DNA from: Deltaproteobacteria bacterium
Lineage (GTDB): Bacteria; Desulfobacterota; Desulfarculia; Adiutricales; Adiutricaceae
Length of the DNA: 64,000 nucleotides
Reading direction: 5' to 3'
Assembly: GCA_031279515.1 (NCBI GenBank)
Contig: JAITII010000111.1
Span: forward strand, 103 to 64,102
Part shown: piece after piece, positions 1 through 64,000 of the stretch
Numbering within the stretch: position 1 is the stretch's first letter
How the letters are laid out: every line of letters begins with the position of its first letter
Notes under the pieces: model-generated
The model's input: only the letters and a program-made list of their open reading frames with translations
Told to the model about the DNA's origin: nothing
Database searches by the model: none
Program-made: the position numbers and the translations under genes

Positions 1-707
1 GAAGTTGCAGCATATTACTACTATATATTCGATATCTTTTTTCATCTGGAATTTTAGAGATTTATTACGTCGTCATCAAATTTGTCTCTCCACCAATATG
101 CGTAGGTGCAAAATTGGTCTTAGATTTAGGTTATAAATGAAAAGCCGATAATTAGAGCTTGCCCCCACATTCGGGAAACAGGAAAAAACCTAAAATACAC
201 TGCTTTTAGGGCAATAGGCTAATAAAGCTTTATTTATACTAATATTCTATAAGTATATTATTTTATTTCTATTTATGTTTATAAAACATATAATCATAGA
301 AATAGCTTATATTGCAACTTGTGCCGCGTTATTCTCTTAGCCACCTCAGGGAGTTGAGAGGCTCTTCCCGCTCCCTTTATTGTAGATGAGCTCTTGGGCA
401 CAGGGCAGCTGAAACTTTCTCTAGGGGCAAAAGGAGGGTTGTCTGAAGTAAGGGGTGCCCTTTCGCGCTAGGTTTTACGCTTGGGCGCTAAACTTGGGCT
501 GGGATCTAAAAAACCCCAAGAGCTTACCGGCCTTTTTAAAGGGACGCTAAAAAGCGCCTATTTAGGTCAAAATAGAAAAGAGCCGCATCAACTTTTGTGG
601 ATTCTAAACAGCCTTATGTGAAGGGACAAAAACGTTTTTAGCATAATAAGACTTTAATTTTAACTCTACCGTGTTGCCAAAAGGGGCTAAAAATGCCACA
701 ATAGACC

Positions 708-1055
708 ATGGGCGAATTTGGTACCACCATACGCAATTTGCGATTGTTAAAGAAACTTAGCCTGCGCAGCTTGGCTTCCAGGGTGGGAGTATCGCCTGCA
801 TATATTCACCTCATAGAACTAGGCAAAGAAAAACCGCCTCGCCCAGAAATCATAGTGGAGATAGCTAAAAGCCTTTCAGCAGACCTGGACCATTTGTTTA
901 GACTAGCTTCCCGTCTGGACCCCGAAATTGTCAACTACTTAAACACTAATCCCCTGATGCTAAGCACTATCCGGTATGCGAAAATTGCTAAACTCTCTCA
1001 ATCAGAGCAGAAGGAAATATACAATTTCGTTGAAAATTTGTCTTTAAAAAAATAG
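708..1055 (+). CDS. XRE/Cro-C1 family helix-turn-helix transcriptional regulator
   Basis: 115-aa ORF with an N-terminal HTH signature (IRNLRLLKKLSLRSLASRVGVSPAYIHLIELGK). It ends in TAG, followed by ATA GAC TAA. Confidence 0.8.
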   Translation: MGEFGTTIRNLRLLKKLSLRSLASRVGVSPAYIHLIELGKEKPPRPEIIVEIAKSLSADLDHLFRLASRLDPEIVNYLNTNPLMLSTIRYAKIAKLSQSEQKEIYNFVENLSLKK

Positions 1056-1094
1056 ATAGACTAATTTCTTTGCCCTAAGCCTATAAAGATACCC

Positions 1095-2549
1095 CTATTT
1101 TTTCCAGACCATTCTTAACAAGGGAAAGGGTCTTCCCTGGTTGTCCTTTTCGCTTCTCGACACCACACTAAAACCCCTTTTAACATAAAATTCCCTTGCC
1201 TTGTCGTTATCTTCGTTCACATCCAGGGACAAAGCGTCGTAGCTAATCTTGGCAAAATTCAAAAATTCATTCCCCAATCCCAGCCCATGAAAGCTAGGAT
1301 CCACAAAAAGGGAATAAACATGGCCTTGATTCTGGGCGGCCTTAGATTCTGGGGCCAGGATTGTAAATCCCAAGAGTTCTCCAAAATCCCCCTCCGCTAC
1401 AAAAAGACCTACGACACTGGAAATGGTCTGACTGACGGTCTGGCGAATGTCTATTATGTCATTTTCGCTCAAAAAATGATGGCTACTGCGAACTGCCACC
1501 TCCCAGATCTCTATTACCCTCGTAATATCATCTGAAGTTCCCCTGCGGAAAAGTATATTTTCGCTCACCTGCCCACTTTCACTGGGGCGCAAGGGCACTA
1601 GCCCAGCAAGTTTATCTGCCAGTTCTCTAGCGTCAGAAGGCCAAAATACCTCAGGTCTGGGATGCAAAACACCTTGTTTGCCTTCCTGGGGACGGCAGTT
1701 TAAAACCGCTTCTGTCCACTGTGAAGGAAGCGCCTCTTCACCGAATAAGGCGCCCAATAGGGCTCCGCAGATGGCCCCATTGGTGTCGGTATCTCCTCCC
1801 CGGCTCACAGTTTCGACAATCGCCTCTTCCAAACTTTGGGCATGGAGGAGCTGATAGAGGGCATTTTGAAAAGCTAGAAGGACCCAGCCACTTTGCTTGG
1901 TAAAATCAGCTGGGGGACTTTTTACCGAAAGTTCAATCCGCTCTAAAATAGAGTGGTCCATTCGATTCTCTTCGCTAAGCTTATAGAGATAGCTATGGAG
2001 TTCACTGGGCGTGCGCTCTCCTGAAATTGCATTGGCTATTGCAAAGGCATAGAGCTTATTGACCTCTTTGGTAACCCTGTTGGGATGTGTCAAGGCCGCA
2101 TCCATTGCCGCCCATTTAAGGGTTAGATACATAGGAAGCCTGGAGCAAAAAATACCTAATGGGCTTATGCGCATCATGGCACCGTTGGCCTGGCTATCTG
2201 GCATATAGTTGCCAGAAAGGCTAGCCCTTATTGTATTCCCACAATCAAAGGGGTTGCTAGATAACCAATATTTATAGGCAGCTAAAGCAGCATTTTGATC
2301 ATAGCTCCCCTTGTCCACAAGTAATCTGGCAAGAAGGAGCGCCAATTCTGAATCATCTGTGATCTGACCTGCCTTAGTTTGCCATACCCCTCCATCTTTC
2401 ATGAGGCGCACCCCTTGGGGATACTTTTCCAAGATCTGAGCAGGGCTTTTAAATTCCACTTGACTCCCCAGCGCGTCGCCACAAAGCTGGCCCAACAAGG
2501 CACCTCTTGCCCTAGAAAGTATTTGCGGTCGCGTAAGTGTAAATTTCAT
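1095..2549 (-). CDS. ADP-ribosylglycohydrolase domain fused to a C-terminal GNAT N-acetyltransferase domain
   Basis: 484 aa. The N-terminal ~320 aa carry ARH-family signatures (GALLGQLCGDALGSQVEF near the start; metal-site motif GGDTDTNGAICGALLGALFG). The C-terminal ~150 aa carry a GNAT acetyl-CoA loop (LFVDPSFHGLGLGNEFL). Confidence 0.75.
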   Translation of the reverse strand: MKFTLTRPQILSRARGALLGQLCGDALGSQVEFKSPAQILEKYPQGVRLMKDGGVWQTKAGQITDDSELALLLARLLVDKGSYDQNAALAAYKYWLSSNPFDCGNTIRASLSGNYMPDSQANGAMMRISPLGIFCSRLPMYLTLKWAAMDAALTHPNRVTKEVNKLYAFAIANAISGERTPSELHSYLYKLSEENRMDHSILERIELSVKSPPADFTKQSGWVLLAFQNALYQLLHAQSLEEAIVETVSRGGDTDTNGAICGALLGALFGEEALPSQWTEAVLNCRPQEGKQGVLHPRPEVFWPSDARELADKLAGLVPLRPSESGQVSENILFRRGTSDDITRVIEIWEVAVRSSHHFLSENDIIDIRQTVSQTISSVVGLFVAEGDFGELLGFTILAPESKAAQNQGHVYSLFVDPSFHGLGLGNEFLNFAKISYDALSLDVNEDNDKAREFYVKRGFSVVSRSEKDNQGRPFPLLRMVWKK

Positions 2550-2778
2550 TTATATCTCCATCTTAGCCTATAGCCTGTATTAAAGTGAAATTGCAAAAAA
2601 GTCCTCTAATTATAAGTGGGATATTTTAAGTAATTATTTTAAAGCCTGGGGAGCTTGTGAACAAAAGAAATCTTCAAAGTCGCTTACAAAATTAGAGAAA
2701 ACTTATAGAGCTAATAAAAGATCTTTACTACACACTAATGCGAAAGGACCTTAACTAATTCACCGCTTTTTGTTATTT

Positions 2779-3690
2779 TTATGATTTGTCTCCATAGCCA
2801 AATTCATGGATACTGGACTTCTTCTTACTCCAATCCTTGGTGACCCGCACAAAAAGCTTTAAAAATACTGGCCCTTCAATCATCTTTTCCAGGGCTAATC
2901 TGGCACGCGTACCAATTTCCTTCAACATAAGACCTCTGTTGCCTATCATTATCCCTTTCTGGTTTTCCTTTTCTACGTGGATAGTGGCGGCTATATAAGT
3001 CTGGAGGCCAGAGTCACTTTTAGCCGGTTCTCGGTACTCATCTATTGTCACTGCAGTGGAATACGGTAGTTCATTTCTTAGGAGCCTAAAGACCGCCTCA
3101 CGCACAAATTCTGCCGCTATGAGGCGCATAGGCTGATCCGTAAAGACATCCTCTGGGAAAAAGGGGCCGGATTCAGGCAAAAGTTCCACCAGTGAGCTTT
3201 TAAGCCTGTCCATGTCCTTTCCCGTCTTGGCTGATACCTGGAATACCGGGCAGTCCTTTATCTCTTCTGCAACTTTGGTAGCTATCTCGTCTAAGGCAGT
3301 CTTTTCCACAAGATCCGCCTTGCTAATGGCGATTAGTAATTTTTCCTTCTGAGTTTTTAATATTAGCTCCCGTACTGCCTCATGGTCGCGCCCCTGCTTA
3401 CGACCGTCCACCAGCCATAGTACTACGTCGGCATCCGTCAAGGCCGAAAGGGTCCTGGACATCATCTCTTTATTTAATAGCCTTTCAGAGACGTGATAGC
3501 CAGGGGTATCCCAAAATATCACTTGAAAATTTTCCTCTGTAATTATCCCTAAGATCTTATGGCGCGTGGTCTGGGGTTTGGCGGCTACAATGGCCAGCTT
3601 TTCCTTGAGGAAATAATTTAATAAGGTGGATTTGCCAGCATTGGGGGCGCCTATGATGGCTACGAAACCGGCTTTGTGGGGTCTTTCCAA
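2779..3690 (-). CDS. era: GTPase Era
   Basis: 303 aa with P-loop GAPNAGKST, DTPG, an SKAD-type G4 motif and a C-terminal KH-like domain. It sits in the conserved rnc-era neighbourhood. Confidence 0.95.
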   Translation of the reverse strand: MERPHKAGFVAIIGAPNAGKSTLLNYFLKEKLAIVAAKPQTTRHKILGIITEENFQVIFWDTPGYHVSERLLNKEMMSRTLSALTDADVVLWLVDGRKQGRDHEAVRELILKTQKEKLLIAISKADLVEKTALDEIATKVAEEIKDCPVFQVSAKTGKDMDRLKSSLVELLPESGPFFPEDVFTDQPMRLIAAEFVREAVFRLLRNELPYSTAVTIDEYREPAKSDSGLQTYIAATIHVEKENQKGIMIGNRGLMLKEIGTRARLALEKMIEGPVFLKLFVRVTKDWSKKKSSIHEFGYGDKS

Positions 3691-3718
3691 GGTCTAATCC
3701 TCATAGGTAAGGGGGATT

Positions 3719-4456
3719 TTAAACACAGTGGCATGAGGTATCAGCGTTTGGGTCTTCTTCATTGTTTAGTTCTTCCAAGAGGGCTTTGGCAGCCAACTGG
3801 GCCGCCTCTTTTTTGGAGTGCGCCATAGCGGTCCTGGGCGGAAGGTTTCCTATCTGAGCGCTCATGAAAAAGGTGGGATGATGAGCCGGCCCCACAGTGT
3901 TGGCCAGGGAATAGATAGGAAGGCCCATGCCATGCCTTTGGGTGTATTCCTGGAGTGCTGTCTTATAGTCCGTGATGTCGGGTTCGCCTGAAGCACAGCA
4001 ACCAAAAAAAGGGCTCCAGAGCTTCATGATAATTTTACGGGTTTCTTTGGGACCCCCGTCTAAAAAGACGGCTCCCAAGAGGGCTTCTAGGGCATCCGCC
4101 AAAAGGGAATTCTTTTCACGGCCCCCGGAATTATCCTCTGGCTGGGAGATCATTAAGTATTTGCCTAATTTGATACTGCGGGCAACCTCAGCTAAGCGGT
4201 TCTCGCGGACAAAACAGGACCTTACCCTACTCATTATGCCCTCAGGAAGCTTGGGACGCACATGGAAGAGATAGTCGCTGATAAAGAGATCCAAGACTGC
4301 ATCACCCAAAAATTCAAGGCGTTGGTTGTCCTGCTCTTCCTCAGTGCAAAGAGCTAAGTCCTGGGCCCTGGACTTATGGGTCAGGGCTGCTGTGAGCAAG
4401 GCCTCGTTTTGGAAAGTGTAATCTATGGGAGGAAAATACTTAGACATAGATAACAT
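3719..4456 (-). CDS. rnc: Ribonuclease III
   Basis: 245 aa with the RNase III signature QRLEFLGDAVLDL and a C-terminal dsRNA-binding domain (KTALQEYTQ...AAQLAAKALLEEL). Its ATG overlaps the mpl stop by 1 nt. Confidence 0.93.
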   Translation of the reverse strand: MLSMSKYFPPIDYTFQNEALLTAALTHKSRAQDLALCTEEEQDNQRLEFLGDAVLDLFISDYLFHVRPKLPEGIMSRVRSCFVRENRLAEVARSIKLGKYLMISQPEDNSGGREKNSLLADALEALLGAVFLDGGPKETRKIIMKLWSPFFGCCASGEPDITDYKTALQEYTQRHGMGLPIYSLANTVGPAHHPTFFMSAQIGNLPPRTAMAHSKKEAAQLAAKALLEELNNEEDPNADTSCHCV

Positions 4457-5949
4457 TATACCCCATAATTATGAGCCTTGTCTCTTGATTGAAGCCCATT
4501 TAAGAGGATGGACACCAGCTTGCCAAAGTCCCCATTGGACATCACAACTATCAGATCCCCAGGGCGGAGATCCTCTAAAATGTCCTCGGCAATCTGGCTG
4601 GCCTCAGGATAGATCCGAGCTTTTTCTTGACCTATATCAATTTTTAGCCTTTCTAAATCCAGGCGGTCGCCCTCCGGGGCCTTTTGAGGCTGATTGACTT
4701 GAGCTAAATACACCCTATCGGCACTTTGAAAACTTATAGCATATTCCTTCTGAAAAATGGCCCGCCTTGTCGTATTGCTTCTGGGCTCAAAGGCTACAAT
4801 TAGCCTTCTAGCTGGAAAGGCCTCCCTAATGGCCATAAGGGTCTTTAAAACTGCCGTGGGGTGGTGGGCAAAGTCATCTATCAAGGTGACCCCATCCTGG
4901 TCATAGATGATTTCCTGGCGCCTTTTTACCCCCGTAAAGCTTAAAAAGCTCCCTTTAAGCTCTCTTGTGCTTCCACCAAAATACTTATAGGCTGCCACAG
5001 CAGCTAAAGCTCCCAAGGCATTGTAACGGCCCATTCTCTTCCAGGTGAGCTCCAAAGAGAAGCCTTGGGGCCCTTCTATGGAGAAACTAGAAGAAAAGCC
5101 CATAGTCCTAAAGTCTGACATCCTCCAGTCACAATCTCCGGTCTCTCCATAGTAAAGGACAGGACACTTAGCTAGACGGGCTACTTTCCGCACCAGGGGA
5201 TCCATTCCATTGGCGAGCAAAAGCCCATCCGGTGGAAGTAGCAAAATAAGGCTCTCATAGGCGGATACGACGCTCTCTAAATCTGGATAGATATCTGCGT
5301 GGTCGAACTCCACAGAGGTCAAAATTACTACGCTGGGCCGGTAGAAGACAAACTTGGGGACTTTGAGGAAAAAAGCGCTGTCATACTCATCTCCTTCTAT
5401 GATAAAGACCTCCCCTCCCCCTTTCCTAAAGGGGCGCTGGAAATTAAGGGAGGCCCCACCAATCAAGAATCCCGGATCTAGGCCCCCTTGGGTAAAGATA
5501 TGGGCGCACAGGTCTGTGATGCTGCTCTTACCATGGCAGCCTGCCACCACTAAGTTATTCGTCTGTGCAAGAAACAATTGCTCCATAGCCTGGGGAAAAG
5601 AAAGGTAATTTATTGCCCTGTCCAAAAGGGTCTGGACCACAGGAAATTTACGCGTGACAACATTTCCCACCACCACTAGAGAAATGTTTTCTCCCAGGCT
5701 CTCTGGGCCGTAGCCTTTAGAGACTGGGACCAAAAGGTCCTCCACCAGTTCCTTCATAGGTGAGTAGATGTTCTCATCGGAGCCTGTGACCCTTAAGCCC
5801 TGGGAAACTAAGAGCCCGGCCAAGGATGCCATAGCCACCCCTCCTATGCCCAAAAGATGGATAGTGCCTCCCTTAAGATCAGAAGGAAGGACGTTTAAGG
5901 TTTTATCCAGTTCTATTTGAGACATGCTCTCTCCAAATGGGGCTTTCAC
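4456..5949 (-). CDS. mpl: UDP-N-acetylmuramate:L-alanyl-gamma-D-glutamyl-meso-diaminopimelate ligase (Mur ligase family, Mpl-type)
   Basis: 497 aa with an N-terminal HLLGIGGVAMASLAGLL motif, P-loop AGCHGKSS and the Mpl/MurC-type motif EGDEYDSAFF. The true start may be the internal Met at 5925. Confidence 0.85.
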   Translation of the reverse strand: MKAPFGESMSQIELDKTLNVLPSDLKGGTIHLLGIGGVAMASLAGLLVSQGLRVTGSDENIYSPMKELVEDLLVPVSKGYGPESLGENISLVVVGNVVTRKFPVVQTLLDRAINYLSFPQAMEQLFLAQTNNLVVAGCHGKSSITDLCAHIFTQGGLDPGFLIGGASLNFQRPFRKGGGEVFIIEGDEYDSAFFLKVPKFVFYRPSVVILTSVEFDHADIYPDLESVVSAYESLILLLPPDGLLLANGMDPLVRKVARLAKCPVLYYGETGDCDWRMSDFRTMGFSSSFSIEGPQGFSLELTWKRMGRYNALGALAAVAAYKYFGGSTRELKGSFLSFTGVKRRQEIIYDQDGVTLIDDFAHHPTAVLKTLMAIREAFPARRLIVAFEPRSNTTRRAIFQKEYAISFQSADRVYLAQVNQPQKAPEGDRLDLERLKIDIGQEKARIYPEASQIAEDILEDLRPGDLIVVMSNGDFGKLVSILLNGLQSRDKAHNYGV

Positions 5950-6081
5950 TAGGAAAAGTGCCTAGGCTAGGCTAGCGAGAAAATAAACTTTTTTGTGGCC
6001 AAATGACAAAATATAACTTGTAGCTTGATCTATATATATTTTTAAAAGCCTTTACAATCCCTTTATGATCATAGTCCTTTA

Positions 6082-6726
6082 TCAAAAATAGGCATTTTTG
6101 TCAAGAATAGATTCTTTTTTGAGGATAGTGCTGAAATATGATTTGAAAAATGCTTGATAATTTGTTTCTTGCCCAATTTTTTCATTAAATTCGCTTATCC
6201 GTGGAGAGTCAAGCACTGCCTTGGGGTAAAGAACATTAGCATAGGATGCCCGATACCACTCTTTGGCATAGCAGTATGCTTGGTTATGGTTTATTACCTT
6301 GAAAGCTACCAATGCTTTCATTGTATCGGCGCTTTCTGGGCAGACGCTTTCCATGACCTTGTCAAGGCCTATTTGCTTGGATAATTGTTCAATCATCCAT
6401 ACATCGCCAAAGTGAAGCGAGACATCTGCTGGTATTTTTACTCGCTGTTCGATATAGGGGTCGTCGACAATCTCATAACCCTTTTCGAGAGAGAAGGTGA
6501 AATAGCCACCTCGCTTTTTACTGTGGAAAAGGCCTTCGGTTTCACTTATGACTTTGCCAAGATACAACTTATTATGGCAAATCTTGCCATCTTTGACAAA
6601 GGTATTTTTGACATATACCCCATACCTTCCACTGCTGGAATTCACAAACTCGAGGCGGCCCTGAAGAGGCGTGCGTTCCTGGATAAAATCCTTGTTCATA
6701 TCTGGTTTAGTGGCGTAGTTGTTCAT
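6082..6726 (-). pseudogene. Truncated N-terminal fragment of an IS1634-like (IS4-superfamily) transposase
   Basis: 214 aa. It shares the N-terminal architecture of the 36075-37799 transposase (GRYGVYVKNTFVKDGKICHNKLYLGKV versus RQYYGIYGAKPTRVKDTVNNEQNYLGKV; HFGDVWMIEQLSKQIGLDKV versus DFGHIYLLDYLSESLGLTKI). It stops before any DDE catalytic region and lies in an AT-rich island. Confidence 0.55.
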
Positions 6727-7088
6727 ATTCTCCCTAATTTGTTATTGACATATAGTTATATGGCTAAATTAAAGGAAAAAATATTAGTTGTCAAATGATT
6801 CCAAACCCTACTACAGAAAAAAACTCCAAAACAATGAAAATATTCAAATGTCTAGCCTATTTTATACAAAATATAATAAATTTAAAAACAATCTACTACA
6901 CCCATGGACCTTTTAGAGAAATAAAATAATTTAATATCAGGCAAAAGTACAGTTTTTAAGGTGAAAATGGAAATGGCAATATATCCCACTTTGACTTAAA
7001 GCAATTTTCAAATTATGAGAAAGCTTCTATTGGCATCTATTGGCATCAGAGAGCATGGCAAAAAAATAATATGAAGCTAAAAAAGAGA

Positions 7089-7718
7089 TTAGTCAAATAA
7101 ATCAGGCTCATAAAATATCTTGTAAACTAAAGGACTATAGAAAATAACTTGATTCATTTCCTCAATATTAAACGAAGTAATGTCAAAATCATCTTCGTTA
7201 AGTTGTTTCCGGTAATGCTCGTAAAGTTTCCCTTTTTTCGTTTTAAAAGCTTCCACTACCTTTTTTAAACCAGCAACTCCGCCACAGCCCTTTACGATTC
7301 CATAGCCTTCACCTTCTAGAACTCTTGGTAAATCACGTTTTTTTAAGTTATCGACTGTAAAAATTTTTTTTACAGCTGTCCGGACATGCCAAGGAACACC
7401 TTGATCGTAAAATAAGTCTAATCTATCTCCTGGGTTCTTTATTACATTCCATAGCTTAGTTTCACGAGCATCTAAAGGTACGCCAAAGACAAGCATTGAA
7501 GGGGTAAGGGGTGAAGGTAACTCAAAACACTCATACTCATCTTTTGTGGTAAGCTCAATAGAAAACTTTGGTTTAGCTTCCATACAGAAAAGATACATTA
7601 GCACATAGGAGAATTCAGCTAAGGTATAGTTACTAAATATCTGAAATCTTCGCCATATCTTTGGTTTAAAGTCAGTTAAAAATGCATAAAACTCATAGAC
7701 CCTTCTTCGCCTTCTCAT
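7089..7718 (-). CDS. pRiA4b ORF-3-like family protein (IS-passenger type)
   Basis: 209 aa. The N-terminal motif YEFYAFLTDFKPKIWRRFQIFSNYTLAEFSYVLMYLF matches the family hallmark (..L.dikPpIWRR..vps..tLaeLh.vi). The context is AT-rich. Confidence 0.65.
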   Translation of the reverse strand: MRRRRRVYEFYAFLTDFKPKIWRRFQIFSNYTLAEFSYVLMYLFCMEAKPKFSIELTTKDEYECFELPSPLTPSMLVFGVPLDARETKLWNVIKNPGDRLDLFYDQGVPWHVRTAVKKIFTVDNLKKRDLPRVLEGEGYGIVKGCGGVAGLKKVVEAFKTKKGKLYEHYRKQLNEDDFDITSFNIEEMNQVIFYSPLVYKIFYEPDLFD

Positions 7719-8219
7719 ATCACTTTCTCCAAAATCATTGATGTTTTCATCAATACATTAATGCTCTAATCTTAATGAAACAAGTTCAATATCTAGAAGA
7801 TATTAAACCTTTAACGAAATGTATATTTGAGATTTTGTATAATTGGCCAGGTGGCAAATTTATACATCCCACAAAATTATTATAGAAAGTCCCAAAAAAG
7901 TCCATTCTAGAATTTGGGAGATTGCTACCATTTTTAGAATAAACCTAGTGTCATTTGCAGAAATAGGCGGCAAAAAACGATACCTTGGGAAGGTTTTAGC
8001 TTAAGCCTAAAGTAATAGTCCATTTAAGCTTAACTACCGGTGTAGGCGGAGTTTTATGGAAGAGTTTGGGTCTTTCTATAGCTTATATTTTTTAAGCCCA
8101 GTAAAAGCATAACTTTTTTTGCAAAAAATGTCAAGAAAATATTTTTTTGCATTTTTTCCAACTAATCGCCTCTATCCTTTCCAAAATGTTTCTTGATTTG
8201 ACAGGCCTTTTGGCTCTAA

Positions 8220-9830
8220 TTAGAGCTTACCGAAAAATGCGTCTGCCATGGTGTTTAAGCTTGCCTCGTCGGGGTACTTTCCTCTTACTACGAGCTTATC
8301 TAAGATGAGAACCCTGGGTGCCTTAGCGTCGTAGACTGGCCACAGTGCCCTAGGTTCAACTTCTGGGGGATTGGGAATTCCAGTTTTGATAAAAGAAACC
8401 CATCTTAATTGGATCTCTTTTGACAACTTCTTGGCATGAAAGCCCCACACCAAGCTGAGCTTGGGAAGGGTATTAAAAATAAAGGGAAGCTCAGCAGCGT
8501 GGTGGGGACCTAGCCCCAACATCCTAGCTGGGATGGAAGAATAGTTGAAATTGTAAACATACGTATTTTGGTATTTACTATAAAGGTCTGCGAGCCTTTT
8601 AGTGCCAGCTGTAAAAACTGCGTAAGCTATGGCCTTGCGGGTGCGCTCATAGGGCTTAAGGCCGCTAAGCCCAGAAAGCTCCAAAAAGAACTTTAAGGCC
8701 TTACTGCCCAAAAAAGTTATCTCAGAGCTTTCCAGTTCCCTAATATCGGCCTTCTCTGGGATGAAAATGCTTCCTTCGTCCCCATTGGTCCCTAAGAGTA
8801 GTGGAACCTGGTTAAACTCGCCTTGGGCCATTTTTTCTAAGGGATTAAAGGGTATGACGTAACCATCGGCAACTGGAAACATGGCAAAGGGGGACAATTT
8901 GGTAAAGTTCATATTGAGGGCAGAGAGCTTTGCCAAAGTGCCTGCCGGGACCTTCTGCAGTGCTAAAAACCCCTCTTCATTGTCTTCCAGGCCCATCAAG
9001 CTCAGCATGATATTTCCCACCTTGATGCCCTTAGTTAGGTCCCCCCTGGCCACTGGGACCTGCGGAAAGGAAAAGATAGTGCCACTTTGCAAAATTGCCC
9101 GCTGAAATAAGCCTTTGGCCAAAGGCGATACGATAAGAGCAGAGACGCTCATACTGCCGGCTGACTCTCCTCCCACAGTTATCTCTGTGGGATCTCCGCC
9201 AAAGGCTTCGATATTGTTTTTTACCCACTCTATGGCCTTTAGCTGGTCCAAAAGGCCCCAGTTGCCGGTGGTCCCGTGTCTTTTGAGGGTCTCATTGGAG
9301 GCCAGAAATCCCAAGGCACCCAAGCGATAGTTACAAGTCACCACCACAATGCCCTGGCCAGCTAAAAAAGAGCCGTCATAGAGGCTCTTTAGCTTTTTCC
9401 CAAAAGAAAAGCGGCCAAACATGGGCTGGCCGGAAGATCCTATAGCAAATCCGCCCCCGTGGATAAAGATAAAGACTGGGAGCCTAGCTTCCGCATTTCC
9501 TGCTTCTTTAGTCCAGATATTAAGGCTCAAGCAGTCCTCGGAAAGGGTATAAGAGCGGGCTGGGGGGGCTAAGAAATCACTGGAGTCAAAGTACTGGTGG
9601 GCAATGGGTCCATAGTTAAAAGCCTTTAAGGGTGCTGTCCAGGGAGCAATGTCCTGGGGAGGGGCAAAGCGCAACTCGCCAATGGGAGCCCGGGCAAATG
9701 GTATTCCTTTAAAAGACGAAATCCCCTTATAAGTTTCCCCCACTATGGGGCCGGATTTAGATTTTACCTGGATCTCTTCCATGCTCTCACCTAAAGTGCC
9801 CAGCTTATTTTGTCTTATTACCCCTGGCAA
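8220..9830 (-). CDS. Type-B carboxylesterase/lipase (para-nitrobenzyl-esterase-like)
   Basis: 536 aa with motifs EDCLSLNIW and IHGGGF (oxyanion hole) and the nucleophile elbow GGESAGS. An alternative start at 9782 (MEEIQVK) is preceded by GGTGAG. Confidence 0.85.
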   Translation of the reverse strand: MPGVIRQNKLGTLGESMEEIQVKSKSGPIVGETYKGISSFKGIPFARAPIGELRFAPPQDIAPWTAPLKAFNYGPIAHQYFDSSDFLAPPARSYTLSEDCLSLNIWTKEAGNAEARLPVFIFIHGGGFAIGSSGQPMFGRFSFGKKLKSLYDGSFLAGQGIVVVTCNYRLGALGFLASNETLKRHGTTGNWGLLDQLKAIEWVKNNIEAFGGDPTEITVGGESAGSMSVSALIVSPLAKGLFQRAILQSGTIFSFPQVPVARGDLTKGIKVGNIMLSLMGLEDNEEGFLALQKVPAGTLAKLSALNMNFTKLSPFAMFPVADGYVIPFNPLEKMAQGEFNQVPLLLGTNGDEGSIFIPEKADIRELESSEITFLGSKALKFFLELSGLSGLKPYERTRKAIAYAVFTAGTKRLADLYSKYQNTYVYNFNYSSIPARMLGLGPHHAAELPFIFNTLPKLSLVWGFHAKKLSKEIQLRWVSFIKTGIPNPPEVEPRALWPVYDAKAPRVLILDKLVVRGKYPDEASLNTMADAFFGKL

Positions 9831-9929
9831 AAAGCTCTTACATTAAATAGGCCCAAAAACTTGCAAGATCATATACATAGCTTAAATACTAGCATTTTTT
9901 CCTAGAAAAACCGAATTTGCCTAGAGAGA

Positions 9930-10757
9930 CTAGCTAGGGGCGTCTTCCCAGAAGAAAGCTGCCAGCTTGGCAAAGCTTTCTGGGGCTAAAGTCTCAGGGC
10001 GCAGGCCAGGGTCCAAGCCAAGCTGGCTTAAGGCCTTTTTCACCTCTTGGGGGGCAAAGGCTGAGATAAGGTTATTGTAGAGGGTCTTGCGTCTGGCATG
10101 GAAACAGATCTTGGTCATGGCGGATAACTTCTGGATATCCACCTTGGGGGGGTCCAATACTGGTTTTAAAACCAAAAGTGCGCTTTCCACCTTGGGGCGC
10201 GGCCGGAAAGCGTCTGGGGCTATGGTAAAAGGGGAAGATAGCTCAAAAAAGAGCTTCATTGGTACTGTGATGCGTCCATAGTCCTTAGAACCAGGGCTAG
10301 CTAGGAGCCTTATGACCAATTCCTTTTGGAGTAAAAATACCCCCGGAGACTTACCATTAAAGGTGCTTAAAAACCACATTAAAACCTGGGAAGATATATT
10401 ATAGGGGATGTTTCCGCAGATAGTTTTGGGACCTGTGGGTAAAGTATCCAGGCCAACCTTTAAGGCATCGGTATTTAAGATAATAAGGGACCTGTGAGTT
10501 GCCTCATTATTTTTGGCAAGTTCTGCTGCAAGGCCCCTATCTATCTCCAGGGCATAGACAGTTAAGCCTAAGTCTAAGAGGGGAAAAGTTAAGGCTCCTA
10601 GTCCAGGTCCTATTTCCACTACAATATTTTTTTCCCCCTGCCTGTAGACCTCCTTGGCTATTTTTTCCGCAAGCTGGGGAGAGGCTAAAAAGTTCTGACC
10701 TAGGCCCTTTAAAGGGGCTAGCCCCAGCTCTCTTAGCCTTTCTTTAGGTCCTGTCAT
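9930..10757 (-). CDS. rsmA: 16S rRNA (adenine1518/1519-N6)-dimethyltransferase
   Basis: SAM-binding motif VVEIGPGLGALT and motif GNIPYNISS. I take the start at ATG 10757, which forms an ATGA overlap with the tsaD stop. The track start at 10778 lies inside tsaD. Confidence 0.9.
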   Translation of the reverse strand: MTGPKERLRELGLAPLKGLGQNFLASPQLAEKIAKEVYRQGEKNIVVEIGPGLGALTFPLLDLGLTVYALEIDRGLAAELAKNNEATHRSLIILNTDALKVGLDTLPTGPKTICGNIPYNISSQVLMWFLSTFNGKSPGVFLLQKELVIRLLASPGSKDYGRITVPMKLFFELSSPFTIAPDAFRPRPKVESALLVLKPVLDPPKVDIQKLSAMTKICFHARRKTLYNNLISAFAPQEVKKALSQLGLDPGLRPETLAPESFAKLAAFFWEDAPS

Positions 10758-11800
10758 AGGGGATCTTCCACGCGCCAACGGGTCTTGGGTTCTGCTAAAA
10801 GCCCTAGGATATTTTCACCCCGCTCAAGCTGCAGAGCCCCCAAAAAGCCTATCATGGAGGCATTGTCAGCGCACCAAGACACTTTGGGTACATACAGGGG
10901 AAGGCCCATTTGGCCCACGACCTCGCGAGCCCTACTTCTAAGGGCCTTATTGGCTGCAACGCCTCCAGCTAAGATTGCGCCTTTTGCCTTGGAAAGCTCT
11001 ATGGCTCTTGCCAGTTTGGAGACCAAAACGTCAATGGCGGCAGCTTGGAAGGAGGCAGCAAGATCTTTTAGGGATTGGTCATCAGCTGGCACCTTGTCTA
11101 AAGAGTTTTCCTGATATAAGGTAAGGACCCTTGTCTTAAGGCCGCTAAAGGAAAAGTTTAAGCCCTCACGGATTAAGGGCCTTGTAATCTTAAAGGCATT
11201 GGGATCCCCGCCTGTAGCCAACTCTTCTATGATGGCTCCCCCAGGGTAGCCAAAACCCATTAATTTAGCCGACTTATCAAAGGCCTCTCCTGCCGCGTCA
11301 TCCAAGGTGGTCCCCAAGGTCCGGATACTCAAAAAGTCCTCCATGAGAAATAAGCTCGTATGCCCTCCGGAGACCACCAGGGCAACTAGAGGAAATTTAA
11401 GATCCCTTAGCTCTTTGTCCTCTTGGCCTAAAGTTTTCAAAAAGGGGGCCAAGGCATGGGCCTTGACATGATTTACCCCGGTAACCTTAAGCCCTGTGGC
11501 CTTGGCCAGTCCCTTGGCGAAGTTAATGGCCACAAGGAGGGCCCCCACAAGGCCAGGGCCCATGGTCACGGCTATGCCAGCAAGGTCTTTAAGGTCAATA
11601 TTAGCTTTTGTTATGACCTCTTGGCTAATTATATCTATAGCCTCCAGATGAGCCCGGGAGGCTATCTCAGGGACAACGCCCCCGTATTTCTGATGCAGAT
11701 CCACCTGGGAACGCACAAGTTCTGCTAAAACCAGATTCCCTTCCACCAAAGCGCAGGCGGTCTCATCGCAGGAACTTTCCAAAGCCAAGACAAGCATCAA
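10754..11800 (-). CDS. tsaD: tRNA N6-adenosine threonylcarbamoyltransferase
   Basis: 348 aa with Kae1/TsaD motifs LALESSCDETA, SGGHT and AGGVAANKALR. Confidence 0.95.
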   Translation of the reverse strand: MMLVLALESSCDETACALVEGNLVLAELVRSQVDLHQKYGGVVPEIASRAHLEAIDIISQEVITKANIDLKDLAGIAVTMGPGLVGALLVAINFAKGLAKATGLKVTGVNHVKAHALAPFLKTLGQEDKELRDLKFPLVALVVSGGHTSLFLMEDFLSIRTLGTTLDDAAGEAFDKSAKLMGFGYPGGAIIEELATGGDPNAFKITRPLIREGLNFSFSGLKTRVLTLYQENSLDKVPADDQSLKDLAASFQAAAIDVLVSKLARAIELSKAKGAILAGGVAANKALRSRAREVVGQMGLPLYVPKVSWCADNASMIGFLGALQLERGENILGLLAEPKTRWRVEDPL

Positions 11801-11821
11801 AGAAAAAACCTTTAAAAGAAG

Positions 11822-12757
11822 CTAAAGATAGGGATCTGCCACAAGTCCATCGTGGTCCACAGGCTCTAAGTGGAAGGTGATATCCGCCTTGGGAAAATGC
11901 TCCTGGATGCCCGAGACCACTTGCATGCCCAAGCTATGGGCCTCGTCCACAGATAAAGAGCCGTCCACCAAGAGATCTACCACGACTATCTGAAAGGGTC
12001 CAGACCTACGGGATCTAAGTTTCCTGTAACCCTTTATCCTGGGCGCGAACTGGGCTATATGTTCCCTTATCAGGGTTAGCTCCTCTTTGGTTAAGGAATG
12101 GTCCACTAAAGTGGACACAGCATCCCTAGCTAAGGCCCAACCTGTCTTGATGATGAAAAAGGAGACCACCATGGCCGCCACGGAATCGATGAAGTCTAGC
12201 TTCCAGGCGGGATTTATGAGGTTACCTAGGTGAATTATCAAAAGGGCCCCAAAAATCCCCAAAGAAGTCATAACGTCGGTGCGGAGATGCCAGCCGTCAG
12301 CAACCAAGGCCGGGGATCCTGTCCTCTTGCCAGCCTTGAAAAGAATCCTTGAGACCAGAAAGTTTACCAAGGAAGAAACGAACATGACCGCAAGGCCTAT
12401 TGTCAAAGAGGGTAATTTGTGGCCCTCCATCAGCCCTTCTATGGCTTCCTTGACAATATAGAGCCCACCTACAATGATTAAAATACCTTCAAAGAGGGCG
12501 GCTAAGTTTTCCACCTTTCCGTGGCCAAAGGGGTGATCCGGATCCGGAGGGGTATCAGAATACTTTACGGCTAAGAAGGTCAAAAAGGAGGCTAAGAGAT
12601 CCAGACAAGAATGCACCGCTTCAGAGATTATGGCCACAGAGCCAGTTATTATCCCAGCTACGAGCTTCAATACTATTAAAGTAGAGTTGGAAAGGATAGA
12701 AAAAAACGCATAGTGTGAGTTTTTGTATTCTTTCCCTTGGCTCTGGCTTTCACTCAT
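11822..12757 (-). CDS. Cation diffusion facilitator family transporter
   Basis: 311 aa with about six TM helices, metal-site motifs (EAVHSCLDLL, WHLRTDV) and a C-terminal cytoplasmic domain. Confidence 0.9.
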   Translation of the reverse strand: MSESQSQGKEYKNSHYAFFSILSNSTLIVLKLVAGIITGSVAIISEAVHSCLDLLASFLTFLAVKYSDTPPDPDHPFGHGKVENLAALFEGILIIVGGLYIVKEAIEGLMEGHKLPSLTIGLAVMFVSSLVNFLVSRILFKAGKRTGSPALVADGWHLRTDVMTSLGIFGALLIIHLGNLINPAWKLDFIDSVAAMVVSFFIIKTGWALARDAVSTLVDHSLTKEELTLIREHIAQFAPRIKGYRKLRSRRSGPFQIVVVDLLVDGSLSVDEAHSLGMQVVSGIQEHFPKADITFHLEPVDHDGLVADPYL

Positions 12758-13521
12758 AGGCCGCGCAATACTCTCGTTTCTTTGACATTGGGCTGGATGC
12801 GCAGAGCTGCTGCCTCGGCATCGGCCTTACTATCAAAGGGTCCAAGTGCCAAAGACCACATCCCTGACTTAAGCCTGGGGTAAGCATCTGTATCCAGGAT
12901 ATCCAAATTAACCCCGCGCCTTTTATAGGACCTCTGCTCCTGCTCCACTAGCTCCCTTTTGGACTTGGGGCTGGTGGTCACGATTACCAACCAGACCTCG
13001 GGCTGCTGTGCCGCTATGGGCCCCTGCCCTGTCCCTTGGAGCTCTAAAGGCACTACCAATGGGGTTGGCGTTCCAGGTTGCCCGCCAGAGGTGGAGGCTT
13101 GGACAGAAGTTTGGGCAGAGCTGCCCCCAGTTTGAGAGCCTTCGGTGGTTTGGGACGCCTGCACGGGCTCTACAGTCTGGGTAGCAGGTTGTGCCGCAGG
13201 CAATTGGTTCCCATCCACTCTGGCTGCCTCAGCCATGGACTGGGGCGCAGGTACAATAGCTGCCGAAGAGCCCGGCAATGCTGAAGGGAAAGGCGCCACT
13301 GCCGCAGTAGGAACCGCTAGTTCCCTATTATCTTCTGAAGCTCCAGACAAACTAGTGTACCCCACTGTCACTACTAGGGTAGTCAGTAGCCAGAATAAAA
13401 GGGAGAGGCGTATCACAGGACCCTTATCATAGGTCTTTGCCACTGAGCGGAACTTCTTTTTCTTTTTAGTAAACTTGCTATGAAAATAAAAGCCAGGAGC
13501 CAAAAAAATCTTTTTAAGCAT
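12754..13521 (-). CDS. SPOR domain-containing membrane protein
   Basis: 255 aa with an N-terminal TM segment, a low-complexity Ala/Pro/Gln/Ser-rich linker and a C-terminal SPOR-like fold (WLVIVTTSPKSKRELVEQE...WSLALGPFDSKADAEAA). The CDF start and this stop form an ATGA overlap. Confidence 0.7.
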   Translation of the reverse strand: MLKKIFLAPGFYFHSKFTKKKKKFRSVAKTYDKGPVIRLSLLFWLLTTLVVTVGYTSLSGASEDNRELAVPTAAVAPFPSALPGSSAAIVPAPQSMAEAARVDGNQLPAAQPATQTVEPVQASQTTEGSQTGGSSAQTSVQASTSGGQPGTPTPLVVPLELQGTGQGPIAAQQPEVWLVIVTTSPKSKRELVEQEQRSYKRRGVNLDILDTDAYPRLKSGMWSLALGPFDSKADAEAAALRIQPNVKETRVLRGL

Positions 13522-14001
13522 CCTTAACCCCCCCCAAAGTGCCGCAAATTACTGACCTTTCAGTTTTGGCTAAAACAAGGCCCTTGCCGGCTTTAACCTT
13601 ATAGAAAGGTGAGAAAATGAGAAATTCATTCTAGAGAAAAATTAGTAATAAAATCAATACTTTAGCCGCAAAGCGGAATGTATAAAATTTCTTACAATTG
13701 ATAGTATTTTACCTCAAAGTTTGGCAAAAGAATAGAACTTTTTTTGCTAAAATAATTTAAAAATTATACTGCCATTTCAAAATAAGTACTTTCTTGCCTA
13801 AACTCTTGATATATAGTGCATATTAACATGCAACTAAAATGTACCACTATATATAGCGGTGCGTTCCATAATTAAAGGGGGGGGCTTGGGGATAGCTCCA
13901 AGGAGCCTGAAAGGCCAAAGAAGGCTAATTAGCCCAAAAGAAAAGGATTATCGCTATCTTTAGCTAATACCTTGGCCCTATAAACCAAGAAAGGGCTATA
14001 G

Positions 14002-14943
14002 CTACAGTTTTGCTAGGCCCTTTTCCAACTCCTTCCAGAGAACACGATAAGGAGTATTTTTTTCCATGAGGGGATAGATGCGCACTTCATAGCCTAGATG
14101 TTGGGCTATTTCATTTAATGAGAACTGGAGGACAGGATGTGGGGAGAAATCCACAAAGGTTCTAGCCCCCAACTCCATAGCCAGGGTAGCCGCCTTCTCA
14201 AAATAAAAGGGCCTGGAGATCATACGGCTAAAATAAGAGGCATCAAAGCTCTGGCCTGGAAGAACCCTAGCTTCCACGGAAGAGATGATGGGGTAGAGAC
14301 TACTAGAAGGTTTTAAATCTTTAATCCTTTCATAAAAATAAGCTAAGTAGGGATCTAAGGCGGGGGTATGAAAGGAGAAATCCGATGGCAAAAGCTTTAA
14401 AGTTATCGGCAAATCTGGCATTAATAAAAGTTCTTCAATGAGCCCTGGGGGGCCGCCCACTACTATAGAGCTGGGGGAATTTATGCCAGCTAATTGAAGC
14501 CCGTATTGGGAGGCGAACTGTAAAGAGAGCTTTTGGGGGCCAGCAAGAAGGAGAAGTCTTCCAGGTGGGAGTTTTCCCATTAAATGGGTCTCTTCGTAGA
14601 TTAAGCGGATGCCCTCCGAGAGTGAATAGACTCCAAAAAGTAAGGCAGCCATATTCTCACCACCGCTCTGGGGTAAGATTAAGGAAGGCTTTTGAATTTT
14701 TGGACTTATTTTCTGAAAAAGGGCATATTCTACTGCCATGATTGCTGGGTGCCAAAAAGAGGCCTGGGCTAGATCTGGGCTGAAAGAAAGTTGATTTTCA
14801 AGGGAATATCCAGAAAAGCTTCTAAATATTTTGTCAAACTCGCGGAAAGCTTTAGTAAAGGCGTCATCTTTATTTAAAAGCTCCTCGCACATATTGGTCC
14901 ATTGGGAACCAAGACCAGAAAAGATAAATGTTAAGCTGGCCAT
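14002..14943 (-). CDS. Stand-alone PKS/FAS-type acyltransferase (malonyl-CoA:ACP transacylase-like) domain protein with atypical motifs
   Basis: 313 aa. It has the AT-domain order FIFSGLGSQW (GQGSQW-like), PQSGGEN in place of GHSxGE, SFHT in place of AFHS, and SPHPVL. It is flanked on both sides by long AT-rich non-coding DNA. Confidence 0.65.
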   Translation of the reverse strand: MASLTFIFSGLGSQWTNMCEELLNKDDAFTKAFREFDKIFRSFSGYSLENQLSFSPDLAQASFWHPAIMAVEYALFQKISPKIQKPSLILPQSGGENMAALLFGVYSLSEGIRLIYEETHLMGKLPPGRLLLLAGPQKLSLQFASQYGLQLAGINSPSSIVVGGPPGLIEELLLMPDLPITLKLLPSDFSFHTPALDPYLAYFYERIKDLKPSSSLYPIISSVEARVLPGQSFDASYFSRMISRPFYFEKAATLAMELGARTFVDFSPHPVLQFSLNEIAQHLGYEVRIYPLMEKNTPYRVLWKELEKGLAKL

Positions 14944-16127
14944 AGATAGTTTCTTTCAAAGGGAATAGAAATTTCTTAAAGCTCGGATACTTAAGACCAG
15001 AAAGGCTAAGCGGCTAAGCCAAGATTCTTGATCAAAGATAAATTAGGTGCTAATCTCAAGAAAGCTATTGAATATACCACTTTGTGGCAATTATCTGTAT
15101 AATCGCCTCGAAATGGGCTAAACGCCTCTTTTTTCATAAATGCTCTAAATGTGGACTTATACTATTTGCTCGAATCTTTTGGGTTACATTCCAGTTTATC
15201 AATAGTAAAAAAATGAGCTAGTGGCAACTGCAGGTAACTTTAAATGAGAAAGCAATAGTTAGTATTATATGATAAAATTCGGCAATTTGCTAAATTTGGC
15301 ACATATTTTGCTGCAGCTTGTTTAATTATTGATTTTGGTGTAAAGATTATGTTAATATGCCAAGTTAGGCAAAATACAAGATAGTTATATGAATTTTTAT
15401 GTTTATTTTAGAAAATTTTCTCTTATAGGCCGCGGGCTTCTTGAAATATGCTGCCACCGCTGCCTCTAGAAGATCCAATGAAAAGCCTAAAGCTTTTTGC
15501 CTGGATTTAGCTTTGCGCCGGAACTTTTGCATGCATAAAATAAACAAAGTTTTGAAGGCACAAGGACATAGCCAAAGAAGCTTTTCACCTTGACCTTGGG
15601 AGCTATGAGGACATGACTATAAATTAAAGAGCGGATTTTCTGCTATTATTGAAAGAGCTAAGCTTGTACAATTATTACTAAATGCTTGACACTAATGAGT
15701 CTTCCAAAGCTATACTCATTAATCCATGAAAGTAAGGCTTTCTTTGTTAAGGCTTCCACAGATCCTGGCAAACTCTTTAAGAGCCAGAAGAAATCGGAAA
15801 AAGGGAGGGCAGTTTTGAAAAGGTACTTTGATAATTAGTGGGAAACTAGCTAAATACCTGTTTTCCCATTTTGAGAGCAGAAAGAGGAAAATAGTGCCCC
15901 TTGGCTAGCCTTTGGATGTTCCTTAGCAGCGGGAAAAGCTCTTGTCTTTCGCGGGAAAACTTAAAAAATACTTATTTCTACTAAGGGGAGGTGATTAAAA
16001 GTTATTAGCCTTTCATGATTTTTTGGTTCCAGCTTGCTTTTTATCCAAAAGATGCCACTTTTTTCTTATTTTGCCAAAAATACTCCGGTGATGGCTCTGA
16101 ACTAATGGGACAAAATATTTTGGTCTA

Positions 16128-19100
16128 ATGATTTCAAAAAGTCTCACATATTTTTTGACCTTGGTCTTACTTTTTCTGATAACGGCTTTTATTTCCCGTT
16201 CAAGCTCATCCTTTTTAGGGACTTCCCTCTATGCGAGAGACAGGGAAAACGCAGCTAGTAAGATCCAATATGCACAGTTTGCGTCTTATAGGGATATCCC
16301 GGGCGTGACAGAAGAGGATATCCAAGCCGTGGAAAGGATTAAAGCCAACCGGAGCTATTTGATCTACGGTGCGCCATTTTCCACGGAGGCTTTTTTAGGA
16401 CAAGACGGCAACATACATGGCTTTTCTTCGTACTTTTGCAAGTATCTTTCTGAGCTCTTTGGCATCGAAATTTCCCCACAGCTTATGGATTGGGAGACGC
16501 TCATTGCTGGGATGAATAACAACACAGTGGATTTTTGCGGCGATTTCTCAATCTCTCCAGAGCGCGAGAAAATCTTATTCATGACTTCCCCTATAGCGGA
16601 AAGAGCCATTAAGTACATGCGCATGAAGGACGCAGAGCCCCTTTACGAGCTAGCCAAAAAAAGGGAGACTCCTTTGCGCTACGGGTTTATTGCCAACTCT
16701 ACGGTTATCGATCTGGTGCGCAACAATGCCCCTGAAAGTTTTGTAGTGGTAGAAGTGCAAACCGAGGACGAGGCCTATAAGCTCTTAAGCGAAGGAGCCA
16801 TTGACGCTTTTTTAACTGAGTCAACGGCCGAGGCCGCCTTCGATAAATTCCCCGATGTGGAAACCTTCGACTACATCCCCATTCTTTATTCAGACGTCTC
16901 ACTTTCTACAAAAAACGAAGAGCTTAAACCAATAATAACCGTCTTCCAGAAAGCCTTAAATGCTGGCATTCAGTTCCATTTAGTGGAACTCTATAACAAG
17001 GGCCTTTTCGAGTACCTCCAACACAAGTTTTTTTTAAGGCTCACACCGGAAGAGTTGGAATATTTGCAAAGAAAAGTAAGAATGCAGCAACCAATTATCT
17101 ACGCAGCTGAATTCGATAATTATCCTTTGTCCTTTTACAATGACATAGAAGAAGAGTTTCAGGGTGTGGCCATTGACGTCATAAAACAAATTTCGCAGAT
17201 CTCTGGGCTAACTTTCAAGCTCTGGCGCGAAACTCCCGCTAGCTGGAGCGAAATCCTATTAGCTTTGGAAAATGGCGGGTGTTCCATGGTGACGGAACTT
17301 ATAAAGTCCGAAGATAGAATTGAACGTTTTATCTGGGCCACAGTGGGATATTCCAAGGACAAATACGCATTAATTTCCACCACGAAAATACCCGACAAAG
17401 AAATAAACGAGGTCCTCTACGCTAGAGTGGGATTAGTTGCAAATACCGGCTCCGCCGAAGCTTTTAGAAAATGGTTCCAAAACCATACAAACACAGTGAC
17501 TTTCTATTCGTCCCAAGAGGCTTTTCAGGCCCTTACCGATGAGGAGATAGATCTTTTCATGGGGACCAGAAACCTGACTTTAAGCATGACGAACTTTATG
17601 GAGCAACCTGGCTTCAAAGTCAACTACACTTTCAACTACACCTTCGATTCTTACTTTGGTTTCAATAAAGATGAGATCTTACTGCGCTCGATTATAAGCA
17701 AGGCCATCCCAGTAACAGATGCACAAGATATATCCGACCGCTGGCAACAGAAGTCTTTTGATTATAGAGGAGAACGCCTCCGCTCCAGGATCCCAATACT
17801 TTTGGGATTTTCTATAATGCTCTTTTTGCTCTTAACCTTATCTTTTCTCCTAATTAAAAAACACACAAGTGATAAGGCTAGACTGGCAGATATTGTGGAG
17901 GAAAGAACTAAAGAACTTCTAATGCAAAAAGACGAGGCAACCAAAGCTTCAACAGCCAAGGGCGATTTTCTGGCACGCATGAGCCATGAAATAAGAACCC
18001 CCATGAACGCCATTATCGGCATGGCGGAACTGGCCTTGCGGGAACAACCAACTGAAGAGATTGCCGAAATGATCTCCAATATCCAGAATGCTGGAAACTC
18101 ACTTTTATCCATCATTAACGACATATTGGATTTCTCTAAAATAGAGTCTGATAAAATGGAGTTGGTAGACTCCGATTATCATTTTGGTTCCTTGATCCAA
18201 GACCTCATAAATATCATAAACGCCCGCATCATGGGATCAAACTTAGAGCTCTTGGTTGAGGTGGACAATAACCTTCCTGCCATATTAAATGGCGATGAGA
18301 CAAGACTTAAGCAGATACTATTAAATCTTTTAAGTAACGGGGTAAAATACACTAAAGAAGGCACAGTGACCCTTCGCATAGAGGCCCTTTCGGATGTTTA
18401 TGGGCCTCATAGTCAAAATCCGAAATTAGCTACCCAAAATGATTTGCAGCTTGAAACAGAAAAAGCCTCTGATACTAAAGGCGAGACCCCCTCTTCCGAC
18501 GCATCGGGGCTGGAAATTAAACCAGATGCCTCCCCGGTCCTATCTCTGCAAAATGACGAATACATCGTAAACACCCAAATCTTTTTAAAGATTTCCATTA
18601 CAGATACAGGGATAGGTATAAAACCAGAGGACCTAGAAAAGCTCTTCGGGTCTTTCAGCCAATTGGACAAAGTCAAAAATAAGGGCATAGAGGGAACTGG
18701 TTTAGGACTAGTCATAAGCAAAAGGCTAGCAACTTTAATGGGAGGTGACATTACTGTCCAAAGCGAGTATAGAAAAGGAAGCGTCTTTACAGTAACATTA
18801 AAACAGAATATTCCAGACACATACGTGCCTTTGACCACTTTAAAAGACCCGCAAAACTCAAAAACCATTATTATAGAGCCGTCAGAAAAAAACTCACAAG
18901 CTTATCGCTACAACATGGAAAAGCTTGGTGCAGATTTTACTCTAATCCCTGACTTTAAACAATTAGGCGAGACACTAGATGCTAAAAACTTTAACTATCT
19001 CTTGGCACCTGTTGAGATGGTGAATCCCGTTTTGGATCTTTTAAAAGATAAGGGAAGCAAAATAAAGCCCGCCTTTGTTACTAACTACGGAGAAAAGAGT

Positions 19101-20249
19101 AAAAAGACTAGAGGGCTCCATGTGCTTCAAAAACCTTTATACTCCATAACTATAGCCAATGTTTTAAATGAAACTGAAAGCAGAAAAGGCGTAAGGGATA
19201 AATTAGACCACATTACCATCATCGCCCCTACTGCCAGAGTCATGGTGGTGGATGACATTCTCATCAATCTTAAAGTAGCAAAAGGCCTTTTGTCTCATTT
19301 TAAGCTTATGGTGGACACAGCCAATTCAGGTGCTGAAGCAATACAACTATTCCAAGAAAACTATTACGACCTCATCTTCATGGACCACATGATGCCTGGC
19401 ATGGACGGCATAGAGACCACTGAACGCATAAGAGAGCTCCCCGGCGGCAAGAATGTTCCTATCATTGCCTTGACTGCCAACGCCATAGCAGGGGTAAGGG
19501 AGATGTTCCTCTCCCACAGCATGAATGATTTCATCTCCAAGCCCATCGAGCACGGAAAATTGGAAAGTATTTTAATGGAGTGGCTCCCCAAAGAAAAAAT
19601 AGAAGAGCTCCTTTCTGAGCCCCAGGAGGAAGACTCTCCAAGCCCTGCTAGTGGCCAAGGTCTTGATCCTTTAACTAAAGCCTTTAGCCCCAGAGAAGAA
19701 ATCGCAAGTTCAAAAGCCCAAGATCCCGATGCCAAAGCGCCAATTTTGGTCTATGAGCCCATCACTGAAAAAGACAGCCGAAATGAAATACCAAACGCCA
19801 TGGAAGCTTCCGCCACAGTGGAAGAAAACCCTAGCCCCTTTGGATCCGGCGGGCATGCCCAAACTTCCCCCAGCCTAAAAGGGGGAGCCAGCAAAACCTT
19901 AAGGGACGGAGGCTTTGACGAGCAAGCCAGCTTAGAGCAGCTAGGCGGAGACAAAGAGCTTATGCAAGAGGTCTTGAAAATGTACATTGAGACCACCCCC
20001 AAGCTTTTAGACGAGCTGCGGCTAAAGATAGAACCCGAAAATCTTCCCTCCTACGCCAAAGTGGCCCACAGCATCAAGGGGAGCAGTTTAAATGTTGGCG
20101 CCAAAAAAGTAGGTGATCTGGCCGCAGTTATGGAAAAGACGGCAAAAGAAGGTGACATCTCTAAAGTCCAGATGCAAAACCAGGAATTTATAGAGACAGT
20201 GGAAGGCCTTATCACCCAGATGTCCGATTATATTAGGCAAAACTCTTAA
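16128..20249 (+). CDS. Hybrid sensor histidine kinase/response regulator with two periplasmic solute-binding-like domains, REC and Hpt
   Basis: 1373 aa. It has a signal/TM segment, two SBP(family 3)-like modules and a TM segment (ILLGFSIMLFLLLTLSFLLI). Kinase motifs are the H-box ARMSHEIRTPMNAI, N-box LLNLLSNGVKYT and G-box GTGLGLVISKRL. The REC domain has VMVVDD...IFMDHMMPGMDG and the C-terminal Hpt domain has AHSIKGSS. Confidence 0.9.
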   Translation: MISKSLTYFLTLVLLFLITAFISRSSSSFLGTSLYARDRENAASKIQYAQFASYRDIPGVTEEDIQAVERIKANRSYLIYGAPFSTEAFLGQDGNIHGFSSYFCKYLSELFGIEISPQLMDWETLIAGMNNNTVDFCGDFSISPEREKILFMTSPIAERAIKYMRMKDAEPLYELAKKRETPLRYGFIANSTVIDLVRNNAPESFVVVEVQTEDEAYKLLSEGAIDAFLTESTAEAAFDKFPDVETFDYIPILYSDVSLSTKNEELKPIITVFQKALNAGIQFHLVELYNKGLFEYLQHKFFLRLTPEELEYLQRKVRMQQPIIYAAEFDNYPLSFYNDIEEEFQGVAIDVIKQISQISGLTFKLWRETPASWSEILLALENGGCSMVTELIKSEDRIERFIWATVGYSKDKYALISTTKIPDKEINEVLYARVGLVANTGSAEAFRKWFQNHTNTVTFYSSQEAFQALTDEEIDLFMGTRNLTLSMTNFMEQPGFKVNYTFNYTFDSYFGFNKDEILLRSIISKAIPVTDAQDISDRWQQKSFDYRGERLRSRIPILLGFSIMLFLLLTLSFLLIKKHTSDKARLADIVEERTKELLMQKDEATKASTAKGDFLARMSHEIRTPMNAIIGMAELALREQPTEEIAEMISNIQNAGNSLLSIINDILDFSKIESDKMELVDSDYHFGSLIQDLINIINARIMGSNLELLVEVDNNLPAILNGDETRLKQILLNLLSNGVKYTKEGTVTLRIEALSDVYGPHSQNPKLATQNDLQLETEKASDTKGETPSSDASGLEIKPDASPVLSLQNDEYIVNTQIFLKISITDTGIGIKPEDLEKLFGSFSQLDKVKNKGIEGTGLGLVISKRLATLMGGDITVQSEYRKGSVFTVTLKQNIPDTYVPLTTLKDPQNSKTIIIEPSEKNSQAYRYNMEKLGADFTLIPDFKQLGETLDAKNFNYLLAPVEMVNPVLDLLKDKGSKIKPAFVTNYGEKSKKTRGLHVLQKPLYSITIANVLNETESRKGVRDKLDHITIIAPTARVMVVDDILINLKVAKGLLSHFKLMVDTANSGAEAIQLFQENYYDLIFMDHMMPGMDGIETTERIRELPGGKNVPIIALTANAIAGVREMFLSHSMNDFISKPIEHGKLESILMEWLPKEKIEELLSEPQEEDSPSPASGQGLDPLTKAFSPREEIASSKAQDPDAKAPILVYEPITEKDSRNEIPNAMEASATVEENPSPFGSGGHAQTSPSLKGGASKTLRDGGFDEQASLEQLGGDKELMQEVLKMYIETTPKLLDELRLKIEPENLPSYAKVAHSIKGSSLNVGAKKVGDLAAVMEKTAKEGDISKVQMQNQEFIETVEGLITQMSDYIRQNS

Positions 20250-20267
20250 GCTAGTAAAAGCTTTAAG

Positions 20268-20377
20268 GTAGCTATCTGTGGCGCTTATAATTTAGAAGTA
20301 GCCTTGCAGGTAATATATAGCTTCCACACTGATAATAGCAAGTTATTGATGACTTTTTACGTAGCTATCTGTGGCGC
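20268..20377. repeat. Two perfect 17-bp direct repeats GTAGCTATCTGTGGCGC (20268-20284 and 20361-20377)
   Basis: Read directly from the sequence. The repeats lie in the convergent intergenic gap between the hybrid kinase and the 20389 lipoprotein gene. Confidence 0.85.
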
Positions 20378-20388
20378 CTCACAGGTCT

Positions 20389-20820
20389 TCACTTGGGACC
20401 TGTTATAGAAAGCTCACATGCACTGAAACTGAAACTCGTTTTGCCTCCCGGTTTGCACTCTGGTGCATCAGTAATCGTATATTTCCATTCAGCAGCCGGC
20501 GTAATCACGACTCCTCCACTAAAAGTTGTAGTATTGCCCTCGACTCTGTATTGACTTTCGTCAAAAGCTAAGTATACGCCTTGAGACATGGCATGCGCCT
20601 GAAAGACAGGCTGCCCTTTGAAGATAAGAGTCGTATAGGAAATTTTTTTGCCTGTTGCCACGTCTACAAACTGGAAAGATGTTGGAACTCCATTTAATGT
20701 CTCCATCTCTACCCTCAGCGTTGGCTCTTCTCCGCAACCAAACAATAGGGATAAAGACATCATTACGCAGGCAATCAAACAGGCTGCCTTTCCAAATACC
20801 ATTTTTTTCTTTGTTTTCAT
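20389..20820 (-). CDS. Putative lipoprotein, unknown function
   Basis: The start is taken at ATG 20820 (MKTKKKMVFGKAACLIACVMMSLSLLFGCGEE, a signal peptide with a lipobox LFGC), preceded by GGAGA. I recognise no family. Confidence 0.5.
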   Translation of the reverse strand: MKTKKKMVFGKAACLIACVMMSLSLLFGCGEEPTLRVEMETLNGVPTSFQFVDVATGKKISYTTLIFKGQPVFQAHAMSQGVYLAFDESQYRVEGNTTTFSGGVVITPAAEWKYTITDAPECKPGGKTSFSFSACELSITGPK

Positions 20821-21164
20821 TAATAATCTCCGTTTTGCACAAGATGAATAAGATAAATTATGGGCAAAGGTATCGCGGCTCAATTGTACCCCGACTTAGT
20901 AAGCTGAACCTTCCCATGGCTAAAACTATGGGGTTTTTTAAAATGCCAGTCCCAGTTTTGCTGATGACTTAGCACCTAGTTGACCACCGCATATATTTCG
21001 TAAATCTATAATAAATGGTCAAAAGAAGCAAGCCTAAAGGGCAATCATCTAGGCTTTTTTGGCTTAGAGGCGATAAGCTTAACATTTAGAACTTGCAAAG
21101 ATATGCGAAATTTTAAAAGTAGCCTCTTTTCCGCATGTCCTATTCAATTTTAACTATTTTAGTG

Positions 21165-23242
21165 CACTAGCGTCCTGATTAAAATCAGCGTATGTGATAT
21201 AAGTAATAGCTATTTGTATCTTTTTAATATTAAAAATACATAAAAATATCTTTACAGTCTTATTTATACTATTTATATCAATTTAACATGAATTAAGTGA
21301 CATTTTGACATGCTTTTGATTTTGCGGTACGGTTTTTTGAAATTTTTTTCCTAGCATACTAGATATTGAGGTACCCATGACCATAAAAAAGTCTAACCTG
21401 CCGCTCATTGCCCAGATACTTTCCCTTATACCACGGAACCCTTTTAGAGCCCTTGTCGACAAATTTAACAGCGATAAGTCTTGTAGGGGGTTCGACTCGT
21501 GGACACATTTATGTACTATGGTAACTTGCCAGTTGGCCGGAGCAGAATCTTTAAGGGATTTGGTAGGAACCATTGCCACATCTCCGGAAAGGATACAGGA
21601 ACTTTTCTTGAGTAGACTCCCCACCAAATCAACCATTTAATACAACAATAAACGCAGAAATTGGGAGGTGTTCAAGGACGCTTTCGAGATGGTCTTGACC
21701 GAAATCAGAAGAAGATTACCTAGTAGTGGAAGGCGCTTCTCCTTCGAAAACCCATTTTTTTCTCTTGATTCATCCACCATAAGCCTCAGCCTCAAAGTAT
21801 AATTGGGCGCATTACAGAACCTCCAAAGGTGGGTATTAAAATCCATACGCTTTTGGATAATGAGACTAACCTACCCAGATTTGTCAACGTGTCCGTTGCG
21901 AAAGAACATGATCTCATCGCCGCCAGGACACTCTCGCTCCCTAAAGAAAGCATTGTGGCGATGGATAGAGGATACGTAGATTACTCCTTGTTTTACAGAT
22001 GGACAACGGAAGGGATCTTTTTCGGTACCAGGTCAAAAGAAAATATGAACTACGACGTCATCAAAGAGTTGGATACCCTCAAGTCTGAAAGTCAGCCTTA
22101 TGAGCCATCTCTTAATAAGGAAGACAAAAGAAAAGGCAAGAATACCGCCAAAAAAGCCAAAAAGGCAAGGGGACATAAGGAAAAGAAGTTGCTTGCCAAG
22201 AGTTCCCGCATACCTTGCCAAGTTTTAAAGGATCAGGTTATCCGCCTGAGAAGCAAGAAAGCCTATGAGGATTGCCCTTAGGGCTGGCGGCTGGTAACCA
22301 TTATAGATCCAATCAAGCAATCCAAATTGCAATTCATTACGAATAAATTTGATCTGTCCCCCCGAACCATTGCTGATTTATACCGGGAACGGTGGGAGGT
22401 AGAATTATTCTTCAAATGTATCAAGCAAAGTTTGATAATTAAGTCCTTTCTTGGAGTTTCGGAAAATGCCGTCCGCATTCAAATTTACACAGCCTTAACA
22501 GCCGTGCTGCTCGTGAAGTATCTTCAGTTTCTTCCAACCAAGGTCAGCTGGAATTTCTCTAACCTAATACACCTGCTAAGAATTAACTGGTTCACTTACT
22601 TGGTACTCCTTGATTGGCTCGAAGTACCGCACTGCGATAAAAAGCCGCCACCAAAAGAAGCCCCGCCTATACAGGCCAACAAACTCTTTTAACACTACCA
22701 ACGTTCTCCAATCGCTAGAAACTTTTAATATCCAACATTAGTACTCCTAGGGAATCCTTTTCTCCTTTTTAAATAGGACAGCTAAATGGCTTGATTTTAC
22801 GCCATTTCCAAAGCCATTTCCGATTGAGCAAACTTAGGTTGAGGTGAAATCATGAATAAAGCTTGATGAAAACATGATACCCAGAAATAAAAAAATTGAA
22901 GTTTTTTATCGATCGAAAAATAGAGGCATCTGATTAGGACAGCTGCTTCTCTGAACCTGTAAAAGAGGCGATAAATGGGGTGTTTAGCAAAAAGTATGCC
23001 AACTCAAATTCTAAAATCTGGACAATACAATATGTGGACGCCTCCTCCGGGGAAAAAATTTGGGCATCGCTCTCTTTTGGCCACTTGCTTTCCCTTTTGG
23101 GAGGGGATTTTGGCTGACGCCAAAGGGGTCTTTAAAGGGGTCTTTCACTGTAGATCTTCAAAAATTCCTGCGATAAGCCTGTATTTAAGCCACTATCAGA
23201 TGGTCTCAACCAGGAAAAAAACCTGCTTTTAGGACGCTAGTG
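21165..23242 (+). mobile_element. IS4-family insertion sequence (2078 bp) with a decayed transposase
   Basis: Perfect 12-bp terminal inverted repeats: CACTAGCGTCCT (21165-21176) and AGGACGCTAGTG (23231-23242). They are flanked by a perfect 9-bp direct repeat ATTTTAGTG (21156-21164 and 23243-23251), consistent with a target-site duplication. Confidence 0.75.
21377..22692 (+). pseudogene. IS4-family DDE transposase (DUF4372-type N-terminus), disrupted
   Basis: Three track ORFs (21377-21640, 21829-22281, 22327-22692) plus unlisted pieces form one transposase (..YNNKRRNWEVFKDAF.., ..WAHYRTSKGG/IKIHTLLD.., ..DRGYVDYSLF.., ..YRERWEVELFFKCIKQ..). The gene is interrupted by an in-frame TAA (21638), at least two frameshifts near 21790-21830, and an in-frame TAG (22279). 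Confidence 0.75.
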
Positions 23243-23529
23243 ATTTTAGTGGTATTTATATACTTTTTTGCGCCTTTCTGATTAAGAGAAGTTTTACGAG
23301 ACTTTCAGATTCTTGGATATCCAACTCTATAAAGACGTTGTAGTTCATACTGCAAAGAGAAATACGAAAAAGTGAAAATGTTTAAAAATACAAAGAATAC
23401 AAGGCTTTTAAATGTCCAATAATTATCATCCGGTAATACTTAAAATCAAGTTAGCCCCAGAAAATTAGCTCTAAAAAAAACCTAAGATCTTTCCCATATC
23501 TTACATTTAAGGCATTTTAAACAAACTAT

Positions 23530-24351
23530 TTACCCAACGAGCCAGGGCTTCATAAAATCTGCAGCGCTTTTGCCCTCTTCCAGGTGCTTTACTAGTGCGC
23601 TCCCGAAGATAACGGCATCAGGGGTGCTGGAAAGCCCCCTTACCTGCCCTGGTTCTTTTAAGCCAAAACCCAAGGCTAAAGGTAGGGAAAAAACACTGCG
23701 GGCCCTTGTAAGTGTATCTATCGCCTCCGGGGGAAGACCCTCACGGGCACCTGTTATGCCCATGACTGACACCACGTAGACATAGCCTTTGGCTGTTTTG
23801 GCATATTCTTCCATCCTCTCAAGGGAAGTATTGGGTCCCACTAGGGCGATAAGATCTATGTCTTTTGCGGCTAAGGCTTTTTGGTAAGGGCCGGCTTCAT
23901 CCAATGGCACGTCAGGGATAATGACTCCCTTGATACCGGCTTTAAAAAGATGCTCAGCTAATATTTCCAGAGAGGCGTCTCTGATTTCCTCCAAACTGGT
24001 GCCATTTGCCTTTGACCAACCGTATTGTAAAAGGGGATTGGCGTAACTCATGATAACTAGCGGCACCTTGTATTTTCTCTCCATAAGACCATCTAGGAGC
24101 CAAGCCAAGCTAACGCCTCGGCTCAGAGCTCTATGGCTAGCTGCGGCAATGACCGGGCCATCTGCTACTGGGTCTGAAAAGGGTACCCCCAACTCTATGA
24201 TGTCGGCGCCATTTTCCTCAAGTTCCGCTAAAGTATCCCAAAAGGAGTCTTTATCCGGCACTCCTCCAGTCACAAAAGGGATACGGGCGCATCTCCCCTC
24301 TTCTTTTACCTTTAAAATGCATTCCGTCAATACCGATTCTTTCCCAGACAT
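23530..24351 (-). CDS. trpA: Tryptophan synthase alpha chain
   Basis: 273 aa with the hallmark motif ELGVPFSDPVADGPVI. It is the last gene of the trp operon. Confidence 0.95.
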   Translation of the reverse strand: MSGKESVLTECILKVKEEGRCARIPFVTGGVPDKDSFWDTLAELEENGADIIELGVPFSDPVADGPVIAAASHRALSRGVSLAWLLDGLMERKYKVPLVIMSYANPLLQYGWSKANGTSLEEIRDASLEILAEHLFKAGIKGVIIPDVPLDEAGPYQKALAAKDIDLIALVGPNTSLERMEEYAKTAKGYVYVVSVMGITGAREGLPPEAIDTLTRARSVFSLPLALGFGLKEPGQVRGLSSTPDAVIFGSALVKHLEEGKSAADFMKPWLVG

Positions 24352-24408
24352 TTTTATTTTCCTTGGTTTTATTAGAGCGTTTTTTCTCTTTTAACCTTAA
24401 AGCTTAGC

Positions 24409-25575
24409 TTAAAAATCCAAATGCTCTCTAGCTATATCAAGATCTTTATCACCCCTGCCCGAGAGATTTACTACCACTACTTGGTCTTTTTTTATCTCTT
24501 TGCGGTTTTCCAAAACCCAGGCCAGGGCGTGGGAGGACTCTAAAGCTGGGATGATGCCCTCGCTTTGAGAGAGGATCTTAAAGGCCTCAAGGGCTTTAAA
24601 ATCATTTACCAGCCCGTAATGAACCCTCCCTGTTGCGTTTAAAAAGGCATGTTCCGGTCCCACCGATGGGTAATCAAGACCTGCGGAAACTGAGTGGGAG
24701 GGGAGGATCTGCCCCTCTGGTGTCTGGAGGAGCATAGAGAATTGTCCGTGGAGAATGCCAGGTGAGCCTAGATTCAAGGGTGCTGAATTATAGCAGCCAG
24801 GGGTACCGGTACCCGCGGCCTCGACTCCCACCAGGGTCACATTTTTATCCTCTAGAAAATGGTAAAAGGCCCCTATGGAATTGGAGCCTCCTCCCACACA
24901 GGCTACCACTAAGTCCGGGTTTTTCTTTTCCCTGTCATTTATCTGCAATTTTATCTCTTGGCCTATTACCGATTGCAGATGGCGCACCAAGGTGGGAAAG
25001 GGATGGGGTCCTGCGGCAGTACCAAAGCAGTAATGCGTGTCGGCCTGAGAACTTATCCAGTACCTTAAGGCTTCATTTATGGCGTCTTTTAGGGTCTGGG
25101 TGCCATCTAGCACAGGCCTTACCTCGCAGCCTAAAAGGCGCATGCGGGCGACATTACTAGCCTGGCGCTCAACATCCACCTTACCCATGAAGACCAGGCA
25201 GGACATATTGAGCCTGGCTGCTGCTACTGCAGTAGCCACCCCGTGTTGGCCTGCCCCGGTCTCGGCTACTAGTCGGGTTTTCCCCATCCGTTTAGCCAAA
25301 AGTCCCTGACCTAAGGTGTTATTTATCTTGTGGGAGCCGCTGTGAAGTAGATCCTCTCTTTTCAAATAGAGCTTAAAGCCCAACTCACGGGAAAGATTGG
25401 GGCAGAAGGTGGAAGGGGTAGGCCTTCCGGCGTAGTGACACAAAAGAGAGTTAAGCTCAGAGGTATATAAAGGGTTGGTAAGGTAAGTCTCCATTGCCTT
25501 TTCCAACTCTTCCAAGGGTGGTACCAAAAGCTCAGGGACAAAACGCCCGCCAAAATCTCCAAAATAAGCCTTCAT
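24409..25575 (-). CDS. trpB: Tryptophan synthase beta chain
   Basis: 388 aa with the PLP-lysine motif LHSGSHKINN and motifs GGGSNSIG and ETGAGQHG. Confidence 0.95.
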   Translation of the reverse strand: MKAYFGDFGGRFVPELLVPPLEELEKAMETYLTNPLYTSELNSLLCHYAGRPTPSTFCPNLSRELGFKLYLKREDLLHSGSHKINNTLGQGLLAKRMGKTRLVAETGAGQHGVATAVAAARLNMSCLVFMGKVDVERQASNVARMRLLGCEVRPVLDGTQTLKDAINEALRYWISSQADTHYCFGTAAGPHPFPTLVRHLQSVIGQEIKLQINDREKKNPDLVVACVGGGSNSIGAFYHFLEDKNVTLVGVEAAGTGTPGCYNSAPLNLGSPGILHGQFSMLLQTPEGQILPSHSVSAGLDYPSVGPEHAFLNATGRVHYGLVNDFKALEAFKILSQSEGIIPALESSHALAWVLENRKEIKKDQVVVVNLSGRGDKDLDIAREHLDF

Positions 25576-25648
25576 GAATGCCTCACAAAAAAATTATTAT
25601 CTAAGCTATAAAACCAAAGACTGCATTAGAAAAAGAAGGGCCCCAGTA

Positions 25649-26413
25649 CTAAATATTTTGGGGACGCAAAAGAGAGGTAACCTTGCGCATAAGCTCTAAG
25701 TCCTTTACCCCTGGGGACTTTTCCACCCCGGAATTGAAATCCATGCCTATGAGGCTGGGGTATTCATTGGGCCAAAGGCCAAAAATATTGTCTGGTGCAA
25801 GGCCCCCTGCTAGTATGGAGGGCTTTTGCGTAAGGGAGAAAAAGCCAAGGCGGCTTTTTTCTATCCTCCTGCCATGGCCTCCTCCAGCAATTCCAGAGTC
25901 AAAGAGAAAAAAGGCGCAATGTGGTTCCCAGAGGCTTAAGGCTTCTTGAAGCTCATGGGGACTCTGGTAGCTTTCAGGCCAAATGACCCTTATTACCCTA
26001 GCTGCCCCTATCCTACTTGCAGCGGATATGTCCTGAGGCCCATGGAACTGGGCATAATCCAATCTCGCTTTTTCCATGATAGATATTATCAAGTCGAAAG
26101 TCTCATGGACAAAAACCCCTACCCTCTTACAAGCTCCAGTATCTATGGAAGCTGCCATTTCAGGTGCTATGTAGCGGGGACTTTCTGGACTAAAGATAAA
26201 GCCAATAAAATCGCAAGGTAGTCTGCGAGCAAAACTGGCCCCCTCTTGACTGGTAATGCCGCAAAACTTAATTAGGGGAAGGGAATTGAAATTGGAATTT
26301 CGCCCCATTTCCTCTATGGGCTCTAGGGAATTGAAATTGGAATTTCGCCCCATTTCTTCTGTAGGCTCTAAGGGAAAAGAGCCCCCTTCCTTATTTTCTT
26401 TCCTACTTTCCAC
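25649..26413 (-). CDS. trpF: Phosphoribosylanthranilate isomerase
   Basis: 254-aa ORF. The catalytic domain starts at LIKFCGIT. The N-terminus carries a duplicated 15-aa segment, so the start is ambiguous (26413, 26353 or 26308). Confidence 0.85.
   Translation of the reverse strand: MESRKENKEGGSFPLEPTEEMGRNSNFNSLEPIEEMGRNSNFNSLPLIKFCGITSQEGASFARRLPCDFIGFIFSPESPRYIAPEMAASIDTGACKRVGVFVHETFDLIISIMEKARLDYAQFHGPQDISAASRIGAARVIRVIWPESYQSPHELQEALSLWEPHCAFFLFDSGIAGGGHGRRIEKSRLGFFSLTQKPSILAGGLAPDNIFGLWPNEYPSLIGMDFNSGVEKSPGVKDLELMRKVTSLLRPQNI
26270..26359. repeat. 45-bp tandem duplication (2 copies, 3 mismatches) inside the 5' end of trpF
   Basis: Copy 1 (26270-26314) is AGGGAATTGAAATTGGAATTTCGCCCCATTTCCTCTATGGGCTCT. 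Copy 2 (26315-26359) is AGGGAATTGAAATTGGAATTTCGCCCCATTTCTTCTGTAGGCTCT. On the coding strand they translate as EP(T/I)EEMGRNSNFNSL twice. Confidence 0.9.
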
Positions 26414-27251
26414 GGGCTAAGGCCTCCATATAGCTTTTTAGCTTTTCTTTGGGAAGTCCCCCATCCATAAGAGACGTGCCAATTAGTACTGCCATGAAAC
26501 CCATCTTGCGGCAGATCCTTAGATCTGACGCGCAAATAATCCCGCTAGCTGCTATCCAAAATTCCCCAGCTATTGGAGGATACTCATCAATAAGGCGCAG
26601 ACTATTAATAGGGTCAAGCTTTAAGGTTTCTAAATCCCTAGCATTTACTAAGATTATCTTGGCACCCGCTGAGCGGGCAATGTCTAAATCCTCAGAAGAG
26701 TATACCTCAACCACAGGTGAGATATTTAAGCTCTCAGAAAGGAGGATTAGGGCCCTTAAGTCTGCCACAGATGGGGTGAGCCGCACTATCAAAAGGACCG
26801 CTGAGGCCGGGGTAAGTGCCGTGGCATAGAGTTGGAGTGGATGGTAGATAAAGTCTTTACGCAATATCGGTATGCCGTGGCCAGACATCTTAGCTAGATA
26901 TTCCGTACTGCCTTTAAAAAATTTTTCCTCAGTTAAAACGGAAAAGGCGTCAGCTTCCATGAGGGCCTTGACCGCATCCTCTGGGCTTAAGGTAAGTAAA
27001 ATGTCACCCTTGGAAGGTGAGGCCCTCTTGTATTCGGCTATGATGGCAAGACCGCGGGCCTTTAGCCCCTTAGAGAGGGCCTCTAGAAATACCCCAGGCC
27101 CTACCGAAAGGCAGGCCCTATAGGCTTTGATCTCTTCTCTTAAGGCCTCGGGGCCTTTTTCTTTTAAGTGCTCTATTTCCTCTTCTTTGGCATGTTTAAA
27201 GGCCTTAAGGCCCAAGGTGGGTAATAGCTCCTTTTCATTTAACTGCGGCAT
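26403..27251 (-). CDS. trpC: Indole-3-glycerol phosphate synthase
   Basis: 282 aa with the hallmark motif IAEYKRASPSKG and a (beta/alpha)8 motif pattern. It overlaps the longest trpF ORF by 11 nt. Confidence 0.93.
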   Translation of the reverse strand: MPQLNEKELLPTLGLKAFKHAKEEEIEHLKEKGPEALREEIKAYRACLSVGPGVFLEALSKGLKARGLAIIAEYKRASPSKGDILLTLSPEDAVKALMEADAFSVLTEEKFFKGSTEYLAKMSGHGIPILRKDFIYHPLQLYATALTPASAVLLIVRLTPSVADLRALILLSESLNISPVVEVYSSEDLDIARSAGAKIILVNARDLETLKLDPINSLRLIDEYPPIAGEFWIAASGIICASDLRICRKMGFMAVLIGTSLMDGGLPKEKLKSYMEALARGK

Positions 27252-27324
27252 ATTTTGCCCCCTTTTTGCTTAATTGTATTATAGACCAAAGGAAATTACA
27301 GCTTCTGCCGCCAAAGGCCTTATT

Positions 27325-28929
27325 TTACGGGATGAGGGCCCCAGCAGAGCCAGAAGCTAAGGCCGAGGCCGCTTCGCTGACGCAAGCTTTTATGCCCTTG
27401 CCTGTTAAGAGATGGAGGGCCAAGCCCGTATTAAAAGAGAGCATTTCCGCCATGGGCTTGGGGCCCTTCCCATTTAAAAGCTCTCTTAAGACCTGGGCGC
27501 CTTCTTCGGGGTCCTTGATGGCTAAATCCTCCGGGGTGCAGGGGGATAGCCCATAATCTTTGGGATCTAAGGTGAGGCTTTCTATCTTTCCTTCCCTGAC
27601 TATCCTTACCTGGGCAGGACCCATGGGGGTAAGCTCGTCATAACCTCCGGCACCGTGCACCACAGCCGAGATACTACCGCCCATGCGGGCCAAGGCCCCG
27701 GCCATGAGGTCCAAGAGTTCACTTTGATAGACCCCTATGAGCCTGTGGGTGGGCATGGCCGGGTTTACTAAGGGGCCCAAGATATTAAAGAGGGTACGCA
27801 CCCCCAACTCCCGGCGGACAGGCATAATATATTTGAAGGCAGGGTGATAGTGGGGGGCAAAGAGAAAGACAAAGTTATTTTTAGCTAGCTCCTGGGGCAC
27901 TCTTTCCGGGGGCACCTCTATATTAAAGCCCAAGCGCTCTAAGACATCGGCGCTCCCTGACTTGGAGGACACGGAACGGTTCCCATGCTTTAGGACCTTG
28001 TGGCCCAAGGAGGCGCACAGTAAGCTTGTGCCAGTGGAACAGTTGAAGGAAAAGCGATTGTCACCACCTGTCCCTACCACGTCCAGGGTGGGACCTGTCA
28101 CCTGGGGTACCCTTCCAGCCCTCTTTAAGACCGAGGTGGCGGCAGCTGCCACCTCCACCGGGGTCTCGCCTTTGACCCTCAAGGCCAAGAGCAGTGCCCC
28201 GGCCTGAGCCTGGGACAGTTCTCCGTCCATGAGCCTTTCAAAGATCTGCCCTGCCATGGTGGGGCTTAGATCACCCCTTAAACCCAGCTCCTCAAAGATA
28301 TTGGAAAGGGGAATGGGGGGCTTTAAGGGGATAAGGGGCGCCTTTCTGTCTCCGGTTAAGAAGTTTTCCAAGAGATCCCTCCCCTCGGGGGTCAAGACGG
28401 ATTCCGGATGGAACTGCACCCCGCTCCAGGGCTGATCTTCGTAACTTAGAGCCATGAGTTCGCCCTTATCGCTTCGGGCTGTCACCTTAAACTTATGCCT
28501 GAGCTCGGATTCTGGCTCCGAGACCAAAAGGGAGTGATAGCGACCCACCAACATTTGTTGGGGTAGACCGGAAAAGATCCCCTCCCCTGTGTGGGTAATG
28601 GGCGACACCTTGCCGTGCATGATCCGTCCGGCTACAACTACCTTGGAGCCTGCAAATTCTCCCAGGACCTGATGCCCCAGACATACCCCCAATACGGGCA
28701 CCTTTTTCTCCCTTTGGGACAAGAGCTCCAAGAATTTCTCGCACAGGCCCGCCTGTGCCGGGTGCCCTGGTCCGGGGGAAAGGCACACCCTTTCCAAAGC
28801 TGGATCTTTGGCAAGCTCTAAGAGCTTATTGTCGTCATTGCGCAATACCTTGGGGTCCTGTCCTAGGGACTGGAAACTCTGGGCGAGATTATAGGTAAAG
28901 GAATCGTAATTATCGATAAGTAGAAACAT
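27325..28929 (-). CDS. trpGD: Bifunctional anthranilate synthase component II (glutamine amidotransferase) / anthranilate phosphoribosyltransferase
   Basis: The start is taken at ATG 28929 (MFLLIDNYDSFTYNL), 11 nt after the trpE stop. The GATase Cys motif is GVCLGHQ. The C-terminal TrpD half carries DVVGTGGDN and KHGNRS. Confidence 0.9.
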   Translation of the reverse strand: MFLLIDNYDSFTYNLAQSFQSLGQDPKVLRNDDNKLLELAKDPALERVCLSPGPGHPAQAGLCEKFLELLSQREKKVPVLGVCLGHQVLGEFAGSKVVVAGRIMHGKVSPITHTGEGIFSGLPQQMLVGRYHSLLVSEPESELRHKFKVTARSDKGELMALSYEDQPWSGVQFHPESVLTPEGRDLLENFLTGDRKAPLIPLKPPIPLSNIFEELGLRGDLSPTMAGQIFERLMDGELSQAQAGALLLALRVKGETPVEVAAAATSVLKRAGRVPQVTGPTLDVVGTGGDNRFSFNCSTGTSLLCASLGHKVLKHGNRSVSSKSGSADVLERLGFNIEVPPERVPQELAKNNFVFLFAPHYHPAFKYIMPVRRELGVRTLFNILGPLVNPAMPTHRLIGVYQSELLDLMAGALARMGGSISAVVHGAGGYDELTPMGPAQVRIVREGKIESLTLDPKDYGLSPCTPEDLAIKDPEEGAQVLRELLNGKGPKPMAEMLSFNTGLALHLLTGKGIKACVSEAASALASGSAGALIP

Positions 28930-28940
28930 GTTTTTCCCCC

Positions 28941-30326
28941 TTATAGCTTTTGTCCGCAATGCAAAAGAGCTTGCCTTATAGCCTCGGCCTTGTTCTGACA
29001 CTCCCTCCACTCATCATAGGGATCCGAATCGTAGACTAGGCCCCCTCCGGCCCGGAAGTTAACCTTGCCGTCTCTTATCCAGGCTGCCCTAATGGTGATG
29101 CCGAAGTCTAGATCCACACTACCCTTATCGAGGCCAAACCAGCCAATAGCCCCGGCATAGGGTCCCCTGGGCCCTTTTTCCATCTTGGCTATGAGCTCCA
29201 TGGCCCTTATCTTGGGAGCCCCTGAAACAGTCCCGGCTGGAAAGGTGGCCTTTACCACGTCTAAGGCATCCAAATTTTCCTTTAGCTTGGCCTTTAACTG
29301 GGAGGTAAGGTGCATGACGTGGGAAAACCTTTCTACGTCCATAAACCTTTCCACTGTAACGCTTCCAGCTTGCGCCACCTTCCCTAAATCATTGCGTCCC
29401 AGGTCCACCAGCATTACATGTTCAGCCTGCTCCTTAAAATTATTAACGAGCTCCACTTCAAAGAGATTGTCCTCCTCCTCATTGGCACCCCTGGGCCTGG
29501 TTCCGGCTATGGGACACAATCTCAATTCCCCGCCAGTGCAGCTTACCAAGACCTCCGGGGAAGAGACTACTAAGCTGAGTTCTGGGAACTGCATATGGAA
29601 CATGTAGGGAGATGGATTCAAAAGCCTTAGGGCCCTGTAGAGATCCAAAGGCGGCCCCATATAGGGCGCCTCATAGCCCACAGATAGGACCAGCTGGATT
29701 AGCTCACCCTCTCCTATTAGCTTTTTAGCCTCCCGGACCTTGTCCATATGCTCTTCCATGGAAGGGGTAACTTTATAGCCCCCGTTTAGCTGGGGGGAGA
29801 CTATTTTTAAGTCCTCCTCTAGAGCCGGGCCCTCCAAGGCCAGTTCCGTAACCCGGCCGTAGGCGTGGTCAAAGAGAAAGACCTTTTCCGGTAGGACGAA
29901 GATTGACTCTGCTTGGCTAGCTGGGACCAATGGGGCCAGGTGAGGTTCAATGAGGCTTACAAGCCCGTAGCCCAAATATCCATACAGGCCTCTAGTTATC
30001 GAGGGGAGGCCCAAGGCCTTAGGATCGGGTTCCACTTCTAAGGAGGAAAGGACCTTCTGTAAACCCATGAAAAAAGGAAGCCCGCTGTGCCCTTTTAAAG
30101 GAGCCAAAGCTGGCACCTTGGTCTCCACCTCCAAAAAACCATCTTTGACCTTAAGTTTCATTAGGATTCCGGCTGCCAACACGCTATAGCGTCCCCAGCG
30201 TCCGCCAATCTCAGCGCTCTCCAAAAGTATCCCGGCCCCTTTGGTGCCCACCTTTTCCATGAAAAGGCTGATGGGAGTCAACAAATCGCTTTCCAATTGG
30301 CGCGCCTTCTGGGTCAAGGTAATCAT
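28941..30326 (-). CDS. trpE: Anthranilate synthase component I
   Basis: Motifs LVDLGRNDLG, GTVSGAPK and GAIGWFG. The start is taken at ATG 30326 (MITLTQKA), preceded by AAGGGGA. The track's TTG start at 30347 lies inside the attenuator U-tract. Confidence 0.93.
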   Translation of the reverse strand: MITLTQKARQLESDLLTPISLFMEKVGTKGAGILLESAEIGGRWGRYSVLAAGILMKLKVKDGFLEVETKVPALAPLKGHSGLPFFMGLQKVLSSLEVEPDPKALGLPSITRGLYGYLGYGLVSLIEPHLAPLVPASQAESIFVLPEKVFLFDHAYGRVTELALEGPALEEDLKIVSPQLNGGYKVTPSMEEHMDKVREAKKLIGEGELIQLVLSVGYEAPYMGPPLDLYRALRLLNPSPYMFHMQFPELSLVVSSPEVLVSCTGGELRLCPIAGTRPRGANEEEDNLFEVELVNNFKEQAEHVMLVDLGRNDLGKVAQAGSVTVERFMDVERFSHVMHLTSQLKAKLKENLDALDVVKATFPAGTVSGAPKIRAMELIAKMEKGPRGPYAGAIGWFGLDKGSVDLDFGITIRAAWIRDGKVNFRAGGGLVYDSDPYDEWRECQNKAEAIRQALLHCGQKL

Positions 30327-30345
30327 GTAAATCCCCTTTTTTTGC

Positions 30346-30383
30346 AAAAAAAAACCACGGCCCTAAAAAAAGAACCGTGGTTT
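30346..30383 (-). terminator. Rho-independent terminator of the trp attenuator
   Basis: The minus-strand RNA reads AAACCACGG-(14 nt)-CCGTGGTTT followed by TTTTTT, about 20 nt upstream of the trpE ATG. The left arm can alternatively pair with ACCGTGG (30440-30446) at the end of the leader ORF. Confidence 0.7.
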
Positions 30384-30432
30384 ATGAAATCCGTCCGGAC
30401 TATATATAGATGATGGTCTTGGGTCCGGCTTT

Positions 30433-30519
30433 TTATTTGCCACGGTCAAGGATGCGCCACCACCAGGTGCCCAAAAGGGCAGTGGAACTTAAAGAAAGTA
30501 TGTGGCGAGCATTCTTCAT
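30433..30519 (-). CDS. trpL: trp operon leader peptide (28 aa, MKNARHILSLSSTALLGTWWWRILDRGK)
   Basis: Hand translation of the minus strand gives an ATG at 30519 and three consecutive TGG codons at 30465-30457 (plus coordinates). The TAA stop is at 30435-30433. The ORF lies between nifU and trpE, upstream of the terminator. Confidence 0.7.
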   Translation of the reverse strand: MKNARHILSLSSTALLGTWWWRILDRGK

Positions 30520-30711
30520 CACGGCTAACAAGAACCTACCAAAAAATGTGGTTAAGCCCAAGACCATGGGCTTTGCAATTTTGTATCGGCATATGACTCA
30601 AAAATCTTCAAATAAATCATATACCTGGGAAAAAGGTAAAAAGCAAGAGAAAAATATTCTTATCCTTGGAAACAAGGTTTCCAAGCTCTATTGAGGGGCA
30701 TTAATTGTGTA

Positions 30712-30954
30712 CTACATGGGCGGAAAAGCTGGGAGATTTACCGCCACCACCTTCTTAATATCAGGAACAGCCTCTTTCAAGACTCTTTCCACGCCCTGGC
30801 GTAGGGTCATCTGGGACATGGGGCAACTACCGCAGGCGCCAGTTAAACGAACCTCAACAACTCCGTCCTTGACATCGATCAATTCTATATCCCCACCATC
30901 CGCCAGGAGGAAGGGACGAACTTTACCTAGAGCTTCTTCAACTTGAGCTCTCAT
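30712..30954 (-). CDS. NifU C-terminal domain / Nfu-type Fe-S cluster scaffold protein
   Basis: 80 aa with the motif ELIDVKDGVVEVRLTGACGSCPMSQMTL (CxxC) typical of the Nfu/NifU C-terminal domain. Confidence 0.85.
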   Translation of the reverse strand: MRAQVEEALGKVRPFLLADGGDIELIDVKDGVVEVRLTGACGSCPMSQMTLRQGVERVLKEAVPDIKKVVAVNLPAFPPM

Positions 30955-32605
30955 GTCAAACTCCTTTCACATAAGTGTTTATTAGTGTGGAAGCGACTAG
31001 CCGCCACGTGAGTGATCCCCCACGTATCACACAAAAAAGATTAGACAAATCAGGACCTAGAAGATAAAGGCCCTGGACACAGCCCTTAATGTAAAAGAAA
31101 AGGACTGGAGGCGATAATTTCTTATCCCCCAAAGAGATTATGTCATACCCTTTGAAAAAGGCAACAGATAAGTAATTAATTATCTATCTTATAAGATAAA
31201 TTGCATAAAAATAATGGGTATTATAGCTAAAATTTAAGGCTAAAATAAAAAATTAATACCTATTATCATGATTTATACAAATTATGTTTGAAATTGTCAC
31301 CGAACCGGACATGCTGGTTTGAAGCTACATTGGCTACTAGCAAGATAGGTGAAAATTAATTATCCGTCCACAAAACACAAAGATAAGGCAAAAAACCAAA
31401 CGATAAACGAAAAAACCTCTGACAGAATCCAAAAATCACTCTGGATAATACCTAATTCTCCTTGAAATACAAGCTCGTCCAGTACTAAAAAAAGGGATTA
31501 TTGGGAGTCATCCTAGCCTCAAAGGCCCACTAAGGTTTTTACCTCTAAGGAGATACAAGAATAAAATACCATAAATTCTGAGAAGATCAATGTCTTGGTG
31601 AGCCGTCCACAAAATACATATAAATTAGTATAATTTTACTCAAAAAAGCAGTTTTTTGTTGCACAATATTTTGTATTTTTTAGATAATATTATAAGTTAT
31701 AGTGCTAAAAAAGTATCAAAATGTAAATTTATGGTTAAAAGATAGTAAAATATAAAATCCCCAAAGTAAAATTTTTTTCCAAAAGATAGCCCTAAAGCGG
31801 AAATAAAAAAATATTACTAGTTATTTCAAGTACTTATCCAAAGAGCTAGAATTTTTTTTCCTGCCTCTTCGCAGCAAGGAAAAAAATCCCAATTTTTCTT
31901 GAGAGATCCAAGGTGCAAGAAAAAAAATTTTCCAGGGAAAAACTATCTTCAACTATATATAGTATAACCTTTTTTAGGTGGAATTTTTAAAAAAATATGT
32001 CAAAAAAAGAAAAATTTTAAGACTTTTTTATTTTTTCCCTGATGAGGCCGGGCTATTCCTTCTAAGTATATTATTTTTATAGAAAAAAATTTTGCAATTC
32101 AAAAAAACTAGCAAAATTTAAGACTGAAGGTCTACAAATTAAAAAGACTAGTTATTTAAGATACTTATGTTCAAATATCCGATCCCTTGGGGCTTTTGCC
32201 TGAGAAAGGGAGAAGAAATTTGCTCCCCTGGAGCAAGGTAACTATAGTAATTTTCTAATAAATATCCTCATTTCGCAAAAAACACAAGATATCGGATAAT
32301 TACCCACAGTTCTAGAAAATATTTTGCATCAATGTGAATAATAATCAAGATATCGGACCCTTAAATTAAAACTACAATATATGGTCACGCAATCCTATAA
32401 AAATTTATAAAATTTAGGCGAGTAAAATAACTTAAAGAACTGTAACTTAACCTTAGAAATCGATTGAAATTAATATAATGTACGTATATAATATTGTTTA
32501 AAAATGGCTCTAAATAGACCGTCATTTTCAAAGCCCAAAGTATCTCTTAACGTGAGACGCCACACTATTTATATAGTTACTTATTTTTCCCCATCGAGGT
32601 TCTCT

Positions 32606-33406
32606 ATGACTTGTCGTATTACTTTTACAGTTTTTGCCTTAGGGATATGCCTTTTGGCTACGGGCGCCAGGGCCCAAGTCTTTGACGAGGGCTTCGATGG
32701 CGGCACCTACATTACAGGCTCCATTGGCTTTGGAGTGCTCTATGGCCCCGAGTTTGAGGGGGGAAGACACTCGGAACTGAGCCCCCTGCCCTTTTTTAAT
32801 CTCAAGTACGGTCCGGTGTTTCTCTCCACTAGTAAGGGCCTGGGTATTAAATTCGATTTTCTCTCAGGTACCCTGGAGCTGGCCCCTGCACTCAACTATC
32901 GCATGAGGAGGGATGAAGATGACAGCCCTCTTTTGAAAGGCCTTGGAGACGTGGATGACGCTTTAACTATTGGCGGGACTGCCACCTTAAGGTTGGAGGA
33001 CGTATTTCTTTCCCTGAAAGCCTTCCAGGGGCTCTCTGATCAAAAAGGCCTGGAGGTAGAAATGCAGGCCTCCTACGTGAACACTTTGGGCGATAATCTG
33101 CACTGGTCCTTGGGGGCTTTTACCAGCCTGGCGGATACGCATTACTTAAATACCTATTTCGGCATAACCGGCGAGCAATCTTTAAGGTCCGGCTACCCTG
33201 TCTATACCTTGGACTCCGGTTTCAAGGACGTGGGATTTGGCGGAGCCATCGACTACTATCTTAGCCCTTCCTTTTCAGTGGACCTCTTTGCCCGCTACCG
33301 CTATCTCATAGGAGATGCGGCGGACTCTCCCATAGTCCAGCGCGGCTCGGAAGGCGGGGTCCAGGCAGGATTGGTCTTATTTTATCATTTCGGCCCACAC
33401 TATTAA
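32606..33406 (+). CDS. MipA/OmpV family outer-membrane protein
   Basis: The start is taken at ATG 32606 (MTCRITFTVFALGICLLATGARAQ signal peptide), preceded by GAGG. The sequence has a beta-barrel-like alternating pattern and the family-typical YRYLIGDAADSPIV near the C-terminus. Confidence 0.75.
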   Translation: MTCRITFTVFALGICLLATGARAQVFDEGFDGGTYITGSIGFGVLYGPEFEGGRHSELSPLPFFNLKYGPVFLSTSKGLGIKFDFLSGTLELAPALNYRMRRDEDDSPLLKGLGDVDDALTIGGTATLRLEDVFLSLKAFQGLSDQKGLEVEMQASYVNTLGDNLHWSLGAFTSLADTHYLNTYFGITGEQSLRSGYPVYTLDSGFKDVGFGGAIDYYLSPSFSVDLFARYRYLIGDAADSPIVQRGSEGGVQAGLVLFYHFGPHY

Positions 33407-33440
33407 AAAACAAATGCTCTCTTTAGGTCATTTTTAAACT

Positions 33441-33469
33441 AAAAAACCCCCATGAACGTGGGGGTTTTT
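33441..33469. terminator. Bidirectional rho-independent terminator
   Basis: AAAAAACCCCCAtgaacgTGGGGGTTTTTG lies between the convergent MipA-like and small lipoprotein genes. Confidence 0.7.
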
Positions 33470-33481
33470 GTTTAGTACTAT

Positions 33482-33697
33482 TTAGTTGCAATCCACCCGG
33501 CGAAAGACTTGCAGCGCAGAACCCTCTTCTATCTGCTCTTGGGTTACTGGAGTCCCGTCGGCATTGTAAGATGCCGTAGGTTCCCAACAAGGTGGATCCT
33601 CCGCTTTGGTGCCGCAGGAGCCGGCCAAAAATAATAAAGGGATCGTAAAGATAAGGACTAAAATCACTTTTGCGAAAAAATACATGCGCATATTCAC
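33482..33697 (-). CDS. Small putative lipoprotein
   Basis: 71 aa with a signal peptide and lipobox (LFLAGSC) and three further Cys residues. It is preferred over the overlapping 93-aa frame, which lacks any such feature. Confidence 0.5.
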   Translation of the reverse strand: MNMRMYFFAKVILVLIFTIPLLFLAGSCGTKAEDPPCWEPTASYNADGTPVTQEQIEEGSALQVFRRVDCN

Positions 33698-34203
33698 TCC
33701 TCAAAGAGTCGCTCGCTATTTCCAGAGAATTTAGAAATTTATGGTTAGAATTAAATGAGTTTTATCGGCAAAGCATACAGTGCAAAAAATTTCAATTCTG
33801 AAAAAATAACAAAACCTAAAAATTATTCTATAAATTAAAGCAATTGAAATTTAATCTATATATTGCTGAGGAAAAATCTATTGATACAAAATATAGCATC
33901 AAGATTCATTGCCTTGAATTTCAAGGCTTCTAGCTTTGGAAAAAAAGTAATAAATCTTACCACTTGGATAATTAAGTTTCAAATATAAATAAGCTTTCCT
34001 TTCTTTTACTGGAAGTCAATGAGGCGGCTTAAAAAGCTCGCTAAGAAGCTAAAGTACCCGCAGATCAAGGATTAAAGCTAAATTTAAAGCCTTTAAATAA
34101 AATGAACCCACAAGGTACAAAATCAATATCCCTACGGCAGGGCCTGGGGATTTTAAGTCCTAAATTAAACGCCCAGCCTAGGAGATTAGATTCTAAGTTC
34201 TTC

Positions 34204-34232
34204 TTGACACGAAGATATATTTATGCTATAAA
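34204..34232 (+). promoter_or_regulatory. Candidate sigma-70 promoter of the sigma-54 activator gene
   Basis: TTGACA (34204-34209), a 17-nt spacer, then TATAAA (34227-34232). It lies inside the track's long ORF, which supports the shorter start at 34252. Confidence 0.5.
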
Positions 34233-34251
34233 ATCCTCAAGGTGGTCACGT

Positions 34252-35766
34252 ATGACGCTCGAAACTCCACAGCCAAACACGGTATCCAACCTTCAGGAAT
34301 TTCTGGAAACTTTGGCCTTCAGCCCCGATCAATTGAAACTAATGTTCGATTCCTTCCCACTAGGGGTCATAGTTACAGACGACACAGGAAGCGTTATATA
34401 CTATAACGACGCCCATTCTAGGATTGATGGGATCACCCAGAATGAAATGCTGGGTAGAAAAGAAATTGAGGCCTTGGCCCCCATCACGGGACCCAACGTG
34501 ATGTCTATCTGCCAAAAAACGGCCAGCCCAATCCTAGGCTACATCTATCCCTACATGACTTACAAGGGCAGAGTAGTAAATGCGGCTTATTGGGTTTACC
34601 CTATCTTAAGGGATAATAGGGTAACAGGGGCTATTTGCTTCACCCAACCCCTCTTAAACGAGTATAACGCAGCCAGGCCCTACTCCAAGCCCCCCCTCCA
34701 ATGGCCGGGCTCCGAGCCCATCAAGGTGCCTACCACAAAGATTGTAGGACAAGATCCGGATTTTCTGAAGGCCGTTGAAGTAATTAAAAGTAATGCCTCC
34801 AATCATTTTCCTATTCTTATCTCAGGGGAGACGGGCTCCGGTAAAGAACTTTTAGCGAAACTCACTCACCAGGCCTCCCCCAGGAGAAATAAGCCCTATC
34901 TGGCCCTAAATTGCGCGGCAATCCCCGCCAACCTCTTAGAAGGACTGCTTTTTGGAACTATGAGAGGTAGCTTCACCGGGGCGATAGATAGGCCAGGAAT
35001 GCTCTCTGAGGCCAATGGCGGTACTCTGTACTTAGATGAGCTAGACTCCATGCCCTTGGAGTTGCAACCTAAGCTCTTACGGGCCATCCAGGAAATGCGC
35101 ACCTATAGGGTGGGCTCCACTGTGCCAGTGGATCTGGACTTAAAACTCGTGGTATCCATTGGTTCATCCCCCCATGAAGCCCTTAGCTCCGGTAGGCTGA
35201 GACCTGACCTATTTTACCGCGTGGCAGTGGTCCTCGTGAACATCCCGCCCCTCCGCAAGCGCCCGAATGATTTGATGCTGCTTGCTGACTTTTTCTTAAA
35301 CAAATACAATAATCTTTTAGGAAAGCAAGCCCTGAAAATAGACCCGCCCCTCTGGGAGGTCATGGAGAAATATCACTGGCCAGGCAATATCCGAGAATTG
35401 GAGAACATGTTGGCCGGCTCCATAGCCCAGGTCACAGACGAGCTCTACATTGGCCTTAAGCATGTCCATGAACACTATTTGCACGCCTTTTCTGGGGTAT
35501 ACACTTCCGACAGGATAATTGCCGCCACAAGTGAAAGGATAATGCCAATAAAAGCCCAAGAGAGTGAAAAATCCTTTCCCTTTAGAGATCGGGAACAATT
35601 CATAACTGCCCAGGAAGAATATGAAAAAAAAGAGACCGAGCTTAGAAACTGCATAAAGCGGAACAGGGGCAATATAACCTTGGCGGCTAAAGAGAAAGGC
35701 ATCTCCCGCCAGCTTATGAGCTATAGGCTTTCAAAATATAGGATTTCCGCTAAAGACTATCGCTAA
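34252..35766 (+). CDS. Sigma-54-dependent transcriptional activator (PAS sensor, AAA+ domain, Fis-type HTH)
   Basis: The start at 34252 (MTLETPQ) is preceded by AAGGTGG. It has a PAS-like N-terminus, Walker A GETGSGKE, the sigma-54 contact loop GSFTGA, WPGNIRELEN and a C-terminal HTH (AAKEKGISRQLMSYRLSKY). Confidence 0.9.
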   Translation: MTLETPQPNTVSNLQEFLETLAFSPDQLKLMFDSFPLGVIVTDDTGSVIYYNDAHSRIDGITQNEMLGRKEIEALAPITGPNVMSICQKTASPILGYIYPYMTYKGRVVNAAYWVYPILRDNRVTGAICFTQPLLNEYNAARPYSKPPLQWPGSEPIKVPTTKIVGQDPDFLKAVEVIKSNASNHFPILISGETGSGKELLAKLTHQASPRRNKPYLALNCAAIPANLLEGLLFGTMRGSFTGAIDRPGMLSEANGGTLYLDELDSMPLELQPKLLRAIQEMRTYRVGSTVPVDLDLKLVVSIGSSPHEALSSGRLRPDLFYRVAVVLVNIPPLRKRPNDLMLLADFFLNKYNNLLGKQALKIDPPLWEVMEKYHWPGNIRELENMLAGSIAQVTDELYIGLKHVHEHYLHAFSGVYTSDRIIAATSERIMPIKAQESEKSFPFRDREQFITAQEEYEKKETELRNCIKRNRGNITLAAKEKGISRQLMSYRLSKYRISAKDYR

Positions 35767-35932
35767 GCCTAAGCCTTCTTTTGGTATGATAAGCCCTAAA
35801 ATGCCCCGAGCTGGCTAAATTACCTTATTAACGGTTTGAAGCTTTATAGAAAGACCTCTTAAAAGCGCGTCTTTGGCCAAATTTAAAGGGAAGAGAAACT
35901 CCTAATATCCCAAAAAACTGCACGCTTACAGT

Positions 35933-35947
35933 TGGCATGATAATTGC
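35933..35947 (+). promoter_or_regulatory. Candidate sigma-54 (-24/-12) promoter TGGCATGATAATTGC
   Basis: It matches TGGCAC-N5-TTGC with correct GG-to-GC spacing. It lies 167 nt after the activator gene and about 130 nt before the IS1634-like transposase ORF. Confidence 0.45.
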
Positions 35948-36074
35948 GTGCTATTTTTTTGCCAAAATAGAGATAAAATAGCTTAATTATGGAAAAACTA
36001 TTAATGTTTTTCAATTTTATACTTGACTTTCTGCCTTTGTAGGTGTTCCCTGTAAGTGTACAGGAGGATTTCTT

Positions 36075-37799
36075 ATGGCTTCAATTTTTATCAGACCCTT
36101 GAAGGGCCGGCAGTACTATGGTATATATGGTGCAAAGCCTACTCGCGTTAAGGATACTGTCAACAACGAGCAAAATTACTTAGGCAAAGTCTTGATACCC
36201 TCAGGTAACGTCATTTTTAATGATAAACTAGAAAATTGGATAGAAGTACATGACCTTGATATGAATTATGTTTATGAAAAGATTTTGTCTAGCGCAAAAA
36301 AATTTGACTTACCTATTAATTTCATAAACCAAAATGTCAAACAAACTCAAGATGATAAAACTTTATCTGATAATATTATCGAATAACTAGATACTACAAT
36401 GCCAAATCTTTATAATGATATCGATATCTTATTTTCCGAACAGTTTGATTTTGGGCATATATATTTGCTAGATTATCTAAGCGAATCGTTAGGGCTAACA
36501 AAAATATTAAGTGATATTTTCCCCTCCAATTGGAAACTCATTTTAACTTTAGCAGAATATTTTGCTCTTGATTGTTCACAAAGCTTAGATTGCAGTACAT
36601 GGGTTAAGAAAGCGAATACCGAGCTTAATCCACAACTTCTATATTCTCAAAGAAAAAACGGTTTATTTTCATCTATTACAAATGATTCTATTTTTAAATT
36701 TTACGAAAAATGGTCAAGTACTGTTAGGGACCGCGATTTTTTTGCCTTAGATAATACATTTCTATCAACCTATTCCGATGATATTCTTGAAGCTGAATAT
36801 GGCTATAATCGTGATAGAGAAAAATTAAAACAAATAAATCTAAGCCTCATATTTGGTGAAACTTCTGGACTTCCTTTATTTTCATCTTTGTTCCACGGCA
36901 ATATGAACGACGTAAGAACATTAAAAAAGACAATAGAACAGTTTAAGTTGATAAACCAAACTAATTATAGCATATTTATGGATAAAAACTTTTTTAGTTT
37001 AGAAAATATTAATTTCTTAACTACACATAATCCTCCGATAAAATTTACTATTTCTTTACCTCAAACAGTTGACATGTTTGAAGAGCTAATATTAGATACT
37101 CTTCCTATCAGTTCCTCAAATGATTCAGTAATAGTAACTTCATCAGGAATTTCAATGGGAGTAAGCAAAAAAATTAAATGGTATAATGGAACAGATCTAT
37201 ATGCACATGTTTATCGTAATTATCATGAAAAATTACAAGTCGAAGAGATCGTAAAATACAATCTAATCGACATGCTTAACAAAGCAACCTTAAATCCAGA
37301 ACTATATATTAATGATAAAACTTTCAACGAAGTATTGAATTTTAGAAGATCAAGCAAGACTGAAAGTGGATATACTGTAAAAATAAAGCCTGATATGCTT
37401 AGTAAAAAAACTTTAACAAGTGGATGGCTAATATTACTATCAAATTGTATCAAAGACACTAGCCAAGCAATTCGGAAATACAGGAAAAAAGATGTTGTAG
37501 AAAAAGCTTTTGATCTTTTTCAAAATCATAATGCTTTAAAAGGAATAAAAGCCAATAGCTATATAAATTTATCATCTACGGTTTTCGTATGCTTTATTTC
37601 TTTAATTTTATTGTCTGAAATCCATGATGTTATGGATACTAAAAATCTATATTCTATATATTCTATGAGAGAATTACTTGAAACTCTAAGCACTCAACGT
37701 GTTATTCATATAAAAGATAAAAAAATACTTAAACCTATAACTATAGATCAAAGAAGGTTGTTTAAACATTTTAATTGCCCTTTGCCAAATACTTCTTAG
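36075..37799 (+). mobile_element. IS1634-like (IS4-superfamily DDE) transposase gene split by a single in-frame TAA
   Basis: Track ORFs 36075-36386 and 36399-37799 are in the same frame, separated only by TAA (36384-36386) plus 4 codons. Together they give ~570 aa with the family layout: N-terminal ..NYLGKV.., DDE-like FALDNTFLSTYS, IFMDKNFFSLENINFL and YRKKDVVEKAFDLFQN. The region is very AT-rich. The element ends are not resolved. Confidence 0.7.
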
Positions 37800-38538
37800 G
37801 CTTTTACTAAAATTATTTCACCAAAAAAATAAATTTTTTGTTACATTTTGTCTAAAAATGAGGCAAAATGTAGATGTACACTCTTGGGATTTTAGGGAAA
37901 CTGCTAGCGCTCTTTACATAAAGATGTGCTAATTACAAAAATTAATATTGTCTTATTTAAAATTTCATAAATCATAAAAGAGCTTTTTCCCGCATACTTA
38001 AAGTCTAGGGATTTAGTATTAATAAGCTTATCTCTTTGAAACGAGCTCTAAATACCCCCTTAGCCTACAATTATCCTGCACAATAGCTAATAAGCCGATA
38101 TTTACAAATTTATCTTATCCAAAATTACTTACAATAACTGCAAAAATTAAATATTCTGCTTTAAGAAGATAAACGGATAAAATTCTAGTTCCGGCTCATA
38201 AAAAAGAGACGCCCTTTAAGTAAACTTAAATATTTTTTTCTCTTCTGCCTAAAAGCCGGCTACCCATGCTGCTAATAGAGTTAAAATAGCCCCAAAATTA
38301 CCATAAGCTTTTAGTAATTTAGTTAGCATAGCCTCTTTCTTTTTCTTCCCTTAAATGGTAGCATAGAAGATTATACACCCTCTTCAAAGAGCACATTTCA
38401 TAGATATTGGCGCTTTTAGCTAAAAAAAGGCAGATGGCTAATAAAATACCCCTAGCTTACAAGGAGCTTGAAGTACCCTTATGAACAAGTTGCATGTGAT
38501 ATAATTCATGTAATCTCATAAAGGATGAATGGTCAAAG

Positions 38539-41418
38539 ATGAATAAAATAATCATTTTACTCATATTAATGATGTCTTTATTAATTTGCAGCCATTCTTT
38601 TGCTCAAAATGACCAGCTCTTGGATGAAGCCATAGAGCAAACTACCAGTCGCCTTGAAGCTTTAAGGGACAGTTTCGGTCTGCTCCACGAGGACACCCTA
38701 AGTTCATTGGACGAACTAATAGGCCTCTACCATCAAAAGGGTCTGTGGACCACTACCCTTGCCCTGGCAGACGAACTCATAGCTATGAGAAAACTCTATA
38801 ACGGCCCAGAGCATATCCTCACCTTAAGGGCCATGGCCAGGTGCCGAGACCTTCACTTTGAACTTGCCAATTACAACCTGGCCCAAAACTTGGCTCTAGA
38901 GGTCAAAGAAGCCGGAGATAGGCTTTTGGGTGAATGGGACCCCTTTACTATAGATGCTACCTTTAAGCTCATCTTAGGCCACTATAGCCTGGGGGAGACC
39001 CTGGAGGGCTTAAGGGTCTTAGATCTTTTAAGGGACGCTCTCACAAGTAATACCTCCTTGGCTCCAAGCTTCGAGTCAATATTGAGAGCCCAATATCTTT
39101 CCGCACTGGGCCATTTTCTTCTTGGTGACTACGAAGGGGCGGGCCTATTTGTCGATGTCATTTTAGAAGATCCTTTGCTACAAGACTTTCCAGAGCTCTA
39201 TATTGAGGCTTGGGCCCTCAAAAGAAACATCCTTTACTTTTCCGCAGATTTGGAAAACTACCTCATTTTAAAGGACCAGCTTTTGAGCCCGCAAGCCGTC
39301 TATGACCCTAGCTTACCTATAGCCCTTAAAGAAAACACCATCTTTGCCGCAGAGCTTTCCGCCCTTAGGGCCCCGGAAGCCGGGGCCCTCTATCGTGATA
39401 TCTTGGCCCTAGCCCAAGATAAGCTGGGACAAAGGCATCCCATAACTTTAAACATTCTGCTATCCTACCGCTCCCACCTCTTATCCATTGGCCAAGAGGA
39501 GGGTTTGGAAATGATATCCAATATTGCCAAAGAGCTTCCCTTCTCCGAGGCCTCCTTTCCCGTAGATTTGGATCTCTTACCTGCCCTAGAGCTCATGGAA
39601 GAAGGAAACTATAGTGAGGCCTTAGGGCTTCTACAGCAGATCCTTTTCTATAAGCTAGCTATCCTTGAGCACAATAACCCCCACCTCACCTTCCTCTATA
39701 CCCTCTTGGCAGAGGCTTCCTTTAAGGCCAGCCAGAGGGAAAATAGCTTACTAATATTTAAGGCAAGGCTTTTTAGCTATCTTCAAGGAGATTACCCTCC
39801 AGAGCGCCCTAGCTTGAATCTGGAAGAGGCGGTCTTTTACGCCAAGTTAGCCTGTGAGTATACACAAGAGCGCGAGTTTGCCCAGGAGCCTAACCCCTAT
39901 TTTGTACCCACTCCCTTTGTGCTGGAAAATAGGTACCACCTCCTTGCCAGTTTGCTTCTCTATTCAGACGACAGGATGCCTGAGGCCCTATTTGCCATGG
40001 ACCTAGTTAGGACCTCTGAACTGGAGGGCTTCAAGGACCAAAAGCACAATATTGGGCTCATGACAGACCCGGAAAGGGAGATAAAAGACCTACTTGACGC
40101 CAATGTGCGCTCTTTGCGCCTCTATAACCTCCAAAGGACCTCCCATTTGCTCCAAGTAGGAGATATTTCACTAATAAGTCTCCCGATGGAGCTGCCCCAG
40201 GATTTGACCCAATCCTCTCAAAGCTTTTTCGCAGCTCTCTTGGAGAGCCTCCAGGAGGCCATGGGAAGAACCCCTAAGACACTACCCTTAGCTGCCCAAG
40301 ACGATCCGGAGGTATTGCGTTTTATCGAGGCCTTAGGCGAAGACGAAGCCCTTATCCATATCTTTCTGGCAGAGGAAAGCTCCTTTTTAGTCATTTCCAG
40401 GCCAGCGGGGGTCTATAAAGTAATGACCAAGGTCCCCAAAGAACGGTACCTGGAAGCCATAGAGGCCTTTAGGGAATCTTTGGGAAATATTGGCCTTGAG
40501 TCCTTGGTGGCCTTAGAAGAGCTCCATAGCCTAAGTATCCAAACCCTTTTAGACAAGGGCTATTTAGAGCCCGACAGCATAAGCAAGCTCTTTTTCTACC
40601 TAGATGGCCCCATGCGGCAGATCCCCATGGCCGCTCTCTATGACGGCCAAAGATTTCTGGTGGAATCCTATACTATCCAACTCTATCCCCCCAACGCCTC
40701 CAAGGCTCACATGGGACCTGTGGCCAAGGAGGCCAATATCATAGGCTTGGCTACAAGTTTACCCTACCATGGGCTAAATCCTCTTTTAGGGGCAGAATTG
40801 GAAACCTCCCTCATAGTCAAAGACAAAGACAATCCCCAGGGCCTCTTTCCCGGTACAAAGGCCATAAATAAGAGCTTTACTTACGAATTTTTAATAAATG
40901 CCCTAAAAAAGCCCCCGGACCTCATCCACATTGCCACTCATTTTCTCTATAACCCCATAGATCACCGTAATTCCAAGCTTTTAATTGGAGATGGGGATTT
41001 AAAAAGCCTTGCCACCATGGATTTGGATGCTAACTTCAATTTTGCCGGCACCCGCTTAATAGCCCTTTCCGCATGTGAAACGGACCTAGGGCCCCCTTCA
41101 GAAGACGCCAGGGAATTGGAAAGCCTGGCTAGTCTTATTGTCATCCGAGGCGGCGGCTGCGTCCTCTCCACCCTCTGGAAGATAGATGACGGGGCAACGA
41201 GAACAATCATGGAGCTTTTCTACCTAAACCTTTCTGACGGATATACCATAGCCCAAAGCCTTGCCAGGGCCCAAGTAGCCGTCATCAAAGGTCACCTTTT
41301 GGAAGCTTCTGAAAACCCTAGGGGAGATATCCTCACTAGTGCTACCAATCCCGGGCTGACATGGGATGCGCACCCCTACTTTTGGGGCCCCTTTGTGCTA
41401 AATGGCGCCTGTAATTGA
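38539..41418 (+). CDS. Secreted TPR-repeat / CHAT (caspase-like) domain protein
   Basis: 959 aa with a signal peptide (MNKIIILLILMMSLLICSHSFAQ). The N-terminal two-thirds are helical and TPR-like. The C-terminal CHAT domain has the His/Cys dyad context LIHIATHF and LIALSACETD. Confidence 0.85.
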   Translation: MNKIIILLILMMSLLICSHSFAQNDQLLDEAIEQTTSRLEALRDSFGLLHEDTLSSLDELIGLYHQKGLWTTTLALADELIAMRKLYNGPEHILTLRAMARCRDLHFELANYNLAQNLALEVKEAGDRLLGEWDPFTIDATFKLILGHYSLGETLEGLRVLDLLRDALTSNTSLAPSFESILRAQYLSALGHFLLGDYEGAGLFVDVILEDPLLQDFPELYIEAWALKRNILYFSADLENYLILKDQLLSPQAVYDPSLPIALKENTIFAAELSALRAPEAGALYRDILALAQDKLGQRHPITLNILLSYRSHLLSIGQEEGLEMISNIAKELPFSEASFPVDLDLLPALELMEEGNYSEALGLLQQILFYKLAILEHNNPHLTFLYTLLAEASFKASQRENSLLIFKARLFSYLQGDYPPERPSLNLEEAVFYAKLACEYTQEREFAQEPNPYFVPTPFVLENRYHLLASLLLYSDDRMPEALFAMDLVRTSELEGFKDQKHNIGLMTDPEREIKDLLDANVRSLRLYNLQRTSHLLQVGDISLISLPMELPQDLTQSSQSFFAALLESLQEAMGRTPKTLPLAAQDDPEVLRFIEALGEDEALIHIFLAEESSFLVISRPAGVYKVMTKVPKERYLEAIEAFRESLGNIGLESLVALEELHSLSIQTLLDKGYLEPDSISKLFFYLDGPMRQIPMAALYDGQRFLVESYTIQLYPPNASKAHMGPVAKEANIIGLATSLPYHGLNPLLGAELETSLIVKDKDNPQGLFPGTKAINKSFTYEFLINALKKPPDLIHIATHFLYNPIDHRNSKLLIGDGDLKSLATMDLDANFNFAGTRLIALSACETDLGPPSEDARELESLASLIVIRGGGCVLSTLWKIDDGATRTIMELFYLNLSDGYTIAQSLARAQVAVIKGHLLEASENPRGDILTSATNPGLTWDAHPYFWGPFVLNGACN

Positions 41419-41470
41419 AAAGTTTCTAAAAATAAGAACTTTTTTCTGTACTGGAAATAGCAAAAAAATC

Positions 41471-41516
41471 TTTGCGCTTTCTCCACAAACGCAAAAATAA
41501 TTTTGCGTTTTTTGCG
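41471..41516. promoter_or_regulatory. Candidate upstream activator sites: inverted repeat TTTGCG-N13-CGCAAA plus two TTTTGCG direct repeats
   Basis: The inverted repeat runs from TTTGCG (41471-41476) to CGCAAA (41490-41495). The direct repeats TTTTGCG are at 41501-41507 and 41510-41516. They lie 100-145 bp upstream of the candidate -24/-12 element. Confidence 0.3.
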
Positions 41517-41614
41517 TATTTTCCCTCCCCTTTGCCCTCTGAGGGCCTTGGGCACCCCTCCTTAAACTTACCCACTAAGCCACATCTAGTTTTCTCTCCA
41601 ATAAAAACCCCTCC

Positions 41615-41630
41615 TGGCCCTTCCTTTGCA
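41615..41630 (+). promoter_or_regulatory. Candidate sigma-54 (-24/-12) promoter TGGCCCTTCCTTTGCA upstream of mttB
   Basis: The GG and GC dinucleotides have the canonical spacing (TGGCAC-N5-TTGCA consensus; one mismatch in the -24 hexamer). It lies about 190 nt upstream of the mttB ATG. Confidence 0.4.
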
Positions 41631-41821
41631 AAGAGAATTATAGGTTTTCGTTTTTTTATACTGGTCCAACTCATGGGCAATAAATGGGGGAGCCGGCCCC
41701 CCATTATCAATTTGTACTTGTATAAATAGTAGCCACATGGGTGCAACTAGTTTCTTATCCACATACCCTCAAAGGGAAAGAATTTTCTGTATGCTTCTCA
41801 ATTTCCGTAAAGGAGGTAACC

Positions 41822-43312
41822 ATGAGACGCGATCAATTCGCCGGTTACAACACCAGCGGAGGATTTAGGCTCCGTCCTTTCACTAAGGAGGAACTGGACC
41901 ATATCCACCGGGCGACATTGGAGGTCTTAGAGCATCAGGGCATTTTCGTCCAACACGACGAAGCCTTAGAGCTCTTTGACCGGGCCGGGGCTAGGATCAA
42001 TACCAAGACCAAAATAGTAAAGATCCCCGCCTTCTTGGTGAAAGATGCCTTGGATTCCACGCCAGAGACGGTGGTCATGCACGCCAGAGATCCCAAGCAA
42101 GATGCCGTCATCGAGTCCAACCGCGTAGCTTTCACTAACTTCGGTGAGGCCCTAAACGTTTATGACATTAATACCGGGGTACATAGGGAGACCTGCAAGC
42201 AGGATCTGGCCGACATGGCCACCATCATCGACAAGCTGGATGTAATCTCCGTGGTGGAACAGCCCGCAGGTTCCCACGACATGCCCCAGGAAATCGGGCA
42301 TCTTCACGACTACGAGGCCATCATGAACAACACCAGCAAGCACGTTGTCATGATGCCCCACAACATGGAGATTGCCGAGCTCTTGGTGCGCATGTCCGAG
42401 ATTGCCGCAAAGGCCCATTTCCCCAACGATCCGGTGGAAGACCACCGCATTTTATCCTTTTTAATCTGCCCGGTGAGCCCCTTGAGGCTCCTGGAGCCAA
42501 CCTGCGACGTCATCATCGTTGCCGCCAGAAACAACTGTGTTTGTAACGTACTTTCCATGGCTATGGCAGGCGGTTCCAGCTCCGTGCACCTGGCTGGCAC
42601 CCTGGTAACCCACAATGCCGAAGTGCTCTCGGGTATAGTACTAAGCCAGCTCGTGCGCCGCGGCGCACCCGTCATCTACGGCAGCTCCACCACAGCTTTT
42701 GACCTCCGCACCGGGGCCGCCGCCGTGGGCTCCCCTGAATTGGGGATGATAGGTGCCGCAGTGGGAGCCATGGCTCAATACTACAATCTGCCCAGCTGGA
42801 CGGCAGGTGGGTAGGCGGACAGTAAGGTTGCAGACGCTCAGGCGGCCTACGAGTGCACCATCACTGCACTCTACCCAGCCCTCGCCGGCGTCAACCTCAT
42901 CTACGGGTTGGGTATGCTGGAACTGGGAGTCACCTTCGATTACTCTCAGCTCCTTATTGGCTCTGACATAGCCGAGATGATACTTTACAGTTTGAAGGGA
43001 ATTCCGGTTACAGACGAGACTTTGGCGGTTGAGGATATCAAACAGGTAGGATCCTTTAAAGATTTCCTCACTCACAAGTCTACGATGAAGTACCTCCGTT
43101 CCCAGTCTTTTGCCCCTTACAGTGACCGCCGTATGCGCCACAATTGGCTCAAAGACGGAGGCAAGGACATGACTCAAAGGGCCCTAGAAAAGGCCAGGGT
43201 CATTTTGAACACCCACAAACCCTTGCCCATCCCAGAAGATGCCAGAAAGGCCATAAGGGAACTTATCAATAGGGAGGAAAAGGTTAGAAATCTCAACCTT
43301 TCCGCAGCCTAA
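41822..43312 (+). CDS. mttB: Trimethylamine:corrinoid methyltransferase MttB with in-frame UAG (pyrrolysine) at 42812-42814
   Basis: Track ORFs 41741-42814 and 42908-43312 share one frame and the 31 codons between them are open. The MttB-family sequence is continuous across ...YYNLPSWTAGG-[TAG]-ADSKVADAQAAYE.... AGGAGG lies 7 nt before ATG 41822. The true stop is TAA at 43310, followed by a strong terminator. A pyl cassette lies immediately downstream. Confidence 0.92.
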
Positions 43313-43334
43313 AATCCCAATTGCTAAGAATTTA

Positions 43335-43371
43335 AAAGGCGGGACGCCCTAGGGGCTTTCCGCCTTTTTTT
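43335..43371 (+). terminator. Rho-independent terminator after mttB
   Basis: AAAGGCGGGACGCCCTAGGGGCTTTCCGCCTTTTTTT: a long GC-rich stem followed by a 7-T run. Confidence 0.7.
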
Positions 43372-43442
43372 ATTAGGGGCTTTAGGGTATAATATTATAC
43401 TTAAGTTTTATGTCCTCCAATACACTCCTAAGGGAGGTGTGA

Positions 43443-44297
43443 ATGCAATTTTCCAATGACCAAATTAAACGCCTCACTGAGATGGGAGCAGCTCCAGAAG
43501 ATTTAGAAGAAGTATTTCCGGATAGCGCTTCGGCCAACAAGGCATTTCAAAAGATTGAAACTAGGCTATCTAGGAAGCTTTCAGAGGGCATAAAGAATTA
43601 CTTAAAAAATGGCTCTAGGCCAGAAGGGGCTATTTTAAAGGAAAAGCTCTCTGTGGCACTTTGTGACTTCGGGTTTTCCGAAGTGGAAACGCCCCTTATA
43701 GTCTCTAAAAAATTGTTGGAGCGCATGGGCTTAGATGATGAGAGTGCCCTAACAAAACAGATTTTCTGGCTGGATGCCAATAGGGCTATTAGACCCATGT
43801 TGGCCCCCAACCTCTATTACCTCCTGGTGGATCTCCTGCGCATAGCGCCCCACCCTGTCTCCATCTTTGAAATAGGCCCTTGCATGCGCAAGGAGAGCCA
43901 AGGCGCTCGCCACGGTGAAGAGTTTACTATGCTCAACATCGTTGAGATGGGCCTTAAAATGGAAGATAGAATGGCCAGGACCCTTGCTTTGGCCCGCTTG
44001 GTACTGGAAACCATAGGAATTCCCTTTGAAAGCTGCAAGGTGGAAGAAGAAAGTTCCACCGTCTATTCCACTACCTTGGATATAGTGAGCCCCCAGGGAC
44101 TGGAATTGGCCTCCACAGCCATGGGGCCGCACCCCTTAGATGCCCCCTGGAGGATAGATGTCCCCTGGGTGGGCCTAGGCTTTGGCATAGAGCGCCTGCT
44201 CATGGCCTTAAAGGCGCAAAAAGGGGAGACAGTAAACCTGGCGAAGGTCTCAAGGAGCCTTTCATACCTGGGCGGCTTCCGCCTGAATATTTCTTAA
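43443..44297 (+). CDS. pylSc: Pyrrolysyl-tRNA synthetase, catalytic C-terminal protein (bacterial split form)
   Basis: 284 aa with class II aaRS core motifs RPMLAPNLYYLL, IFEIGPCMRKESQG, EFTMLNIVEMG and VGLGFGIERLL, and the C-terminus SLSYLGGFRLNIS typical of PylS. The RBS is GGGAGG. Confidence 0.93.
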   Translation: MQFSNDQIKRLTEMGAAPEDLEEVFPDSASANKAFQKIETRLSRKLSEGIKNYLKNGSRPEGAILKEKLSVALCDFGFSEVETPLIVSKKLLERMGLDDESALTKQIFWLDANRAIRPMLAPNLYYLLVDLLRIAPHPVSIFEIGPCMRKESQGARHGEEFTMLNIVEMGLKMEDRMARTLALARLVLETIGIPFESCKVEEESSTVYSTTLDIVSPQGLELASTAMGPHPLDAPWRIDVPWVGLGFGIERLLMALKAQKGETVNLAKVSRSLSYLGGFRLNIS

Positions 44298-44305
44298 GGC
44301 AGAAT

Positions 44306-45193
44306 ATGACACGTCTAACCTCCGAACACCTTCTAGACGGTTTCGACGAAAGGGGTTTTTCCCAGTTCCTCTCGAAACAATTGCATACGGATATCTTCCA
44401 TCTCACTTGCCGCGCCTGGGATTTGGATCCGAAAAAACTGGCAAGTAAGTTAAAAATGAAGAAACTAGCCGCCATTAGAATAAGTTCCGGAGAAGGTACC
44501 ATCACCGGCTTTGCCGAAATTGTAGCTGAAGCGGCTTCACTTATGGGGCTCCTTGCAGAGGTCATGGAAGCCCCAGATGATGAGGGCTTTATTGAGGCGC
44601 ATAATTGGGGAGCGGACATCTTGGCGTACTCGGATGACTGGGACTTTGTGGCCCAAACAGCGGACAAAAGCCGCACTATACATAACAATCCCGCCACCAG
44701 TCGCATCTATGTCTCTAGTTTAGAATTTTTAGTGGGCACAAGTCTAAAGGGCTTAGATGTCCTGGTTTGGGGCTTGGGACCAGTGGGTTTGGGAGCAGCC
44801 TTTAGGCTTTCAGAGCTAAAAGCTAAAGTCCACCTCTACGACACGGACCAGGGTGCCCTTCTAAAGGGTGAAAAACTAATCCCTGGGGCAAGTTCCATTA
44901 AAGGCGAAGGGGCCCTTTTAGATTATCTCAAAAACTATCAAAAACCCATTATTTTCGAGGCAGTACCACAAGAGGAGCTAATAGGGTCCCTAAGCCTAGA
45001 GTCCCTCTTTGAGGGAAAGGCCCCAAGAGTAGCAGCCCCTGGGGTGCCTCTATCCTGGCCTTTTAACTGGCTTAAGGGCGAAAACGGCTCCCTTTTCCAC
45101 GAGCCCTTGATGGCAGGGACCGCCTCCATGCTAGCCGGATTATGCGTAGAAGATTATTCTCCCCAATACGGCAAGGCCTTGGAAATTTTATAA
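44306..45193 (+). CDS. pylD: Pyrrolysine biosynthesis dehydrogenase PylD
   Basis: 295 aa with the PylD-like layout: AAIRISSGEGTITGF (compare the VPVTSGNGIIGNF type), Rossmann motif VLVWGLGPVGLG and C-terminal PLMAGTASMLAGL. Confidence 0.85.
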   Translation: MTRLTSEHLLDGFDERGFSQFLSKQLHTDIFHLTCRAWDLDPKKLASKLKMKKLAAIRISSGEGTITGFAEIVAEAASLMGLLAEVMEAPDDEGFIEAHNWGADILAYSDDWDFVAQTADKSRTIHNNPATSRIYVSSLEFLVGTSLKGLDVLVWGLGPVGLGAAFRLSELKAKVHLYDTDQGALLKGEKLIPGASSIKGEGALLDYLKNYQKPIIFEAVPQEELIGSLSLESLFEGKAPRVAAPGVPLSWPFNWLKGENGSLFHEPLMAGTASMLAGLCVEDYSPQYGKALEIL

Positions 45194-45267
45194 ATAAGGG
45201 CACAAAGCGCATATTTAGATGATTTTACTTTTACTTACTTACATTCTTTGATGATGAAAATATATCT

Positions 45268-45341
45268 GGAGAGCGGATCGGATTATGATCACGGGGACTC
45301 TAAATCCCCGCAGTCGGGCGAGACACCCGGGCTCTCCGCCA
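45268..45341 (+). tRNA. pylT: tRNA-Pyl (anticodon CUA at 45300-45302), CCA encoded
   Basis: The hand-folded structure is:
- acceptor stem GGAGAGC/GCTCTCC
- one nt (G) between the acceptor and D stems
- a 5-bp D stem with a 5-nt loop (GATTA)
- a 6-bp anticodon stem CGGGGA/TCCCCG with loop CTCTAAA
- a 3-nt variable loop CAG
- T arm TCGGG-CGAGACA-CCCGG lacking the T-psi-C-type GTTC sequence
- discriminator G, then CCA
These are the known idiosyncrasies of tRNA-Pyl. Confidence 0.9.
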
Positions 45342-45354
45342 TTTTAGGTGTGTT

Positions 45355-45714
45355 ATGGTAGAAAACGTCAATACCAAGAGGGTAGCCAAGAGATACTACC
45401 GTAAAAAGAACGACCTTTTCTCACTTTTGGAAAAGATTAAGCTGTGGCCCTCCCGCTCCGGTAGACTCCACGGTATCTTGACTATAACCATACACGGAGA
45501 GATGGCCACCATCACCACCCACTGCGGAAAGACTTTTCAGGTCCGCAACTCCCGCAACTCCCGGGCAGCTAGGTGGTTGCGCAACAAGTACTATTCTGGC
45601 GCCTGCACGGCTTGCGGCGTGCCGGAATGGAAGCTGGCCAAATACGGCCAGACCTTTTTCAGCCGCAGCTACGGCGCCTATTTAAAACCCGGGGATCTAA
45701 GGTCATGCAAGTAG
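45355..45714 (+). CDS. pylSn: Pyrrolysyl-tRNA synthetase N-terminal tRNA-binding domain protein
   Basis: 119 aa. The segment LWPSRSGRLHGILTITIHGEMATITTHCGKTFQVRNSRNSRAARWLRNKYYSGACTACG resembles the archaeal PylRS N-domain (..LWMSRTGTIHKI...[24 protein letters not shown]..). It starts 13 nt after the tRNA and ends in TAG (45712-45714). Confidence 0.88.
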   Translation: MVENVNTKRVAKRYYRKKNDLFSLLEKIKLWPSRSGRLHGILTITIHGEMATITTHCGKTFQVRNSRNSRAARWLRNKYYSGACTACGVPEWKLAKYGQTFFSRSYGAYLKPGDLRSCK

Positions 45715-46760
45715 CATACAAAGACATAACTGACAAGGCCCTGGACCTTTATCCCTTGGGACATGAGGAGCTCACACGCCTTATCTTGCCTAAAGATGAA
45801 GACGAAAGGGAACTTTTGCATTCATCTGCCAGGACTCTCAGAAAACGCTTCACAGGATCACTTATTTTTACCTACGGGTTCATCTATCTATCCACCATCT
45901 GCCGCAATGACTGCAGCTTTTGCTTCTACCGCAAATCCAATGGGAAATCCCACAGGTACCGTAAGACCCATGAGGAGGTAATAAGAGCTGCCAAATCCTT
46001 AGCCGAACAGGGAGTAAACCTTATTGACCTCACCATGGGAGAGGACCCTGATGTGGAAAAGAGGAGCTACTTAGAAGACACGGCCACCCTCATCCGCGAG
46101 GTCTGTCAACACACCTCCATGCCGGTTATGATCTCCCCGGGACTTATCTCCTCTTACGGCCTTGAACTCTTCCGTGAGGCAGGGGCACTCTTCTACGCCT
46201 GTTACCAAGAGACCCATAGTCCCTCCCTCTTTGGACTCCTGCGCTGCGGGCAAAGCTATGCCGCCCGCTGGAGCGCCAAAAAAAAGGCTAAAAAGACGGG
46301 GCTTAAGGTGGAAGACGGGGTCCTCTGCGGGGTGGGCGAAAGCGTAAAGGACCTGGCTAACTCCATCCTCTCCATGAAAGAATTGGGCGCAGCCCAAGTA
46401 CGGGCCATGGCCTATGTACCACCACCCACTGGTAAAAAAGAGAACTCCTCACCTTCTAAGGCCGCCCGCCGCCGCGAGCTGGACATGATAGCCGCCTTGC
46501 GCCTAAGTTTTCCCAATGCCCTTATCCCGGCATCCTTGGATGTGGAGGGGGTAGCGGGACTTTTAGACCGCTTAAATGCCGGCGCTAACCTTATAACCTC
46601 CTTTGTCCCAGCCTCCCAAGGCCTGGCAGGTGTTGCCCAGGCAGCTTTAGACATTGAAAACGAGAGCCGCTCCCTTCATCATGTATTGCCACTTTTAGAG
46701 CAATTAGGACTTACTGCTGCAAGCCCGCAAGAATACATAGAAAAGGTGAAGAGCTTATGA
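45705..46760 (+). CDS. pylB: Methylornithine synthase PylB (radical SAM)
   Basis: The start is taken at ATG 45705 (MQVAYKDITDKALD); the track start at 45573 lies inside pylSn. Motifs are CRNDCSFCFY, LTMGEDP, MISPGL, YQETH, VEDGVLCGVGE and IPASLDVEG...RLNAGANLITS. Confidence 0.93.
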   Translation: MQVAYKDITDKALDLYPLGHEELTRLILPKDEDERELLHSSARTLRKRFTGSLIFTYGFIYLSTICRNDCSFCFYRKSNGKSHRYRKTHEEVIRAAKSLAEQGVNLIDLTMGEDPDVEKRSYLEDTATLIREVCQHTSMPVMISPGLISSYGLELFREAGALFYACYQETHSPSLFGLLRCGQSYAARWSAKKKAKKTGLKVEDGVLCGVGESVKDLANSILSMKELGAAQVRAMAYVPPPTGKKENSSPSKAARRRELDMIAALRLSFPNALIPASLDVEGVAGLLDRLNAGANLITSFVPASQGLAGVAQAALDIENESRSLHHVLPLLEQLGLTAASPQEYIEKVKSL

Positions 46761-47902
46761 CATTCACACTTGGTATTTTGGGAGGAGGCCTCCAGGGACT
46801 GGAAGCCGCCCTCATAGCCAAGCTTTCAGGTTGGAACACCGTAGTGATGGACGGGAAAGATATGGCGCCAGCGGCCAAACTGGCAACAAAATTTGTTGCC
46901 AAAAAAGCCCAGACCATTCTGGACCTAGAGAATTCTTTCCATAATTGCGATGCTATCTTGCCTGCCAATGAGAACCTTAGCTCATTGGAACTTGTGGACA
47001 AGTGGCACAAGTTGGGCTCTTCCCCACCTGTGGCCTTTGATCTTAAATCCTTTAGGATCTCTAGGGATAAAGAAAAATCCAAAAAGCTCTTCCTAGAGGC
47101 CCAAGCGCCCGTGGCGGCTAGCTATCCAGGATGCGACTTTCCTTTAATTGCCAAACCCACAGACAGAAGCGGCAGCCAAGGGGTTACGCTCATAAAAAAT
47201 AAAGAGGAACTGGAAAGATTATTCCCAGAAGGCAATACTAAAGGCTATCTTTTTGAAGAGTATTGCCCTGGACCATCATATTCACTGGAACTTACGGGAA
47301 AACCGCACAACTATAAGACCTGGGTTGCCACCTATCTGGAGATGGACAGTAGCTATGACTGCAGGGCCGTGTGGTCACCTGTGGCGGATGCGGCTTTAGA
47401 AGAGAGCTTTGCGGCAATATCTGTTGCTCTGGCAGAAAAACTGGAGCTTATTGGGCTCATGGATATTGAAGTTATAGACACACCTAAAGGCTTAATTGTT
47501 CTGGAGATAGATGCCCGCTTTCCTAGCCAGACTCCGGTGGCTGTCTACCTATCTTCGGGGGTAAACCTTTTAGCAGAACTACTCTCCCTTTTCACAAAGG
47601 ATGTCCCGCAAGAGCTACAAAAAGAGCCTATGTTTTCACTTTTGGAACACTTAGACGTCAAAAATGGACAGATGTCCCTGATGGGCGAGCATAGGATCGC
47701 CCAAGCAAGGCCCCTATCCCTCAAAGAAAATTTTTTTGGGGCACCCTTGGCCTTAACGGACATGGAAGAAGGGGACACTAGTTTTGCCGCTACTATTATT
47801 TGCAGAGCAAAGACCCAAGCTATGCTAAAGCAGCAAAGGCGAGAGATCTATGAGCGGCTAGGGTTGCACCTGGGAACCAATGTGCCCAAGGAAATCGAAT
47901 AA
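46757..47902 (+). CDS. pylC: Pyrrolysine biosynthesis ATP-grasp ligase PylC
   Basis: 381 aa with N-terminal GILGGGLQGLEAA, LPANENL, FRISRDKEKSKKLF and LEIDARFPSQTP, the last nearly identical to archaeal PylC as I recall it. It forms an ATGA overlap with the pylB stop. Confidence 0.93.
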   Translation: MTFTLGILGGGLQGLEAALIAKLSGWNTVVMDGKDMAPAAKLATKFVAKKAQTILDLENSFHNCDAILPANENLSSLELVDKWHKLGSSPPVAFDLKSFRISRDKEKSKKLFLEAQAPVAASYPGCDFPLIAKPTDRSGSQGVTLIKNKEELERLFPEGNTKGYLFEEYCPGPSYSLELTGKPHNYKTWVATYLEMDSSYDCRAVWSPVADAALEESFAAISVALAEKLELIGLMDIEVIDTPKGLIVLEIDARFPSQTPVAVYLSSGVNLLAELLSLFTKDVPQELQKEPMFSLLEHLDVKNGQMSLMGEHRIAQARPLSLKENFFGAPLALTDMEEGDTSFAATIICRAKTQAMLKQQRREIYERLGLHLGTNVPKEIE

Positions 47903-47915
47903 CCCTAAGGAGTAT

Positions 47916-47941
47916 GGGGTATGGGTAAGGGGTATGGGTAA
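47916..47941 (+). repeat. Perfect 13-bp tandem repeat (GGGGTATGGGTAA x2) forming a canonical G-quadruplex motif
   Basis: The sequence is GGGG-TAT-GGG-TAA-GGGG-TAT-GGG, read directly. It begins 14 nt after the pylC stop codon. Confidence 0.6.
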
Positions 47942-48921
47942 CATTTCTATTTTCGCATTTAATTAGATGGATATTAGAGTGCATTAAAAAATAGTATGCT
48001 CTCAAGGTGCCATCACTTTTTTATAAAGTATAGCCCTCGTAGAAGTTAAGATATTTTAAATCAAAAAAATATCGCCTCTTGTAAGCTGATTTTTTTTGGT
48101 AAATAAAATTTATCCCCCTTTTTATATAAGATACATAAAAAAATTAGGGCCATAGTGCTTTCCATTACTAGAAAGATTTTTTCTCATTGTTCTATAGATC
48201 ATAGCATTTGGAATATTTATTAAAATATTTAAAAAATACGAAAAAGGCTTAAAAAAATTTTTTATAGCATTAAATCTTTTAATAGTAGAATTTTAGCCCC
48301 TGGGGCAAGTTAAATTATTTGCCCTCTTTAGCTAGTTTATTAATCTAAAATAGGATCTCTATCCCGGCCAAGGGAGCTGGCAAGTACTCTTGGATAAGCC
48401 GGCCAGTTAAAAAAGCTCTGGGCTAGCCAGCCCCAAGAGTCTCAGGCAAAGCCGCAAAGCCTCATGGGTATGCCATGGCACAAAGACCATTTTCTGGAAT
48501 TATAACTTGGTTTTTTCTCCTTGAGCCCGGGCCTTCTAAACTACCCCCATTTTTTTATCTGTTTAATCCCTAGCTTTACCAGGGGTTTAGAAATCCTAGG
48601 CCAAAAAACTGCGAAAGGAAGCAAAATTTTTATTATACTAGAATTAGAGAAAGATTATAATTTATTAGCTTATTATGCGTAACATAACTAATGAACGCAT
48701 ACTTATAAAATTTAGCTAATAGCCTAATTAAGAAGAATTTGCCGATATATCTTTAGTTCTGAGGGCAAGAAAACTAGACTGGTCTTATCATCTTGACTTT
48801 ATCCCTATAAATGTAGATAATCGATATTTGCTTTATTCCAAATTCTAAGCTAAAAAGAGTTCCAGCTCGCCTGGAATTGCCAAGCCTAAGTCTACTTACC
48901 ATCTTTTTTCCAAGGAGGCCA

Positions 48922-48972
48922 ATGGAAAGTGCCAGGGTACACCCTAGCAGTCCAGTACAATTAAAAACATGA
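48922..48972 (+). CDS. Candidate 16-codon leader uORF (MESARVHPSSPVQLKT) translationally coupled to the EF-G paralogue
   Basis: A strong SD (AAGGAGG) lies just upstream of ATG 48922, although the spacing is short. The uORF stop TGA (48970-48972) overlaps the EF-G ATG (48969-48971) as ATGA. The EF-G ATG has no SD of its own. Confidence 0.35.
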   Translation: MESARVHPSSPVQLKT

Positions 48973-51050
48973 AAGACGTCCAGAAACAGAGAACCGTTAG
49001 TTTGATCTCCCATGGAGGGGCCGGCAAGACCAGTTTGGCCGAGGCCTTTTTATACTTTACCAAGGTTTCCAGCCGCCTAGGTTCCGTGGCGGACGGCACC
49101 AGCTGCCTGGACTTCGAGCCCGAGGAAATCAAGAGAAAGAGCTCCTTATCCACCTCCTTCCATAGCGTACCTTGGAAGGGATGCCAGATAACCTTCGCAG
49201 ACACACCGGGTGGCGAGAACTTCTTAAATGACACCCGCACGGTAATGGAGGGCACAGATGGCGCCCTGGTCCTGGTGGATGCAGTTGACATGGTCAAGGT
49301 CTCCACAGAAAAGGGTTGGGCTTTCGCCGACTACTTAAACCTCCCGCGTCTTATTGTCATCAACAAGATGGACAAGGAAAGGGCCGACTATTACAGGACC
49401 ATTGACAGCATCACGGAGAACTTCACAAGCCCCAAACCCATACCCATAGCCATTCCCATAGGCGCTGAGGACAAGTTCACCGGCACGGTGGATCTCTTGA
49501 AAAACAAGGCCTATAGCTTTGATGCTCAAGGGAAGCCCACTGAACAGCCCATAGATGGAAACTTACAACCCCTAGTGGCCCAGTGGCGGGAAAAGCTTGT
49601 GGAAACCATCAGCGAGACGGACGACGCACTCATTGAAAAATACCTGGAAGGTCAAGAAATATCAGCCGAAGAGTTGGATAAGGCCCTAAAGGAGGCTGTA
49701 AAGGCAAATAAAATCGCCCCTATCCTCCCAGCAGGCGCTCTAAAGCTCATTGGGATCTCTGGTATCTTAGAGGCTATCTTAGGGCTCCTGCCCTCTCCGG
49801 CAGCCAGAGGTCCGGTGGAAGGCCATAGCCCCAGCGATCCGGTACAGCCATTTTTAAAAGAGCCCAGCGTAGAGGCCCCTTTCTCTGCCCTGGTTATCAA
49901 GACCACTGTAGACCCCTTTGCTGGACAACTCACTATCTTCCGTATCTTTTCCGGCACTTTGGCCCCAGATAGCGGTTTTTTAAACGTCACAAGGGGTCAA
50001 AAGGAGCGCTTTGGGCAACTCTTTACCTTGGAGGGCAAGAACCAGAAGTCCATAGAGGAAGCGGGCCCAGGAGACATAGTGGCTGTGGCCAAACTCAAGG
50101 TCACCCAGACCGGAGACAGCATAACCGACGAGGCTAGCCCTGTCATCTTTAACGCCCTTCCCCCCATGGAACCTGTGGTATCCTTTGCCGTTGAGGCTAA
50201 AAACAAGGGCGATGAGGAAAAGGTCTTTGCCTCTATCAATAAAATGACCCTAGAGGACGTAACCTTGCGTCTGAACCGCAACAATCAGACCAAGGAGATG
50301 ATCCTTTCAGGTATGGGCCAGGTCCATCTGGATGCCACCCTGGAAAAGATAAAGCGCAAATACAATGTGGAGGTCATCTTAAAGGCTCCCAAGGTGGCCT
50401 ACAAGGAGACCATCAAAGGCAGGGCCAAGGTCCAAGGCAAGTATAAAAAGCAAACCGGTGGCAAAGGCCAGTATGGCGACTGCGTGATAGAGCTAGAACC
50501 CCTGCCTAGGGGAGAAGGCTTTATCTTTGAAGACAAGATTGTAGGGGGAGTCATCCCCAGGCAATTCATTCCAGCAGTGGAAAAAGGCATAGTGGAAGCC
50601 ATGGCCGGAGGCGTAGTGAGCGGTAACCCAGTTGTGGACTGTAAGGTTGCACTGGTCTTCGGCAGCTATCACGATGTGGACTCCTCAGAAATGGCCTTCA
50701 AGATAGCCGGCTCCATGGCCTTTAAAAAGGCCTTCTTAGAGTGTAAACCCACCATCTTGGAACCCATCATGCTCTTGACTGTCACCGTCCCCGATGAGTT
50801 CATGGGTGATGTTATGGGTGATATCTCTAGCCGCAGGGGCAAACTATTAGGCACCGAAAGCCACGGGAAAAAGCAAGTCATAAATGCCCATGTACCTCAA
50901 ATGGAGCTCTTGACCTATTCACCGGTACTCACTTCCATGACAGGTGGTCGCGGCTCCTTTTCCCTGGAATTTGCCCACTATGACGAAGCGCCGGCACCGG
51001 TACGAGACAAGGTTATCTCCGAATATAAGCCCCAGGAGGAAAAGGAATAG
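48969..51050 (+). CDS. Elongation factor G family GTPase (EF-G paralogue)
   Basis: 693 aa with G1 SHGGAGKTS (not the canonical AHIDAGKT), G3 DTPGGENF and G4 INKMDK. EF-G domains II-V are recognisable (..GQVHLD.., ..YKKQTGGKGQYGD.., ..HDVDSSEMAFK..). Confidence 0.9.
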   Translation: MKDVQKQRTVSLISHGGAGKTSLAEAFLYFTKVSSRLGSVADGTSCLDFEPEEIKRKSSLSTSFHSVPWKGCQITFADTPGGENFLNDTRTVMEGTDGALVLVDAVDMVKVSTEKGWAFADYLNLPRLIVINKMDKERADYYRTIDSITENFTSPKPIPIAIPIGAEDKFTGTVDLLKNKAYSFDAQGKPTEQPIDGNLQPLVAQWREKLVETISETDDALIEKYLEGQEISAEELDKALKEAVKANKIAPILPAGALKLIGISGILEAILGLLPSPAARGPVEGHSPSDPVQPFLKEPSVEAPFSALVIKTTVDPFAGQLTIFRIFSGTLAPDSGFLNVTRGQKERFGQLFTLEGKNQKSIEEAGPGDIVAVAKLKVTQTGDSITDEASPVIFNALPPMEPVVSFAVEAKNKGDEEKVFASINKMTLEDVTLRLNRNNQTKEMILSGMGQVHLDATLEKIKRKYNVEVILKAPKVAYKETIKGRAKVQGKYKKQTGGKGQYGDCVIELEPLPRGEGFIFEDKIVGGVIPRQFIPAVEKGIVEAMAGGVVSGNPVVDCKVALVFGSYHDVDSSEMAFKIAGSMAFKKAFLECKPTILEPIMLLTVTVPDEFMGDVMGDISSRRGKLLGTESHGKKQVINAHVPQMELLTYSPVLTSMTGGRGSFSLEFAHYDEAPAPVRDKVISEYKPQEEKE

Positions 51051-51074
51051 GCTTTTTTTCTCCCTTAAATATTC

Positions 51075-51108
51075 CCCGGCAAAGACCAGTTCTTTGCCGG
51101 GTTTTTTT
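51075..51108 (+). terminator. Rho-independent terminator after the EF-G paralogue
   Basis: CCCGGCAAAGAccagtTCTTTGCCGGG followed by TTTTTTT. Confidence 0.85.
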
Positions 51109-51211
51109 GTTTTAGCTAATATTTTTTTAAACTGATGATTAAGACTTCAGGGGAGCTATTTGTTGCTATAGTCAAAAATATTTTATAAAATAAAAATTCT
51201 TAGCCCGCATA

Positions 51212-51240
51212 TTGACACCTATAATTGATACCTCTAAACT
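51212..51240 (+). promoter_or_regulatory. Candidate sigma-70 promoter (TTGACA-17 nt-TAAACT)
   Basis: A consensus -35 (51212-51217), a 17-nt spacer, then a -10-like TAAACT (51235-51240). An overlapping TATAAT occurs at 51220-51225. Confidence 0.4.
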
Positions 51241-51246
51241 AAACAT

Positions 51247-51359
51247 GGCTTATAAATAATCTCCAAACTTAAGCCGCAGGAAAATAGAAATAATCCATCT
51301 TTTTTCTAATCCGTAGTACCCCCTGGCAAAACAGAAAAGTCTTGCCAGGGGGTTTTTTT
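51247..51359 (+). ncRNA. Candidate small RNA (~110 nt) defined by promoter and terminator
   Basis: It lies between two terminators. It ends in a perfect 11-bp stem, CCCCCTGGCAA(12 nt)TTGCCAGGGGG, followed by TTTTTTT (51319-51359). It holds no meaningful ORF (only MAYK). I recognise no family. Confidence 0.3.
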
Positions 51360-52693
51360 GTGGCAAAAAACTAGGAAAGCTTTAATTAATGGGACAAAAA
51401 TTAAGAAAATACATACTACTTTATAATCTAAAAAACATTAGAAAATATTAAAAATAGATTTGTCATAAATCATCGACTTAAAGGGAGCCAGAAATATTAA
51501 GCTGAAAATGGTTCTAATAGGAAGCAAAAACTAGCCTCTGTAAGGCCTCTTGGTCTACTAGCTCTTCCGATGTATACTTCTGCCCTTTACGCAGATGAGA
51601 TAAGTTTTGAAAGACCCAAAGCTGAGAGTACTAAAGGGAGGCTTTTAAAGGCACATTTCTTTGTGGCAAAAGCCTTAGCTAAAGGCAATGATCACTCAGA
51701 TGGGATAAGCTATATCGCATTTTTAAAAACTCACGATGTGGTGACTATCACGCTTTACGGGAGGCTTTTGCTAGGCACTACCTAGATAGCTTGTGGCTTT
51801 CTTTTTACAAAAAACGCGTTCCTTTAGCTATATTTTTTAAATTTATCAGTAAGATGCTCTAATAAAAAACGAATTTTTAGGCTAAAACGCCGTATCATAT
51901 CTAAAATACAGGACAATATTTAGCTGTGTCAGAAAGATAATATGGGTTTCCATGCTAAATTTAGGTAAAAACTTTAAAATAAAGCATATCACTCTAATTA
52001 CCTTCTTTGCTAGATATTTCCATACCCATATTGCAGGAAATAGTTTTAAAACAAGCTAAGTCGCAATATCCATCCAAGCCTCTGATTCTAGAATTGCTAG
52101 CTGCGCTTACCCAGCCCTTTAAAAGGACAAGGTTAAATTATGGATTGGCATGGGCTATGGCCCCTGGAATTCGAAGAAAGATGATGGGAAGAATAATGGG
52201 GCTACTACTAGCGGAGCTAGTGCTTATGGAGAGTTGAGGCAAAACTAAGTCCTACAGACGATATCACAATTTCTCTTTCAGCTATGAAAAAGCCGGCAAA
52301 GGCAAAGCTTGGGCTTTTTAGTTTTCGCCTTTGGCTTATGAGTAATAACTTGCAAGCTATAGCCTTTCTTAGCTTTTTGGGGCTAAAAAAAGCTTTAATA
52401 GGAAGAGCCCGTACATCTCTAGATAAGGAGGGCCTATCTACTTTCCCCTAAAGGCTTAAGGCTAGGGCCCCATTAGGACTTGATTTCTTGTGCTCATTAA
52501 ATTAAGATGCCCCATATAAGGGCCTAGAGCACTAAGCATAAGCTCCTACCACAAGATGACTTTGTGCCTTAAGGCCTTGGATTTCCCTTTCCATAGCCTA
52601 TAATATCCCTAAGCCAATAAGTTTTTCCCCCACTATGGAAATGAGATTCCAGATATACCCTAGGTACTATCTACAGCTTAAGGACATTTTTAG

Positions 52694-53323
52694 ATGCCTG
52701 AAACTATCTCCTCACACCTGAAAAGATCCGCTCTTTGCCTCTTCCTTTTTTGCGGATTTTTTCTTTTACCAGCCTGTACTGTAAAGCCCATCCACAGCGA
52801 AACCCAGCCCGTTGAGGCCAATATAGGCCCAGTGCGTGCCGTCATTGAACATGGCGACTGGGTGGTAATCAGAGGGGTGACAGGACCGGACAACCTCATA
52901 GGGGCTGCCTCCAACATGCCATTTTCCCACGCCTCTATCTATGATGCTGAAAACGACCAGGTGATTGAGGCAGACAGACACGGTGTGCACCTAACACCAC
53001 TAGCGGATTATCTGGGCTCAGGCTCCAGGGTCTGGATTCTCAAACCAATGTGGGCAACAGCTGAGACTAGGCCCTTGGCTATTGAAGCGGCCCGCGCCCT
53101 TGTGGGCAAACCTTATGACTTCACAGGGGTTATCGGCCTGGGCTTACCTGATAGCTACTACTGTTCGGAGTTGGTAGTGAGCGTCTGGAAACCCTACATG
53201 GGGAAAAATCCCAATCAAAACCCCATTCCCATAGTCATCTCACCGGGCCGCCGCCACCACTGGGGGCGGGTGGTCTATGATTCTATGGAAATTGGCCTTG
53301 GGGTTGTGCCAAAGGGCAAATAG
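52694..53323 (+). CDS. YiiX/YaeF-like permuted papain-fold (NlpC/P60-superfamily) lipoprotein
   Basis: 209 aa with a signal peptide and lipobox (LLPAC) and motifs GDWVVIRG, SHASIY, KPYDF and SYYCSELV. Confidence 0.65.
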   Translation: MPETISSHLKRSALCLFLFCGFFLLPACTVKPIHSETQPVEANIGPVRAVIEHGDWVVIRGVTGPDNLIGAASNMPFSHASIYDAENDQVIEADRHGVHLTPLADYLGSGSRVWILKPMWATAETRPLAIEAARALVGKPYDFTGVIGLGLPDSYYCSELVVSVWKPYMGKNPNQNPIPIVISPGRRHHWGRVVYDSMEIGLGVVPKGK

Positions 53324-53492
53324 CTATAAAGAAAGCCTAAGGTTTATCTTCTTTCTCCTTGTTACCAAAAGGCGAGCAAGTAACTACTAAAGCAAAAAGC
53401 CTTTATTTTATCTACTTATCTTTACAGAAAAGAAAATATTTTTGGCTTCTAGAGAGAAATATTGCTAGAAAGCTGGGGATTTTTAAAGAGAC

Positions 53493-53525
53493 AAAAAAGC
53501 CCCCGAAACATTATTCGAGGGCTTT
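53493..53525 (-). terminator. Rho-independent terminator of the atp operon
   Basis: The minus-strand RNA reads AGCCCTCGAAtaatgTTTCGGGGGCT followed by TTTTTT, about 80 nt after the atpC stop. Confidence 0.65.
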
Positions 53526-53606
53526 GCTATTGGGGATCATTCTAGTTCCAAAGGAAAAACAAGTAAAAAAGGCATTGCCAAAAAAAGAGGCGTTCTAAAA
53601 GGACAT

Positions 53607-54095
53607 TTAGATATTCTTGCCTTTCTTGCTCTTGGCGTAATTTAATCTGGCGACGGATTTTTGGAGCTGGATCTCAAGATCATTTATCTCTATAGCTCCG
53701 CGAGCCCCTTCAGGTAACTTACCAGCATCTTCCAACTGCTTTAAGATTTCCTTCTGCCTTTCCCTCTCTTCTTCCTCAGTCACCTCGGAAGCCAGATAGG
53801 CATCTTCCGCCAGGACAGTAACCCGGTCAGGGAGAACCTCGACATAGCCTTTACAGACATAATATGTTATCTCTTCACCGGCTGGGGTGCGGTACCAGAC
53901 CTCTATGCCGCGGTCTAAGCGTTGGCCGTCCTTGTATTCGAAAAATACCTTAGTGTCCGTCAGAAAGGGCTCATGTCCGGGACGGGCATTGAAAGTCCCT
54001 TGAGAACCCACAACATTGACAGCTATGGCATCTGCGCCTTCCACCAGGGCCCCGTTGGGACTAACCAGGGTAAACTTAAAGGGTTTATCGCTCAT
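53607..54095 (-). CDS. atpC: F1 ATP synthase subunit epsilon
   Basis: 162 aa with an N-terminal beta-sandwich (FKFTLVSPNG...) and a C-terminal helical hairpin. It is the last gene after atpD. Confidence 0.9.
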   Translation of the reverse strand: MSDKPFKFTLVSPNGALVEGADAIAVNVVGSQGTFNARPGHEPFLTDTKVFFEYKDGQRLDRGIEVWYRTPAGEEITYYVCKGYVEVLPDRVTVLAEDAYLASEVTEEEERERQKEILKQLEDAGKLPEGARGAIEINDLEIQLQKSVARLNYAKSKKGKNI

Positions 54096-54206
54096 AGGGT
54101 GCTCTTTTCATAGTGTTTTTAGCCTCTGGCTCGTTCGGGGTTAGCGAAAAAGCCAGGCGCCTTTAAGGTATTTACATATCAAAAAAGGCGCTTAGCTACA
54201 AATGCC

Positions 54207-55652
<1,446 letters not shown>

Positions 55653-55681
55653 TTAGATTAAAAGTTTGACTCTATGCCGCT

Positions 55682-56605
55682 TTAACCGTTCAAGGCTTCG
55701 CAGCCGTTTACTATATCCAAAAGCTCGGTAGTCACAGCGGACTGGCGGGCCTTGTTGTAAGCCAATGTGAGACTCTCAATAATATCTTTGCAACTTCTGG
55801 AGGCGTTGTCCATAGCCTGCATGCGCGAAGCATTCTCAGAAGTAACGGACTCCAAATAAGCTCTGTAGAGCTTTATGGTAAGGCTCTGGGGGATGAGGCC
55901 GGAAAAGAGATCGTCAGGTTCCGGCTCTATGAGATAGTCCAGCCGGGAGTTCAAGAACTCTTTCTTATCTTCCTCAGAGGCGTCTTTGGCTGGAGTATCC
56001 TCTAAATCCTCCGGTGGGACCAAGGGGAGAAAGAGGTCAGAGACCACCGGATGGTGATGCACGGAGATAAACTTCGTATAGACTAAGGATATCTCCTTAT
56101 AGGTATCTTCCGTGGTGGAGGTATAAGATCTCACTATCTCTTCGTTGGTCCTGCTGGCAAAGTTGAAGCTAAACATATTGCTAAGCCCCTGGACCTTTTT
56201 TACCAGCTTCACATTGCGCCGCTGATAATACTCGCAGCCCTTGCGCCCCAGGACAAAGAGGGAGGGCTCTAAGCCTTCCTTCCTGGACTCTAGGATCTTC
56301 TTGTCCACCAGGTTAAAGATATTGGCATTAAAGCTGCCGCACAATCCTTTATCCGAGGTAAAAAGGATTATGAGAGATTTGTCGCTCTGTTTGCCGGGCT
56401 TTAAGATGCTTTCCGCTTGGATCTTGGATCTCTTTCCTATCTCAGATAGGAGGCGCCCATACTCATCTGCGTATTTCTGAAAGTGCTCGGTTACCCCTTG
56501 GATGGTACGCAGTTTCGCCGCAGCCACCATGTTCATGGCCTTGGTGAGCTTCTGGGTCTGCCGCACGGCTCCGATGTGGCGCTTTATGTCTTTAAGAGAG
56601 GCCAT
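55682..56605 (-). CDS. atpG: F1 ATP synthase subunit gamma
   Basis: 307 aa with N-terminal MASLKDIKRHIGAVRQTQKLTKAMNMVAAAKL and C-terminal QSAVTTELLDIV. Confidence 0.95.
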   Translation of the reverse strand: MASLKDIKRHIGAVRQTQKLTKAMNMVAAAKLRTIQGVTEHFQKYADEYGRLLSEIGKRSKIQAESILKPGKQSDKSLIILFTSDKGLCGSFNANIFNLVDKKILESRKEGLEPSLFVLGRKGCEYYQRRNVKLVKKVQGLSNMFSFNFASRTNEEIVRSYTSTTEDTYKEISLVYTKFISVHHHPVVSDLFLPLVPPEDLEDTPAKDASEEDKKEFLNSRLDYLIEPEPDDLFSGLIPQSLTIKLYRAYLESVTSENASRMQAMDNASRSCKDIIESLTLAYNKARQSAVTTELLDIVNGCEALNG

Positions 56606-56656
56606 TTTTCACCTTTATTTGACAAGCAATTTGTCATGATTGAAAGTACCTAGCGT

Positions 56657-58171
56657 TTATTCCGCCGGCTTGTAGATGGCCTCAAATTCAGAGAGGGCAG
56701 CGCGGATCTTCTTGTCCAACTCGTCGGAGATATCGTTTTTGTCTTTCAGCTCAGACAAAATGGCCTCGTAGCGCTGGTCTATGAACTCCAAAAAGCGCCC
56801 TTCATAGTCCAAGACTGAGGATACAGGATATTTATCCAAATAACCCCTGGTGCCGGCGTAGAGCACCAAGATCTCCTTTTCCGCTGACATGGGCTGGAAC
56901 TGTTTCTGCTTCAAGAGTTCCACCATCCTCTGGCCGCGGTTTATCTGATTCAAGGTGGCCTTGTCCAAATCCGAGCCGAACTGGGCAAAGGACTCCAGCT
57001 CGCGAAATTGGGCCAGGTCCAAACGCAAGGTCCCTGCCACCTTCTTCATAGCCTTGGTCTGGGCAGAGCCGCCCACGCGGCTAACGGAGATACCCACGTT
57101 GATGGCCGGACGCACGCCTGAGAAAAACAAGTTGGGCTCCAAAAAGACCTGCCCGTCGGTAATGGAGATGACGTTGGTGGGGATAAAGGCAGACACGTCG
57201 CCTGCCTGGGTCTCTATGACAGGCAGTGCCGTCAAGGACCCTGCCCCCAGTTCATCTGAAAGCTTGGCAGCCCGCTCCAAGAGCCTGGAGTGGTTATAGA
57301 AGATGTCGCCAGGGTAGGCCTCACGGCCAGGGGGACGCCTCAAGAGCAAGGAGACTTCACGGTAGGCCACCGCCTGCTTGGAAAGATCGTCGTAGACTAT
57401 CAAGGCATGTCGCCCCTTGTCCCTGTAGTACTCGCCCATGGCTGCCCCGGCAAAGGGTGCTATGTACTGCAAAGGAGCCGGATCCGAGGCATTGGCTGCC
57501 ACCACTATGGTGTATTCCAGGGCCCCATACTTCTCCAGGTTGTCCACAACTTGGGCCACAGTGGACTTCTTCTGGCCAATGGCCACATAGATGCAGATAA
57601 CATCCTGGCCCTTCTGATTAATAATAGCGTCCACGCAGATGGCCGTTTTACCTATCTGACGGTCGCCGATGATGAGCTCACGCTGGCCGCGGCCTATGGG
57701 GGTCATGGCGTCTATGGCTTTGATGCCTGTGTACATGGGCTCGTGGACAGCCTTGCGAGCAATGATACCAGGTGCCACCCTTTCTATGAAGGCCCACTCC
57801 TTGGAATCCACTGGCCCTTTGCCGTCAATGGGATGGCCCACGCTATCGACCACGCGACCCAAGAGCGCATCGCCTACGGGCACCTGGGTTATGCGCCCAG
57901 TCCTACGCACCACGTCGCCCTCTTTGATGTGAGCCACGTCGCCCAAGACCGCCACGCCTACCCTGTCTGCTTCCAGGTTCAGGACCATGCCTAAGATCCC
58001 GCCAGGGAACTCCAAAAGCTCCATGGCCATACACTTGTCCACGCCGTAGACCAGGGCGACTCCGTCGCCCACCGAAAGAACTGTGCCCACCTCGGCCAGT
58101 TCCACCTCGCGTCCGTAATCCTTTATCTGCGACTGGATTATCTGGCTTATCTCATCAGCTTTTATAGCCAT
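56657..58171 (-). CDS. atpA: F1 ATP synthase subunit alpha
   Basis: The start is taken at ATG 58171 ([12 protein letters not shown]), preceded by AAGGAG. Motifs include Walker A GDRQIGKT. Confidence 0.97.
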
Positions 58172-58271
58172 CCGGAACTCCTTAATTAAAAAATGAAAAG
58201 TATCTATTACTTTAGCCAATCATTTTGAGGCCCCAGCTTGTTAAATAGACAGGGCCAAAAGAAATATTTTT

Positions 58272-58808
58272 TTAGGAAAAACTGTCATTCAGCTTTTTCA
58301 GCTGGGTCTTTAAGGACCCGTCTAGGACCAAGTCTCCGACTCTGGCAACTACACCGCCTATTAAGCTTGGATCCTTTTGGTAGGCAAGTATTACCTTTGC
58401 GCCTGTAAAAGTTCCTAATGCCTCGCGGATGGCGGAAAACTGACTGTCCGAGAGCTCGTCAAAGGGAGTAGTCACCACCCCCCTTAAGATCCCCTCTTTC
58501 TCGTCCACGAGTTTCCCATAGCTCTCTGCTATGCCGGAGATTATGCCTAAGCGGTTCCTATCAGCTAAAAGGTGCACAAAATTAGCCACAATAGGAGATA
58601 GCTGTGCCTCAGCTAGGATGGAGTCCAAGATCTTGGACCGCAACTCATAGGTGTAGACCGGAGAGTCCAGGACCTGGGCTGCCAGGGGACACTGGGAAAA
58701 GGCCCCGGCAAATGAGGAGAGCTCTTCTCCATATTTACTGTACTGGCCGTCGGATTCGCCCAAGGTGAGTAAAGCCCGGGCATAGCGCTTGGCTAGGGTG
58801 GTGTCCAT
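58272..58808 (-). CDS. atpH: F1 ATP synthase subunit delta (OSCP)
   Basis: 178 aa with N-terminal LAKRYARAL and C-terminal IGGVVARVGDLVLDGSL. Confidence 0.9.
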   Translation of the reverse strand: MDTTLAKRYARALLTLGESDGQYSKYGEELSSFAGAFSQCPLAAQVLDSPVYTYELRSKILDSILAEAQLSPIVANFVHLLADRNRLGIISGIAESYGKLVDEKEGILRGVVTTPFDELSDSQFSAIREALGTFTGAKVILAYQKDPSLIGGVVARVGDLVLDGSLKTQLKKLNDSFS

Positions 58809-59022
58809 GGTTTTCCTTAATTACTTGAAAAAAAATAAGCTGGAATAGCTATCGCCAGCTTTTGGTTTTATCTATACTTTATATACTATAGTTAATTGAA
58901 TATCGCTAGGCCAGGCAAAAGCCCCGGCTCGCTTAAATTGCCCCTTTTACATTAGCTTTAAGCTATAACTAATCATGAATGGCAAAATTTATGAAAGGAT
59001 TGCCAGTCCCTTATCTTTAGCT

Positions 59023-59616
59023 TCAATTGCGGGCAGGAAGCTTTGTGATGCTACCTACAAAGTCTACTACAGCCCGCCTCTTGTCCTCGTCTGTGATGTT
59101 TTTTTTCAATATTTCTGCGGCAATGGCGGCAGCTCGCCTTCCAGTTTCCTGGGCCAGTTTCCTTTTAGCGGTCTTTACCTCTTGGCCCATAGCCGCTTCG
59201 GTCTTTAAAACTATACCCTCGGCTGTCTTTTCCGCCTCGGCTATAATCCTGTCCCGCTCCCTTGCCCCATCCTTTTCGAACTGGGCTATGACTGCTTCCT
59301 TTTCCGCCGCCAGGGAGGACAATTGCTTTCTCATGACCTGGTTCTGCTCATCTAAGTTGGCAGCCTGGGTCTCTAAATATTCTAGGTTCCTTGCGATTGA
59401 TTCCTTTTTCCCCTTGAAAAAGGCTTTGATTGGTTTGCGTAAGAGGAAAAAGAGAATGAGGAAAAAGACCACAAAATTCATGACCCTTTTCCCGAAATCC
59501 AGCCAAGCTGCCCTACTGTAGTTGAAATAGCTTGTCCCTTCAGTTGCCAAAAGGGGGGCCGCCAAGAGAAGCAAGAGAAATGCCAGTATTATTATTGATG
59601 CCGTTTTATAGCGCAT
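59023..59616 (-). CDS. atpF: Fo ATP synthase subunit b
   Basis: 197 aa with a single N-terminal TM helix and a long charged coiled coil. It sits immediately upstream of atpH. Confidence 0.85.
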   Translation of the reverse strand: MRYKTASIIILAFLLLLLAAPLLATEGTSYFNYSRAAWLDFGKRVMNFVVFFLILFFLLRKPIKAFFKGKKESIARNLEYLETQAANLDEQNQVMRKQLSSLAAEKEAVIAQFEKDGARERDRIIAEAEKTAEGIVLKTEAAMGQEVKTAKRKLAQETGRRAAAIAAEILKKNITDEDKRRAVVDFVGSITKLPARN

Positions 59617-59725
59617 AGCGCCCTCCGCCCTCTGACCTTGGTCACCAGAGCCGAAAAATGCGTTTGCTTATTATTTAAAGGGTAGAAATATCGGAGATGA
59701 AGTTTAAGTGTGTTGGTGGGGGTTT

Positions 59726-60166
59726 TTATTCTACGGAGATCTCCCTACCCAGGAGTTTGGAGGCAATTTGGCTCCCTAGGGCCTTAGCCTGAAGCTCCAA
59801 ATCGCCTTTGGCCTGGGCCACCTCGCTCTCTAAAGATTTTTGGGCTGCCTCCATCTTTTTCGCAGCCTCGGCCTGGGCCTTATCTAGGATCTCCTTTTCC
59901 TTGGCCTTACCCTCGGATCTCAAGGCTTTTAGGGCCTCATTACCCGACCTTAAGGCCTCGGCCTTAGAGCTCTCCTCTTTGGCCTCGCCTTCGGCCAAGG
60001 AGTCTTTCGACTTCTGGGCCCTATCTTTCAAATCCTCAAAGACCCTCGCCCTCTCTTTCAAGATGGCCTGTATTGGTTTAAAGAGGATCTCGTTTAAGAT
60101 AAACATGAGAACAAGAAAGGTCACAAGCTGGGCCAACAAGGTCCAGTCAATGGCAACGCTTACCAT
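59726..60166 (-). CDS. Fo ATP synthase subunit b' (second b-type stalk subunit)
   Basis: 146 aa with an N-terminal TM helix (LLAQLVTFLVLMFIL), then PI..IL.ER and a coiled coil. It is the first gene of the operon in this window. Confidence 0.8.
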   Translation of the reverse strand: MVSVAIDWTLLAQLVTFLVLMFILNEILFKPIQAILKERARVFEDLKDRAQKSKDSLAEGEAKEESSKAEALRSGNEALKALRSEGKAKEKEILDKAQAEAAKKMEAAQKSLESEVAQAKGDLELQAKALGSQIASKLLGREISVE

Positions 60167-60699
60167 GGTGTATCCCTAAACATGTGGATTTGCCTAGCTT
60201 CAATTACGGCGCCAGGCTAAGTTTTGCAAAAAACAAGGGCTATTATATAGGCTTTTTATTTCAAGATCAAGCATCTTTTCCCATGGAGGATTAATAAGCT
60301 ACCCATTTAGGATATCTCTTAGCTTATTACTGGCGATTTGACGTTTTTTTGGCAAAAAACGATAGGGCCCAGCAAAGCAAAAAGTCCTGGCCTTGGTACA
60401 GCCTTAAGTTATTCCAAAACTTAGAATTTCTCCCTAAGCTTTTTAACTCCTTTTAAAACAATTTCCTGTTGCCAATTTAAGATAAACACAAGATAATGTT
60501 ATATGCTAAAAAGACTATACTTAATCTTTTTTGGCTAACGACTTTCTAACAAAGGCCCTTAGCCTTTGCTAAAAAGAGAATTTCTGCAAAAGAAGAGCAT
60601 TTTGTAGTAACTCTTTTCCAAGGGAAAAGCAACCTTAGGCACCTTAGGCACCTTAGGTTAACATACTTTTTTAGCGCCTTTGGACAAATAACCTGGAAT

Positions 60700-61611
60700 T
60701 TGGGAAAAAATATGAGCGAAAGTAGCCACGAGAGGATAAGACAGAGCCAGCTGGCGGGTAAATGGTACCCAGAGAAAGCCGCTGAAGTAAAAAAAGAGAT
60801 CTTAAGCTGGGAACCCTATATATCTGCCTCTGAGAATAAAAGAACAATTGGCACAAGAGGGCAAAACCAAGTGATGACCATAGTGCCCCATGCAGGCTGG
60901 TTCTTTTCCGGCCGCCTGGCAGCTTCGACCCTTAAAGCCGCTTTAGAGCTCTTTGGCCAAAAAGGGCCCGAGGCCGTGGTGATATTGGGCGGGCACCTTC
61001 CCAAGGGGGCCCCCACAGTGAGCTTTACCGAAGATGCCTGGGATACCCCCCTAGCTCCCGTCACCTTGGCTCCGAATATGAATGCGGCTTTGGCCAAGAA
61101 TTTGGGGACCTCAGTCCAACTGGTGTCCTGGGAGGGACGCACCAATGACAACACCATAGAGGTGCTGCTGCCCCTCATTAAATATTATTTCCCCCACGCA
61201 GCTATCCTGGCCTTGAGGGCCGCCCCGGACCAAAGCGCCCTCATCTTGGCCAAGGCCCTCTTGCAGCTCTTTAAAGACAAAAAGACCCTATATGTGGCCT
61301 CCACTGACCTTACCCACTATGGGTATGGATACGGCTTTGCCCCCGCCGGAGTCGGGGCCAAAGGCGAAAAGTATAGGGAAAAAAATGATCGCTTTTTTAT
61401 CCAGGCAGCCCTGGAGCTGAACTCTAAGGAGCTTTTGGACTTGGGTAACTACAATATGGCGGCCTGTTCTGCTGGAGCTGCCTCAGTGTGCTCGGAAATA
61501 GCAGCTCTCTTGGGAGCTAGTGGGGTGCTAGTTGACTATTATTCCAGCACGGACATCTTACCTGGGGAGCAGTCCGTAGGCTATGCTGGGATCCTATACG
61601 CCGAAGACTAG
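60700..61611 (+). CDS. MEMO1-family protein (AmmeMemoRadiSam system protein B-like)
   Basis: 303 aa with motifs AGKWYPE, IVPHAGWFFSG, ASTDLTHYG and GYAGILY. An alternative start is at 60712. Confidence 0.8.
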   Translation: MGKNMSESSHERIRQSQLAGKWYPEKAAEVKKEILSWEPYISASENKRTIGTRGQNQVMTIVPHAGWFFSGRLAASTLKAALELFGQKGPEAVVILGGHLPKGAPTVSFTEDAWDTPLAPVTLAPNMNAALAKNLGTSVQLVSWEGRTNDNTIEVLLPLIKYYFPHAAILALRAAPDQSALILAKALLQLFKDKKTLYVASTDLTHYGYGYGFAPAGVGAKGEKYREKNDRFFIQAALELNSKELLDLGNYNMAACSAGAASVCSEIAALLGASGVLVDYYSSTDILPGEQSVGYAGILYAED

Positions 61612-61802
61612 CCTAAGGCCCAAAGGTCAAGAAAAAGGGGCACCCTTCCGATAAAAAACTAGCTACCCTGTTAGGGGCACTTGTGTTTTGTAGAGAGAAA
61701 GTATACCTATTTAGACAAAAATACTGTATAATAAACTCTTATTGGTTTTTGTTTAGATCTAAGGTCAAGGCCCTTTATGTCAGCTTATAAAGCCCATGTA
61801 AA

Positions 61803-62315
61803 ATGCCCCCTGTAACGGAGCAACACCCGCAAGAGGCGGCAATTGCCTTTGGGGCCAACCTGGAAGACCCAATAGCTGCCATTTCCAAGGCCCAGGAGCT
61901 TCTTTCCCATACCCTTGGGCTAAAGCCAATATTAAGCTCCTCAGTCTGGCTCACCGAGCCGGTGGGAGGGCCGGCGGGTCAAAACTATTACCACAACAAG
62001 GTCTCTCTTTTTGCCAGCACCCTGCCGCCTAAGAAACTTTTAAGGGTTCTTTTGGAGACCGAAAGCTCTTTAGGCAGGGTAAGAGATATAAGGTGGGGTC
62101 CCAGGGTCATTGACCTGGACCTCATTTATCTGGACCAGCTCATCTTAAAGGATACTGATTGCACCCTACCCCATCCCCGCATGGCGGAAAGGGCCTTTGT
62201 CCTCTACCCTTTATTAGAGTTACGTCCCAACTGGAGGCACCCTATCTTACACAAGACCGTAACAGAACTAATAGAGCTCCTAGAGCCCAATGGCCCTCAA
62301 ATAAAAAAGCTTTAA
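61803..62315 (+). CDS. folK: 2-amino-4-hydroxy-6-hydroxymethyldihydropteridine diphosphokinase
   Basis: 170 aa with HPPK motifs AFGANLEDP, RWGPRVIDLDLI, LPHPRMAERAFVL.PL. Confidence 0.9.
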   Translation: MPPVTEQHPQEAAIAFGANLEDPIAAISKAQELLSHTLGLKPILSSSVWLTEPVGGPAGQNYYHNKVSLFASTLPPKKLLRVLLETESSLGRVRDIRWGPRVIDLDLIYLDQLILKDTDCTLPHPRMAERAFVLYPLLELRPNWRHPILHKTVTELIELLEPNGPQIKKL

Positions 62316-62369
62316 GATAGTAGCTATTTCGCCAGTATAGATAATTAGGACCGATTCCAGGCTTAAGTA

Positions 62370-62615
62370 ATGGCTTATCTCATTAAAATTTTCCTAATAG
62401 CCCTTCTTTTCTACCTCATCATAGTAGTTGTAAGGGGTTTAGTTTCCCCCAAGCCCGAACCAGGGGGCACGCAGGAAAGCGAGCTCGTCTCCGATGCCCT
62501 AACTGGGGTTTACTTTGATAAGAGAAAGGCGATAACTATCTCCACCGGCGGACAGACCCTATATTTTATCAGTACCGAGAACAGGGACGCCTGGCTCAGG
62601 CGCAACTCTCAATAA
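62370..62615 (+). CDS. Small membrane-anchored hypothetical protein
   Basis: 81 aa with one N-terminal TM helix and a short soluble C-terminal domain. I recognise no family. Confidence 0.4.
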   Translation: MAYLIKIFLIALLFYLIIVVVRGLVSPKPEPGGTQESELVSDALTGVYFDKRKAITISTGGQTLYFISTENRDAWLRRNSQ

Positions 62616-62633
62616 AAAGGGGACAATCTTCAT

Positions 62634-63659
62634 ATGGAGGCCTTTAAAAAAAGACTTTGGCCCTTTGCCGCACTCCTTTTGGCCTTCCTAGTCTCTACCC
62701 CGGCCTTTTCCCAGGGTTTCGCGCCCCAGGAGCAAATAGCCCCTACCCCACAAGAGCCTCAGGACCAAGAGGCCGCCGATACTACTGAGCTCCCTTACTG
62801 GCAGAAACCCTTGGTGCAGGAAGAGCCCCCTTACTGGGTCCCCAAAGATAGTCCCCAGGCGGCACTGGAGCCCTCCCAGCAAGCTCTTCAGCCTGGAGAG
62901 CCGGGATTTTTCGCCCCTCCCCCTCCGCCTCCACCGCCAGAGCCTCCGGCACCTAAAAAGGCTGCTGCACCCAAACAGCAGGATCTTTTGGTAGAAGAGC
63001 TCACTTACTATATGTTTAAAGATGAGTACGGGGTCACGCATATGACAGATGCCCCCACGGATTCACGCTATAGGCAGGTGAAGGTACAGATAACCATATC
63101 TAGAGGTCTAGCCCCTTACCGCCGCCTCAATCTGGAGAACATCAGGCCCTTTATCTTAAATGCGGCTAATCGCTACCATTTAGATCCGGCTTTGATAGCC
63201 GCAGTTATCAAGGCGGAATCCGCCTTTGACCCCAAGGCCGTGTCCTGGGCGGGGGCCAGGGGTCTCATGCAGCTCATGCCCACCACCGCCCGCATGATGG
63301 GCGTCACAGACAGCTTTGACCCGGAACAAAACATCATGGGCGGGGCCAGGTACTTAAGGCTAATGCTAAACCGCTTCAATGGAAACCTTACCTTAGCCCT
63401 AGCTGCCTATAACTGCGGCCCTGAGAGAGTGGCACAAGTGGGAAGAGTCCCGGACATCGCCGAGACCCGCAACTACGTACGCGTAGTTATGGCCAATTTT
63501 GAGATGATGGGCCCCCTCTTTTCCATAGCCGAAACCCAGGCAGCTGCCCAACAAAGGGACTTAACTCCCCAGGTAAGCTATAGTAACCCCAGCCAAGTGG
63601 GCGCCCAAGCCCAGGAAAACCATGCCCTCCTGGCAACCCCACCGGAAGAAAACCCCTAA
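62634..63659 (+). CDS. Lytic transglycosylase (SLT domain) with a Pro-rich N-terminal region
   Basis: 341 aa with a signal peptide and a PPPPPPPPEPPAP linker. SLT motifs are VIKAESAFDPKAVS, GLMQLMP and AYNCGPERV. Confidence 0.85.
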   Translation: MEAFKKRLWPFAALLLAFLVSTPAFSQGFAPQEQIAPTPQEPQDQEAADTTELPYWQKPLVQEEPPYWVPKDSPQAALEPSQQALQPGEPGFFAPPPPPPPPEPPAPKKAAAPKQQDLLVEELTYYMFKDEYGVTHMTDAPTDSRYRQVKVQITISRGLAPYRRLNLENIRPFILNAANRYHLDPALIAAVIKAESAFDPKAVSWAGARGLMQLMPTTARMMGVTDSFDPEQNIMGGARYLRLMLNRFNGNLTLALAAYNCGPERVAQVGRVPDIAETRNYVRVVMANFEMMGPLFSIAETQAAAQQRDLTPQVSYSNPSQVGAQAQENHALLATPPEENP

Positions 63660-63826
63660 AAAAAGCTTTTTAAAGCTAATGGTCCTTGGGGCCAGGTAAC
63701 TTTAAGGCCACAGGGTACTGTGAAAAAAAATGCCCAAAAGCCCCAAAACATAAATTATTGTGCTTTTTGGTGGTATAATGAAAAGGAACAAATTTTAGCC
63801 ATCAATTCACTCCAAGGCACTACTTT

Positions 63827-64000
63827 TATGAGTTCCTTTATCTACAACTTTTTTTCCAACCCTAAACTCCCCAATTACCTGACCTTGGGACGCATCTCGG
63901 CTGTGATCGTCATTGTTTTGGGACTGGGCCTGGGAGATGACGGCCGGAACATCTCTATAGTCCTGGCCCTTGTCTATTTGGTGGCAGCCCTAAGCGACCT
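63827..64000 (+). CDS. CDP-alcohol phosphatidyltransferase family protein (PgsA-like), 5' partial
   Basis: From ATG 63827 the sequence reads MSSFIYNFFSNPKLPNYLTLGRISAVIVIVLG...LVAALSD. This is the N-terminal NxLTxxRI motif and the start of the D-x2-DG motif. The ORF runs off the window. Confidence 0.55.

Follow-up and report, generated by a model that had tools for sequence, protein, structure and literature searches.

Here, we report that two apparent open reading frames (ORFs) in the window, i.e., the whole 64-kb stretch of DNA under study, are one gene, mttB (41822..43312), which encodes a trimethylamine methyltransferase and whose internal UAG (42812..42814) stands for pyrrolysine (Pyl). 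Taken as a whole, a single gene translated through UAG as pyrrolysine is the best explanation of the data, and we regard it as very probably correct. mttB with its signals, the pyl genes, the activator gene and the insertion sequence described below lie on the forward strand.

One reading frame instead of two

The ORF list divides the region into 41741..42814 (357 aa, starting with GTG) and 42908..43312 (134 aa, starting with TTG), both in the identical frame. Translation from ATG 41822 to TAA 43310-43312 yields 496 codons plus the stop, and the TAG at 42812-42814, codon 331, is the sole internal stop. The 31 codons that link the two ORFs, from the TAG to TTG 42908, are open and read ADSKVADAQAAYECTITALYPALAGVNLIYG. 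A ribosome binding site (RBS), AAGGAGG (41810..41816), is located 5 nt ahead of ATG 41822, and AAGGAGGTA before the start codon is unchanged in five relatives; inspection of the sequence upstream of TTG 42908 found no Shine-Dalgarno sequence. Behind the TAA, an intrinsic terminator is located at 43334..43375 (15-bp interrupted stem plus U7, -25.6 kcal/mol, z = -2.79), with the hairpin proper at 43334-43368 ahead of the U7 run; a terminator scan detected it as well, and the first pyl gene starts at 43443. The original prediction had read this region as one gene with a shared frame, 31 open codons between the ORFs, UAG at codon 331 of 496, an RBS ahead of ATG 41822, a strong terminator after TAA 43310 and pyl genes beginning 131 nt past the stop, and all of these points are in agreement with our results.

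The two halves match adjoining parts of a single Pfam model, PF06253, which is split across the TAG with model positions 31-338 before and 341-496 after it. Together with the presence of the TAG in 24 of 24 intact homologues (see below), this arrangement is far beyond chance. A search against the MttB-family profile had been proposed as a check. Translated with TAG as X, the protein matches TIGR02369 end to end with 650.7 bits (cutoff 525), a score that is uninformative on trimethylamine (TMA) specificity when taken alone, since the cutoff is likewise exceeded, with 611-771 bits, by close homologues whose Pyl column is occupied by Ala, Trp, Leu, Val or His.

Conservation and selection

A TAG occupies the Pyl column in all 24 intact homologues, which share 40-91% identity and range from termite-gut Deltaproteobacteria to archaea of the genus Methanimicrococcus with their methanogen mttB. 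For 22 of these homologues the sequence extends to a second stop, and in them the frame stays open as far as codon 477-497; the contigs of the other two (L018 and L019) end before such a stop. With dS above 1, dN/dS is 0.05-0.08 before the TAG, 0.07-0.13 past it and 0.04-0.08 for the 31 codons between TAG and TTG 42908. Purifying selection is thus as strong past the TAG as ahead of it. By this comparison, the UAG and its downstream frame are selectively maintained and do not represent a recent nonsense mutation. Sequencing error or pseudogene formation is excluded in practice, because 24 independent assemblies all show the TAG and the dN/dS values downstream are as low as given above.

The same data bear on the reading of the TAG as a true stop in a decaying or split gene, which would leave an N-terminal fragment of 330 aa, either alone or alongside a separately initiated C-terminal piece from TTG 42908. 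This is what current annotation implies, as JGI gives mttB as a 330-aa truncation, and at NCBI the product of the CHAT gene (MDR2461069) is followed directly by PylSc (MDR2461070), with no protein listed in between. Furthermore, other genes in the window have decayed, e.g., an IS4 remnant whose frame contains a TAG at 22279, and TAG is a common stop codon there. Nevertheless, we consider a true stop very unlikely, given the identical TAG in every intact homologue across phyla, the purifying selection on the 31 codons up to TTG 42908, the lack of an RBS for this TTG, the location of the barrel and the catalytic Tyr361 downstream of the TAG, and the complete pyl cassette alongside.

The UAG lies in the pyrrolysine column

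The closest solved structure is Methanosarcina barkeri MttB (7XCL; HMMER E = 1.7e-113, 44% identity, residues 4-488). In the pairwise HMMER alignment, Pyl334 of 7XCL, written as X, is located opposite X331 of the window protein (SYVAGS-X-SDAKV vs SWTAGG-X-ADSKV). The UAG, which the original prediction had assigned to the Pyl position, near residue 334 of the Methanosarcina enzyme, hence falls into exactly this column. An alignment with the Methanosarcina enzyme and with MtgB of Desulfitobacterium hafniense had also been suggested as a check; MtgB, 31% identical to the window protein, carries Leu opposite X331. In a MAFFT alignment of 29 sequences, all 17 TAG-type sequences have X in the Pyl column, where the sense-type sequences show A, W, L, V or H. 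As the window gene has TAG in place of a sense codon here, it is not of the non-Pyl MtgB/MtcB type.

The same alignment equates G108, M246 and Y361 of the window protein with Gly110, Met249 and Tyr364 of the M. barkeri enzyme, residues that take part in Pyl activation or pocket opening (PMC9842639). The catalytic Tyr is found in all 17 TAG-type sequences vs only seven of the 12 sense-type ones. Pyl-type and sense-type homologues are intermixed in a tree computed without bootstrap, suggesting that Pyl may have been lost or gained repeatedly. The 'equivalog' status of TIGR02369 was rejected as proof of a Pyl/TMA type, because non-Pyl homologues pass this profile.

The pyl cassette and its tRNA

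Six pyl components, intact and of full length, are located within at most 4.6 kb downstream of mttB. pylSc (43443..44297) codes for the catalytic subunit of pyrrolysyl-tRNA synthetase (PylRS; TIGR02367, 261 bits, cutoff 178) and bears the same name at NCBI (MDR2461070.1). It is followed by pylD (44306..45193), a divergent 3-methylornithyl-N6-lysine dehydrogenase gene recognised by Pfam PylD_N, by pylT (45268..45341), the gene of tRNA-Pyl, whose anticodon is CUA and whose CCA end is encoded, and by pylSn (45355..45714), the tRNA-binding small subunit of PylRS (TIGR03912, 121 bits, cutoff 51), whose own stop is TAG. The cassette ends with the radical-SAM methylornithine synthase gene pylB (45705..46760; TIGR03910, 386 bits, cutoff 348; 351 aa, identical to NCBI MDR2461073.1) and the 3-methylornithine--lysine ligase gene pylC (46757..47902; TIGR03909, 296.5 bits, cutoff 248; identical to MDR2461074.1). 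The complete pyl machinery that had been predicted near mttB is thus present, with pylD as a probable member and with a tRNA-Pyl that the original prediction had no means to place with confidence.

PylD reaches 127.8 bits with TIGR03911, which is under the cutoff of 150 and counts against the best explanation. Its alignment with PylD of M. barkeri (structure 4J43, E = 1e-14) covers almost the entire length, residues 51-277, and retains the GLGxVG motif, and we judge from its sequence that it is probably functional though divergent.

Neither ARAGORN nor the Rfam tRNA models, the latter in gathering and E-value modes, reported a tRNA in the window, a false negative for pylT, which was found by eye and with a custom scan. 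Its minimum free energy fold is a cloverleaf (-33.1 kcal/mol) with one base between acceptor and D-stem, a 6-bp anticodon stem and a 3-nt variable loop; the T-psi-C sequence is absent. Compensatory changes among six homologues affect four pairs, and paired cells make up 97% vs at most 62% for slid controls.

The block mttB(TAG)-pylSc-pylD-pylT-pylSn-pylB-pylC is kept in this order in four relatives (L001, L003, L004 and L010). Among relatives, the pyl proteins share 42-74% identity vs 79-92% for MttB. This lower conservation and the sub-cutoff PylD would fit a situation in which the pyl genes are non-functional and a standard tRNA that is near-cognate to UAG, i.e., one for Gln, Tyr, Lys or Trp, reads this codon, giving a non-Pyl enzyme. 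We regard this as extremely unlikely: all six components are intact, the pylT cloverleaf is preserved by compensatory changes, the four relatives share the synteny of cassette and mttB, and lineages that dropped Pyl show a sense codon (A, W, L, V or H) and not a retained TAG. Decoding of the UAG as pyrrolysine remains the preferred reading.

As a separate matter, we dismissed the idea that an EF-G paralogue downstream of pylC is a factor specific to Pyl, as it is non-syntenic in relatives and a standard EF-G family match.

UAG as a stop codon elsewhere in the window

TAG is the stop of 12 out of 42 window genes (approximately 29%). Efficient UAG suppression would therefore bring side effects, a point that counts against pyrrolysine decoding.

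The Rfam model PYLIS_3 (mttB; RF02510) matches with 62.7 bits (gathering score 38), and the match begins at the UAG, which makes it an independent hit to this site. Several pairs in the Rfam alignment are non-canonical, no stable RNA fold was found downstream of the UAG (z-score -0.31), and the 31 codons past the TAG showed no synonymous constraint, their divergence being at the 39th percentile of the gene. We thus rejected PYLIS as a functional RNA structure here; the match is explained by protein-coding conservation.

Within recognisable window genes, just one further TAG occurs in frame, at 22279-22281 in the IS4 transposase remnant, and it was likewise rejected as a Pyl codon. Intact homologues have Ile or Met at this position and approximately 155 N-terminal residues are missing, so that this gene is a pseudogene and not a Pyl protein.

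Promoter motif, candidate activator and terminator

A sigma-54 type -24/-12 promoter motif, TGGCCC-N5-TTGC(A), is located at 41615..41629, 207 nt before the ATG, with one mismatch to TGGCAC-N5-TTGCW. Such a motif recurs 194-279 nt upstream of mttB in relatives, perfect in L004 and L010 and with one mismatch in L026 and L001, while the flanks are wholly diverged. A candidate regulator is encoded at 34102..35766, an enhancer-binding protein with PAS, sigma-54-interaction AAA+ and Fis-type HTH domains (Pfam PAS, Sigma54_activat, AAA_lid_14, HTH_8). Its orthologue directly adjoins mttB(TAG) in eight relatives (L001, L002, L010, L026, L027, L028, L029 and L030). Only in the present genome are the two parted, by the CHAT gene (38539-41418) and by an insertion sequence at 36075..37799, which consists of a small ORF and a DDE transposase gene (Pfam DDE_Tnp_1), has 29% GC, and is absent between activator and mttB in the relatives.

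These observations suggest that mttB is probably transcribed from the motif at 41615-41629 under control of the PAS-domain protein, and that the transcript probably ends at the strong terminator, expression of the pyl genes then being a separate matter. No conserved sigma-54 motif was found before pylSc. This and the terminator between mttB and the pyl genes give no support to a co-regulation of the two.

Substrate, corrinoid partner and pathway

The product of mttB would be a TIM-barrel methyltransferase of approximately 55 kDa, a pyrrolysine-containing trimethylamine:corrinoid methyltransferase. In the mechanism that we propose, PylB, PylC and PylD would make pyrrolysine from two lysines, and the split PylSc/PylSn synthetase would charge it onto the pylT product, giving Pyl-tRNA(CUA) (PMC3941956). 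A dedicated recoding element is apparently unneeded (PMC3941956), so the UAG of mttB would be decoded in competition with the release factor. By analogy with the M. barkeri structure and its Y364F mutagenesis (PMC9842639), Pyl331, Tyr361 and the Gly108 backbone may bind and activate trimethylamine. Its methyl group would be passed to Co(I) of a corrinoid protein whose gene would lie outside the window. In a bacterium of this lineage, the relatives of which are termite-gut Deltaproteobacteria and Ca. Adiutrix, described as putative homoacetogens, it would move on from there to tetrahydrofolate (THF) and the Wood-Ljungdahl pathway.

Among ORFs of at least 90 aa, the 64-kb window contains no mttC or other B12-binding corrinoid protein gene, no RamA gene and no methyl-corrinoid:THF methyltransferase (MT2) gene, and none of mttC, ramA and MT2 was found beside mttB in the relatives examined. 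As mttC is absent from the window, TMA use is a deduction. The original claim of a genuine TMA methyltransferase consequently stands for the MttB family and the Pyl column, and TMA activity, with neither mttC nor ramA in the 64 kb, follows by inference.

One might hence suppose that a full-length Pyl protein is made and that TMA catabolism is inoperative, either because the substrate is another methylamine or a quaternary amine, or because MttC, RamA or MT2 is missing. The missing corrinoid-protein and activase genes, the interleaving of Pyl and sense types in the unbootstrapped tree and the failure of the family profile to separate these types are all consistent with this view. On the other hand, the active-site set of Pyl, Tyr, Gly and Met is intact, mttB is under strong purifying selection, and we know of no Pyl-type MttB with a substrate other than TMA. 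The characterised Pyl-type reference, M. barkeri MttB, is a TMA methyltransferase (PMC9842639), and partner genes are distant in other bacteria too, being located 'nearby (<10 genes)' or elsewhere (PMC8318568). We therefore consider an inoperative TMA pathway unlikely and retain a Pyl-dependent TMA methyltransferase as the preferred reading.

Annotation and significance

For this contig, public annotation can be corrected with respect to the missed MttB, to PylD and PylSn, which NCBI labels 'hypothetical', and to pylT, which is absent there. On the methodological side, standard tRNA finders miss bacterial tRNA-Pyl, and the NCBIfam 'Pyl' equivalog cannot split Pyl from non-Pyl MttB. The literature that we searched contains no report of pyrrolysine in the termite/cockroach-gut Adiutricales-like clade, with the search for Adiutricales itself being uninformative. 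The present gene widens the known bacterial distribution of pyrrolysine to a lineage of termite-gut Deltaproteobacteria akin to Ca. Adiutrix, which has been described as a putative homoacetogen. Provided that the pathway is complete, this lineage would use TMA for acetogenesis in competition with methylotrophic methanogens, with a bearing on gut methane output. The conserved sigma-54 promoter motif and the candidate activator offer a testable handle on the control of a UAG gene where approximately 29% of the genes stop at TAG.

As a tentative scenario, somewhat more likely to fail than to hold, the Adiutricales-like gut clade may carry mttB(UAG) and the rearranged pyl cassette as a mobile-looking block, switch on mttB via the PAS sigma-54 activator, which would possibly sense TMA or some related signal, use the 22nd amino acid conditionally, and channel the methyl groups of TMA into reductive acetogenesis. 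If true, pyrrolysine use would be sigma-54-gated, and a putative homoacetogen would compete directly with gut Methanimicrococcus and Methanomassiliicoccales.

Comparison with known systems

The window protein and M. barkeri MttB (PDB 7XCL/7XCM/7XCN) belong to the same fold family, have the UAG in the identical column and share the residues Gly110, Met249 and Tyr364. They differ in the bacterial host, in Thr111 of M. barkeri, which is Glu here, in mttC, mttP and ramA, which do not adjoin the window mttB, and in the downstream acceptor, here likely THF instead of coenzyme M. The non-Pyl enzymes MtgB of D. hafniense (PDB 2QNE/9YCE) and MtcB/MtyB of E. limosum have the Pfam family, the TIM-barrel fold and the GG-x-xDSK segment in common with the window protein, but their Pyl column is occupied by a sense residue, namely Leu in MtgB, and closer homologues have A, W, L, V or H there. 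Substrates of these non-Pyl members of the MttB superfamily are quaternary amines and not TMA.

With the canonical bacterial cassette of the D. hafniense type (PMC3941956), the present one shares the split PylRS (pylSc and pylSn), pylB, pylC and a probable pylD, as well as a tRNA-Pyl whose anticodon stem has 6 bp and whose variable loop has 3 nt, with one base between acceptor and D-stem. The canonical order is pylT-Sc-B-C-D-Sn or pylSn-Sc-B-C-D (PMC3941956), whereas we find pylSc-pylD-pylT-pylSn-pylB-pylC and an unusually divergent PylD. This rearranged order is a variant arrangement and gives no ground to deny membership among pyl cassettes.

Pyl-MttB is well documented in bacteria (PMC7593587, PMC8318568, PMC3941956), and Pyl dependence is already established there, Deltaproteobacteria included, so that the phenomenon as such is known. 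In Bilophila wadsworthia, the marine 'Deltaproteobacteria-bbl' and the Olavius algarvensis symbiont (PMC7593587, PMC8318568, PMC1976440), mttB likewise has an in-frame TAG approximately two-thirds along (position 327 of 485 in the 'Deltaproteobacteria-bbl' genomes), pyl genes are present, a transcriptional regulator is nearby, and the gene is routinely mis-annotated as truncated. In contrast, the gene described here comes from a termite/cockroach-gut Adiutricales-like clade with approximately 51% identity to MttB of Desulfobacterales, it is joined with the pyl cassette in one block, and no cognate corrinoid gene is close by. The new details are the unusual pyl gene order and, in the control region, a conserved sigma-54 motif together with an mttB-linked activator, by which the regulator is here identified as a PAS/sigma-54 enhancer-binding protein with a matching -24/-12 motif.

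Reading frame of mttB

Translation of window positions 41822-43312 yields 496 sense or UAG codons followed by a terminal TAA, and the sole internal stop is the TAG at 42812-14 (codon 331). In a mechanical ORF list, this region appears as two ORFs that share one frame, 41741..42814 (357 aa) and 42908..43312 (134 aa). An RBS, AAGGAGG (41810-16), lies 5 nt upstream of the ATG, and 3' of the TAA a hairpin followed by U7 (43334-43368) folds with -25.6 kcal/mol (z = -2.8). Frame, TAG, RBS, terminator and the start of the pyl genes were all found where the original prediction had placed them.

Its central claim, one gene rather than two, also holds. With the TAG translated as X, the Pfam model PF06253 (MTTB) matches with profile positions 31-338 on the 5' side of the TAG and 341-496 on the 3' side, and hence describes a single domain with the TAG as its only interruption. 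A homologue scan, limited to a single genome for each species, yielded 26 loci. TAG occupies the same column in all 24 intact homologues (AG[G/L/T/N/F]-TAG-[A/G/V]DSK). Of these, 22 have a second stop within the fetched sequence, and their frame stays open to codon 477-497; L018 and L019, whose contigs end ahead of any second stop, are outside this count. Full-length identity to the window MttB is 83-91% in MAGs of termite-gut 'Deltaproteobacteria' and Ca. Adiutrix, ~51% in Desulfobacterales, ~47% in Thermoleophilia, 47% in one Firmicutes MAG and ~41% in Methanimicrococcus methanogens. In Desulfobacterales relatives (L006, L007, L008 and L011), mttB is present as three copies in tandem, all of which have TAG in the Pyl column.

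Against the five closest relatives, for which synonymous sites are saturated (dS > 1), dN/dS is 0.05-0.08 before the TAG, 0.07-0.13 after it, and 0.04-0.08 across the 31 codons from the TAG to the first possible restart codon. The split in the ORF list could in principle stem from a decayed gene, from a sequencing error, or from two polypeptides with a restart at TTG 42908. Inspection of the sequence upstream of this TTG revealed no Shine-Dalgarno. Given this, the conserved TAG and the low dN/dS downstream of it, each of the three explanations is very unlikely. We regard 41822-43312, with high confidence, as a single Pyl-encoding mttB.

Pyl column and active site

The best solved relative of the window protein is M. 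barkeri MttB (7XCL/7XCM; E = 1.7e-113, residues 4-488 aligned). The X assigned by its depositors (Pyl334, SYVAGS-X-SDAKV) aligns exactly with that of the window (SWTAGG-X-ADSKV), whereas D. hafniense MtgB (2QNE/9YCE) carries Leu in this column. Together with the adjoining pyl cassette, this supports the proposed decoding of UAG as pyrrolysine. In an alignment of 29 sequences, window G108, M246 and Y361 correspond to M. barkeri Gly110, Met249 and Tyr364, which were assigned to Pyl activation and pocket opening in the structure paper; the mutation Y364F lowered Vmax about 28-fold (PMC9842639). The catalytic Tyr is present in 17 out of 17 TAG-type sequences, compared to 7 out of 12 of the sense type.

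As a control, we found that the cutoff of TIGR02369 ('trimeth_pyl', equivalog) is also passed by close non-Pyl homologues, with 611-771 bits. These full-length proteins (P0016-P0054) are 40-50% identical to the window MttB and have Ala, Trp, Leu, Val or His in the Pyl column. A Pyl-type MttB is diagnosed by its TAG and Tyr and by the presence of pyl genes, not by the profile score. In a neighbour-joining tree without bootstrap, non-Pyl homologues interleave with TAG-type sequences, which suggests that Pyl may have been lost repeatedly inside the MttB-proper clade.

The pyl cassette and pylT

The pyl cassette of the window appears complete. It consists of pylSc (43443-44297; TIGR02367, 261 bits vs. 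cutoff 178), pylD (44306-45193; TIGR03911), pylT, pylSn (45355-45714; TIGR03912, 121 bits vs. 51), pylB (45705-46760; TIGR03910, 386 bits vs. 348) and pylC (46757-47902; TIGR03909, 296.5 bits vs. 248). PylD is divergent, though probably functional: it scores below its cutoff (127.8 vs. 150 bits), but aligns over nearly its full length to structure 4J43 of PylD (E = 1e-14), with the Rossmann motif GLGxVG retained. The order Sc-D-T-Sn-B-C is kept within the clade and differs from the usual bacterial orders T-Sc-B-C-D-Sn or Sn-Sc-B-C-D (PMC3941956).

ARAGORN and the Rfam tRNA models reported no tRNA, both missing the bacterial tRNA-Pyl, 71 nt plus CCA, at 45268-45341 in the pylD-pylSn spacer. At minimum free energy it folds into a cloverleaf that shows the hallmarks of tRNA-Pyl: a single base separates acceptor and D stems, the anticodon stem has 6 bp, the CUCUAAA loop presents the anticodon CUA, the variable loop has 3 nt, and the T-psi-C sequence is absent. 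Homologues occupy the same position in the relatives L001, L003, L004 (two copies) and L010. Compensatory changes affect 4 base pairs, and 97% of the alignment cells are paired vs. <=62% with partners slid. The tandem copies of the termite-gut relative L004 (4866-4934 and 5401-5469) show compensatory differences in the anticodon stem.

Between window positions 43443-47902 and these four loci, identity is much lower for the pyl proteins (PylD 42-51%, PylC 42-56%, PylSc 58-66%) than for MttB (79-92% across its two halves), and the window is much more AT-rich than the loci of these relatives. In L001, the closest relative, the mttB-pylSc spacer (4664-4937) has 88% G+C over 274 nt, extreme even for this GC-rich genome. 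Two independent metagenome contigs of 61 kb and 39 kb (L027 and L028) both stop roughly 1 kb past mttB, a possible sign of a repeat that breaks assembly, or of strain variation, at the mttB-pyl junction. Downstream of pylC (47903-51050), an AT-rich stretch of about 1 kb without any ORF precedes an EF-G paralogue (48969-51050); a Pyl-specific role for it is unlikely, since it does not adjoin the pyl cassette in relatives.

UAG usage

TAG terminates 12 of 42 window genes, pylSn among them; UAG is therefore ambiguous, not reassigned. This agrees with reports on Pyl bacteria, in which control of expression has been proposed to limit the damage (Prat et al. 2012, cited in PMC8318568). Behind the stop of the 12 TAG genes, the next in-frame stop follows at a median of 4.5 codons vs. 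about 10 for TAA/TGA genes, in a small sample. The TAG stop (11822-11824) of a cation-efflux gene (11822-12757, minus strand) is in frame with the next gene, tsaD (10754-11800), and amber suppression there would add 355 codons, fusing both proteins. An IS4-family transposase remnant (21829-22692) with an in-frame TAG (22279-81) was rejected as a second Pyl gene: it is a decayed IS without about 155 N-terminal residues (DUF4372 part), and its TAG column is Ile or Met in intact homologues.

Rfam PYLIS_3 matches at 42812-42911 (62.7 bits vs. gathering score 38). Folding of this segment is no more stable than that of shuffled sequences (z = -0.31), several pairs in the Rfam alignment are non-canonical, and synonymous sites past the TAG vary to an average degree for mttB (39th percentile). 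A PYLIS acting as RNA structure is thus unsupported here, and the match reflects protein-level conservation.

Putative regulation of mttB

Upstream of mttB, 207 nt from its ATG, lies a -24/-12 motif, TGGCCCTTCCTTTGCA (41615-29). It recurs 194-279 nt upstream of mttB, perfectly (TGGCAC-N5-TTGCA) in L004 and L010 and with one mismatch in L026 and L001, within sequence that is otherwise unalignable among window and relatives. No conserved sigma-54 motif was found ahead of pylSc, which a strong terminator separates from mttB.

Domain matches identify a PAS / sigma-54-AAA+ / HTH activator gene at 34102-35766. Its orthologue directly adjoins the TAG-containing mttB in eight relatives, co-directional or divergent, including a complete genome whose MttB is 55% identical in the N-terminal part. 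In the window, an IS (36075-37799, 29% GC; DDE transposase 36399-37799) and a gene for a 959-aa CHAT-domain protein lie between activator and mttB; judged by the arrangement in relatives, this segment (36075-41418) looks like a secondary insertion. In L029, the complete genome of strain Smac51, the order is activator, non-Pyl MttB, MFS transporter, mttB(TAG).

Pathway, annotation and known systems

The original prediction of a genuine TMA methyltransferase is probable at the level of the enzyme. Genes for a corrinoid protein, RamA or a second methyltransferase were not found among the tested ORFs (at least 90 aa) of the 64-kb window and do not adjoin mttB in any relative examined. We thus infer TMA catabolism from the enzyme, not from a pathway, and hold an operative pathway with somewhat lower confidence than the single Pyl-encoding gene.

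In the NCBI record, no mttB protein appears between the CHAT protein (MDR2461069.1) and PylSc (MDR2461070.1), and JGI calls a truncated 'trimethylamine--corrinoid protein Co-methyltransferase' of 330 aa, so that reading one gene really corrects the public record. NCBI labels PylD (LBE38_09925) and PylSn (LBE38_09930) 'hypothetical'. As these two locus tags follow each other directly, pylT (45268-45341) appears to be unannotated.

Pyl-dependent MttB is textbook knowledge in methanogens. It is also documented in bacteria, including, among Deltaproteobacteria, an Olavius symbiont (PMC1976440), Bilophila (PMC7593587), and Desulfobacterales-like genomes of marine origin, whose TAG is codon 327 of 485 (PMC8318568). 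By all sequence-level criteria, the window gene is a predicted member of this family. Within the library searched, no report was found that connects pyrrolysine with Adiutrix or termite-gut Deltaproteobacteria. Compared with the known systems, what is new here is modest: the lineage, the variant cassette order and the conserved, putative sigma-54 control module.

Follow-up and report, generated by a model that had tools for sequence, protein, structure and literature searches.

A complete cassette with a split PylS

The window, that is, the whole 64,000-nt stretch of DNA analysed, holds a complete bacterial-type pyrrolysine cassette with a split PylS, and the match lies far beyond chance. Its six parts occupy positions 43443-47902 on one strand (+) in the order pylSc-pylD-pylT-pylSn-pylB-pylC (Sc-D-T-Sn-B-C below; Table 1), and all five ORFs are full length and free of frameshifts. 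Eight nucleotides separate the pylSc stop from the pylD ATG and 13 nt, with an AGGTG inside, separate the CCA end of the tRNA from the pylSn ATG; the end of pylSn overlaps the start of pylB by 10 nt, and pylB and pylC share a 4-nt ATGA overlap.

PylSc is 100% identical to GenBank MDR2461070.1, named pyrrolysine--tRNA(Pyl) ligase large subunit, and its closest solved structure in a PDB comparison was D. hafniense PylSc (3DSQ/2ZNI, E 4.5e-68). PylSn matches PDB 5UD5 (E 7.5e-9), an alignment that places one His and three Cys opposite His/Cys of the M. mazei domain, and its N-terminal M-V-E start is common to the window and the related loci L008, L011, L012 and L014. The PylB translation contains a CxxxCxxC motif (CRNDCSFC). 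Equivalog cut-offs are exceeded by four of the five proteins, the exception being PylD, which scores 127.8 bits against TIGR03911 (NCBIfam cut-off 150); TIGR03911 is still its best match (E 4e-37), the protein passes the Pfam cut-off, and it matches PDB 4J43 PylD (E 1e-14) with the Rossmann-type GLGPVG motif aligned. In GenBank/PGAP the pylD product is named hypothetical protein.

ARAGORN found no tRNA anywhere in the window, and no Rfam family reached threshold at pylT. A covariance model (R1) built on 26 tRNA-Pyl genes from other lineages matched positions 45268-45338 with 81.6 bits (E 2.7e-16), its sole match in the 64 kb. The predicted cloverleaf (-33.1 kcal/mol, z = -2.55) has a 6-bp anticodon stem, a 3-nt variable loop and one base separating the acceptor and D stems, and in an alignment of 35 tRNA-Pyl sequences 98.3% of cells pair, with compensatory changes in 12 of the 22 pairs.

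The preliminary description had claimed an intact, complete cassette on one strand, a PylS split in the bacterial manner, and the spacings given above. Coordinates, profile scores and the tRNA model bear this out, PylSc and PylSn each lying above their NCBIfam cut-offs, and the spacings were reproduced exactly.

Table 1. Coordinates of the pyl cassette and of the features around it.
Feature	Position	Strand	Description
Sigma-54-dependent activator	34102..35766	+	PAS sensor, AAA+ domain, HTH_8; Pfam Sigma54_activat 173 bits
IS1634-family transposase	36399..37799	+	NF033559 173 bits (cut-off 100)
TPR-CHAT protein	38539..41418	+	Pfam CHAT 148 bits
Sigma-54-type -24/-12 box	41615..41630	+	TGGCCCTTCCTTTGCA; about 190 nt 5' of mttB
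mttB	41822..43312	+	Trimethylamine:corrinoid methyltransferase; in-frame TAG 42812-42814 (codon 331)
PYLIS-like element	42812..42911	+	Begins at the mttB UAG; Rfam RF02510 PYLIS_3, full length
Intrinsic terminator after mttB	43334..43372	+	Hairpin, then U7
TATAAT hexamer	43388..43393	+	Perfect, 50 nt 5' of pylSc; read from sequence
pylSc	43443..44297	+	PylRS catalytic subunit; TIGR02367 261.2 bits (NCBIfam cut-off 178)
pylD	44306..45193	+	3-methylornithyl-N6-lysine dehydrogenase, divergent; PF21455 PylD_N 50 bits (cut-off 27)
pylD-pylT spacer	45194..45267	+	74 nt, 27% GC, unstructured, fold z = +0.66
pylT (tRNA-Pyl)	45268..45341	+	Anticodon CUA, encoded CCA, discriminator G
pylSn	45355..45714	+	PylRS small tRNA-binding subunit; TIGR03912 121.4 bits (cut-off 51)
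pylB	45705..46760	+	Radical-SAM methylornithine synthase; TIGR03910 386.9 bits (cut-off 348)
pylC	46757..47902	+	ATP-grasp 3-methylornithine--lysine ligase; TIGR03909 296.5 bits (cut-off 248)
Stand-alone EF-G	48969..51050	+	NF009381 868 bits; synteny marker

mttB as the probable client gene

Directly upstream of the cassette lies mttB, whose ATG is preceded by the ribosome-binding site AAGGAGG. Its translation covers TIGR02369 profile positions 2-313 before the in-frame TAG and 315-468 after it (423 and 208 bits), both halves are matched by Pfam MTTB, and the UAG sits at the pyrrolysine position of the family. The PYLIS_3 match that begins at this codon scores 62.7 bits (gathering score 38, E 2e-10). 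From its sequence, mttB is probably the client gene of the pyl cassette, with the TAG read as pyrrolysine. No corrinoid partner protein was seen among the annotated ORFs, about nine ORFs of at least 150 aa lying outside the scan. TAG is the stop of about 13-15 of the 48 ORFs in the window.

It could be supposed instead that the cluster is a decaying, non-functional relic, its rearrangement and divergent PylD reflecting lost selection and the mttB UAG being a plain stop. The low equivalog score and PGAP name of PylD would agree with this, as would the IS elements and a degraded IS4 fragment in the window and intergenic DNA that is more AT-rich than in relatives. Against it, MttB keeps 83-90% identity to its orthologs before as well as after the TAG, which points to selection on the read-through product, and the five ORFs are intact, four of them above equivalog cut-offs. 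Moreover, the PylD, PylSn and PylB motifs are kept, the tRNA stems stay paired across the clade through compensatory changes, and gene order and overlaps are retained at 57-66% PylSc identity. We therefore regard decay as very improbable.

Upstream of mttB, the sigma-54-type box differs by one mismatch from TGGCAC-N5-TTGCW and recurs 5' of mttB in L002 (2893), L008 (7589) and L014 (408), in spacers that are otherwise divergent. Orthologs of the activator likewise lie 5' of mttB in L002/L004 (72%) and L008 (67%), and the activator may well regulate mttB. The terminator that follows mttB, recovered also in a terminator scan, has a predicted fold of -23.4 kcal/mol (z = -4.23), a stability equalled by 0 of 200 shuffles.

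Gene order and inheritance

The usual bacterial orders are pylTScBCDSn and pylSnScBCD (PMC3941956), and our survey of 37 complete loci gave T-Sc-B-C-D-Sn in 23 and T-Sn-Sc-B-C-D in four. The arrangement in the window is thus non-canonical, as had been claimed, differing from both usual orders and from most surveyed loci. The suggestion that it might also be new did not hold, since Sc-D-T-Sn-B-C with mttB upstream is present in five further species-level MAGs from termite guts, relatives of Candidatus Adiutrix (L004, L008, L011, L012 and L014, all GTDB species representatives), and the sequence already stands in GenBank.

The source is a metagenome-assembled genome, and an unusual order could in principle come from a chimeric contig or faulty binning. 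Six independently assembled genomes, however, show the same order, as does L003, an independent Logan read-set assembly matching L002; in addition, overlapping frames join pylSn to pylB and pylB to pylC, and only 8 and 13 nt lie in the Sc-D and T-Sn gaps. The chance of an artefact is negligible.

In neighbour-joining trees of both PylSc and PylB, the window and the other Sc-D-T-Sn-B-C loci form one clade, whose sister is an Adiutrix clade carrying T-Sn-Sc-B-C, and the Desulfovibrionales (T-Sn-Sc-B-C-D) branch next. The best matches of AtpD (ATP synthase beta) are MAGs labelled Deltaproteobacteria bacterium, followed by Candidatus Adiutrix intracellularis/Adiutrix sp. at 85%; PylSc, PylB, PylD and AtpD all have their nearest relatives in the same Adiutrix-related lineage. 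The pyl genes (GC 48-53%, GC3 50-70%) fall inside the range of their neighbours, including the trp and atp housekeeping genes. Downstream, the EF-G gene has a 68% identical counterpart in the complete Smac51 genome (L001/L010), again 3' of the pyl cluster; nothing ties this gene to the Pyl system. The window belongs to the core chromosome of an uncultured deltaproteobacterium from termite guts, a relative of Candidatus Adiutrix. Base composition, the housekeeping marker and the synteny of the flanks speak for vertical inheritance over recent transfer.

The cassette had initially been viewed as a recently acquired, transferable module for genetic-code expansion that arrived with mobile DNA. The IS1634-like element and TPR-CHAT gene named in that connection are real. 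The transposase, 3.6 kb upstream, is a foreign insertion by composition (GC 28.6% and GC3 20.8%, against 44-56% GC in other genes), pylC is followed by 1.07 kb without ORFs (35% GC), and Pyl systems are thought to have crossed domains and phyla over long time (PMC3941956; PMC9630628). However, the transposase lies outside the cassette. It and the CHAT gene sit between activator and mttB rather than around the pyl genes and are specific to the window: the transposase had no match in any fetched locus, L002, L004 and L008 included, and tblastn with the CHAT gene found nothing in the related loci, while relatives keep the succession activator-mttB-pyl. Nor did the scanned ORFs on the opposite flank of the cassette include a second IS copy. 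Together with an order kept in a single clade of relatives, native GC and GC3, a concordant AtpD and an EF-G gene syntenic with Smac51, this leaves recent acquisition highly unlikely.

We propose that Sc-D-T-Sn-B-C had a single origin, in the subclade's ancestor, by rearrangement of a T-Sn-Sc-B-C-D layout, with vertical inheritance thereafter. A tandem duplication followed by complementary losses would give this order in a single event; a search of the spacers for remnants of lost gene copies found none, all matches having E >= 0.006 against a tiny database. On this view the order, inherited from a common ancestor within a small termite-gut group, is a quirk of the lineage, neither a newly acquired mobile module nor a new mechanism.

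Transcription and proposed release of the tRNA

As a whole, the locus is best explained as a pyl system of the core chromosome with mttB as its client, transcribed as one unit and inherited vertically, a reading to which we assign a probability of roughly 0.85. Under this model, the sigma-54 activator would turn on mttB upon a signal, perhaps methylamine availability, and the six pyl genes would form a single transcript from a promoter within the 130-nt mttB-pylSc spacer. RNase P at the 5' end and ordinary 3' processing would free tRNA-Pyl, leaving pylSc-pylD as one fragment and pylSn-pylB-pylC as another, the latter with the ribosome-binding site still in its 13-nt leader. PylB, PylC and PylD would then synthesize pyrrolysine from two lysines, and the tRNA, charged by PylSc and PylSn, would decode the mttB UAG.

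Co-transcription and tRNA processing are suggested by gene spacing alone, and excision of pylT from a polycistronic transcript is plausible. The TATAAT hexamer is a candidate -10 box of the operon promoter, although it has no good -35 partner and does not appear in the output of the two-hexamer promoter scan. That scan found no two-hexamer sigma-70 promoter 5' of pylSc or pylT, a result of little weight either way because its match counts were not above those in shuffled sequence. The 13-nt pylT-pylSn gap recurs in L002, whose PylSc is 66% identical, and pylT is not the first gene in three other lineages either (L056, L071, L080).

It is also possible, if rather doubtful, that pylT and pylSn-pylB-pylC are driven by their own promoter within the pylD-pylT spacer, the tRNA not being processed out. 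That spacer is AT-rich and unstructured and contains a weak GAAAAT hexamer ending 7 nt 5' of the tRNA, and spacers around pylT are longer in relatives; in those of the Gx type (L008, L011, L012, L014) the pylT-pylSn spacer measures 198-925 nt, so that separate promoters are possible there. Against an internal promoter, the scan gave no promoter-like site in the pylD-pylT spacer, the equivalent spacer of L002 has 81% GC and lacks any AT-rich stretch, and a terminator scan with folding revealed no terminator-like site in the spacers on either side of pylT.

Comparison with known systems

The D. hafniense-type cluster, pylT-pylSc-pylB-pylC-pylD-pylSn, has the same six parts, split PylS and unusual tRNA architecture, whereas in the window pylD follows pylSc and pylT is not first but lies with pylSn in mid-cluster. 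The T-Sn-Sc-B-C-D loci of the Desulfovibrionales (Bilophila wadsworthia, Desulfovibrio, Mailhella), the nearest outgroup in both trees with PylSc about 45-50% identical, resemble the window in that pylSn follows pylT and pylC follows pylB; two blocks are permuted in the window, and mttB has joined upstream in its clade. In the sister Adiutrix clade (Deltaproteobacteria bacterium Smac51 and Candidatus Adiutrix sp. MAGs; PylSc 57-62% identical), Smac51 shares the downstream EF-G and a nearby sigma-54 activator, but these T-Sn-Sc-B-C loci begin with pylT/pylSn and have no pylD within 10 kb and no adjacent mttB. In JGI metagenome contigs, pylC-pylD pairs are found on their own, and genomes of the Adiutrix-clade type may be their source.

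More distantly, the Methanosarcina pylTSBCD operon, which adjoins methylamine methyltransferase genes (PMC11764691), has the same pathway and decoding logic. It differs in being archaeal, with a single fused PylS and the order T-S-B-C-D. In mixed tRNA-mRNA operons such as E. coli thrU-tyrU-glyT-thrT-tufB, tRNAs are transcribed together with protein-coding genes and set free through RNase P and 3' processing. In that operon the tRNAs come ahead of the ORF, whereas the tRNA of the window has an ORF on each side, the next start codon following after 13 nt.

Results

The pyrrolysine cassette consists of five intact ORFs and a tRNA gene, all on the + strand, and its extent and spacings, taken from the ORF listing of the window and the sequence between pylD and pylSn, agreed exactly with the preliminary description: pylSc and pylD are separated by 8 nt and pylT and pylSn by 13 nt, pylSn overlaps pylB by 10 nt, and pylB and pylC share an ATGA overlap. 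Profile, structural and tRNA evidence likewise upheld the functional annotation. PylSc scored 261.2 bits in the NCBIfam profile search (TIGR02367, cut-off 178), and its closest structures were those of D. hafniense PylSc (E 4.5e-68), with the segments RPMLAPNLY, EFTMLN and GLGFGIERL aligned. PylSn, the separate tRNA-binding subunit, scored 121.4 bits (TIGR03912, cut-off 51) and aligned to the N-terminal domain of M. mazei PylRS (5UD5), placing one His and three Cys opposite His and Cys there; these we take to be the zinc ligands of the M. mazei domain. PylB (TIGR03910, 386.9 bits, cut-off 348.2), which contains the radical-SAM CxxxCxxC motif, and the ATP-grasp ligase PylC (TIGR03909, 296.5 bits, cut-off 248.3) were also assigned to their expected families.

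Only PylD fell below its NCBIfam equivalog cut-off (TIGR03911, 127.8 bits vs 150.05), although this was still its best family by far (E 4e-37). It exceeded the Pfam cut-off (PF21455 PylD_N, 50 bits vs 27) and aligned over residues 51-277 with the M. barkeri PylD structures 4J43 and 4Q39 (E 1e-14), including the Rossmann-type glycine motif. PylD is divergent across the whole clade, with about 28-34% identity to other bacterial PylD proteins. The window's PylSc has an exact counterpart in GenBank, MDR2461070.1 (100% identity), which comes from a deltaproteobacterial MAG and bears the name pyrrolysine--tRNA(Pyl) ligase large subunit; the corresponding PylD is entered as a hypothetical protein. 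Because this divergent PylD escapes automatic naming at NCBI, counts of Pyl-capable genomes in the lineage may be too low.

A second PylD-like protein, P0131 (LBE38_02250), lies outside the window on a 51,115-bp contig judged to belong to the same MAG from the locus-tag prefix that it has in common with the window's PylD (LBE38_09925). At 257 aa it is missing about 40 residues at its N-terminus; its identity to the window's PylD is 47%. It may belong to a second pyl locus, or its contig may have been mis-binned from a related strain. A metagenome scan with PylD did not recover this contig and returned only isolated pylC-pylD pairs, on six JGI metagenome contigs (L086, L088, L090-L093) that show no further pyl gene over distances of up to 10 kb. 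The PylD proteins of these pairs are about 38-41% identical to the window's, and the PylC of L088 is 52% identical to that of strain Smac51.

Features of the window discussed in the text
Feature	Position	Strand	Details
IS4-family transposase fragment	21829-22692	+	in-frame TAG 22279-22281; profile positions 137-253 and 250-331 run across the TAG
PAS-domain sigma-54 activator	34102-35766		orthologs upstream of mttB in the relatives L002/L004 and L008
IS1634-family transposase	36399-37799		28.6% GC, 20.8% GC3; other genes of the region 44-56% GC
TPR-CHAT gene	38539-41418		between activator and mttB
Sigma-54-type -24/-12 box	41615		upstream of mttB
mttB unit with box and terminator	41615-43372
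mttB	41822-43312	+	directly upstream of the cassette; in-frame TAG 42812-42814
TATAAT	43388		perfect match, in the 130-nt mttB-pylSc spacer
pyl cassette	43443-47902	+	pylSc-pylD-pylT-pylSn-pylB-pylC
pylT	45268-45341	+	74-nt tRNA between pylD and pylSn, CCA encoded
Stand-alone EF-G	48969-51050		about 1 kb downstream of pylC

The preliminary description had called the RNA gene tRNA-Pyl, and this was borne out. It folds into a cloverleaf whose acceptor stem (7 bp) is set off from the D stem by a single base. The D arm and its loop are short, the anticodon stem has 6 bp and carries the loop CUCUAAA with anticodon CUA, the variable loop is 3 nt long, and the T loop lacks T-psi-C. ARAGORN reported no tRNA in the window, and an Rfam search of 351 nt yielded no tRNA, even with E values of up to 10 allowed; general tRNA finders miss pylT because of the properties of tRNA-Pyl itself. 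These misses were therefore rejected as evidence against the gene in view of a dedicated covariance model, built from 26 sequences from outside the window's lineage, which matched 45268-45338 with 81.6 bits (E 2.7e-16) as its sole match in the 64 kb. Further tRNA-Pyl genes were gathered beside pyl genes in 80 other genomes. In an alignment of 35 distinct sequences, the cloverleaf was paired in 98.3% of cells and 12 of the 22 pairs had compensatory changes on both sides; shuffles and slid registers all fell far short.

One relative with the window's gene order, L014 (Gx485_bin40), carries two different pylT copies (4866-4934 and 5401-5469), which differ in anticodon stem and D loop. The ~470 nt between them include about ten tandem repeats of a ~20-nt unit (CAAGGCCGGATCCCCAGTCT-like), and the two copies may be the trace of a local duplication or represent two tRNA-Pyl species in one organism.

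The trimethylamine:corrinoid methyltransferase gene mttB is likely the client of the cassette, as judged from its sequence. The Pyl-type methyltransferase profile TIGR02369 covers positions 2-313 before the in-frame TAG and 315-468 after it, the Rfam element PYLIS_3 begins at the TAG (62.7 bits), and this UAG is the known pyrrolysine position of the family. All six genomes with the window's order have mttB linked to the cassette on its upstream side. In three relatives a sigma-54 box also precedes mttB, inside otherwise unalignable spacers, and a strong intrinsic terminator follows the gene in the window. With a sigma-54 box before it, a terminator after it and activator orthologs upstream in relatives, mttB looks like its own transcription unit, which would be under sigma-54 control.

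Across the window, TAG terminates roughly 30% of ORFs, so the organism has not purged this codon, which would fit conditional use of the Pyl system. Such use is what Prat and co-workers are said to have described in 2012 for Acetohalobium. Among the window's other genes with an in-frame TAG, the IS4-family transposase fragment was the only family-continuous case. It lacks the N-terminal third and stops abound in the frame upstream, and we discarded it as a pyrrolysine-containing transposase in favor of a probably decayed copy or pseudogene; pyrrolysine-containing transposases reported elsewhere are cited in PMC1976440. The pair at 11822 and 10754, considered as one TAG-interrupted gene, proved to be distinct genes, one for cation efflux and one for TsaD.

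The order of the pyl genes was compared with that in GTDB species representatives, at least 587 of which have a PylSc relative. The best 80 of these loci were annotated by tblastn and tRNA scan, and 37 hold all six parts. With gene names abbreviated, T-Sc-B-C-D-Sn was found in 23 of the 37 complete loci, T-Sn-Sc-B-C-D in four and the window's Sc-D-T-Sn-B-C in five (including L014 with its two pylT copies), and five other orders occurred in one locus each; at least nine different complete arrangements are present among the best 80 loci. As the preliminary description had proposed, the window's order is non-canonical: canonical bacterial orders, in which pylT, pylSn or both come first and pylB-pylC-pylD follow pylSc without interruption, account for 27 of the 37. 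In three other surveyed loci (L056, L071 and L080), too, pylT occupies a place other than the first. Its claim to novelty went too far, since PylSc was already deposited and named and the order recurs in five other surveyed loci. All five have mttB upstream, and an independent Logan read-set assembly (L003) repeats L002. The order is thus real, it recurs, and in this survey it is confined to one group.

The closest PylSc relatives, at 57-66% identity, come from Deltaproteobacteria MAGs, Candidatus Adiutrix MAGs and strain Smac51. The same lineage emerges from AtpD, the beta subunit of ATP synthase, which is 87-91% identical to its counterparts in Deltaproteobacteria MAGs and 85% identical to that of Ca. 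Adiutrix intracellularis. Neighbor-joining trees of PylSc and PylB agree in placing the six genomes with the window's order in one clade, whose sister is an Adiutrix clade with T-Sn-Sc-B-C clusters; next out are Desulfovibrionales with T-Sn-Sc-B-C-D. The isolated pylC-pylD pairs may supply the pylD missing from the clusters of the sister clade, which would then have two pylC genes.

Discussion

The preliminary description had read the cassette, found near an IS1634-like element and a CHAT gene, as a transferable genetic-code-expansion module. The composition of the genes, their phylogeny relative to AtpD, the shared flanks and the position of the insertion sequence all speak against this, and recent horizontal transfer is not supported by these sequence comparisons. 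The pyl genes have 48-53% GC and 50-70% GC3, within the range of the neighboring trp and atp genes, and PylSc, PylB and AtpD agree on an Adiutrix-related lineage. The wider window is ordinary chromosome (era, a Mur ligase gene, the trp operon, F1 ATP synthase genes and the stand-alone EF-G), and the activator-mttB block upstream and EF-G downstream are common to the window and its relatives. Of the genes near the cassette, the IS1634 transposase alone is clearly foreign; it and the TPR-CHAT gene lie between activator and mttB in the window only. The element, a single IS on the mttB side with no second one found among the ORFs scanned on the other side, is an insertion upstream of mttB rather than a cassette boundary. 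EF-G, not found near the pyl genes in the other 78 loci, probably reflects lineage synteny rather than a functional link.

Several further observations concern these surroundings. The EF-G of the Smac51 complete genome (L001 15431-17506), 68% identical to the window's, also lies downstream of a pyl cluster. Csx29, the CRISPR-associated protease of type III-E systems, is matched only weakly by the TPR-CHAT protein (47 bits, far below cut-off). Directly after the pylC stop, at 47903-47945, come short direct repeats rich in G (GGGGTATGGGTAAGGGGTATGGGTAA), which fold no better than shuffles (z = 0.10). The window's spacers (43313-43442, 45194-45267 and 47903-48968) are AT-rich at 27-41% GC, and the equivalent spacers of the closest relative (L002 4661-4937 and 6684-6809) have 81-87% GC; the window's genome seems strongly shifted towards AT in non-coding DNA.

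How a tRNA gene in the middle of the cassette is expressed could be envisaged as follows. The pyl genes would form one operon with its start in the mttB-pylSc spacer, whose 130 nt include a perfect TATAAT, and RNase P together with 3' processing would free tRNA-Pyl from the operon transcript. The downstream piece could then be translated as pylSn-pylB-pylC, its 13-nt leader keeping an AGGTG, and the overlaps between stop and start codons suggest that translation is coupled. L002 also has the 13-nt gap between pylT and pylSn. Scanning and folding detected no terminator inside the pyl block. Alternatively, pylT could be served by an internal promoter directly before it, which we consider possible but less likely. 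None of the six loci showed a sigma-54 box ahead of pylSc, pylT or pylSn, and the sigma-70 promoter and terminator scan, with match counts no higher than in shuffled sequence, was used only as weak negative evidence.

It is tempting to see more in the position of pylT 13 nt before the pylSn start than a neutral outcome. If this arrangement were a functional device, excision of tRNA-Pyl would leave two RNA pieces, pylSc-pylD and, behind a short leader, pylSn-pylB-pylC, the two would differ in stability or translation rate, and the amounts of the tRNA-binding subunit and the biosynthetic enzymes would be tied to that of the tRNA. We regard such a device, and the linked reading that the order came about by tandem duplication and random loss, as improbable.

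The history of the order is most simply read as one rearrangement, in the subclade's ancestor, with vertical inheritance since then. We hypothesize that, starting from T-Sn-Sc-B-C-D, one tandem duplication with complementary losses would yield Sc-D-T-Sn-B-C; tandem duplication with random loss is more familiar from mitochondrial genomes. The same order could be reached by two separate block moves, and no convincing relics of lost pyl copies turned up when the spacers of the six loci were searched. The rearranged order itself serves as a clean shared derived character for one subclade.

With these results, a termite-gut lineage near Candidatus Adiutrix joins the bacteria that appear to use pyrrolysine, and the cassette and mttB together point to trimethylamine use under sigma-54 control in this lineage. 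For genetic-code expansion, the clade offers new split PylRS/tRNA-Pyl pairs. Our literature searches found no paper on the Sc-D-T-Sn-B-C order or on Pyl in Adiutrix. PylRS classes have been defined by domain arrangement (PylSn + PylSc, fusion, delta-PylSn), with counts of Pyl-encoding genomes and without discussion of gene order (PMC9630628). The only explicit statement on bacterial pyl gene order that we found gives pylTScBCDSn or pylSnScBCD as the usual orders, in clusters that can be interrupted (PMC3941956); the window's order is not among them.

In summary, the cassette is, by its sequence, a full member of the known bacterial, split-PylS pyrrolysine system, and our understanding of how that system works is unchanged. 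Its new features are a gene order permuted in a clade-specific and hitherto undescribed way, a mid-operon tRNA and a divergent PylD. As the range of arrangements in the survey shows, bacterial pyl gene order is more fluid than the two textbook layouts.

Follow-up and report, generated by a model that had tools for sequence, protein, structure and literature searches.

The 74 nucleotides at positions 45268–45341 (+) of the window, i.e., the whole stretch of 64,000 nt of DNA that was analyzed, are almost certainly pylT, the gene for the amber suppressor tRNA-Pyl and a member of a known family, as judged from the sequence. The gene is located in a cluster with the order mttB (with an in-frame UAG)-pylSc-pylD-pylT-pylSn-pylB-pylC, and the tRNA, the synthetase, the amino acid pathway, and the client codon are all found within 6 kb. 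An uncultured bacterium related to the Adiutrix lineage of termite guts would thus possess a complete pyrrolysine system with a link to the use of trimethylamine, and no papers on pyrrolysine in this lineage were found beyond a passing mention. For specialists, a pylT beside pylS in a pyl cluster is expected, and the gene is a component of a known system and no new mechanism. Charging, decoding, expression, and processing of the tRNA are predictions from the known pathway. The features of the gene and its two flanking spacers are as follows:

45268–45341, + strand: pylT, tRNA-Pyl(CUA), 74 nt with encoded CCA (covariance model R1, minimum free energy (MFE) fold, comparison with the closest relative, L001)
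45300–45302, + strand: anticodon CUA, within the loop CUCUAAA (45298–45304) with U33 and A37 (fold, model alignment)
45319–45325, + strand: T loop CGAGACA, with C54 at 45319 in place of the usual U54; A58 (45323) and a purine at position 57 are kept
45338–45341, + strand: discriminator G73 and encoded CCA, the CCA itself at 45339–45341 (sequence)
45194–45267, + strand: AT-rich 74-nt spacer from the pylD stop to pylT, not conserved in L001
45342–45354, + strand: 13-nt spacer from the tRNA 3′ end to the pylSn start, with a Shine-Dalgarno-like motif AGGTG at 45346–45350

Identification of pylT with an independent covariance model

Relatives were found via the neighboring PylSc protein; 21 of them were aligned, and the alignment was used to fetch 80 reference-genome loci. 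ARAGORN called tRNA-Pyl in 54 of the 80 loci, which yielded 55 genes with 51 distinct sequences. These 51 sequences, all from other genomes, were used to generate the covariance model R1, and the window was left out. Searching both strands of the 64-kb window with R1 resulted in one sole match, at 45268–45341 on the forward strand, with 87.3 bits and an E-value of about 1e-20. The match spans model positions 1–74 of 74, and every pair is canonical. A second pylT was not found by R1 on either strand of the 64 kb. An earlier note on this DNA (the sequence-only reading) had proposed a tRNA-Pyl fold to be checked with a covariance model, and R1 accepted the fold at exactly these coordinates; the 74 bases quoted in that note are identical to the sequence of 45268–45341 (+).

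The window gene and 66 pylT genes taken from the pyl clusters of other bacteria form a set of 67, which includes the contigs L081 and L082. The window pylT aligns column for column with the 66 others, and the differences in the stems keep the pairing. Covariation in the alignment of the 51 ARAGORN-called sequences supports the cloverleaf: standard pairs were present in 98.5% of the cells, and two-sided changes were observed in 12 of the 22 pairs. None of 500 shuffles reached the observed values, and when the pairing partners were slid by 1–3 columns, 34–60% of the cells were paired. The anticodon helix of 6 bp covaries as well, since five of its six pairs show two-sided changes. The loop CUCUAAA, G8, the GAUC D stem, G73, and the CCA turned out to be invariant or nearly invariant columns: G8 is present in 67 of the 67 bacterial pylT examined, G73 in 60, and an encoded CCA likewise in 60.

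Two deviations were observed elsewhere in the family. In seven of the 67 genes the discriminator is not G73, but A73 (L030, L050, L066, L071, L072, and L078) or U73 (L053). Discriminator-based orthogonality has been reported (PMC9071458), and these discriminators may be related to it. In addition, pylT of Candidatus Adiutrix and its group (L002:9342-9415, L004:6265-6338, L006:8823-8896) contains two non-canonical positions, a U·U and a U·C, in the anticodon stem of 6 bp, which in the window gene is fully paired.

Fold and loops of the tRNA

With RNAfold, the cloverleaf was obtained as both the MFE and the centroid structure of the 74 nt. The folding energy was -33.1 kcal/mol, which corresponds to a z-score of -2.55 versus dinucleotide shuffles, and 3 of 200 shuffles folded at least as well. 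By itself, this z-score is modest. The acceptor stem has 7 bp and is followed by a 1-nt linker, the D arm, and a further single nucleotide. Most of the peculiarities that the sequence-only reading had listed for the cloverleaf were recovered. [quoted passage not shown] The 6-bp anticodon stem, in which CGGGGA pairs with UCCCCG, is Watson-Crick throughout and was found in the fold as well as in the alignment to R1. The same two approaches, together with the sequence itself, placed the CUCUAAA loop with the anticodon CUA at 45298–45304, and a variable loop of 3 nt, CAG, at 45311–45313. G1:C72 and the discriminator G could be read from the sequence and the fold, and the CCA end is indeed encoded in the genome. 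A T stem of 5 bp closes the T loop, which, as had been noted, lacks the GTTC-type sequence: it reads CGAGACA and contains no T54-Psi55-C56.

The D arm was the exception. The note had claimed a tiny D loop of 5 nt, but this loop needs an extra, non-conserved G·U pair. Homology instead points to the invariant 4-bp GAUC/GAUC stem and a 7-nt loop, GGAUUAU. This loop opens with a GG that may or may not act as G18G19, which a small D loop of the tRNA-Pyl type would lack. A 7-nt D loop is the commonest class (40 of the 67 bacterial pylT), and in only 17 of these 40 genes a fifth pair would be possible. Because 40 of the 67 genes share the 7-nt class, a 5-nt D loop does not appear to define the bacterial tRNA-Pyl family.

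Conservation of pylT in related genomes

The gene order of the window cluster recurs in five other genomes (L001, L005, L008, L009, and L011), where pylT occupies the equivalent position; all five are metagenome-assembled genomes (MAGs) of uncultured termite-gut Deltaproteobacteria. In the sister group, Candidatus Adiutrix, the order is pylT-pylSn-pylSc-pylB-pylC, and pylT is thus located directly ahead of pylSn in both groups. The PylSc proteins of the related MAGs are only 58–66% identical to that of the window, and from this low identity the window is judged to be a different species-level or higher lineage.

The closest relative is L001 (JAITEZ010000063.1), with a PylSc identity of 66%. 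Its pylT is identical to the window gene at 68 of 74 positions, including the complete T loop CGAGACA, and the gap to pylSn is also 13 nt. The differences comprise three positions in the D loop, a G:C to C:G exchange in the anticodon stem (two), and a U·G to C:G exchange in the T stem (one). In contrast, the spacers upstream of the two genes are unrelated; the spacer is AT-rich in the window and GC-rich in L001. A conserved tRNA with stem changes that keep the pairing, next to unrelated spacers, is the pattern that selection on a structured RNA would be expected to produce. The pylT of L009 (JAIRZX010000467.1) has C54 and A60 like the window gene, whereas in L005, L008, and L011 the gene has U54, the usual base, together with a D loop of 5 nt. 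L011 contains a tandem pair of pylT genes between pylD and pylSn (4866–4937 and 5401–5472), and the two copies differ in one D-loop base and in one anticodon-stem pair, A:U versus U:A.

C54 in the T loop and the failure of standard tRNA finders

The sequence-only reading had stated that standard tRNA finders score tRNA-Pyl poorly, and this was borne out in the window. ARAGORN with default settings reported 0 tRNAs in the whole window, and a search with Rfam around the candidate gave no tRNA match at the gathering threshold or at E<=10, but only weak, chance matches of the snoRNA-like type. ARAGORN had also been suggested as a means to verify the gene; the native sequence was not called, and this failure is due to C54 alone. 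Lowered thresholds (-ps90, -ps80, -ps70, and -ps) did not help, pylT was still missed, and -ps70 resulted only in spurious calls on the opposite strand. However, when C54 was replaced by T in silico (C54T, position 45319), ARAGORN reported a "tRNA-Pyl (cta)" at the exact coordinates of pylT. The same edit also rescued the calls in L001 and L009. Position 60 was considered as a further cause and rejected, since an A60T edit left the gene undetected. C54 is the sole reason for the miss: ARAGORN is silent because the T loop begins with C54 instead of U54.

The result with Rfam has to be read differently. At gathering thresholds, the only Rfam match in the whole window was PYLIS_3 at 42812–42911. 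The Rfam tRNA model also gave no match to the pylT of L005, which ARAGORN does call. Because this ARAGORN-positive relative was missed too, the silence of Rfam carries no information; bacterial tRNA-Pyl is missed by its general tRNA model in general.

The problem is not confined to the window. ARAGORN made no pylT call in 26 of the 80 related loci, and the tRNA-Pyl covariance model found full-length copies in 9 of these 26 and partial copies at contig ends in 2 more. Pipelines that use T-loop seeds of the ARAGORN type would therefore report a pyl cluster without a tRNA, and mttB would seem to be two fragments or a pseudogene.

Among the 67 pylT, position 54 is T in 62 and C in 5, namely in the window, L001, L009, L081, and L082. 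Of the features that characterize the T loop of the family, the window gene has G55, G57, and A58, and deviates at position 54. L081 and L082 are contigs from a metagenome scan that was aimed at C54, and in these two genes C54 is found on a different backbone, together with U60. The scan retrieved these 2 contigs only, and the window's own contig was absent; the estimate of the rarity of C54 is rough because the scanned collection is incomplete for this lineage. In the window, L001, and L009, C54 is accompanied by A60. A strict coupling of C54 and A60 was rejected, because L081 and L082 combine C54 with U60 and several genes with U54 have A60. From this distribution, C54 is taken to be a rare, inherited, and recurrent variant within the family. 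A sequencing error is ruled out because C54 is common to L001 and L009 and is also present on the other backbone in L081 and L082. Every tRNA-Pyl described by 2007 had conserved the U54·A58 contact, and when A58 was mutated, the efficiency of aminoacylation fell by a factor of more than 1000 (Herring et al. 2007, PMC1851642). U54 was once considered invariant in tRNA-Pyl; the window gene and its relatives have a natural C. This raises the small question of how much weight the U54·A58 contact has in the compact tRNA-Pyl.

Alternative explanations

One alternative is that pylT of the window is decaying or weakened. C54 would then harm the T-loop fold, charging or stability of the tRNA would be poor, and read-through of the mttB UAG would be inefficient or lost. 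This would fit the removal of the U54·A58 contact that was conserved in the 2007 set, the drop of A58 mutants by more than 1000-fold (PMC1851642), and the low frequency of C54, which was found in only 5 of 67 pylT, two of them from the scan aimed at C54. Nevertheless, C54 has been kept in three genomes with PylSc identities of 58–66%, the stems are still perfectly paired via compensatory changes, and C54 also occurs on the different backbone of L081 and L082. Moreover, all pyl genes are intact, mttB, which shares about 90% identity with the L001 gene, retains its UAG, and R1 found no other pylT in the window. Intact pyl genes and a UAG-bearing mttB indicate, at the level of the sequences, continued selection on a working system, and a weakened gene appears very unlikely. 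An even smaller probability is assigned to a structured intergenic element other than a tRNA, such as a terminator, an attenuator, or a repeat-like hairpin cluster, that forms a cloverleaf by chance. ARAGORN and Rfam report no tRNA, as would be expected for such an element, and the z-score of the fold is only -2.55. However, R1 gives 87.3 bits over the full length, the anticodon loop, G8, the GAUC D stem, G73, and the CCA fit invariant or nearly invariant columns of the family, a one-base edit leads ARAGORN to call tRNA-Pyl, and no terminator-like site overlaps 45268–45341. The R1 match and the C54T rescue effectively refute a non-tRNA element.

A more far-reaching reading was also considered. 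A small sub-class of bacterial tRNA-Pyl may be defined by the C54 T loop, which is accompanied by A60 in three of the genes (window, L001, and L009). [quoted passage not shown] Independently of the elbow, maturation of the tRNA 3′ end and translation of pylSn may compete on one transcript. Taken jointly, a sub-class with a co-evolved elbow plus such a competition seems rather improbable, yet it would have consequences. A C54 tRNA/PylSn pair might show no cross-reaction with the standard PylRS/tRNA-Pyl pairs of bacteria or archaea, and genetic code expansion could then draw on it as one more orthogonal pair. The competition would couple the amounts of tRNA-Pyl and of its binding subunit.

The pyl cluster and the in-frame UAG of mttB

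The protein-coding genes of the cluster were assigned by matches to family profiles:

41741–43312, + strand: mttB, trimethylamine methyltransferase (TIGR02369), with an in-frame UAG at 42812–42814
43443–44297, + strand: pylSc, catalytic subunit of PylRS (NCBIfam TIGR02367, 261 bits, cut-off 178)
44306–45193, + strand: pylD, a divergent copy (NCBIfam TIGR03911, 127.8 bits, under the cut-off of 150)
45355–45714, + strand: pylSn, small tRNA-binding subunit of the split PylRS (NCBIfam TIGR03912, 121.4 bits, cut-off 51)
about 45705–46760, + strand: pylB (NCBIfam TIGR03910, 386 bits, cut-off 348; ORF translation)
46757–47902, + strand: pylC (NCBIfam TIGR03909, 296.5 bits, cut-off 248)

The NCBIfam matches of the neighbors confirmed that the tRNA gene is placed between pylD and pylSn, as the sequence-only reading had proposed, and for pylD this was based on PDB and Pfam in addition. 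The protein matches the PylD structures 4j43 and 4q39 at E-values of about 1e-14, and it reaches 50 bits with Pfam PylD_N (cut-off 27). PylD is divergent in this clade, with 42–51% identity among the closest relatives. Homologues of PylSc are named pyrrolysine--tRNA(Pyl) ligase large subunit. The ATG of pylSn is located at 45355 and thus, as claimed, 13 nt past pylT. The start of pylB was inferred as the ATG just ahead of the profile match. In Desulfitobacterium hafniense, pylT is presumably located at the head of the cluster, whereas in the window it lies inside, between pylD and pylSn.

The TIGR02369 profile matches mttB on both sides of the in-frame UAG, with profile positions 2–313 before it and positions 315–468 after it, and the UAG takes profile position 314. 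PYLIS_3 begins at the UAG and has a score of 62.7 bits (gathering score 38). The UAG and PYLIS_3 are located about 2.4 kb upstream of pylT, and the UAG at 42812–42814 is the codon that tRNA-Pyl is expected to read. A gene for an MttC-like corrinoid protein beside mttB was not present among the ORFs scanned, and an 85-aa ORF at 41472–41729 had no family match. The usage of stop codons was counted for the 37 open frames with 200 codons or more in the window, and TAG was found 11 times, TAA 20 times, and TGA 6 times. One of the 11 TAG ends is the internal UAG of mttB. In this pyrrolysine-encoding organism, UAG is not avoided as a stop codon.

Identity elements and comparison with known systems

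For the PylRS of D. hafniense, G73 and G1:C72 have been described as major identity elements, and G8, G10:C25, and A11:U24 as elements of moderate importance (Herring et al. 2007, PMC1851642). According to sequence and fold, pylT of the window has all of them. It also has U33, A37, and G51:C63, which are the elements described for M. barkeri (PMC7609411).

D. hafniense (PDB 2ZNI; PMC1851642) resembles the window in having separate pylSc and pylSn genes and a tRNA with the G8 linker, G10:C25, A11:U24, G1:C72, and G73. Further common features are the 6-bp anticodon stem, the 3-nt variable loop, the lack of T-Psi-C, A58, and a purine at position 57. The D. hafniense tRNA differs in having U54 and a 5-nt D loop, where the window gene has C54 and, by homology, a 7-nt D loop. 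The tRNA-Pyl of M. barkeri and M. mazei were compared by their published description (PMC7609411). They share the architecture, the anticodon CUA, U33, A37, G51:C63, G1:C72, and G73 with the window gene. In contrast, the archaeal tRNA-Pyl carries U8, its D loop is 5 nt long, and it is charged by a single fused PylRS (PMC7609411), whereas the window combines G8 with a split synthetase.

Outside of the family, the bovine mitochondrial tRNA-Ser(UGA) also has a 6-bp anticodon stem, a single linker nucleotide, a small D loop, and a 3-nt variable loop, and little sequence similarity to tRNA-Pyl (PMC1851642). The likeness is one of architecture alone; anticodon, identity, and genomic context are different.

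Expected function and transcription of pylT

Following the known pathway, PylB, PylC, and PylD would make pyrrolysine from two lysines. The split synthetase, PylSc helped by PylSn, would charge the tRNA, and PylSc would recognize G73, G1:C72, G8, and the pairs of the D stem. The charged tRNA-Pyl would be brought to the ribosome by the ordinary EF-Tu, and its CUA anticodon would read the UAG of mttB at 42812, leading to a full-length trimethylamine methyltransferase.

A consensus scan revealed neither a sigma-70-like promoter nor a terminator between pylD and pylT, and no terminator-like site overlapping pylT. A sigma-54 promoter, suggested by a GGCAC...GC motif in the spacer, was rejected because of its wrong spacing (read by eye). 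Given the negative outcome of the consensus scan, the tRNA is most likely excised from a longer polycistronic transcript, for which RNase P would generate the 5′ end and the 3′ end would be trimmed to the encoded CCA. Alternatively, the AT-rich spacer may contain an unrecognized promoter, and the tRNA would then be the first gene of a pylT-pylSn-pylB-pylC unit. Excision from the polycistronic transcript is the preferred reading. The ribosome-binding motif of pylSn is located just 5–9 nt past the CCA, and it is a speculation that the processing of the tRNA 3′ end could affect the translation of pylSn.

Regions adjoining the cluster

Directly upstream of mttB, genes for an IS1634-family transposase (36399–37799, +) and for a TPR-CHAT protein of 959 aa (38539–41418, +) were found. 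The TPR-CHAT protein resembles Csx29 only weakly, with a score of 47 bits that is far under the cut-off. These genes hint that the pyl/mttB cluster adjoins mobile or defense-related DNA.

Downstream of pylC, about 1.07 kb up to the next gene (47903–48968) contain no ORF of at least 80 aa on either strand. The next gene encodes a paralogue of EF-G (48969–51050, +; NF009381, 868 bits). It was considered as a pyl-linked factor and rejected, since a homologue near pylC was found in L007 (Deltaproteobacteria bacterium Smac51) only; L001 and L005 have none downstream of the cluster. The L007 homologue is 70% identical and encoded 2.4 kb downstream of pylC, and the linkage to the pyl genes is probably just local synteny.
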